Assembly: GCA_013378385.1 (NCBI GenBank)
Contig: JACAFS010000016.1
Coordinates: forward strand, 1-19,128
DNA from: Nitrososphaerota archaeon
GTDB lineage: Archaea; Thermoproteota; Nitrososphaeria; Nitrososphaerales; UBA57
Direction of reading: 5' to 3'
Length of the DNA: 19,128 bases
The notes beneath the pieces are model-generated. The model did no database searches. It had not been told where the DNA came from and was given only the letters and a program-made list of their open reading frames with translations. Shown piece by piece: positions 1 through 19,128 of the stretch. Position 1 is the first letter of the stretch. The number at the start of each line of letters is the position of its first letter. The position numbers and the translations under genes are program-made.

Positions 1-2
1 AG

Positions 3-422
3 AAGATAATTCGTCCAACGGGGTATTATTCATTAAAAGCGAATAGAATAAAGAAGACTTCTAAACGTCTTGTAAATGTATACAATTCAAAAGTTCCTGA
101 TAATATGGAAGATTTATTGACCTTGGAAGGTGTTGGTAGAAAAACAGCAAATATTGTACTTTCAGTAGCATTCAAGAAGACCCAAGGAATAGCAGTAGAT
201 ACACACGTAAAAAGACTAAGTAACAGGTTAGGACTTACGGAAAATTCCAACCCAGAAAAGATTGAAATTGATTTAATGAGGAACTTAAAGAGAGAAAATT
301 GGGATAAATTTTCAATATTATTAATATTACATGGAAGGAAGATTTGTAATGCCCGTAAACCAGATTGTAATAATTGTTTGTTAAATGATTTGTGTCCATA
401 CTTTGAGGCTAAGAAAAAATAG
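3..422 (+). CDS. nth: Endonuclease III (HhH-GPD base-excision DNA glycosylase/AP lyase), 5' end cut by the window edge
   Basis: The frame is open from base 3 (KIIRPTGYYSLKANRIKK...) and runs into the listed ORF 105..422. It has the helix-hairpin-helix block LEGVGRKTANIVL and AVDTHVKRLSNRLG. The C-terminal 4Fe-4S motif C-x6-C-x2-C-x5-C reads CNARKPDCNNCLLNDLC. Confidence 0.88.
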   Translation, partial: KIIRPTGYYSLKANRIKKTSKRLVNVYNSKVPDNMEDLLTLEGVGRKTANIVLSVAFKKTQGIAVDTHVKRLSNRLGLTENSNPEKIEIDLMRNLKRENWDKFSILLILHGRKICNARKPDCNNCLLNDLCPYFEAKKK

Positions 423-1326
423 ATGAATTAACTATATCTGAATAATTAATGGAGGGGCTAATTAGATTTCTTTGTGACATCCAAGAATATATTTCATTAA
501 AAGTATCTTCAGGATATTCTTGCCAAGGTTCCCAAGAAGGTATAGAGATATCAGATATATTTTGATTAATTATTTTTTGTTGTTCTAATGAGAATTTATT
601 TATGATAAACTGAATTTTATTAATATAAAAATCTCTTATGTCATCAGGATGATCATTGATATATTGAATTGATTTGTTTGTGGCTCGAATAAATGATTTA
701 ATGTGATCAGTCTCAAGGTCATTGCGAGAAATCATCAAGGTTCCTTTTCTTCTTGTAGATTCCATCAATTTATTTAAACCAAGAGACACTGCAAATTCAC
801 AATATACACCCAAAAGACTAGATGCAGAAGTTTCCTCATTCAAGGTTGACAATAATCTTTCATGAGGATCGCCAAGTTTTAGGAAATTTGAATCATCTAC
901 AGGAAAATACTTTTCTAAATCTTCAATCGCAGTATAATAAGAACCAGTTGATGCCTCCACTGCAATTTTCTTATTTGCAAGTTGTTTAGGATTAGAAAAA
1001 TTAGGTCCAACATATAGTCCAAAACTTCCATTGATAGCAGATTCACTCCATGGAGAATAACAAACAATTTTAGAATCTTCACTTTCGACCACTCGGGATA
1101 GAGATACATATTCAGCAGCATGATAAAAATCAGACAAATTTTTCTTTTGTAGGTCCATGTACATTTGACTTTTGCTTTGTACTTTGCCAACAGGAGTTAC
1201 ATTGTTTACTTTAATCTTTAGATTTTCGTCTTCATAGAATCCATTTTCTATACCAATTAATTCAGGTAAAGACCAATAAAATGCATAATCATTGATACTT
1301 AGATTAATTAGGGTTGAAGTTTCCAT
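409..1326 (-). CDS. Hypothetical protein with an SsuA/NMT1/THI5-like periplasmic-binding-protein type-2 fold; no signal peptide
   Basis: 305-aa ORF. Its pattern resembles nitrate/sulfonate/bicarbonate-type binding proteins (KKIAVEASTGSYYTAIEDL; C-terminal ...IKSFIRATNKSIQYINDHPDD). There is no N-terminal hydrophobic segment. The family call is by eye only. Its 3' end overlaps nth by 14 nt. Confidence 0.45.
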   Translation of the reverse strand: METSTLINLSINDYAFYWSLPELIGIENGFYEDENLKIKVNNVTPVGKVQSKSQMYMDLQKKNLSDFYHAAEYVSLSRVVESEDSKIVCYSPWSESAINGSFGLYVGPNFSNPKQLANKKIAVEASTGSYYTAIEDLEKYFPVDDSNFLKLGDPHERLLSTLNEETSASSLLGVYCEFAVSLGLNKLMESTRRKGTLMISRNDLETDHIKSFIRATNKSIQYINDHPDDIRDFYINKIQFIINKFSLEQQKIINQNISDISIPSWEPWQEYPEDTFNEIYSWMSQRNLISPSINYSDIVNSSIFS

Positions 1327-1430
1327 TGTATTGTTACTATATTACACAAAACTTTATTAAATTGTTTGGCACATTTCCAATTTGTGAACAACAACAAAAG
1401 AATGTCAACTTTAAGTGTAGATTTACTTCT

Positions 1431-1485
1431 AAGTCTACTACTTAGACTTTAAAATTTCACCAATTACAAGTAAAATTTTGGTGAA
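1431..1485. promoter_or_regulatory. Two short inverted repeats inside the 225-nt divergent intergenic region (candidate operator sites or RNA hairpins)
   Basis: Repeat 1: aagtcta-ctact-tagactt (1431..1449), 7-bp arms. Repeat 2: ttcaccaa-(14 nt)-ttggtgaa (1456..1485), 8-bp arms. Both lie between the divergent starts at 1326 (-) and 1552 (+). Confidence 0.2.
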
Positions 1486-1551
1486 TATGTTGGCGTCTAG
1501 AGTTCATAAAATCTGTAAATTATCACAAAAAGTAACTGGACAGTATATACA

Positions 1552-2031
1552 ATGAAAAATGAATATTTGATATCAACAGTAGTCGAAAATAAACCTGGCG
1601 TTCTATACAGAACTGCAAATGTATTCAGGCAGAGGGGTTACAACATACGAAGTATATCAGTAGGTGAATTGAGAGATAATTCAATGTCAAGGATGACATT
1701 TGTAATTGAGGCTGAGGAAAATGCTATAAATCAATTAGTAAAAGTAATGAACAAACAAATAGATGTAGTAGATGTAAAGATTCTCGACCCAAAGAGATTA
1801 ATCAAAAAAGAATTAGCATTGATTAAGATTTATGTAAAGGATCAGAAAATGATACCAAAAATAAGAGATATAGCAAACATAGGAACAATAATTGATGAAT
1901 CAGTAAATTCAATAATAATCGAGGTTACTGGAACGTCAGAGAAAATTACAGACTTTGTTGAATTAGCATCAGATTATGGAAAAATAGATATATCTAGAAC
2001 GGGATTAACAGCTATTGAGAGAGGAGAATAA
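1552..2031 (+). CDS. ilvN: Acetolactate synthase (AHAS) small regulatory subunit, ACT domain
   Basis: 159 aa. The N-terminal ACT block is ISTVVENKPGVLYRTANVFRQRGYNIRSISVG...MSRMTFVI, followed by the usual second ACT-like half. Its stop lies 1 nt before the leuA ATG. Confidence 0.85.
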   Translation: MKNEYLISTVVENKPGVLYRTANVFRQRGYNIRSISVGELRDNSMSRMTFVIEAEENAINQLVKVMNKQIDVVDVKILDPKRLIKKELALIKIYVKDQKMIPKIRDIANIGTIIDESVNSIIIEVTGTSEKITDFVELASDYGKIDISRTGLTAIERGE

Positions 2032-2032
2032 C

Positions 2033-3565
2033 ATGGTAGACACAAATAAATTAATTAAGATATTTGATACAACGTTACGAGACGGTGAACAAACACCAGG
2101 AGTAAGTCTTACTCCAGAAGATAAATTAAAAATTGCTATACAATTAGATAAACTTGGAGTAGATACAATAGAAGCAGGATTTCCTATAACATCAAGAGGG
2201 GAAGCAGATGCAGTAAAAGCAATTGCAGAAGCAGGATTAAAGAGTGAGATATGCGGATTAGCAAGGGCAGAACCAAAGGATATAGAAACTGCATTAAAAT
2301 GTAATGTGGACTTAGTGCATGTTTTCATAGCAACATCAGACATACATATGGAACACAAGCTAAAGATGGGAAGAGATGAAGTAATAAAAAAGGCTGCAGA
2401 AATGGTAAAATTAGTAAAAGAAAGAGGAGTGCCAGTAGAATTCTCTGCAGAGGATGCGTGTAGATCAGATCCTGATTTCTTAATCAAGGTATTTCAAGAA
2501 GTAAGTAAAGCAGGCGCGGATAGAATAGACGTAGCAGACACAGTGGGAATAATGAATCCAACCACAATGTTTGATTTAGTAACAAAAGTAAAACAAGCAG
2601 TAAAAGAACCAATAAGTATGCATTGCCATAATGATTTTGGTTTAGCTACTGCAAATTCACTTGCAGGAATGTTAGCAGGTGCAGAAAGAATACATGTTGC
2701 AATTAATGGTTTAGGGGAAAGAGCTGGAAATGCAGCATTAGAAGAAGTAGTAATGTCAGTGCAAAATCTATATCAGAAAGAAACAAACATTAATACAAGA
2801 TTGATTTATGAAACGTCAAACCTAGTTTCTAGACTTACAGGAATCAATCCACAACCAAATAAAGCAATAATAGGAGATAATGCATTTGGTCATGAATCGG
2901 GAATTCACGTACATGGAATTATCAATATGCCAATCACATACGAGCCATTGGAACCAGAGACAGTAGGAAGAAAAAGATGGATACAAGCAGGTAAACATGC
3001 AGGAACGCATGGTGTAAAGGCACAATTAGAAGAATTAGGTTATGAAGCAAGTAATCAACAAGTTAAGGAAATATTAGGAAGAGTAAAGGATCTAGGTGAT
3101 AAAGGAAAGAGATTGACAGATATGGATCTAGACTCTATTGCGCGATCGATTCTAGGACAAGAAAGTGAAGAGAGAGTATTAGAATTAATAGATATATCGG
3201 TAATGACAGGAATTAAATCAACGCCAACTGCATCTGTAAAGATTTCAATGAATGGTGAGACACATGTTGCAGCGGAAACAGGAGTAGGTCCAGTAGATTC
3301 TGCAATTAAAGCAATTCAGAAAATTAGTGATAAAATCGCGCATATTAGATTAAAAGACTTCAGGATAGAGGCAATATCAGGCGGAACTGACGCATTAGGC
3401 GAAGTTATCATCAAAGTAGAAGATAATGAAGGAAATATTGCAACTGCAAGATCGTCAGACGGAGATATTGTAATTGCAAGTACAGAAGCAATGATTGATG
3501 GAATAAATAAGATTCTTACTAAAAAGAAGATTTCTTCACCAAAAGAACAGTTAGCAAATCCATAG
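2033..3565 (+). CDS. leuA: 2-isopropylmalate synthase (LeuA/CimA family, with C-terminal regulatory domain)
   Basis: It carries the signature IFDTTLRDGEQTPGV, the HxH metal site (MHCHNDFGLATANSLA) and GHESGIH, plus a long C-terminal LeuA-dimer-type domain. I prefer the ATG at 2033 over the TTG at 2015 that the ORF track uses. Citramalate synthase cannot be excluded from sequence alone. Confidence 0.8.
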   Translation: MVDTNKLIKIFDTTLRDGEQTPGVSLTPEDKLKIAIQLDKLGVDTIEAGFPITSRGEADAVKAIAEAGLKSEICGLARAEPKDIETALKCNVDLVHVFIATSDIHMEHKLKMGRDEVIKKAAEMVKLVKERGVPVEFSAEDACRSDPDFLIKVFQEVSKAGADRIDVADTVGIMNPTTMFDLVTKVKQAVKEPISMHCHNDFGLATANSLAGMLAGAERIHVAINGLGERAGNAALEEVVMSVQNLYQKETNINTRLIYETSNLVSRLTGINPQPNKAIIGDNAFGHESGIHVHGIINMPITYEPLEPETVGRKRWIQAGKHAGTHGVKAQLEELGYEASNQQVKEILGRVKDLGDKGKRLTDMDLDSIARSILGQESEERVLELIDISVMTGIKSTPTASVKISMNGETHVAAETGVGPVDSAIKAIQKISDKIAHIRLKDFRIEAISGGTDALGEVIIKVEDNEGNIATARSSDGDIVIASTEAMIDGINKILTKKKISSPKEQLANP

Positions 3566-3584
3566 TTGAAGGAGTTAATACATA

Positions 3585-3659
3585 ATGGTAATGACAATAA
3601 CTGAGAAAATCATAGCAGTACATGCAGGTTTAGAAAATAATGACCGAAACATTATTTGA
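3585..3659 (+). CDS. Upstream mini-ORF (24 codons) overlapping the leuC start in another frame
   Basis: ATG at 3585, preceded by GGAG at 3571..3574. The peptide is [24 protein letters not shown], with stop TGA at 3657..3659. It overlaps the leuC ATG (3640) by 20 nt. It is too short for the ORF track. Confidence 0.25.
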
Positions 3660-5049
3660 GAAAATATGGAATTCCCATGTTGTAGTTGAAAGAGAGAACG
3701 AACCTTCTTTAATTTACATTGATCGTCATCTTGTTCATGAGGTAACCTCGCCTCAAGCATTTGATGGACTAAGAGTTAACAATAGACAAGTTAGACGTCC
3801 TGATCTTACAATAGCTACAATTGATCATAATGTTCCAACCACCGATAGAAGCTTGCCAATGGTTGATGAGACTTCCGCCACACAAATTAATACATTAGAA
3901 AAGAATTGTAAGGATTTTGGAATAAAGCTATTTGGAATTAATGATCCTAATCAGGGAATTGTTCATGTCATAGGACCTCAATTAGGAATTACATTACCTG
4001 GAAGTACGATTGTATGCGGCGATAGTCATACTTCTACTCAAGGTGCTTTTGGCGCTTTTGCTTTTGGTATTGGAACAAGTGAAGTTGAACATACACTTGC
4101 AACTCAAACATTATGGCTTGAAAAACCAAAAACCTTTGAAATTCTCGCTACTGGTAAACGAAGAAATTCATTTGCTGTAACATCCAAGGACATAATTTTG
4201 AGCATAATTAAAAAAATTGGAACTGATGGCGGAGCAGGTCATGTATTGGAATATCGTGGCGATGCAATTAGTGATTTATCAATGGAACAAAGAATGACTA
4301 TCTGTAATATGTCAATCGAAGCAGGTTCTAGAGCTGGTTTGATTGCTCCTGATGAAAAAGCATTTGATTACATCAATAATAGAGAATACACTCCAAAAAA
4401 TTATGATGAGTTAGTTGATACTTGGAAAGATAATCTAATGTCAGATACAAATGCAAAATTTGATAAGAGTTTTACAATTGATGTAGAAAGAATTGAACCT
4501 CAGGTCAGTTGGGGAACAAATCCTGCAATGGTATCTGATGTAACAGGAACCGTTCCTACTCCTGAAGAATACGGTCAGAGTAATGAAATACAAATTAAAA
4601 GTGCAAAAAAAGCATTAGAATACATGGATTTAGAGTCTGGAACTCCTATTGTAGAAATTCCTATTGACAGGGTGTTCATTGGCTCTTGTACAAATGCTAG
4701 ATTAGAAGATTTGAAAGATGCGGCAGAAATTGTGAGAGGTAAGACAGTTAATCCTGATGTAAACGCAATGGTTGTTCCAGGTTCACAGATGGTAAAACAT
4801 GAAGCTGAAAAACTGGGATTAGATAAAATCTTCAAGGATGCAAATTTTGAATGGAGAGAATCTGGTTGTAGCATGTGTCTTGGAATGAATCCTGATATTT
4901 TAAAACCCGGAGAACGTTGTGCCAGTACATCTAATAGAAACTTTGAGGGACGGCAAGGTTCTGGCGGGAGAACGCATCTTGTTAGTCCTGTGATGGCAGC
5001 TGCGTCTGCAATTGCGGGTCATTTTGTCGATGTGAGGGAATGGAATTAG
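3640..5049 (+). CDS. leuC: 3-isopropylmalate dehydratase large subunit, long bacterial-type form
   Basis: 469 aa. The N-terminus [12 protein letters not shown]...[22 protein letters not shown] closely mirrors the E. coli-type LeuC. Aconitase-family Fe-S cysteines are present ([22 protein letters not shown]). Confidence 0.92.
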
Positions 5050-5636
5050 AATTGGAGCCTTTTTCTAAAGTTAATAGCATAATCACGCCCTTTGATAAAG
5101 CAAATGTAGATACTGATCAAATAATTCCAAAGCAATTCCTTAAACTAATTACAAAATCAGGATTTGGAAAATTTCTCTTTTATGACTGGAGATTTGATCG
5201 TGATGGGAAGCCAAAAGATGATTTTGTTTTGAATGACTCACACTATGAAGATTCTCAAGTTTTGGTTACGAATGAAAATTTCGGATGTGGTTCATCAAGA
5301 GAACATGCTGTTTGGGCATTGAAGGACTTTGGATTTAATGTTATAATTTCCCCGTCATTTGCTGATATTTTCTATAGTAATTGCTTCAAAAATGGCGTTT
5401 TACCAATAATTCTTGATATTGAAAAGATTCATAAATTATTGCAGTTTGAAGATGAGATAGAACTTGATCTGAATTCTCAAAAAATTACTCTGGGCGATGA
5501 ATATATAAATTTTGAGATTGATTCGCATAGAAAAGTTAGATTGTTGGAAGGTCTAGATGAGATTGATCTTACACTTAAAGAAGATGAAAAAATTGGAAAA
5601 TTTGAAAATGACTCTTCCATAGTATCAATCTTTTAG
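5040..5636 (+). CDS. leuD: 3-isopropylmalate dehydratase small subunit, long bacterial-type form
   Basis: 198 aa, with [24 protein letters not shown] and [15 protein letters not shown]. Its ATG overlaps the leuC 3' end by 10 nt. Confidence 0.92.
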
Positions 5637-5644
5637 ATTGAAAA

Positions 5645-5761
5645 TTAGATTCTTTTAGCACGTTTGAAACTATTGCCGCAACTTGAACAAATATTAGTAT
5701 CAGTTTTTATATTTAGTTCAAAATTTGCAGACCAGCAATTAGGACAAACAGAAACTGACAA
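5645..5761 (-). CDS. Candidate 38-codon zinc-ribbon mini-protein (C-x2-C-x15-C-x2-C)
   Basis: I translated this by hand: (TTG)SVSVCPNCWSANFELNIKTDTNICSSCGNSFKRAKRI, stop TAA at 5645..5647. The frame opens 4 nt after the stop of the upstream dehydratase gene. There is no ATG, so TTG at 5761..5759 is the only plausible start. Confidence 0.35.
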   Translation of the reverse strand: MSVSVCPNCWSANFELNIKTDTNICSSCGNSFKRAKRI

Positions 5762-5765
5762 AATA

Positions 5766-6920
5766 TCAACTCATTAGACTAAGATGATATTGAACCATTT
5801 CTATAAGAGTGCGATTTAGAGGAATATGATTTTCCCAGCCAAGTTTTTCTTTAGCTTTTGACGCATCTCCAATGAGTACAGGTAAATCTGTAGGTCGCAA
5901 TCTAGTTTCGTCTAATTGATATTTCATATCTTCAACTTTGTATTGTTCACGTGCAACATTCAAAGATATTTCTAATAATTCTGCAATGGATATTCCTTTA
6001 CCGCTAGCCAGATTATACACCTCGCCTTTAGTGCCTTTTTCAATCACAGCCAAATATCCCATAACAGTATCACGTACATCAGTAAAATCACGAATAGAAT
6101 CAAGATTTCCAAGAGTGACAGATTTACGTTTATCTTTTATTCCTTGAGCGATTTGTCTTGTTATTTCACTAGTAACGAATTCATTTCCACGTCGAGGACC
6201 GGTGTGATTAAATGCACGAGTTATATGAACGTCAAGCCCATAACATGATACGTATGTTCTACAAGCATCTTCGGCTTGTCTTTTAGATGAACCATATGGA
6301 GAAGTACCAACAGTACGTAAAGGGTTAGTTTCTTTTATAGGAGCCTCATTAATTACATCGTTATTAGAATCAAAATTTGGAGCAGGCAATATAGTATCGT
6401 ATTTTGACAACATAGTTTTGTAGTGTTCGTTATTTTGTATAACGAGCCCATATTCTTCACTAGAACCTGCATAATGTAATGCGACATCACTAGGGGTAAG
6501 ACGTAAAGCTTCAAGCATGTTAAGAGTTCCAGTAACATTTGTAGAATATGTATCGATAGGAGATGCAAAACTATGAGGTACAAATGATTGTGCAGCTAAA
6601 TGATAGATAACATCTGCTTGAGATTCTTTAATTGCATTGACAATTGAGCCAAGATCCTGCAAATCTCCTTTAATTAATTTAATATTTTTTCTATCTAATA
6701 GATGCTGAATATTTCTAAGATTAGGATTTGATTGTCGTCGTAGTAATCCGCAAATATTGGCATTAATTTGAGGTGATGAAAGAATTTCTGTAAGCCAAGA
6801 ACCAACAAAACCAGTTATTCCAGTGATTAGAACATTCTTACCTTTCCAATAATTAGCATTAACTCGATTAATTGCAGTGGCAGTTGTTTCATTTTGTAAA
6901 GTAAGTTGTTCAGACATCAA
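5766..6920 (-). CDS. NDP-sugar 4,6-dehydratase, extended SDR family (GDP-mannose 4,6-dehydratase/Rmd-like)
   Basis: It has the Rossmann motif VLITGITGFVGSW and the catalytic YGSSKRQAE (YxxxK). The block FNHTGPRRGNEFVTSEITRQIA...LGNLDSIRDF parallels Gmd (FNHESPRRGETFVTRKITR...LGNMDSLRD). Confidence 0.75.
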   Translation of the reverse strand: MMSEQLTLQNETTATAINRVNANYWKGKNVLITGITGFVGSWLTEILSSPQINANICGLLRRQSNPNLRNIQHLLDRKNIKLIKGDLQDLGSIVNAIKESQADVIYHLAAQSFVPHSFASPIDTYSTNVTGTLNMLEALRLTPSDVALHYAGSSEEYGLVIQNNEHYKTMLSKYDTILPAPNFDSNNDVINEAPIKETNPLRTVGTSPYGSSKRQAEDACRTYVSCYGLDVHITRAFNHTGPRRGNEFVTSEITRQIAQGIKDKRKSVTLGNLDSIRDFTDVRDTVMGYLAVIEKGTKGEVYNLASGKGISIAELLEISLNVAREQYKVEDMKYQLDETRLRPTDLPVLIGDASKAKEKLGWENHIPLNRTLIEMVQYHLSLMS

Positions 6921-6999
6921 CTATGATTACTAGAACAATAATAAAAATATTTCAGATGATTTTTGTTTGGTCAATATATTAAAAAATATGAGAAAATGA

Positions 7000-7038
7000 T
7001 AATATCGCTATAAAACAGGGAGATTTATAGCGATATTA
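7000..7038 (-). terminator. Perfect 14-15 bp hairpin followed by T-tracts, just downstream of the SBP gene
   Basis: aatatcgctataaa (7001..7014) and tttatagcgatatt (7024..7037) are exact reverse complements, separated by a 9-nt loop. On the minus strand the hairpin is followed by ATCATTTTCTCATATTTTTT. It sits 12 nt after the stop at 7050 and upstream of the promoter space for the 6920 gene. Confidence 0.55.
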
Positions 7039-7049
7039 GATATTGAGAA

Positions 7050-8096
7050 TTAGACTCCTGCTATTTCTTTGAATATAGTAGTCCACTCAGCGTGATTGGC
7101 TCGTGCTGCATCACTTGGGTATCTAAGAAGATCCATACCTGCAGGAGCGGCAGCTCCAATAGTATGCTTTGTTTTACCTTCAACTGATGGTAAAGCTGCG
7201 AATCTTACATCGACATTACCAATCAATATTTGTGCTTCTTCACTAACCAAGAAATTAATCCATACTTTTGCTGCGTCTGGATTCTCAGATGCTTCAAGGA
7301 GTACGGCTGCAGTTGGACCCCACATCAATGGGAAATCTTCTAATTGAAGTATTCCGACAGGTGCTCCGTCCATTTGTGCCTTTACTACATCATGGAATTG
7401 ACCTACAATACCAATGTGATATTCACCACGTGAGACTTCGTCTGTTTGTGCGCCGGTACTGCGTTGTCTTACAGGTTGTACATTAGCTTCCAGTCGAGTT
7501 AGGAAATCAATTGTTGCTTCTTTACCAAGGGATTCTTCTGCAATAGTAGCCCAGATTCTTGTAGAGGTTGTACCTCTTGAGTAATCATGCATTGTAATTT
7601 TACCGTTCCATTTTGGATCAGTAAGGTCGTTCAATGTTTTAGGTAATTCATCTTCTGAGATAAGATTTGTATTATAAGTAATTACTTGACCAAGTAAAAG
7701 AACGCCTTGCCAATATCCATCGGGATCTTTTAGTTCGTCAGGCCAATTAGCTGCATTTGGTGCTTGGTATGGTTGTGCAAATCCATCATCTACCAAAGAT
7801 AATGAACCAGGAAAACTGAGCATTACTACATCAGCTGTTTTTGCTCCTGCGTCAATCTCAGTAGAGATTCGAGTATAGACCTCGGAAGGAGAACCTCGAA
7901 CATAATCGATTTTTATATCTGGGTAGGCTTCATGAAATGCGTCAATAGTTGTTTGCATATCTTCTGCATCGACACTTCCATAAACCAATACGGTGCCCGA
8001 ACCTGATGGTCCGCTATTGAAAAAAGTTAAACCTGCTACTGCAAGAATTGCTATTGCAACTACTGCAACTAACAGATTACGATTCTGTGCTAACAT
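7050..8096 (-). CDS. Extracellular solute-binding protein, Fe3+-type (SBP family 1 / AfuA-FbpA-like), N-terminal membrane anchor or signal
   Basis: 348 aa. The N-terminus MLAQNRNLLVAVVAIAILAVAGLTFF is followed by a GPSGSG linker. The mature domain starts TVLVYGSVDAEDMQTTIDAFHEAYPDIKIDYVRG. The ligand is unknown. The gene is visibly more GC-rich than its neighbours. Confidence 0.7.
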   Translation of the reverse strand: MLAQNRNLLVAVVAIAILAVAGLTFFNSGPSGSGTVLVYGSVDAEDMQTTIDAFHEAYPDIKIDYVRGSPSEVYTRISTEIDAGAKTADVVMLSFPGSLSLVDDGFAQPYQAPNAANWPDELKDPDGYWQGVLLLGQVITYNTNLISEDELPKTLNDLTDPKWNGKITMHDYSRGTTSTRIWATIAEESLGKEATIDFLTRLEANVQPVRQRSTGAQTDEVSRGEYHIGIVGQFHDVVKAQMDGAPVGILQLEDFPLMWGPTAAVLLEASENPDAAKVWINFLVSEEAQILIGNVDVRFAALPSVEGKTKHTIGAAAPAGMDLLRYPSDAARANHAEWTTIFKEIAGV

Positions 8097-8161
8097 ACCT
8101 GAGATTAATGTAAATATTTATATCTGTACCCTGTTAGAATTATTATAACAACAGTGAATAG

Positions 8162-8974
8162 GTGATAAAATTAGAGACTGCAAGTAGTAAACATCCACAT
8201 GTAAAGAAAGGAAGGGTTAGAGAGAATATAATCAACCAATTATCTCAGCAGCCATATTCATTGACGGACCTTTCTAGAATACTAAAGGTATCAAAACCAA
8301 CCATAAGTTATCATTTAACTAATTTAATCAAAGATAGCATAATTGAAATTTCTGGAACCAAGAGTGGAAGAGGAGGATTTAGATCAAAACTTTATGTGTT
8401 AAAACATAATTTAGACAGTACGCTCCCAAGTTCATCTTCGGATTCGCATTATCTAGATTTATTATCAGGAATATTTGAGAGTAATAAACTAGAATGGTCC
8501 GTAGAAAAAAATAATAAACTAGGTAAAGACATACAATTATTCCTATTTCATGTATTCAGGCTATTGAGAAATGTTACAAAGACAAGACATCATGACATAC
8601 TAAGAAATTATGGAAAGAGGGTAGGTAAAGAGGTAATTGCTAAAAAATTTAACAGTAATTTAAAAGATAATTTAAATGGATTATCGGAATTTTTTGAAGA
8701 AAATGAGATAGGAAATATTAAAACAATATTAAGTGTTGAAAAATATCATCCGCAATACAAGTTCCAATGTTTAGGGTGTTTTCAAGCAAGGGAAAATGGA
8801 GGTCCTGTTTGTAATTTTACAAAAGGGATGATTGAAGGATTTCTAGAATATAATTATGGCGATAGATATGAAATTGGAGAAAGGCAGAAAGATGGAACGT
8901 TATATGAATCATGTGTATTCCCCATGAGAAGAACAAAAAAACGCGGAAGGGCAGAAGCAATAAATATTGGATGA
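8162..8974 (+). CDS. Transcription regulator: ArsR-type winged HTH fused to a C-terminal V4R (4-vinyl-reductase-like small-molecule-binding) domain
   Basis: The HTH reads YSLTDLSRILKVSKPTISYHLTNLIKDSIIE. The C-terminus CLGCFQARENGGPVCNFTKGMIEGFLEYNYG...YESCVFPM fits the V4R cysteine/glycine pattern. The start is GTG, immediately after an in-frame TAG, and there is no nearby ATG. Confidence 0.65.
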   Translation: MIKLETASSKHPHVKKGRVRENIINQLSQQPYSLTDLSRILKVSKPTISYHLTNLIKDSIIEISGTKSGRGGFRSKLYVLKHNLDSTLPSSSSDSHYLDLLSGIFESNKLEWSVEKNNKLGKDIQLFLFHVFRLLRNVTKTRHHDILRNYGKRVGKEVIAKKFNSNLKDNLNGLSEFFEENEIGNIKTILSVEKYHPQYKFQCLGCFQARENGGPVCNFTKGMIEGFLEYNYGDRYEIGERQKDGTLYESCVFPMRRTKKRGRAEAINIG

Positions 8975-8975
8975 T

Positions 8976-9680
8976 TTATTCTTTTAAAACATAAACAGAA
9001 TGAATTGAATCAAACATGGACCAAAGTATATCCTCAGTAAACAATACAGAATCTACTGCTTTTAGTTGCATTTCATAAGAATCAGCATATTTCACAACAA
9101 TATTGAAAGCTATTTGGCTGTCTTTCCGAGCTTGGGCAGATAAGGACATAAAATAACCGAGTCCGTTAGGGTCGATAAAATCTCCATAATGTTTAGACAA
9201 GGCATAAACACGTTTATCGATTGCAGCTGACAAGAATAGTTGATTAAGGGAAGTTGAAATTCCCTCAAACCAAGAATGTGTCTTAACATAATTTAATAAT
9301 GAATCAGATGCAATACGTACACCTGGCAAATAATTATCTAAATATAATGATTTTTTATTCATACCTGTTGATTCGGCGAATTTAATCCATCCTTGTATAG
9401 CGCCTTCAGATTCTGAATAACCGTCGTATTCCAGTATTCGTGAAATCCAAAGCCTACGAACGTCAGATAAAGGGCAATTAGAAATCACAGCGCCGTCTTT
9501 CAATGGAATCATATTTTGATAATAGAACCAATTAGTGATCCAACCATGTATTTGAGTTTTGTTTAGTTTCCCTTCGTATAAGAGCGTGTTAAATGGATGC
9601 TTATCAGGATAGCGTTTTTTTGCTTCGCTTTTGATTAGTGCAAGAAACTTGTTTCGAGGCAATGGTTTCTTGTTTGACAT
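8976..9680 (-). CDS. pqqC: PqqC-family protein (pyrroloquinoline-quinone synthase-like, heme-oxygenase-like fold) with a divergent substrate pocket
   Basis: Full-length by-eye collinearity with bacterial PqqC: QIHGWITNWFYYQNMIPLKDGAVISNCP..VRRLWISRILEYDG; LPGVRIASDSLLNY; SLNQLF; EDILWSMFDSI. I prefer the ATG at 9680. The ORF-track start at 9713 is a TTG. Confidence 0.75.
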   Translation of the reverse strand: MSNKKPLPRNKFLALIKSEAKKRYPDKHPFNTLLYEGKLNKTQIHGWITNWFYYQNMIPLKDGAVISNCPLSDVRRLWISRILEYDGYSESEGAIQGWIKFAESTGMNKKSLYLDNYLPGVRIASDSLLNYVKTHSWFEGISTSLNQLFLSAAIDKRVYALSKHYGDFIDPNGLGYFMSLSAQARKDSQIAFNIVVKYADSYEMQLKAVDSVLFTEDILWSMFDSIHSVYVLKE

Positions 9681-9760
9681 AGAAAAAATATAGGTAGAAT
9701 CTAATAAAAACAATACGTAATCAATATATTGGTTTACACTCTATTTAGAATCAATATCAA

Positions 9761-10060
9761 ATGAAGAGATTTTACTTTGTTTTAGGAGTGGTACTTGTGA
9801 TACTTAGCTTAGTAGTATATCAGTCAGTAATGGAACAAGTTAGAGAGTTTGAAGAGTTGTTAAGAACAGTAGAAGAAGCAGGGGCCGATGCAAGGATAGG
9901 AATAGAACGAGCGGGATTGGACATTCAACAGGCGGAAAATATTAACGCTCGAATAAATACTACAATGCTTGTAAGTAGAGGATTAGGCGGATTGGGCGCA
10001 TTCCTGCTTTTTTATTCAACGTATGAAGAATTAATAAAATTAAAAAACAGATTCATTTAG
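9761..10060 (+). CDS. Small two-TM membrane protein, unknown family (paralogue A)
   Basis: 99 aa. It has an N-terminal TM (FYFVLGVVLVILSLVVYQS), a charged middle segment of about 45 aa, a C-terminal TM (GLGGLGAFLLFYSTY) and the tail EELIKLKNRFI. Confidence 0.55.
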   Translation: MKRFYFVLGVVLVILSLVVYQSVMEQVREFEELLRTVEEAGADARIGIERAGLDIQQAENINARINTTMLVSRGLGGLGAFLLFYSTYEELIKLKNRFI

Positions 10061-10114
10061 AGTTATCTGTGAAACTAAAATAGACTAATTAATTGTGAGG
10101 GCACGTAGTGATAC

Positions 10115-10459
10115 ATGAGAAGGAGAGATCTAATATTAGGAATAATCTTTCTTTCATTAGGTTTTTTGTTATATCAATCAGCATCGAATCAGAATAATGA
10201 GATTGAAGAGTTTATCATAATAGAATTGGATGCAGGAAATTTAATTAAACAAATGTATTGTGTAGTAATGATCGATAATCAATGTGAAGTTAGAGATGTG
10301 GAATATGGAGGAATATTGATAGATGATCTTGATGAAATGATCGATCGAATGGACAATACAAAAGCAATGAGCAGGGTATCTTTTGTTATAGGGATATTTT
10401 TGGCATTATTTTCGATCAAGAAAGAGTTACTAAAAGTTAAGAATTACTTGTGGGATTAG
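10115..10459 (+). CDS. Small two-TM membrane protein, unknown family (paralogue B)
   Basis: 114 aa with the same architecture as the upstream gene: LILGIIFLSLGFLLYQS, an acidic middle with 2 Cys, the TM VSFVIGIFLALFSI and the tail KKELLKVKNYLWD. Confidence 0.55.
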   Translation: MRRRDLILGIIFLSLGFLLYQSASNQNNEIEEFIIIELDAGNLIKQMYCVVMIDNQCEVRDVEYGGILIDDLDEMIDRMDNTKAMSRVSFVIGIFLALFSIKKELLKVKNYLWD

Positions 10460-10460
10460 A

Positions 10461-11468
10461 TTATTTTTTTAAGACTTTATCGACGTCGGTATTAAATGCC
10501 TCGTCGGTTGTAACATGATTTTTAAATAAATTTTGGAATAATTGTCTATCCTTATCAGTATTATTTATTACATCGAGTGATGGGAAAATTGAGTATTTTT
10601 CATTTGGCAATATATTGGAAATCGAGTATTTAGAATCGGATTCTATATAGGCTGGAACTCGGATGTAGTTATTGCCAATCATATTCTGGCCTTCTTTGGA
10701 GAGTATATAATCAATGAATAATTTAGCAGATTCTAGATTACTAGAAGTCTTTAGTATAGAGGCGACAGTAGCGGAGATGTATAAAGGAATATCTGAAAGA
10801 ATGAGTCTCTCAATAGGAAGGTTCTTGTCTTTTGCACGAAGATATTCATAAAACATAACTGTAAGACCGATATCGCTTTTTCCAAGACTGACACTGCCGA
10901 GAACGTGTCTGAATAATGGCCAAAGTTGTAAATTTTGATGTGAAAGTAGATTTATGAAGCGGCTCCAATCGATGCCAGTCAAATTACTACGAAGAGAAGA
11001 TATCCAATTACTTCCAAATGTTCCAAGAGTTATGTCATGTATAGATATACGGTTTTTCCATCGATTGTCAAGTAGATCTTTAGAGCTTGTAGGAACCTCG
11101 TCAACATCAATAAGTTCACGATTGTAGATTTGCATAGTAGGTAAGAGTACGACGGATGTCCAGAATCCTTCTGAATCTTTGAATGACTCGGGAATATTAC
11201 GTCTTTCGGGAGAGTTATAAACTTGAAATAAGTCTTGATTTTGCATCTGTAAATGTGGAGAAATTGCACTCAGAACTATATCTGCGGACGAACCGGTGTT
11301 TGATAAATCATGTGTAATTTGTGTAGACATGGGAGGAGGCGTTCCGTATACATATTTACGCAAGTATTCAATTTTGATGTTTGGATGAACTTTATTGAAA
11401 CCAATTATCCAAGAATCGAATTCCCAGGTTTCGATTGTGCCATAAATAATTAGTTTATTATTACTCAA
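10461..11468 (-). CDS. Fe3+-type SBP-fold protein without signal peptide; paralogue of the 7050..8096 product
   Basis: 335 aa. It aligns by eye with the other SBP: LIIYGTIETWEFDSWIIGFNKVHPNIKIEYLRK vs LVYGSVDAEDMQTTIDAFHEAYPDIKIDYVRG; FKDSEGFWTSVVLL vs LKDPDGYWQGVLLL; RWKNRISIHD vs KWNGKITMHD. The TTG start overlaps the upstream TGA (TTGA). An in-frame TAA two codons upstream rules out a longer N-terminus. Confidence 0.65.
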   Translation of the reverse strand: MSNNKLIIYGTIETWEFDSWIIGFNKVHPNIKIEYLRKYVYGTPPPMSTQITHDLSNTGSSADIVLSAISPHLQMQNQDLFQVYNSPERRNIPESFKDSEGFWTSVVLLPTMQIYNRELIDVDEVPTSSKDLLDNRWKNRISIHDITLGTFGSNWISSLRSNLTGIDWSRFINLLSHQNLQLWPLFRHVLGSVSLGKSDIGLTVMFYEYLRAKDKNLPIERLILSDIPLYISATVASILKTSSNLESAKLFIDYILSKEGQNMIGNNYIRVPAYIESDSKYSISNILPNEKYSIFPSLDVINNTDKDRQLFQNLFKNHVTTDEAFNTDVDKVLKK

Positions 11469-13255
11469 TTTTTAATCCTACGTCTAGTTACTATTGTAGC
11501 ATAGATTAGAGATACAAGAGTGATTGCAAATAATAGATAATCGTAAGATGATTCAGAAGATTCATCAACTGACATAGAGACAAGGATGCCAGGATTATTG
11601 CCAGTTAATGTGCCGCCTCCCATTGGAAACACAACCATCATTGAGCCTTTTGCATCAGCGCCAATAGAAGGACCCGCAGAACCCATTGAATTGAAAGGTA
11701 TGGAATTAAGGATTGTTCCATCTTCTATGTCGATAGCATAGAATATCCCACTGCGATCTATTGAATACAATACATCGGCACTTACAATTAGAGAAGCGCT
11801 TTGTATTCGATCGGGGATAGTTATTTGCCATTTTAATTCAGAAGTAGATAAATCAATAGCGTATATAGAACCATTTGTTGGTCGATCTAGATCAAGACGG
11901 TATACATAGCCGTCAATAACTTCTCCCTTGTATTCTAACTGTCTTGTAAGAACAGTTCCACAGACATTCTGAGATGGGATATATGCAACGTTATCAGCAA
12001 CAGACATTCCAGCAAATACACCGCCTAATTGACTAGGGCAAAATATTTCGCCGACATACTTGGTTTGGGATGCATACATATCGGATTGATTTTCAGTGTT
12101 TTCGTTTGTTAGATTATAACTTTCTGGACCAAAATGTATAGGCTTGTGAATTAGATCTCCAGTGAGAGCATCTACTACATACAAATAATTACTTTTTGAA
12201 GCAGCAATGATTGCTTTACGGTCTACGTCATTTACAGAAATAGTCGTATAAACAACTTTCCAACCGGGATCATTATTATTGATATCATGAGTGCTCATCT
12301 GGTAATACCATTTTAGAGTTCCAGAATTTATATCAAGTGCAACAATAGAGCTTGAGAACAGATTAGGGCCAGGACGGAGAGCTGCGTCAAATTGATTTGC
12401 AGGTTCGCCTGTCAAAAGAAACAATGTTTCAGATTCTTCGTCAATTGCAACTAATCCCCAAGATGTACCTCCAGCAATATAATTAGTATAGCCCCAATCA
12501 TTTTCAAATGGTAGAATATTACCCAATTTTGCTTCGTCGTATCCCCAGTTTAATTCACCACCTGCAGGTGGGGAAGAAAACCACTGCCAAACTAACTCTT
12601 TAGTTTCTAGATCATAGGCAGACACATATCCACGTCCGCCGAATGCATTTCCCTGTGCCCTAGTTATTAGAAGATTATTATAAAAAGTAGGTGCAAATGG
12701 AGAGAAATATTCGCCGTTATTTCCAGGGATATTAGAACACGTTTCGGGTAATTCGAATACTACATCACCGGTTATTAAATCGAGGCCGTAGATAGAACAT
12801 TCGCTAGTCTGAACATAAACAGCGTCTTCATGTATTGTAAGTGATCTCATAGCAAGTCGTTTTGCCCAAACTTCAGTATTCTTAAAATCATTAATATCAG
12901 GTTTAAAAGACCATAACGGACTACCATCCATAGCATCAATTGCATAGACTTCATTGTAACCAGTTGCGACATATACAATTCCTTGGTAAATCAATGGAGT
13001 AGTCTGAATTCCTTCGGGAGGAACTATATCATCGTCTAGAGGTTCTACACTATCGAATTGATAAATCCAATTAAGTTCTAAGTTTTTAACATTATCTTTT
13101 GAAATTACGGTTTGTGGGCTAAAACCTGTATTGTACTTATCAAATGCAGAATACTTCCAATCAAAGACACTTTCCGAACTCACAGTAGAGATATTACCGA
13201 CAAATAATAAGAATATTAAAAAAGTTAATAGCTTATACAATAGACTTCTAAACAT
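11465..13255 (-). CDS. PQQ-dependent dehydrogenase-like 8-bladed beta-propeller (quinoprotein family), secreted, with C-terminal TM tail anchor
   Basis: Family blocks: FSPQTVISKDNVKNLELNW; EGIQTTPLIYQGIVYVATGYNEVYAIDAMDGSPLW; GGRGYVSAYDLETKELVWQW; GGTSWGLVAIDEE..LFLLTG; IVALDINSGTLKWYYQMSTHD. The signal peptide is MFRSLLYKLLTFLIFLLFVGNISTVSS, from the ATG at 13255. A longer ORF starts at the ATG at 13300. The C-terminus is YLLFAITLVSLIYATIV-TRRRIKN. Confidence 0.75.
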   Translation of the reverse strand: MFRSLLYKLLTFLIFLLFVGNISTVSSESVFDWKYSAFDKYNTGFSPQTVISKDNVKNLELNWIYQFDSVEPLDDDIVPPEGIQTTPLIYQGIVYVATGYNEVYAIDAMDGSPLWSFKPDINDFKNTEVWAKRLAMRSLTIHEDAVYVQTSECSIYGLDLITGDVVFELPETCSNIPGNNGEYFSPFAPTFYNNLLITRAQGNAFGGRGYVSAYDLETKELVWQWFSSPPAGGELNWGYDEAKLGNILPFENDWGYTNYIAGGTSWGLVAIDEESETLFLLTGEPANQFDAALRPGPNLFSSSIVALDINSGTLKWYYQMSTHDINNNDPGWKVVYTTISVNDVDRKAIIAASKSNYLYVVDALTGDLIHKPIHFGPESYNLTNENTENQSDMYASQTKYVGEIFCPSQLGGVFAGMSVADNVAYIPSQNVCGTVLTRQLEYKGEVIDGYVYRLDLDRPTNGSIYAIDLSTSELKWQITIPDRIQSASLIVSADVLYSIDRSGIFYAIDIEDGTILNSIPFNSMGSAGPSIGADAKGSMMVVFPMGGGTLTGNNPGILVSMSVDESSESSYDYLLFAITLVSLIYATIVTRRRIKN

Positions 13256-13361
13256 AGAATAGAGCAATAAAGCTTCACAATAATGAGAAAAATAATTCAT
13301 TTTTGGGTAACTAAAGCAATTTTTCTAAAGAAAGTGTGTATTGGAAGTAAAATTAGATTTA

Positions 13362-14087
13362 ATGAACAAGATTAATTGTGGAGATACCCTAGATTTAATG
13401 AAGAATATAGAGTCAAATTCGGTACATCTAGCAATAACGTCGCCGCCGTACAATGTAGGAAAAGACTACGACAGTCACAATGATTTAATGGAATATGATG
13501 AATATTTGAACTGGTTAACAAAAGTTTGGATTGAGACAAAGAGAGTATTAATAGATGGAGGAAGATTTGCATTAAATGTAGGTCCTACAGGAATAAGAGA
13601 TTTCAGGCCTTTGCATCATGACTTGTCAAACAGATTAAGAGAAATCGGAATGATATTCAGAACAGAAATTTTATGGTATAAACAAACAATGTTGAAAAGA
13701 ACGGCATGGGGAAGTTGGAAGAGTCCAAGTAACCCGCATATAATTCCATCATGGGAATATGTATTAATTTTTAGCAATAATTCCATGAAATTAGAAGGAG
13801 ACAAAACAAAATCAGATATTACAAGAGATGAATTTCTCAATTTCTCCGATGGTCATTGGAACATATTACCTGTTACAAAAAATAGAAAAGGGCATCCTGC
13901 ACCATTTCCAGAAGAATTGATCTACAGATTAATAAAATATTATTCGTACGAAGATAATACGATATTAGATATGTTTGGAGGAACTGGTACTGTTGCTTCA
14001 GTTGCTACAAAAAATAACAGGAACTTTATACACATAGATATATCTGAAGAATATTGTGAAATTGCATCTAACCGAATAAAAAAATAG
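13362..14087 (+). CDS. DNA methyltransferase, beta-class N4-cytosine/N6-adenine family (PF01555-like), no adjacent endonuclease
   Basis: Motif IV (AITSPPYN) comes early. HPAPFPEELIYRLI and then motif I (LDMFGGTGTVASVA) come late, which is the beta-class order. I prefer the ATG at 13362. The ORF-track start at 13341 is a TTG. Confidence 0.8.
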   Translation: MNKINCGDTLDLMKNIESNSVHLAITSPPYNVGKDYDSHNDLMEYDEYLNWLTKVWIETKRVLIDGGRFALNVGPTGIRDFRPLHHDLSNRLREIGMIFRTEILWYKQTMLKRTAWGSWKSPSNPHIIPSWEYVLIFSNNSMKLEGDKTKSDITRDEFLNFSDGHWNILPVTKNRKGHPAPFPEELIYRLIKYYSYEDNTILDMFGGTGTVASVATKNNRNFIHIDISEEYCEIASNRIKK

Positions 14088-14088
14088 A

Positions 14089-15114
14089 TTAAGATTGAAT
14101 TGCTTTAATTGTGTTTTTCCACCAATAAGACATCTCAGGTGACATGTTAGAGTCAAATGGAAGATAGAAATTAATACGATCCAACAGGCCAGAATATTTT
14201 TTTATGGCAAGAGGGGCAATTTCGTTAGGAGTGCCAATTATTGCAACAGTTTCAAGAATTTCATCAGTAATTAGTTTAGGCATGTCCTTAAAGTTACCAG
14301 AAGAAGACAATCGATTAAGTTCCTTGGCAATGTCGCCCCAACCATGCGTCTCAAGCACCTTAGAATATGTAGGGGTGGATGAATAGAATGCAATCTGTGA
14401 TCGAACAAATTCCCTGGTTTTTATCATTGAATCAGAATCAGGACCGGTAATAACGAAGGCAGATCCGCTTATTGAAACGTCTTTAATATTGCGATCGTGA
14501 GATTCGCAGCCAATTTCAATATTTGGAATAATAAAATCTTCTATGTATTCTTTAGTATGCAAAGGATGAACATGAAAACCATCACATACTTCCCCTGCGG
14601 CTTTACATAGCGATTCATTTACACCAGCAATATAGATAGGGATGTTAGGATGGTCTATAGGTCCAGGATTAAAGAAAGGAGTCATAAGATTTAGCTTATA
14701 ATAATTTCCATTGAAATTCAAGGGAGTTTGAGTTTGCCAACAATCCCATATGTGGCGAATGCAAGAAATTATTTCCTTGAGTTGAGAAACAGGAGAATCC
14801 CAGGGCATTCCGAATCTTCTTTTTACATGAGATCTTACCTGTGTACCAAGACCTAAAAAGAATCTTCCGTTAGAAAGCTGTGATAAATCCCAAGAAGTAT
14901 AAGCAAGAACCATCGGACTTCGTGCCAATGCAACAGAAATAGCAGTACCTAATTTAATTTTATTTGTATTTTGAGATGCAATGGAAAGAGGAAGAAAGGG
15001 ATTATGTTTAGTTTCACTAGTCCACATACAATTAAAACCAATTTCCTCAGCAGCGATAGATAATTTAGAAATATCATTAATCGAATAATCAGCAAAAACG
15101 ACGTCAATATCCAT
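14089..15114 (-). CDS. Luciferase-like monooxygenase (LLM) class oxidoreductase, probably F420-dependent
   Basis: 341 aa with a TIM-barrel LLM pattern: LSIAAEEIGFNCMWTSETKHNPFLPLS, LGTAISVALARSPMVLAYTSWDLSQLSNGRFFLGLGTQV and IYIAGVNESLCKAAGEVCDGF. Confidence 0.7.
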   Translation of the reverse strand: MDIDVVFADYSINDISKLSIAAEEIGFNCMWTSETKHNPFLPLSIASQNTNKIKLGTAISVALARSPMVLAYTSWDLSQLSNGRFFLGLGTQVRSHVKRRFGMPWDSPVSQLKEIISCIRHIWDCWQTQTPLNFNGNYYKLNLMTPFFNPGPIDHPNIPIYIAGVNESLCKAAGEVCDGFHVHPLHTKEYIEDFIIPNIEIGCESHDRNIKDVSISGSAFVITGPDSDSMIKTREFVRSQIAFYSSTPTYSKVLETHGWGDIAKELNRLSSSGNFKDMPKLITDEILETVAIIGTPNEIAPLAIKKYSGLLDRINFYLPFDSNMSPEMSYWWKNTIKAIQS

Positions 15115-15160
15115 TAAGGAACAATAAATCTAATTGAATATAAAAAATAAGGACAATAAT

Positions 15161-15175
15161 TCGTCGTGTATAGTT
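15161..15175. other. 3' half of the 23S rRNA precursor processing stem
   Basis: tcgtcgtgtatagtt is the exact reverse complement of aactatacacgacga at 18266..18280. The two halves bracket the whole 23S. Confidence 0.7.
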
Positions 15176-15199
15176 TTTACGTGGTATAGAAATGAACAT

Positions 15200-18245
<3,046 letters not shown>

Positions 18246-18393
18246 CATCTCTATACGCTATACGCAACTATACACGACGATAATTGTGTTAAACACTACG
18301 TCCTTCACTCTTCAAGATCTTTGAAGAGTTGCATCTAAATATGACATCTTGAAATTTTTAGTCAAAACTGTACTCCCTATCACTATTTATTCT
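18246..18393 (-). other. 16S-23S internal transcribed spacer without tRNA
   Basis: About 150 nt lie between the 16S 3' end and the 23S 5' end. I found no cloverleaf-capable segment or T-loop consensus. It contains the 23S stem half at 18266..18280 and a 9-bp hairpin (actcttcaa-gatct-ttgaagagt) at 18307..18329. Confidence 0.7.
18266..18280. other. 5' half of the 23S rRNA precursor processing stem
   Basis: Exact 15-nt complement of 15161..15175. Partial complementarity continues on both sides (acaat at 15153..15157 with attgt at 18283..18287). Confidence 0.7.

Positions 18394-19128
<735 letters not shown>

Follow-up and report, generated by a model that had tools for sequence, protein, structure and literature searches.

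How archaea that carry quinoprotein dehydrogenases obtain their cofactor is the question raised by a gene cluster of the heterotrophic marine Thaumarchaeota (HMT, pSL12-like), one contig of which constitutes the window analysed here (the whole stretch of DNA, 19,128 nucleotides). HMT are already known for their many PQQ-type dehydrogenases, with 4–19 highly expressed quinoproteins per organism, and for a single 'PQQ synthase' (PMC7300363). The PqqC-like protein is annotated as pqqC (K06137) in HMT and in other Thaumarchaeota, and the gain of pqqC has been placed in the ancestor of the mesophilic clade that is rich in quinoproteins (PMC10640624). In the portions of these two studies covered here, pqqC is taken as evidence of cofactor synthesis. 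De novo production of PQQ, which was also one of three options in the first-pass annotation, would make the PqqC-like protein a genuine PQQ synthase carrying out the last step, the earlier ones being encoded elsewhere or ensured by non-homologous archaeal enzymes. The annotation, the timing of the gain, and the cofactor requirement of so many quinoproteins speak for this explanation, which is nevertheless judged improbable in light of the protein itself and of its genomic context.

Seven adjacent genes had been claimed at this locus, and all of them were recovered, at the coordinates claimed, from the open reading frame listing and the Pfam and NCBIfam profile searches (Table 1). Their family assignments hold at the level of superfamily and fold. 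Strict membership of the PqqC and PQQ-dehydrogenase families is not supported, as both proteins score under the curated NCBIfam thresholds and neither retains the full canonical set of catalytic or metal-binding residues. In the HMT cluster, a PQQ-type dehydrogenase is found together with a solitary PqqC homologue whose active site is altered, a regulator of redox type, and binding proteins like those of importers. This combination calls the cofactor route into question, and the quinone cofactor of these archaea is, therefore, probably not obtained by the bacterial pathway.

Table 1. Genes of the cluster and one possible additional member, with the matches or features on which each description is based.
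Product	Position	Strand	Basis
SBP1, exported N-terminally anchored solute-binding protein (SBP), Fe3+/PhnS2/AfuA class	7050..8096	-	SBP_bac_6, TIGR03261, hydrophobic N-terminus
ArsR-type HTH + V4R regulator, MsvR-like, four conserved cysteines	8162..8974	+	HTH_5, V4R, NF053755
Orphan PqqC-like protein, heme-oxygenase-like seven-helix fold, cytoplasmic	8976..9680	-	TIGR02111, PF03070, AF2
Small membrane protein, first of tandem pair, divergent from PqqC-like gene	9761..10060	+	no family match
Small 2-TM protein, second of tandem pair	10115..10459	+	no family match
SBP2, signal-less cytoplasmic SBP-fold paralogue, translationally coupled to propeller gene	10461..11468	-	SBP_bac_6
Secreted, C-terminally tail-anchored eight-bladed quinoprotein-type propeller, non-canonical active site	11465..13300	-	PF01011, TIGR03075, TIGR04528
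Possible extra member: signal-less NMT1/THI5-like SBP-fold protein	409..1326	-	weak Pfam NMT1 match

The PqqC-like gene, whose open reading frame extends to 9713, encodes a protein with 34% identity to K. pneumoniae PqqC (84.5 bits with PF03070). Its AF2 model (pLDDT 94.6) superimposes on the closed, PQQ-bound PqqC structure 1OTW with a TM-score of 0.93, and Y23, H27, K60, R74, R80, R157, and Y175 are retained, all of which favours a genuine PQQ synthase. Nevertheless, its score with the PqqC model TIGR02111 is 215.7 bits for a curated cut-off of 240, and five residues that are invariant (100%) in 78 operon-encoded PqqCs, H24, R50, E147, R179, and K214, are missing. They are replaced in the window's clade by P/Q (H in one member), W, Q, L, and T/M/A/S, respectively, i.e., by neutral or hydrophobic residues, to which H84->Y and Y128->L add in the HMT subclade. 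The title of PDB entry 3HNH names R179 as belonging to the active site, and coordination of the C7' carboxylate has been ascribed to the segment 170-187 that contains it (PMC2294125). The substrate pocket thus appears altered, which counts in favour of a role other than the last step of PQQ synthesis.

The genomic context also argues against a PQQ synthase. The whole window is devoid of homologues of pqqB, pqqD, and pqqE, and a strict PqqA motif was not found in it either (a weak test), so that the claimed lack of pqqA/B/D/E is confirmed locally. None of the 19 archaeal loci compared has pqqB, pqqD, or pqqE within 10 kb of the PqqC-like gene; 12 of them were scanned by BLAST, and the seven others, checked by Pfam domains, are devoid of PqqB-, PqqD-, or radical-SAM-type domains over the same distance. 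In contrast, at least one of these genes adjoins pqqC in 78/78 bacterial-type loci, and all three do in 69/78. The archaeal PqqC homologue is, therefore, an orphan at its loci. Under PQQ synthesis, the curated HMT metabolic table (PMC7300363 Data Set S4) contains only pqqC, and K06137 is the only orthologue listed there or in the covered part of the orthologue table, without K06135, K06136, K06138, or K06139. In addition, other cofactor pathways have disappeared from HMT genomes, whose size is about 1 Mb.

Five of the seven families are syntenic across relatives, with PqqC-like identities down to about 50%. The conserved core consists of the PqqC-like gene, the convergent four-cysteine HTH-V4R regulator, and the exported SBP, usually accompanied by the signal-less SBP paralogue and one or two propellers. 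In 10 distinct archaeal contexts, the PqqC-like gene is found with a V4R regulator (8/10), an SBP_bac_6 protein (8/10), and a propeller within 10 kb (7/10). The regulator is always convergent with the PqqC-like gene, from which it is separated by 1 bp in the window, and it has orthologues in L094, L006, L098, L010, L092, and L011, and a weak one in L047. SBP1 adjoins it in L094, L006/7, L098, L010, L092, and L047. The propeller, SBP2, and PqqC-like genes are co-directional in L006/L007, with gaps of only 2 and 44 bp, and L010 harbours a second pair of PqqC-like and signal-less SBP genes. Moreover, a second thaumarchaeal PqqC-like subfamily (signature HMDRK) occurs in GCA_024860875.1, where its gene is flanked by a propeller on the one hand, and by a signal-less SBP and an ATPase on the other hand, with a second propeller nearby. 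The same partners thus recur independently.

The regulator matches HTH_5 (E 2.6e-10) and, weakly, V4R (21.2 bits, cut-off 31), and reaches 89.6 bits with the MsvR model NF053755 (cut-off 220). Its C-x2-C...C...C motif is kept in six aligned Nitrososphaeria orthologues and is missing from the Caldarchaeum one. The two tandem small membrane proteins are paralogous, as claimed (28% identity, E 5e-8), and have no match in Pfam or NCBIfam. The first has an N-terminal TM segment, and the second has hydrophobic segments at residues 5-24 and ~83-108. A single full-length homologue of the first (41% identity) lies at the same position in L094/L095, and none is present in L005-7, L010, L092, or L098. 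The pair is a lineage-specific insert of two HMT lineages, missing in the 68%, 56%, 55%, and 50% lineages.

The first-pass annotation regarded this pair as the only membrane component, which does not hold, since relatives encode a PhnU2/FbpB-like permease. The absence of transporter genes is accurate for the window, where no ABC permease or ATPase homologue is encoded, but a fused ABC permease (491-573 aa, PhnU2-like, 178-184 bits) directly follows SBP1 in L010, L092, L098, and L047. An ABC ATPase follows the signal-less SBP in L096.

SBP1 matches SBP_bac_6 (E 3.4e-22) and has a single hydrophobic segment, at residues 1-30. SBP2 matches the same family (E 1.1e-16) and is paralogous to SBP1 (29% identity, E 9e-48). 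It has no hydrophobic segment, in agreement with its description as signal-less, and an export signal is absent from it in every lineage compared. Its start overlaps the propeller stop by 4 nt (TTGA), which corroborates the proposed start/stop overlap and means that its reading frame cannot be extended upstream. L006, L010 (two copies), L092, and L096 also have signal-less homologues of it within about 1 kb of a PqqC-like gene, separated from the latter by no gene other than, at most, that of the regulator.

According to the JGI annotation, both SBPs could be ordinary parts of a ferric-iron ABC uptake system beside unrelated genes. They are named 'iron(III) transport system substrate-binding protein' in the sources, the closest solved relative of SBP1 is the Thermus Fe3+-binding protein TtFbpA (1e-23), and the fused architecture of the relatives' permease resembles FbpB. 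The 'Fe3+-type' label is, therefore, acceptable at the family level, but the iron-binding Tyr-Tyr pair is not kept, as SBP1 has 'GQFHD' and SBP2 'MFYEY' at the position of 'YHYY' in 8K7N. NCBIfam places both proteins nearer PhnS2 than iron binders, far under the cut-offs (102.8 bits with TIGR03261, phnS2, for SBP1; cut-off 392). Given, in addition, the signal-less state of SBP2 and the linkage of the SBP to the PqqC-like and V4R genes, which is kept out to Caldarchaeales, iron uptake is a very improbable function.

The propeller matches PF01011 (173 bits) and carries a hydrophobic N-terminus and a C-terminal helix (residues 581-610), which agrees with the secreted, tail-anchored protein claimed earlier, the topology being predicted. 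Its scores are 225 bits with TIGR03075 (cut-off 480) and 182 with TIGR04528 (cut-off 650). The top folds for its AF2 model (pLDDT 89.4) are quinohemoprotein ADH, XoxF, and MDH, with TM-scores of about 0.7. Compared with 1KV9, D297, W232, the Arg of 'NRG', and K322 are retained, but the Cys-Cys pair is absent and E173->A, N250->E, and D295->N are found; its metal and base residues are non-canonical.

The best reading of the locus is a conserved Nitrososphaeria 'quinoprotein support' cluster rather than a fragment of a bacterial pqq operon. The explanation tentatively favoured is that it serves to take up a PQQ-related compound and to convert it in the cytoplasm, for the benefit of tail-anchored quinoproteins. 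The membrane-anchored SBP1 would capture an extracellular anionic compound (PQQ, a derivative, or a late precursor), which an ABC permease, encoded after SBP1 in the four relatives and not at this locus, would import. SBP2 and the PqqC-like homologue of a cofactor-less oxidase would then bind and convert it in the cytoplasm, and the product would supply the propeller(s), under the control of the regulator, perhaps sensing quinone or redox state. What is observed are the gene identities, folds, topology signals, conserved gene order, the lack of pqqB/D/E around every archaeal copy, and the changed PqqC and propeller residues; the nature of the ligand, the direction in which the steps run and their order, and the use of the product as propeller cofactor are inferred.

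Salvaging a compound taken up from outside, or making or using a cofactor other than PQQ, the two other options proposed at first, fits better than ordinary PQQ synthesis, owing to the loss of five invariant PqqC residues and to conserved partners that are ABC-importer parts. Operon-like packing and the PqqC fold point the same way, and many bacteria with PQQ enzymes import PQQ instead of making it, via PqqU and PqqT (PMC12124388), which provides a scavenging precedent. Nevertheless, as the quinoproteins are extracellular, imported PQQ would need re-export, and plain PQQ scavenging requires no import. The lack of a permease or ATPase gene at the locus of the window's lineage also counts against uptake and conversion, and so do the ligands known elsewhere in the SBP family (Fe3+, phosphonates, sugar phosphates, and PLP).

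Several of these observations would suit a core (PqqC-like protein, V4R regulator, and SBP/ABC transporter) that is unrelated to PQQ and would instead import and transform another anionic nutrient, part of a vitamin, or the acid that the dehydrogenase produces; the propeller would then be a neighbour by inherited synteny. The L094/L095 lineage keeps the PqqC-like, V4R, and SBP1 genes and has lost the propeller and SBP2; no propeller lies near the L047 core; and PqqC-like genes are solo in L008 and L090, all of which also weighs against uptake and conversion of a quinone. A broader role of the protein is suggested by the 51 Thaumarchaeota genomes in which a PqqC orthologous group has been reported, and its changed pocket would imply a substrate other than AHQQ. 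The closest solved relative of SBP2 is the PLP-binding P5PA (6WCE, 2e-13), the permease is PhnU2-like, and L010 and L092 have PqqC-like paralogues with hits to the CADD and Haem_oxygenas_2 models. An NMT1/THI5-like protein also recurs nearby: the 409-1326 product (Pfam NMT1, 21.3 bits) has homologues adjoining the permease in L047 (32% identity, E 1e-57) and, in L096, at a distance of about 5 kb from the PqqC-like gene of the second subfamily (43% identity), and possibly belongs to the module. However, in sequence and fold the window's PqqC-like protein lies much nearer PqqC (E 1e-45) than CADD (1e-7), and TenA structures, which do not reach E 0.001 by sequence, are only distant fold matches (TM-score 0.62-0.75). 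The frequency of nearby propellers, including the two around the independently arranged second subfamily, and the tight co-directional packing of the propeller, SBP2, and PqqC-like genes, the first two being start/stop-coupled, make a non-PQQ core less likely, though a serious contender.

The favoured support cluster can be compared with several known systems. It shares with the bacterial PQQ biosynthesis operon pqqABCDE(F), whose PqqC is EC 1.3.3.11, a PqqC homologue of the same seven-helix fold, often beside a PQQ-type dehydrogenase. A quinoprotein gene is likewise close to the pqq genes in several of the bacterial loci scanned. Unlike it, the archaeal copies lack nearby pqqA/B/D/E and are partnered by a V4R regulator, SBPs, and an ABC permease, and the window's PqqC is sub-threshold and altered. 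The genes of MxaJ and XoxJ, periplasmic accessory proteins with an SBP fold, lie next to those of methanol dehydrogenase, and here too an SBP-fold gene is immediately adjacent to a propeller gene; however, the SBP family differs, and SBP2 is signal-less and paired with a PqqC-like gene. The propeller also has a match, far under the cut-off, to the 'acido-empty-quinoprotein group A' (TIGR04528), quinoprotein homologues named 'empty'. CADD/heme-oxygenase-like diiron oxidases resemble the relatives' paralogues, whereas the window's PqqC-like protein (43, cut-off 200) is clearly nearer PqqC. As in bacterial PQQ scavenging by TonB-dependent PqqU and periplasmic PqqT (PMC12124388), an external cofactor would be taken up through a dedicated binding protein or transporter where biosynthesis is incomplete. 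The SBP is, however, of ABC type in an archaeon without outer membrane, a cytoplasmic SBP2 and a PqqC-like protein are not needed for plain scavenging, and no homology of the cluster proteins to a PQQ-binding protein was detected among solved structures.

A further comparison is with the HMT/pSL12-like quinoproteins and 'PQQ synthase' of Aylward & Santoro 2020 (PMC7300363) and Sheridan et al. 2023 (PMC10640624), i.e., the same genes in the same organism group: divergent, signal-peptide- and TM-bearing dehydrogenases without the Cys-Cys motif, and a single pqqC. The initial claim that the combination matches no described operon type thus fails at the organism level, HMT quinoproteins and the lone 'PQQ synthase' having been described. 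The missing pqqA/B/D/E, the altered PqqC residues, and the PqqC-V4R-SBP-permease cluster are not reported in the covered portions of these papers. The new elements are, therefore, the orphan state of the PqqC homologue and its altered residues, the conserved PqqC-V4R-SBP core with a permease in four relatives, the second thaumarchaeal PqqC-like subfamily with the same partners, and the confinement of the 2-TM genes to two HMT lineages.

The window belongs to the heterotrophic marine Thaumarchaeota (HMT), a pSL12-like group. It is archaeal, with a G+C content of about 33%; the jump to about 47% at its end is due to the 23S and partial 16S rRNA genes (15198-19128, reverse strand). No tRNA was found in the 16S-23S spacer or elsewhere in the window. 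The PqqC-like protein cluster is named 'PqqC [Thaumarchaeota archaeon]' or 'Nitrososphaerales archaeon' in its sources and is frequent in Tara and deep-ocean assemblies, one member originating from the bathypelagic fosmid AD1000-325-A12. HMT are abundant in the dark ocean, and the study by Aylward & Santoro (PMC7300363) describes numerous PQQ-type dehydrogenases, which are among the top-expressed genes and thought to drive energy metabolism, together with a single 'PQQ synthase'. All seven genes assigned to the cluster by the first-pass annotation were confirmed by open reading frames and profile matches. The remaining genes of the window match profiles for a partial endonuclease III, an NMT1-like protein, ilvH, leuA, leuC, leuD, a GDP-mannose-dehydratase-like enzyme (GMD), an orphan N6/N4 DNA methylase (MTase) and an F420-dependent LLM oxidoreductase (LLM); no pqq gene, ABC permease or ABC ATPase is found among them.

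Features of the window and of the related loci compared with it (SBP, solute-binding protein; 2-TM, two transmembrane helices)
Feature	Locus	Position	Strand	Remarks
NMT1/THI5-like protein	window	409-1326	-
SBP1	window	7050-8096	-	SBP_bac_6; one N-terminal hydrophobic segment
Regulator	window	8162-8974	+	ArsR-type HTH; weak V4R match
PqqC-like	window	8976-9680	-	234 residues; PF03070; TIGR02111 215.7 bits
Small membrane proteins (2-TM pair)	window	9761-10060 and 10115-10459	+	paralogous, 28% identity
SBP2	window	10461-11468	-	SBP_bac_6; 29% identity to SBP1; N-terminus not hydrophobic
Propeller	window	11465-13300	-	PF01011 173 bits (cut-off 26.7); N-terminal signal-like helix; C-terminal TM helix 581-610
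N6/N4 DNA methyltransferase	window	13341-14087	+
LLM oxidoreductase	window	14089-15114	-	TIGR03617 family, 415 bits, above cut-off
23S rRNA gene	window	15198-18241	-
16S rRNA gene, 3' part	window	18395-19128	-	window end
NMT1/THI5-like protein	L047 (Ca. Caldarchaeum)	10608-11528	-
NMT1/THI5-like protein	L096 (GCA_024860875.1)	3787-4683
HMDRK-type cluster	L096 (GCA_024860875.1)	7999-16216		two propellers, signal-less SBP, ABC ATPase, MFS transporters
64-66-aa hairpin protein	L008	6589-6789	-
64-66-aa hairpin protein	L090 (GCA_024860875.1)	9717-9911	-
64-66-aa hairpin protein	L091	2975-3169	-
Second PqqC/CADD-like gene	L010 (XB_MAG1178)	3069-3776
Second PqqC/CADD-like gene	L092 (GCA_036477975.1)	15928-16638
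Split 2-TM gene	L094	1462-1801		two short overlapping ORFs
Split 2-TM gene	L095	1471-1810		two short overlapping ORFs
Bacterial-type pqq cluster	L009 (metagenomic)	1-6236

By its predicted fold the product of the PqqC-like gene is a PqqC, while stricter tests, namely the equivalog score and the invariant residues, do not place it there. The AlphaFold2 model (pLDDT 94.6) has the seven-helix heme-oxygenase-like fold of PqqC, and its best Foldseek match is 1OTW, the Klebsiella pneumoniae enzyme with PQQ (TM-score 0.93, 34% identity); CADD, UndA, BesC and TenA are far more distant in this comparison. The family membership claimed initially holds for fold and PF03070, but not for the TIGR02111 equivalog, where the score is under the curated cut-off of 240 bits (relatives' proteins reach 236-240 bits), nor for the pocket. 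For the latter, 13 archaeal sequences were aligned with the PqqC of 78 bacterial-type loci, taken from the genome-scan matches listed, in which at least one of pqqB, pqqD and pqqE adjoins pqqC (all three in 69 of the 78). Five residues that are 100% invariant in these 78 operon PqqCs are substituted across the window clade: H24 by P or Q (H retained in one member), R50 by W, E147 by Q, R179 by L, and K214 by T, M, A or S. The HMT subclade additionally carries H84 to Y and Y128 to L, so that the window protein itself reads P24, W50, Y84, L128, Q147, L179 and T214 (K. pneumoniae numbering), with Y23, H27, K60, R74, R80, R157 and Y175 retained. Of the substituted residues, H24, R50 and K214 presumably also contact the PQQ carboxylates in the PqqC-PQQ structure. 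PDB entry titles (3HNH, 3HLX) call R179 and Y175 active-site residues, and the PqqC cavity is described as positively charged, residues 170-187 coordinating the C7' carboxylate (PMC2294125); the importance of each residue was judged from these sources and from conservation among the 78 listed operon PqqCs. The replacement of four cationic residues by neutral or hydrophobic ones argues for a substrate less acidic than AHQQ.

The gene is also an orphan. None of pqqB, pqqD and pqqE occurs within 10 kb of the PqqC-like gene in the window and 18 other archaeal loci; a BLAST scan of 12 archaeal loci found none of the three, nor did the Pfam content of L090-L099, a further set of compared loci. This absence was judged on 20-kb loci, and the earlier observation that neither pqqB/D/E nor ABC permease and ATPase genes lie beside the cluster is true for the whole window. 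Among the matches listed, pqqB, pqqD or pqqE adjoins pqqC in all 78 bacterial-type loci. In a metagenomic cluster of this bacterial type, pqqB and pqqC are separated by a gene for soluble glucose dehydrogenase (GSDH), and PqqD is fused to PqqE. No archaeal locus was positive for a strict PqqA motif, in a weak scan that recovered only two of six positive-control bacterial loci. At the level of the locus, an ordinary pqq operon fragment is ruled out. The protein could still be a true PqqC, catalyzing the last step of de novo PQQ synthesis with the remainder of the pathway encoded elsewhere, as its fold would allow; given the altered pocket and the missing partners, this is judged improbable. The genome-contig scan returned mostly bacteria, with three archaeal loci and no close HMT genome among the matches listed. 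In the published HMT metabolic table (PMC7300363), pqqC is the sole entry under PQQ synthesis, and the supplements of the 2026 HMN paper hold no pqq gene table.

Gene order around the PqqC-like gene in relatives, by identity of each PqqC-like protein to that of the window (PROP, propeller; V4R, regulator)
Identity	Loci	Gene order	Remarks
same species	L001-L004	identical to window
76%	L094/L095	LLM, one 2-TM gene, PqqC, V4R, SBP1, GMD	without propeller, SBP2, methylase
68%	L005-L007	LLM, MTase, PROP-SBP2-PqqC, V4R, SBP1, GMD	without 2-TM genes
56%	L098/L099	PROP, PROP, 284-aa membrane protein, PqqC, V4R, SBP1, permease, 373-aa membrane protein, GMD, leuDCA
55%	L010 (Thermoproteota archaeon XB_MAG1178)	PROP-SBP2-PqqC, V4R, second PqqC/CADD-like gene, second signal-less SBP, SBP1, permease ... 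GMD
50%	L092 (GCA_036477975.1)	MTase ... PROP, PqqC, V4R, signal-less SBP, anchored SBP, permease, second PqqC/CADD-like gene, GMD, leuDCA
44-45%	L008 and L090	solo PqqC-like gene	beside unrelated conserved 64-66-aa 2-TM protein
43%	L011	propeller ~3 kb off, then PqqC, V4R
38%	L047 (Ca. Caldarchaeum)	PqqC, weak V4R homologue, SBP, permease, NMT1-like gene	ABC ATPase nearby

The recurring neighbours therefore define an invariant core, in which the PqqC-like gene is accompanied by the V4R regulator, convergent with it, and by an SBP/ABC importer. The expected synteny of the whole cluster is borne out for the PqqC-V4R-SBP part, but the 2-TM genes are restricted to two HMT lineages, and the cytoplasmic SBP-fold paralogue and the quinoprotein propellers are frequent yet dispensable partners. 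In the 68% lineage, propeller, SBP2 and PqqC-like genes share one direction, and 2 and 44 bp separate them. The permease, a fused double BPD_transp_1 protein with PhnU2 as its best match (178-184 bits against a cut-off of 593), directly follows SBP1 in L010, L092, L098 and L047. A second thaumarchaeal PqqC-like subfamily, with HMDRK at the five positions and nearer canonical than the window type, has the same kind of partners: in L096, its gene has a propeller on one side and, on the other, a signal-less SBP with an ABC ATPase, another propeller following about 3.7 kb on. Signatures at these positions distinguish three thaumarchaeal subfamilies in all, xWQLx, HMDRK and xRERx. The genome concerned (GCA_024860875.1, Nitrososphaerales) holds two PqqC-like genes, the other being a solo window-type copy (L090). 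The second PqqC/CADD-like paralogues of L010 and L092, lost from the window lineage, score 122-152 bits on TIGR02111 and 88-98 bits on CADD, with a Haem_oxygenas_2 match in the L092 copy; the L010 paralogue has another signal-less SBP as its partner. Beside the window propeller, the MTase/LLM order is maintained in the 68% lineage, and in the 76% lineage the single 2-TM gene is the sole separator of the LLM gene from the PqqC-like gene.

The two binding proteins share their domain and differ by their N-terminal anchor, present in SBP1 only; neither permease nor ATPase accompanies them in the window. SBP2 had been described as signal-less and start/stop-overlapped with the propeller, and this is correct: the stop codon of the propeller gene and the start codon of SBP2 share TTGA, which makes an upstream signal peptide impossible. 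Since SBP2-type copies are signal-less in every lineage having them, the cytoplasmic location is conserved and no start-codon artefact. The initial label of Fe3+-type SBP is right about the SBP_bac_6 domain, but neither protein retains the di-tyrosine site for iron: opposite the 'YHYY' of 8K7N, SBP1 reads 'GQFHD' and SBP2 'MFYEY'. Judging by these motifs, neither protein is a classical iron binder. Among solved structures SBP1 is closest to a Thermus ferric-binding protein (1e-23), and iron uptake could be proposed on that basis; for SBP2 the closest structure is the PLP-binding P5PA (2e-13). Both proteins are nearest PhnS2 in NCBIfam, far under its cut-off. With the di-tyrosine site absent and SBP2 cytoplasmic, this function was discarded as the main reading and is very improbable.

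For the propeller, the family proposed at first is upheld by the fold and by PF01011, but not by TIGR03075 (225 bits, below the cut-off of 480); its score on the 'acido-empty-quinoprotein' model is 182 bits. AlphaFold2 predicts an eight-bladed fold of the quinoprotein type (pLDDT 89.4), whose best 30 PDB matches are all PQQ alcohol dehydrogenases, methanol dehydrogenases, XoxF or PedH (TM-score about 0.7). Residues were read from an alignment with the quinohemoprotein alcohol dehydrogenase 1KV9 and bacterial homologues. In the propeller and its orthologues, the putative PQQ contacts are retained, i.e., the stacking W232, the Arg of 'NRG' ('TRS' here) and K322. The vicinal Cys-Cys is W-A, the metal-binding E173 and N250 are A and E, and the catalytic base D295 is N (1KV9 numbering), while D297, the lanthanide-type position two residues further, is kept in the motif 'HDINNND'. 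Orthologues with as little as 54% identity share this pattern, which suggests an active site that has been rearranged and has not decayed. HMT quinoproteins are described as lacking Cys-Cys in PMC7300363, in agreement with the window protein.

The two tandem small membrane proteins are paralogous, as first suggested, and neither they nor the other small neighbours have family matches in Pfam or NCBIfam. Their conservation at 41% identity between the two lineages indicates real genes, though not core ones. In the 76% lineage, gene callers split the full-length 2-TM gene; by tblastn, the unsplit gene lies at 1761-1471, with 41% identity to window 9761-10060. Upstream of solo PqqC-like genes, and divergent from them, lies a conserved two-TM hairpin protein of 64-66 aa; its placement matches that of the window's 2-TM genes, to which it is unrelated.

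The linkage of PqqC-like gene, ABC importer and quinoprotein, seen in two subfamilies and several arrangements, is best explained, tentatively and at somewhat less than even chance, by uptake of a putatively PQQ-related compound that would be converted in the cytoplasm and end in extracytoplasmic quinoproteins. Against this uptake and conversion, the product would need re-export, the permease is absent at the window locus, some lineages retain the core without propeller, and the PqqC-like orthologous group occurs in 51 Thaumarchaeota genomes. A function of the core unrelated to PQQ would suit the lineages without propeller, and is regarded as rather doubtful beside the recurrent quinoproteins. 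It includes thiamine/pyrimidine salvage (a TenA-like protein, a thiamine-type ABC transporter and an NMT1/THI5-like protein), which was not kept as the main reading: TenA structures fall short of E 0.001 by sequence and are distant by fold, whereas PqqC is matched at 1e-45. Three very distant genomes do have an NMT1/THI5-like signal-less SBP-fold protein, with a weak Pfam NMT1 match, close to the PqqC-like gene. The homologues of the window protein have 32% identity (E 1e-57) in Ca. Caldarchaeum, directly after the ABC permease, and 43% in GCA_024860875.1; this protein may be a further module member.

Uptake and conversion can be extended to a joint scheme, in which mesophilic Thaumarchaeota would not use the bacterial PQQ pathway and would obtain, or finish, a PQQ-like, non-PQQ quinone (for example, with fewer carboxylates than PQQ) from an ABC-imported precursor, by means of a re-tooled PqqC-like oxidase and an SBP-fold partner in the cytoplasm. 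The quinoproteins of these archaea would have adapted along with it, by permuted metal and base residues (E173 to A, N250 to E, D295 to N) and without Cys-Cys. This scheme is a long shot. If true, it would constitute a new cofactor-maturation route, possibly a new quinone cofactor, in a globally abundant deep-ocean archaeal group, and would underlie some of that group's most highly expressed enzymes.

The presence of 'pqqC' is taken as evidence that HMT make PQQ ('can likely produce the cofactor') in PMC7300363. As a pqq operon fragment is ruled out at the locus, this published inference stands on weak ground, and caution is due before K06137 matches in archaeal genomes are taken as 'PQQ synthesis'. 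With the PqqC-like gene orphan, its pocket altered and importer parts around it, the source and identity of the HMT cofactor become a directly testable question; these archaea may depend on bacterial PQQ or its derivatives, which would be a new cross-feeding link, may follow a non-canonical route of their own, or may use a cofactor that is modified. Many divergent quinoproteins, the absence of the Cys-Cys motif, one pqqC and the gain of pqqC in mesophilic Thaumarchaeota are already published, in PMC7300363 and PMC10640624. Not found in the searchable literature were the orphan status or altered pocket of the archaeal PqqC-like gene, the conserved PqqC-V4R-SBP-permease cluster with its cytoplasmic SBP paralogue, and the association of a second subfamily with these partners.

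The convergent regulator had been annotated as HTH-V4R; the HTH is clear and the V4R match weak (21.2 bits against 31). Its best NCBIfam match is the MsvR model NF053755, at 89.6 bits against a cut-off of 220. Its V4R part carries a C-x2-C...C...C motif, conserved in all six Nitrososphaeria orthologues aligned, and this four-cysteine motif is of the same kind as that of MsvR-type redox sensors.

Follow-up and report, generated by a model that had tools for sequence, protein, structure and literature searches.

An archaeal PqqC-like protein with clade-wide replacements in the substrate pocket: a possible neofunctionalised paralogue

In heterotrophic marine Thaumarchaeota (HMT), PQQ dehydrogenases take up about 3% of a small genome and rank with the most highly expressed genes (PMC7300363). 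A single gene is named the "PQQ synthase" of HMT in the literature, and it is the only basis for the claim that these archaea "can likely produce the cofactor". Sheridan et al. also take the gain of "pqqC" as PQQ synthesis (PMC10640624). In an HMT MAG, pqqC is the sole PQQ-biosynthesis gene listed (Aylward and Santoro 2020, Data Set S4), and the orthologous group annotated as K06137 is found in 51 species of a set of about 64–68 genomes (Aylward and Santoro). No analysis of archaeal or orphan PqqC was found in the literature. The stretch of DNA studied here, 19,128 nt long and called the window below, is of archaeal origin and matches MAGs of HMT at 98% identity. It comes from an uncultured deep-ocean archaeon and carries such a gene, annotated everywhere as the PQQ-making enzyme. 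Is its product a standard PQQ synthase?

The gene occupies positions 8976–9680 on the minus strand, stop codon included, and encodes 234 aa; it was characterised by Pfam, TIGR02111 and PDB matches, AF2/Foldseek, dN/dS and residue tables. The reading frame stays open up to a TTG at 9713. Translation probably begins at the ATG at 9680, because 234-aa homologues start there, the orthologue at locus L005 has no N-terminal extension and a TATA-like box lies upstream. This A/T-rich box (TTTTTATTA, 9702–9710, minus strand), read from the sequence 22–30 nt upstream of the ATG, would be consistent with a leaderless archaeal transcript and would speak against the TTG.

The product is a cytoplasmic protein with no signal peptide, folded as a seven-helix heme-oxygenase-like bundle (Pfam PF03070, 84.7 bits). 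A phmmer search of the PDB matched it to M. extorquens PqqC/D (5.9e-46) and Klebsiella PqqC (1otv/1otw, about 2.7e-45), and the identity to characterised or annotated PqqCs is 34–42%. The first-pass annotation had described the protein as collinear with bacterial PqqC from end to end, and this is borne out by both alignment and structure. The alignment covers the full length, with gaps that are single and of one residue each, and is anchored by the motifs GW(I/V)xN-FYYQxxIPLKD, SNCP, VRRxWxxRIL, LPGVR and DILWSM. The AF2 model (pLDDT 95.1, pTM 0.90) superimposes on PqqC, with the PqqC–PQQ structure 1otw_A as the top Foldseek match (TMq 0.93, E 6e-15). Against the PqqC equivalog TIGR02111 (EC 1.3.3.11), the query scores 216 bits (5e-64), below the cut-off of 240; a canonical PqqC (P0220) scores 324 bits, the archaeal class B described below 282 and a deep member of the query's own clade, class A, 239.

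The PqqC cavity is positively charged, and the C7′ carboxylate is coordinated by helix 170–187 (PMC2294125). In computed alignments, numbered as in Klebsiella PqqC, the query keeps Y23, Y53, Q54, K60, R80, R157 and Y175 and carries the substitutions H24P, R50W, H84Y, Y128L, T146N, R179L and K214T. The register read by eye in the first-pass annotation was right: the residues it gave as retained (Y23, Q54, K60, R80, Y175) agree, all seven of these substitutions had been listed there, and the PQQ-contacting Arg, Lys and His are not conserved at the sites it gave as changed. Four further substitutions, H30N, E147Q, R177M and L215E, had been missed. It had also supposed that H154 was probably lost. 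This position is indeed Ile in the query, but it is not diagnostic, because genuine PqqCs vary there too (Ile in M. extorquens, Met or Ile in most canonical representatives), and the argument from H154 should be dropped.

The other changes go beyond chance, and several of them fall on positions that are nearly fixed in PqqC. In 86 canonical sequences, H24, R50, R179 and K214 are conserved in 100% and Y128 and E147 in at least 98%; R50, R179, K214 and H24 are also nearly invariant among 50%-identity representatives of canonical PqqC. In the PqqC pocket test set, K60, R80, R157 and Y175 are kept and the other eight residues (H24, R50, H84, Y128, T146, E147, R179 and K214) are changed, and the query has lost the cationic, His-containing character of the PqqC pocket. 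The net loss is of about three positive charges, along with three or four His, and no compensating new basic residue was found elsewhere in class A in the alignment with the 86 canonical sequences. The individual lost residues presumably correspond to individual carboxylates of PQQ or AHQQ, and H24, H84 and H154 are the His residues proposed for acid–base chemistry in PqqC.

The remodelled pocket is a property of a clade. The query belongs to a compact thaumarchaeotal group, here named class A (W50/L179), with a signature of W50, Q147, L179 and a residue other than Lys at 214, plus the kept Y23, R80, R157, Y175 and K or R at 60. All 64 full-length members of the class A cluster carry this signature, and so does the query; at position 214, Lys is replaced by T, S, A or M, and R177M is also fixed. 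Unlike PqqC, the whole clade thus has R50W, E147Q, R177M, R179L and non-Lys 214, to which the HMT branch adds H24P, H84Y, Y128L and T146N/S (fixed in 24/24 HMT-type members); deeper class A members retain H84. In the NJ tree, class A is monophyletic with 67% bootstrap and the HMT branch has 100%. An exhaustive search shows the clade to stand apart: its own representative scores 411 bits and the next match 228 bits. Pseudogenisation or decay was ruled out by the invariance of the replacement residues and by a dN/dS of 0.03–0.10, which indicates strong purifying selection.

With H24 and H84 gone in the HMT branch and no His at 154, the protein might have evolved from PqqC into a non-catalytic binder of PQQ or a similar quinone, losing the catalytic His and serving in the cytoplasm as a carrier, chaperone or sensor. 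Such a role would fit the product release that limits canonical PqqC in vitro (PMC2294125), the enrichment of PqqC by PQQ probes (PMC13088180) and the ligand-type regulator adjoining the gene. We nevertheless consider it very unlikely, as H84 is kept in the deeper members and the clade-wide losses concern the cationic residues expected to bind carboxylates, which should weaken PQQ binding. The replacement residues W50, Q147, L150 and L179 are, moreover, strongly conserved and pocket-specific in class A and look like a specific active site.

If the annotation is taken at its word, the protein is a bona fide PQQ synthase converting AHQQ to PQQ, the substrate being held by other residues, for example through stacking of W50 against the ring, and the early genes being located elsewhere or non-homologous. 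The full-length collinearity at 34–42% identity, the TMq of 0.93 to the PQQ-bound form and the seven kept residues listed above favour this function, and the variability of H154 can be seen as tolerance of PqqC for some pocket changes. The cofactor is also needed in HMT, whose genomes hold 4–19 PQQ dehydrogenase genes that are highly expressed (PMC7300363), and one such gene lies 1.8 kb from the PqqC-like gene. However, R50, R179, K214 and H24 are gone without compensation, H84 is gone as well in the HMT branch, and the TIGR02111 score stays under the equivalog cut-off. The natural R179L is noteworthy because, according to the title of PDB entry 3hnh, an engineered Y175S/R179S PqqC was crystallised with a trapped reaction intermediate, which would mean that the mutant stalls there.

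The genomic surroundings also argue against a standard synthase. Genes for pqqB, pqqD and pqqE were found neither in the 19-kb window nor in the 21–22 related archaeal loci examined, and a scan for the PqqA motif (E-[VIL]-[TSNRC]-x-Y towards the end of short ORFs) returned nothing in the window or these loci; in the bacterial control L019, which carries pqqA-B-C-D-E, the same scan recovered PqqA. At the level of the locus, the query is not encoded with pqqA, pqqB, pqqD and pqqE and, unlike PqqC, has an MsvR-like regulator and FbpA-like binding proteins as neighbours in place of a pqqABCDE operon. ORFs of 64–66 aa upstream of deep class A genes were considered as precursor peptides and rejected, since they encode two-TM membrane proteins with no E-x-x-x-Y motif.

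Four other divergent types of PqqC-like protein (B, C, E and F) were found in archaea. Type F (P0372) looks more like the heme-oxygenase-like dimetal oxidases (HDOs; PF14518 69 bits, CADD 83 bits). Thaumarchaeotal class B (MCS4538685.1, P0166) resembles class A in being archaeal and orphan, with pqqB, pqqD and pqqE not nearby, and is surrounded by an island of PQQ dehydrogenases, a binding protein, an ABC ATPase and MFS transporters. It is 46–53% identical to class A (51–53% for the deep members), yet the NJ tree does not join the two classes as sister duplicates (3% bootstrap). Unlike class A, class B keeps H24, H84, Y128, R179 and K214, changing only Y23F, R50M, T146S and E147D, and unlike the query it passes the TIGR02111 cut-off. 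MAG GCA_024860875.1 encodes both class A and this near-canonical class B; hence, the two are paralogues, presumably with different roles. Taking all this together, we regard the annotated AHQQ-to-PQQ function of class A as unlikely.

Other families of the same fold are more distant. Like PqqC, class A has no metal site and keeps the NCP, VRRxW and DILW motifs along with the fold. The fold is shared with the CADD/CT610-type pABA synthase and HDOs (TM 0.79–0.82 to 1rcw and 8va9), but the query is only 14–16% identical to these and scores 43 bits against TIGR04305, for which the cut-off is 200. With H28 as the sole invariant His of class A, the usual three-His, three-carboxylate dimetal site cannot form, and a dimetal HDO/CADD identity was ruled out on both counts. 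The structural likeness to TenA is weak (TM 0.61–0.70 at 9–14% identity), and no TenA model in NCBIfam matched the query.

The PqqC-like gene is convergent with, and 1 nt apart from, a plus-strand gene (8162–8974) for an MsvR-like regulator with an ArsR-type HTH (HTH_5) and a V4R-like C-terminal domain. The regulator scores 89.6 bits against NF053755 MsvR, below the cut-off of 220, and is homologous over its full length to those of L018 (31% identity, 4e-33) and L015 (27%, 4e-29). MsvR-like regulators are conserved beside PqqC-like genes of classes A, C and E, with HTH_5 in L009/L010. Next to it, a type-1 binding protein (7050–8096, minus strand) of the FbpA/PhnS-like ABC substrate-binding kind is extracellular with an N-terminal membrane anchor, and is 58% identical to its counterpart in L009, 34% to that in L018 and 31% to that in L015. 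Its orthologues accompany a fused permease beside class A, C and E PqqC-like genes; in the window and in L001–L005, tblastn detected no permease, ATPase or MFS transporter.

On the other side, the minus-strand gene at 11465–13300 encodes a PQQ-dependent dehydrogenase homologue, an eight-bladed propeller of the alcohol-dehydrogenase type (PF01011, 173 bits). It scores 225 bits against TIGR03075, below the cut-off of 480, and its top PDB match is 1kv9 (2.5e-35). Having a Sec-type signal peptide and, at its C-terminus, a membrane anchor, the enzyme is placed outside the cell, where it would need PQQ. Cytoplasmic cofactor loading followed by Tat export, which would explain import of PQQ itself, was rejected, the dehydrogenase having a Sec-type signal and no twin-arginine motif. 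The stop of its gene is overlapped by 4 nt by the start of the gene for a type-2 binding-protein homologue (10461–11468, minus strand), which has no signal peptide. The nearest relative of the latter among the loci examined is a signal-less binding protein in L023 (6210–7175; 37%, 5e-84), encoded directly downstream of a PqqC-like gene.

Most PqqC-like loci hold parts of one module, consisting of an MsvR-like regulator, a membrane-anchored FbpA-like binding protein, a fused ABC permease and an ATPase, often with MFS transporters and surface PQQ dehydrogenases in addition. Between loci, the permeases are 36–62% and the ATPases 42% identical; in L015, the binding protein, permease and PqqC-like genes are all on the same strand with a 42-nt gap. 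PQQ dehydrogenases lie at most 10 kb away in the window and in L001–L004, L007, L009, L015, L018, L020 and L021. Obligatory linkage was ruled out by three sets of loci: L005 is without a 4-kb block and hence without an adjacent dehydrogenase, the deepest class A members (L006, L011, L012) have housekeeping neighbours, with neither transporter nor dehydrogenase, and in L023 genes for a binding protein and a permease come after a type F gene, and a dehydrogenase is absent within 10 kb.

The same pattern allows for an oxidase or hydrolase outside PQQ metabolism, acting on the solute of the FbpA-like importer or on another metabolite, the proximity of dehydrogenases reflecting a shared catabolic island. 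The steadiest neighbour across PqqC-like types is the binding protein/permease/ATPase set and not the dehydrogenase. L023 has a binding protein and a permease but no dehydrogenase, the deep class A genes have housekeeping neighbours, the pocket is heavily remodelled, and the superfamily already covers thiaminase II, pABA synthase and other chemistries. Nevertheless, half of the PQQ-contacting residues are still conserved, PqqC is by far the most similar family (CADD scores 43 bits, its cut-off being 200, and TenA gives a TM of 0.65), PQQ dehydrogenases adjoin most class A, B, C and E loci, and the reduced HMT genomes retain the gene together with many PQQ dehydrogenases (PMC7300363). A function outside PQQ metabolism thus seems improbable.

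Since half of the substrate-binding residues are replaced, the pathway genes are not nearby and a transporter/regulator module is present, the substrate is probably a different, possibly imported, PQQ-like compound. Our preferred reading, offered tentatively and at somewhat less than even probability, is that class A is a neofunctionalised PqqC paralogue provisioning a cofactor from an imported, less anionic precursor. The first-pass annotation had arrived at a neofunctionalised PqqC with a less anionic or different substrate. Its first half is supported over a standard PQQ synthase by the clade-invariant, uncompensated loss of pocket residues under selection, the sub-cut-off score, pqqA, pqqB, pqqD and pqqE not being nearby and the coexisting class B paralogue in one MAG; a less anionic substrate would follow from the chemistry of the lost residues. 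The neighbourhood, with its PQQ dehydrogenases and conserved importer module, suggests that the role is still cofactor-related.

Under the preferred reading, the class A enzyme would be a cytoplasmic, cofactor-less, O2-dependent oxidase or cyclase. The putative substrate would be PQQ-like (a quinoline or pyrroloquinoline), with fewer free carboxylates than AHQQ or differently bound. The enzyme would provide a quinone cofactor for cell-surface dehydrogenases from an imported precursor or derivative, as a salvage route, and its step would not be the final one of a PqqA-based pathway. TenA thiaminase II and the ThiXYZ importer reportedly form such a route for the thiamine pyrimidine. By analogy only, this may be the closest known logic, with an enzyme of the same heme-oxygenase-like superfamily (PF03070) and a comparable proposed pairing of a cytoplasmic enzyme with a binding-protein importer; unlike in ThiXYZ, the binding proteins in the window are FbpA/PhnS-like and not ThiY/NMT1-like.

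Several observations stand against the preferred reading. The usual cargo of FbpA-like binding proteins is Fe3+ or a small anion, and the importer may thus have no connection with the cofactor. HMT loci lack the permease and ATPase of the module, the deepest class A loci have no transporter or dehydrogenase, and L005 has no adjacent dehydrogenase. The pqqA, pqqB, pqqD and pqqE genes or their analogues may lie elsewhere in HMT genomes. With 51 species, the K06137 group may also occur in ammonia oxidisers that have no PQQ dehydrogenases.

A broader scheme, which we hold to be rather doubtful, is that the PqqA pathway is not the source of PQQ in Thaumarchaeota. A surface binding protein and ABC importer would instead bring in a PQQ precursor, adduct or analogue from the environment, and specialised PqqC paralogues (classes A, B, C and E), each with a different pocket, would convert it in the cell; or else class A would produce, for the archaeal dehydrogenases, a PQQ variant that has fewer free carboxylates. 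A salvage module or a PQQ variant, if true, would open a new route to a major redox cofactor in a lineage that is among the most abundant of the deep ocean.

For enzymology, class A amounts to a "mutant series" made by nature and strongly conserved, in which the pocket of a cofactor-less oxidase was changed first by R50W/R179L/K214X and later by H84Y/H24P. The K06137 and "PqqC" labels on archaeal genes, and pqqC as a marker, over-call PQQ synthesis. Should the protein prove to be something other than a standard PQQ synthase, HMT archaea would either rely on a bacterial cofactor or precursor, which is a cross-feeding dependency, or use an undescribed route, and either would alter the modelling of HMT carbon metabolism.

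The PqqC-like gene occupies positions 8976–9680 of the window on the minus strand and comprises 234 codons. The mechanical open reading frame extends to a TTG at 9713. The true start is likely the ATG at 9680, since the 234-aa homologues begin there, the orthologue in the related locus L005 has no upstream extension, and a TTTTTATTA box sits 22–30 nt upstream, as expected for leaderless archaeal mRNA. The protein has no signal peptide and is predicted to be cytoplasmic. Public databases label it PqqC or K06137, and a few records give only "hypothetical protein". Pfam PF03070 matches it with 84.7 bits, and the NCBIfam PqqC equivalog TIGR02111 with 216 bits (5e-64), below the curated cut-off of 240. 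The top PDB sequence matches are M. extorquens PqqC/D (5.9e-46) and Klebsiella PqqC (about 2.7e-45); the alignments are full-length and nearly gap-free, which bears out the collinearity with bacterial PqqC proposed in the first-pass annotation. An AlphaFold2 model built from 72 homologues (pLDDT 95.1) superposed best on the PQQ-bound Klebsiella PqqC 1otw_A (TMq 0.93); the values for CADD (0.79–0.82) and TenA (0.61–0.70) were lower. In its working, PqqC is the nearest known system, and TenA is related at the fold level only. Identity with CADD or dimetal HDO is ruled out by a score of 43 bits against a cut-off of 200 and by the single invariant His of class A, the thaumarchaeotal W50/L179 clade that includes the query. 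Overall, the query departs from PqqC in three of the four testable membership features: HMM cut-off, pocket residues and operon context.

The pocket residues (Klebsiella numbering) were mapped with a HMMER pairwise alignment and two MAFFT alignments including Klebsiella residues 23–232. The register previously read by eye holds, with identical motifs on both sides of each site (NxFYYQ, RILxxDG, LPGVR, SSLxxLF, YF, DILWSM). The computed alignments reproduced the retained Y23, Q54, K60, R80 and Y175 and all of the changes H24P, R50W, H84Y, Y128L, T146N, R179L and K214T, and added Y53 and R157 to the former and H30N, E147Q, R177M and L215E to the latter. H154, thought probably lost, does align to Ile but is not diagnostic: the residue is Ile in M. 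extorquens PqqC and Met or Ile in most canonical sequences, so this change carries no weight. All of 86 canonical PqqC sequences have H24, R50, R179 and K214 (100% conservation), and for Y128 and E147 conservation is at least 98%; these six residues are also nearly invariant among representatives drawn at 50% identity from 1.8 billion proteins. The observation of a collinear PqqC with a substituted pocket is confirmed.

PqqC has a distinctly positive cavity, binding makes H154 and R157 swing inwards, and the C7′ carboxylate is coordinated by helix 170–187 through Y175 and R179 (PMC2294125). The natural R179L is notable because the title of PDB entry 3hnh records a reaction intermediate held by PqqC engineered with Y175S/R179S. 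A role as a non-catalytic quinone-binding protein is conceivable but considered very improbable.

In an exhaustive profile search, class A came up as a single 50%-identity cluster scoring 411 bits, with 228 bits for the protein ranked next. Every member has W50, Q147, M/L/I177, L179 and T/A/S/M at 214, a signature kept in 64 of the 64 full-length cluster members. Deep members still carry H84, Y128 and T146, L128 appears in the next group, and P24, Y84 and N/S146 are confined, within class A, to the branch of heterotrophic marine Thaumarchaeota (HMT) containing the query, where these extra changes are kept in all 24 HMT-type members. Changes outside the signature accumulated stepwise towards the HMT branch. 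No compensating gain of a basic residue was found across class A positions relative to canonical PqqCs; the remaining clade-specific invariants are only L33, G140, T143, L150, Y88 and E139. The dN/dS ratio among HMT orthologues is 0.03–0.10, including pairs with unsaturated dS, which, together with the fixed replacements, rules out decay of the gene. Judged from these sequences, the class A pocket is a new pocket under selection. The earlier suggestion of a neofunctionalised PqqC with an altered substrate is thus partly supported: basic and His residues are lost and the new pocket is conserved clade-wide, while the nature of the substrate can only be inferred.

A second database search and a residue table yielded further thaumarchaeotal types (scores in TIGR02111 bits). 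Class B is near-canonical (Y23F, R50M, T146S, E147D; 282 bits), and class C carries H24V/I, Y53L, H84R, Y128L, T146Y, Y175F and K214M (203 bits). Class E (177 bits) has W50/L179 as in class A, which it joins in the NJ tree with 78% bootstrap. In MAG GCA_024860875.1, a class A gene lies on contig 1 and a class B gene on contig 17; therefore, class A is a paralogue and not merely the archaeal orthologue of PqqC. Close accession numbers suggest a second MAG with both.

Type F (P0372; 131 bits) has an additional PF14518 match (69 bits) and a CADD score of 83 bits. This type (P0372/P0128) is abundant in Tara samples. P0410 (type F) and P0303 (class A) are each listed with a longest contig 22,353 bp in length, a hint that one contig may carry both. 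In locus L023 (5490–10860; JGI 3300035199, G+C 0.348), a type F gene is accompanied by a signal-less binding protein, whose gene lies 13 nt after it, and a permease 61.6% identical to that adjoining the class A gene in L009. No PQQ dehydrogenase was found within 10 kb of this gene. The permease missing from the HMT locus may reside at a locus of this type.

The canonical relative in the bacterial control locus L019 lies in a pqqA-pqqB-pqqC-pqqD-pqqE cluster. None of pqqA, pqqB, pqqD and pqqE was found in any archaeal locus examined, including the window. A true PQQ synthase with unusual binding, set beside the full-length collinearity on one side and the substituted pocket and operon context on the other, is thought unlikely. 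Most archaeal PqqC-like genes are surrounded by components of a conserved, previously undescribed genomic module. In the window it consists of a PQQ dehydrogenase with a Sec-type signal and C-terminal anchor (11465–13300, minus strand), a signal-less binding-protein homologue (10461–11468, minus), two small membrane proteins, the PqqC-like gene, an MsvR-like regulator (8162–8974, plus) and a membrane-anchored FbpA/PhnS-like binding protein (7050–8096, minus). L009 is syntenic with the window, with 56% identity between its class A gene and the query; there, the binding protein is followed by an additional fused permease, and two dehydrogenases are present. At the class E locus, the binding protein, permease and PqqC-like gene lie on one strand with a 42-nt gap, together with an ATPase, an HTH_5 regulator, MFS transporters and two dehydrogenases. 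In class C loci the PqqC-like gene is accompanied by a permease, a binding protein, an HTH_5 regulator and two or three dehydrogenases; class B loci contain a dehydrogenase, PqqC-like gene, binding protein, ATPase, MFS transporters and another dehydrogenase. Homology between loci extends over the full length of the components, with identities of 27–31% for regulators, 31–58% for type-1 binding proteins, 36–62% for permeases and 42% for ATPases. No permease, ATPase or MFS gene was found at the HMT loci, L005 lacks the 4-kb block holding the dehydrogenase, and deep class A genes have housekeeping neighbours.

That block (about 4 kb, 10115–14087) encodes a 114-aa membrane protein, the signal-less binding protein, the dehydrogenase and an N6/N4 DNA methyltransferase (13341–14087). 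It is present in the window and L001–L004 and missing from L005, elsewhere syntenic, and therefore represents an indel polymorphism among HMT lineages. The signal-less gene belongs to type-2 FbpA-like homologues without signal peptide or membrane anchor, found also in L023 (6210–7175), L007 (11060–12028) and L018 (1930–2874); in the window its start overlaps the dehydrogenase stop by 4 nt. Its product would be a cytoplasmic protein with a binding-protein fold. At every HMT locus the membrane-anchored binding protein is orphaned. In L009 (11455–15451), it is separated from the GDP-mannose dehydratase gene by a fused permease of 491 aa, a 373-aa protein without a Pfam match and a rotamase. The small proteins (9761–10060 and 10115–10459, both plus strand) are divergent from the PqqC-like gene and have hydrophobic N- and C-terminal segments resembling transmembrane helices. 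The two resemble each other weakly, as tandem paralogues (28% identity, E 5e-8), and neither had a match in a family search; the 99-aa one is conserved in L005. Directly upstream of each deep class A gene are a GYD-domain gene and a conserved 64–66-aa protein (L006 6589–6789, L011 8575–8769, L012 9717–9911), which is not PqqA-like and resembles a two-TM membrane protein.

The Sec-type signal and C-terminal anchor of the dehydrogenase imply that its cofactor is needed outside the cell. ABC systems dependent on binding proteins are importers. The module would import a compound, which the PqqC-like enzyme would convert into, or recycle to, the quinone cofactor. This reading is the most economical, and we hold it tentatively. 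The usual cargo of FbpA-like binding proteins is Fe3+, phosphonates or phosphorylated compounds; an enzyme tied to the importer's solute and unrelated to PQQ, alongside which the PQQ dehydrogenases recurring in the module must be set, has a rather low probability. Under import and conversion, the differing pockets of classes A, B, C and E may reflect differing substrates, that of class A having fewer free carboxylates or an altered binding mode, because about three positive charges and His residues are lost. The nearest known logic is the pairing of TenA with ThiXYZ in thiamine-pyrimidine salvage, as an analogy only.

The window is mostly 30–38% G+C, rising to 44–50% owing to the rRNA region, with an archaeal 23S rRNA (15198–18241, minus) and part of the 16S rRNA (3′ half, 18395–19128, minus) separated by 153 nt. 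No tRNA was found in the whole window and no 5S rRNA adjoining the operon. Between this operon and the module lies an F420-dependent luciferase-like oxidoreductase (14089–15114, minus; TIGR03617, 415 bits), conserved in all HMT loci. A branched-chain amino-acid cluster (1552–5636, plus), with an ilvN-like acetolactate synthase small subunit, a leuA-type 2-isopropylmalate/homocitrate synthase and leuC/leuD aconitase-family subunits, is syntenic in L001, L005 and L009.

Counterparts of the PqqC-like gene occur at 98% identity in the MAGs "Thaumarchaeota archaeon ATL" and "Langseth_MAG_00051", and at 75–89% identity in UBA223, a Nitrosopumilales MAG and ASW2_bin45. These MAGs are, or resemble, the HMT of Aylward and Santoro (2020). 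Data Set S4 of that study lists precisely this gene, as gene 7 of ATL contig 5, under "pqqC, pyrroloquinoline-quinone synthase", its sole PQQ-biosynthesis entry, and its authors infer that HMT "can likely produce the cofactor" (PMC7300363). In Data Set S3, cluster_604, annotated K06137 / TENA_THI-4, spans 51 species, near-universal genes there reaching about 64–68 (PMC7300363); PqqC-like genes may therefore be common also in ammonia-oxidising Thaumarchaeota without PQQ dehydrogenases. A search of the accessible literature found no analyses of archaeal or orphan PqqC homologues. The PqqC-like gene adds a new form to an already known enzyme family, and the finding matters because the PQQ autonomy inferred for HMT, abundant archaea of the deep ocean, depends on this gene.

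Follow-up and report, generated by a model that had tools for sequence, protein, structure and literature searches.

A quinoprotein-like propeller from a heterotrophic marine thaumarchaeon of the deep sea may, as we tentatively propose, still bind PQQ together with a metal, in a site that is rearranged but conserves charge. The expansion of this family in such archaea, with its membrane anchors and missing Cys-Cys pair, has already been published (Aylward & Santoro 2020, PMC7300363), as have the thaumarchaeal PQQ-dehydrogenase subfamilies (Sheridan et al. 2023, PMC10640624), and the present protein is a real, moderately surprising variant within it; what is added here is the x/Asp/Asn/Asp state of its active site, the constraint on that site, the coupling to an SBP gene and the adjacency of pqqC. 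The motifs scored in those two studies were Cys-Cys, DYD and DXD only, and neither reports a paralogue in which Ala replaces Glu, Asp replaces Asn and Asn replaces Asp, or the coupling of such a paralogue with pqqC and a signal-less SBP gene.

The host genome of about 1 Mb (0.997 Mb, 96% complete) contains 25 matches to PF01011, which collapse to about 15 quinoprotein genes. The gene described here lies in the window, that is, the whole 19,128-nucleotide stretch of DNA that was analysed; archaeal rRNA genes are found inside the window as well. The coding sequence and the segments that bear on its topology are:

11465–13255, reverse strand: coding sequence of the quinoprotein-like propeller, 596 amino acids plus stop
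13175–13255, reverse strand: N-terminal signal peptide or signal anchor, residues 1–27 (MFRSLLYKLLTFLIFLLFVGNISTVSS), Kyte-Doolittle maximum 1.98
11486–11545, reverse strand: C-terminal transmembrane helix, residues 571–590 (YDYLLFAITLVSLIYATIVT), from the AlphaFold2 model and Kyte-Doolittle hydropathy
11468–11485, reverse strand: basic cytoplasmic tail RRRIKN, from translation and hydropathy

The initial annotation had placed the start at the ATG at 13255, and this is the real start because the orthologues are 596–598 amino acids long; a longer open reading frame on the same strand (11465–13300) is not used by them. The protein matches the Pfam family PF01011 (PQQ) with 173 bits against a cut-off of 26.7, its AlphaFold2 model has a pLDDT of 89.8 and a pTM of 0.86, and the top 30 Foldseek matches are all PQQ ADH/MDH structures (TM 0.64–0.78), among them qhADH, XoxF and PedH (1kb0, 6dam, 4mae, 6zcw; TM 0.70–0.78). 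The fold is that of the eight-bladed PQQ-dehydrogenase propeller. A BamB-like reading was dropped on score and TM, given that BamB/YfgL-type PQQ_2 propellers, which have about 380 amino acids, reach 42 bits against 285 and TM values of 0.42–0.46. Exactly two hydrophobic segments were detected by Kyte-Doolittle analysis, residues 1–27 and residues 571–590, and both are modelled as helices, the first as a helix of residues 2–20 followed by a low-confidence linker (20–28). An archaeosortase-type signal (PGF/PEF-CTERM) was also considered for the C-terminus and dropped, since there was no NCBIfam match and no such motif in the propeller.

Residue equivalences were established by pairwise phmmer, MAFFT multiple and hhalign profile-profile alignments, the last with a probability of 100% and an E value of 8e-70 over 501 columns. 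As reference we used the MxaF residues Arg109 and Arg331 (PQQ-binding), Trp243 (PQQ-stacking), Glu177 and Asn261 (metal-binding) and Asp303 (catalytic base). The positions of interest, in the order of the protein, are:

12866–12868, reverse strand: Trp130, conserved, in the canonical Cys-Cys stretch
12845–12847, reverse strand: Arg137, equivalent of PQQ-binding Arg109 of MxaF, retained
12629–12658, reverse strand: Glu block AQGNAFGGRG, with Ala204 (12644–12646) at the metal-Glu position
12458–12460, reverse strand: Trp266, equivalent of PQQ-stacking Trp243 of MxaF, retained
12356–12409, reverse strand: GEPANQFDAALRPGPNLF block, with Asp290 (12386–12388) at the metal-Asn position
12260–12292, reverse strand: THDINNNDPGW block, with Asn327 (12275–12277) at the catalytic-Asp position and Asp329 (12269–12271) at the lanthanide-type position
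12194–12196, reverse strand: Lys354, equivalent of PQQ-binding Arg331 of MxaF or Lys of type II ADH, retained

The Glu block aligns with GGAEYGVRG of 1kv9 and GGEFGVVG of PedH, and the replacement of Glu by Ala204 in all three kinds of alignment bears out the non-canonical block (GNAFGGRG) that had first been read from the letters alone. The same holds for the catalytic block, where THDINNND aligns with PGDSWDFT and PHDGWDFD and where phmmer, MAFFT and hhalign concur that the catalytic Asp has become Asn and that the lanthanide-position Asp is retained two residues on; no alignment recovers the canonical Glu or Asp in register. The metal-Asn block, which had been described as altered (GEPANQFD), is so inasmuch as the canonical Asn is absent; the position is not lost, however, for it holds Asp290, a possible metal ligand. 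Aligned to the XoxF-type GNPGPDWNGDPRPGDNLY, the block GEPANQFDAALRPGPNLF needs no gap; aligned to PedH, it needs one. Asn287 takes the metal-Asn position only in the pairwise alignment with 1kv9, and the idea that it is the retained metal Asn was dropped, since the ungapped XoxF-type match, the PedH alignment, hhalign and the basal relative P0045 (see below) all give Asp290. Because this nearly clade-invariant Asp stands at the Asn position, the metal site looks swapped, not destroyed.

The pocket is under constraint. The active-site substitutions are identical in orthologues of 84–97% identity from other assemblies, and the Asp/Asn/Asp state of residues 290, 327 and 329 persists down to 45% identity; within the orthologue group, Asp290 and Asp329 are invariant and Asn327 is nearly so, being Thr in one sequence. 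Of the eight site positions defined a priori, six do not vary, whereas over the whole protein this is true of 153 of 540 residues (p about 0.008). Five of the seven genomes of the same genus have an orthologue, as do further genera of the family, and the protein as a whole is under purifying selection, with a dN/dS of 0.06 relative to an 85%-identical orthologue. That the gene is a decaying pseudogene, or a product of faulty assembly or sequencing, is hardly credible, the missing catalytic residues being all that speaks for it: the frame is intact, the sequence cluster has 165 members, and that dN/dS together with 97%-identical copies in two other genomes refutes it.

The loss of the canonical catalytic residues could also be understood if the propeller funnel were reused for other chemistry without any cofactor, as in tetrathionate hydrolase (6l8a), which is among the Foldseek matches and illustrates that the fold can work without PQQ. 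We consider this improbable, given that the TM to 6l8a is only 0.46 as against the values above for PQQ enzymes (a tetrathionate-hydrolase-like fold was dropped on scores and this TM), and that Arg137, Trp266 and Lys354, whose only known role is the holding of PQQ, do not vary among 12 sequences that extend down to 45% identity.

The earlier proposal of a divergent quinoprotein clade is borne out by the family scores, which lie far under the curated cut-offs of all named families: 225.4 bits against 480 for TIGR03075 (MxaF/XoxF/ExaA/PedH/qhADH), 112 against 833 for TIGR03074 and 182 against 650 for TIGR04528, its second-best NCBIfam match. In the tree it falls into a well-supported, archaea-only clade (SH-aLRT 100, stem length 0.95) apart from the characterised bacterial enzymes, and this clade also holds the other paralogues of the host genome; the possibility, left open at first, that it belongs to a characterised clade with the same motifs is answered by this placement, as none shares them. 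Within the thaumarchaeal expansion it lies in a sub-branch that we call clade B and that has abandoned the canonical Glu/Asn/Asp triad. Because its basal member, P0045, is still canonical (Glu/Asn/Asp/Asp), the site appears to have shifted stepwise within clade B. In most of its sub-branches, two or more of the four ligand positions are still acidic; the catalytic-Asp position reads N, T, G, F, Y, E, Q, R, S or D across clade B, and the neighbouring His, conserved in most of the clade, is Asn in the host genus. The clade A paralogues of the host genome, about eight in number, retain the canonical Asp, Asn, Lys and Trp.

The fold, the topology, the residue states and their conservation, the purifying selection and the gene context are shown by these results, whereas the binding of PQQ and of a metal, catalysis and the passage of electrons are what we infer. 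The N-terminal signal peptide directs export of the propeller, and the C-terminal helix with its inside-facing RRRIKN anchors it to the external side of the cytoplasmic membrane. PQQ would lie between Trp266 and the Trp130 region, the latter in place of the Cys-Cys ring, and Arg137 and Lys354 would hold it. Shifted ligands would bind the metal, namely Asp290 (formerly Asn), Asn327 (formerly the catalytic Asp) and Asp329 (lanthanide-type), the Glu being gone; with respect to Ca-type MxaF (Glu, Asn, Asp, Ala), this would amount to a charge-conserving double swap giving Ala, Asp, Asn, Asp. An extracellular substrate could then be oxidised, with Asp329 as the likeliest substitute base, and its electrons would pass to the membrane. 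Several observations count against a working PQQ/metal site: the Glu strand contains no acidic residue in any register of the alignments, hhalign places an invariant Phe414 at the position of MxaF Asn394, a PQQ contact, and the drift at the catalytic position together with the change of His to Asn is what one would expect if the catalytic centre were relaxed.

The host fits what is known of HMT/HMN quinoproteins (PMC7300363, PMC10640624), with its genome of about 1 Mb that encodes roughly 15 paralogues and has pqqC as its sole pqq gene, and so does its protein, which belongs to the same monophyletic archaeal clade, has a signal peptide and a C-terminal TM anchor and lacks Cys-Cys. The initial annotation was right that no vicinal Cys-Cys pair is present (the stretch reads EVWAKR) and that there are two membrane-targeting segments; neither is peculiar to this protein, however, as signal peptides occur in 15 of 21 HMT families, TM segments in 19 of 21 and Cys-Cys in 0 of 21 (PMC7300363). 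With XoxF/PedH/ExaF (6dam, 4mae, 6zcw) the protein shares the eight-bladed fold (TM 0.72–0.78), the PHD...D motif, in which an Asp follows the catalytic position by two residues, an ungapped RPG.NL(F/Y) block, the Trp platform and the Arg/Lys contacts to PQQ; in contrast to them, it lacks the metal Glu, the catalytic Asp and Cys-Cys, has Asp for Asn, is membrane-anchored and is only 19–21% identical. We know of no cytochrome c partner in these archaea. Its best sequence (E 2e-35) and structural matches are the type II quinohaemoprotein ADHs (1kv9, 1kb0, 1yiq), which likewise have Lys, not Arg, at the PQQ-contact position, but it has no haem c domain and shows the same active-site losses with respect to them. 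TIGR04528 is named "acido-empty-quinoprotein group A" in NCBIfam, a name that implies something other than a standard PQQ holoenzyme; it is likewise a quinoprotein homologue but of a different lineage, and its cut-off lies far above the score of our protein.

Two neighbouring genes have to be considered in this connection:

10461–11468, reverse strand: signal-less SBP_bac_6-type protein, whose TTG start overlaps the TGA stop of the propeller by 4 nt (TTGA)
8976–9713, reverse strand: PqqC homologue, the sole PQQ-pathway gene detected in the host genome, syntenic with the propeller across genera

The overlap indicates that the propeller is probably translationally coupled to the SBP-like gene, and their adjacency is kept in four further loci (L001, L002, L019, L020). 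In methylotrophs, xoxF-xoxJ and mxaF-mxaJ also consist of a quinoprotein gene followed by an SBP-fold accessory gene; the analogy ends with the proteins, XoxJ and MxaJ being exported members of another SBP family and the SBP-like protein here being devoid of a signal peptide. The order propeller-SBP-PqqC or propeller-PqqC is preserved in other genera at 58–59% identity and is absent in 47%-identity orthologues. As an unrelated DNA methyltransferase and an LLM oxidoreductase are kept in the same synteny block, synteny was dropped as proof of function. In locus L007, a PqqC gene adjoins the genes of a complete ABC importer, and the signal-less SBP type is encoded in the operon of that importer. 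Neither pqqE nor pqqB nor pqqD was found in the host genome; because pqqC stands alone there, some form of salvage would be needed, and even the supply of PQQ is questionable, which counts against our proposal.

These features bear on the main rival of our proposal, which we regard as doubtful though deserving of serious weight, namely that the propeller is a non-catalytic, quinoprotein-fold binder (a pseudoenzyme) whose pocket accommodates PQQ, a PQQ precursor or another planar anion without oxidation, and which would serve the surface capture, storage or hand-over of the cofactor together with the SBP-like protein, PqqC and the ABC importer. Neither the general base nor the metal Glu is present, the formerly catalytic position drifts in clade B while the whole protein is strongly constrained, and the gene overlap, the conserved order, the importer at L007 and the need for salvage would all fit; a precedent is PqqT, a bacterial PQQ-binding SBP (PMC12124388). 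However, the adjacency may be mere inherited order, as the co-retained methyltransferase and LLM oxidoreductase suggest, and it is lost in the more distant orthologues. Moreover, the propeller lies outside the cell and the SBP-like protein and PqqC inside, with the six-residue tail as the sole possible connection, and the invariant Asp290 and Asp329 are more easily reconciled with a metal site than with a simple carrier. The narrower claim that the propeller is not a dehydrogenase at all but the capture and hand-over part of a salvage module with these partners seems unlikely to us.

The physical linkage of pqqC to this propeller, and the score of its product under the PqqC cut-off (216 against 240 bits), would also be expected if the homologue converted an imported precursor into a modified PQQ-like cofactor, to which Ala204, Asp290, Asn327 and Phe414 would be the adaptation. 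We hold this to be about as unlikely, since the alignment of the homologue with genuine PqqC structures runs from end to end (E 6e-46) and the clade A paralogues with canonical sites presumably use the product of the single PqqC as well.

Returning to our tentative proposal of a rearranged PQQ/metal site, its interest lies in the loss of the textbook Glu and catalytic Asp from one conserved core paralogue whose pocket is nevertheless constrained and shows a charge-conserving ligand swap. Asp290, Asn327, Asp329 and Ala204 are the residues that bear on a possible third kind of quinoprotein metal site. A genome with pqqC only, and the linkage of propeller, SBP and pqqC, raise the question of the cofactor source in these archaea; if the salvage module were real, it would feed some 15 quinoproteins from PQQ or a precursor in seawater in an archaeon without pqqA, B, D and E. 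HMT/HMN archaea are plentiful in the dark ocean. Quinoprotein genes, all of them annotated as glucose or alcohol dehydrogenases, rank with the most highly expressed genes of these archaea, and to our knowledge no archaeal quinoprotein of this clade or family has been characterised so far. Given a paralogue with such an altered site, the blanket annotation as "PQQ dehydrogenase", and the models of carbon oxidation built on it, may be wrong for part of the family.

The propeller, as we call the PQQ-dehydrogenase-like protein, is encoded at window 11465-13255, exactly as the initial annotation had it, because its orthologues in other assemblies (596-598 aa) start at the second Met of an open reading frame that spans 11465-13300 on the minus strand. 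The N-terminal signal and the C-terminal hydrophobic helix followed by RRRIKN, both read from the sequence at the outset, are also confirmed: the hydropathy profile has two hydrophobic stretches and no more, at residues 1-27 and 571-590. The fold is that of a quinoprotein (PF01011, 173 bits). Its top sequence match in the PDB is the type II quinohaemoprotein alcohol dehydrogenase 1kv9 (E 2e-35), an AF2 model built from 39 sequences (pLDDT 89.8, pTM 0.86) has eight blades plus an N-terminal and a C-terminal helix, and the best 30 Foldseek matches (TM 0.64-0.78) are without exception PQQ dehydrogenases acting on alcohol or methanol. All curated family cut-offs are missed widely (TIGR03075, 225 versus 480; TIGR04528, 182 versus 650).

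Active-site residues were mapped in four ways: by phmmer pairwise alignment with 1kv9, 1kb0, 1yiq, 8gy2 and PedH, by two MAFFT alignments with references, and by one profile-profile alignment that set the orthologue group against canonical enzymes of bacteria (probability 100%, E 8e-70, 501 columns). In MxaF, Glu177 is the metal ligand and Asp303 the catalytic residue.

Positions on which all four alignments agree (MxaF numbering first)
Metal Glu177: Ala204
Catalytic Asp303: Asn327
Lanthanide-type position (two residues further on): Asp329
Vicinal Cys-Cys: none

The initial annotation had proposed each of these, namely a changed metal Glu, a catalytic Asp turned Asn with Asp kept at the lanthanide position, and no vicinal Cys-Cys pair. 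It had also called the metal-Asn block non-canonical, which stands with the correction that the canonical Asn position is Asp290, because GEPANQFDAALRPGPNLF of the propeller matches the XoxF-type GNPGPDWNGDPRPGDNLY ungapped. Asn287 took that position in the 1kv9 pairwise alignment only, and was set aside in favor of Asp290 on the strength of the ungapped match. The propeller has two conserved Cys pairs (C153/C173 and C406/C432), neither of them the canonical vicinal one.

Conserved cysteines (window positions, minus strand)
12797-12799: C153
12737-12739: C173
12038-12040: C406
11960-11962: C432

C406 and C432 are invariant throughout clade B, the archaeal sub-branch that holds the propeller, and the joint loss of C153 and C173 in three relatives (P0034, P0037 and P0041) suggests that these two may form a disulphide.

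Five of the seven other genomes of the genus carry an orthologue of 85-97% identity, the two without a match being 71% and 75% complete; other genera of the family have orthologues of 47-58% identity, and of 19 other families sampled from the order, 18 gave nothing at E 1e-60 or better. Compared with the 85%-identical orthologue dN/dS is 0.06, with synonymous sites saturated, and we give an artefact next to no credence. Across 12 sequences that reach down to 45% identity there is no variation at Arg137, Trp266, Asp290, Asp329, Lys354 or Phe414; one sequence has Thr for Asn327, and position 204 is Ala, Val or Phe. Since six of the eight site positions defined a priori are invariant, versus 153 of 540 residues overall (p ~0.008), the old active-site pocket is, at the sequence level, constrained above average, though two textbook residues are gone.

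In a maximum-likelihood tree all thaumarchaeal sequences fall in one clade (SH-aLRT 100) with two branches. Clade A includes the host genome's HD(L/M)WD(Y/W/M)DCSW paralogues, which keep the catalytic Asp, Asn and Lys. Many archaeal quinoproteins of this clade carry the Glu-block acid six, not four, residues before the conserved Arg-Gly (E-G-x-x-x-G-R-G), as seen in the host's paralogues on contigs C10, C14, C32 and C70 and in the relatives P0123 and P0126; MAFFT misplaced a gap at this block, and some other members have no acid there at all. Clade B contains the propeller, two or three other host paralogues and relatives from other archaea. Only ~25-30 of 1.8 billion cluster representatives, searched exhaustively, exceed 190 bits, so that clade B is a modest, discrete family.

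Site states in clade B (metal Glu / metal Asn / catalytic Asp / lanthanide position)
P0045, basal: still Glu/Asn/Asp/Asp
P0030, P0032: E/D/G/E
P0034, P0037, P0041, P0110: D/(D or E)/E/E
P0033, P0108: x/D/F/E
P0035, P0109 and the host's C28_8748: G/D/G/(E or A)
Propeller group: x/D/N/D
P0043, P0044, P0114 (locus L008): none of the four ligands; Trp platform (now Arg) and Lys (now Phe) lost too

The last sub-branch looks, from its residues, like a fully "empty" quinoprotein-fold protein. Two further fragments in the host genome, C14:3-752 (minus strand) and C67:1-1146 (plus strand), correspond to the N- and C-terminal parts of a P0030-like clade B paralogue; each stops at a contig edge, and they are probably a single gene split by assembly, whose site state would be D/D/D/E.

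We tentatively read the propeller as a rearranged-site oxidoreductase in which Asp329 might serve as base, and would give this somewhat less than an even chance. The pocket is predicted still to hold PQQ and a metal, which is favored because residues with no known function other than holding PQQ are kept, because Asp290 and Asp329 are invariant, and because the exchange of Glu, Asn, Asp and Ala in MxaF for Ala, Asp, Asn and Asp conserves charge. The main rival, less likely than this reading but ahead of the rest, is a non-catalytic binder, which may be linked to cofactor salvage together with the neighboring SBP and PqqC. Three observations count against the oxidoreductase: the residue at the former catalytic position varies freely within clade B, the conserved His adjacent to it is lost in this genus, and the equivalent of Asn394, a PQQ contact in MxaF, is Phe414, a pattern typical of pseudoenzymes. 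A modified cofactor is improbable, and a cofactor-less protein with different chemistry slightly more so.

Genes around the propeller (window positions)
8976-9713, minus strand: PqqC homologue
10461-11468, minus strand: SBP_bac_6-type protein
13341-14087, plus strand: PF01555 DNA methyltransferase
14089-15114, minus strand: TIGR03617-family F420-dependent LLM oxidoreductase (415 bits)

The TGA stop of the propeller overlaps the TTG start (TTGA) of the SBP gene, whose product lacks a signal peptide and, among solved structures, is closest to an SBP that binds PLP and to SBPs that bind Fe(III). Beyond it lie two small ORFs, the PqqC homologue, a regulator of the ArsR-HTH/V4R type and an SBP paralogue that is exported. 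With TIGR02111 the PqqC homologue reaches 216 bits, just short of the cut-off of 240, and it aligns with PqqC structures (E 6e-46). Throughout the genus the genes follow one another as methyltransferase, propeller, SBP, mini-ORFs, PqqC, regulator, SBP, and other genera (58-59% identity) keep propeller-SBP-PqqC or propeller-PqqC. A 39%-identical relative has PqqC and, next to it, a complete ABC importer 6 kb away, with the signal-less SBP type between permease and ATPase (L007); orthologues of 47% identity do not show the propeller-PqqC linkage. On another archaeal contig, an array of about eight PIN-domain (VapC-like) genes, each with a small partner gene, lies upstream of a 46%-identical orthologue (L006, 1-7300). 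The methyltransferase and the LLM oxidoreductase stay beside the propeller across the genus, the former also in other genera, which indicates a block conserved by descent; because the block includes unrelated genes, synteny alone is weak evidence of shared function.

The host genome (0.997 Mb, 96% complete) has 25 Pfam-PQQ matches that collapse to ~15 genes; the window is its contig 8 and ends in an archaeal 23S and a partial 16S rRNA gene. Its size and quinoprotein count fit the heterotrophic marine Thaumarchaeota (HMT/HMN) of Aylward & Santoro (PMC7300363), who described 21 quinoprotein families, all lacking the Cys-Cys pair, with DYD in 4 and DXD in 5, signal peptides in 15 and TM segments in 19, and a "PQQ synthase" gene. 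Family expansion, Cys-Cys loss and membrane anchoring are thus already published; we found no literature report of the conserved x/Asp/Asn/Asp state, of its step-by-step origin from a canonical ancestor inside that clade B, or of a signal-less SBP gene that is translationally coupled to the propeller and neighbors the only pqq gene. Searches of the 96%-complete assembly found no pqqE, pqqB or pqqD. De novo PQQ synthesis by the known route therefore lacks support here, against the inference in PMC7300363, drawn from pqqC alone, that these archaea can make PQQ. The host seems more likely to salvage PQQ, or a late precursor, than to make it itself.
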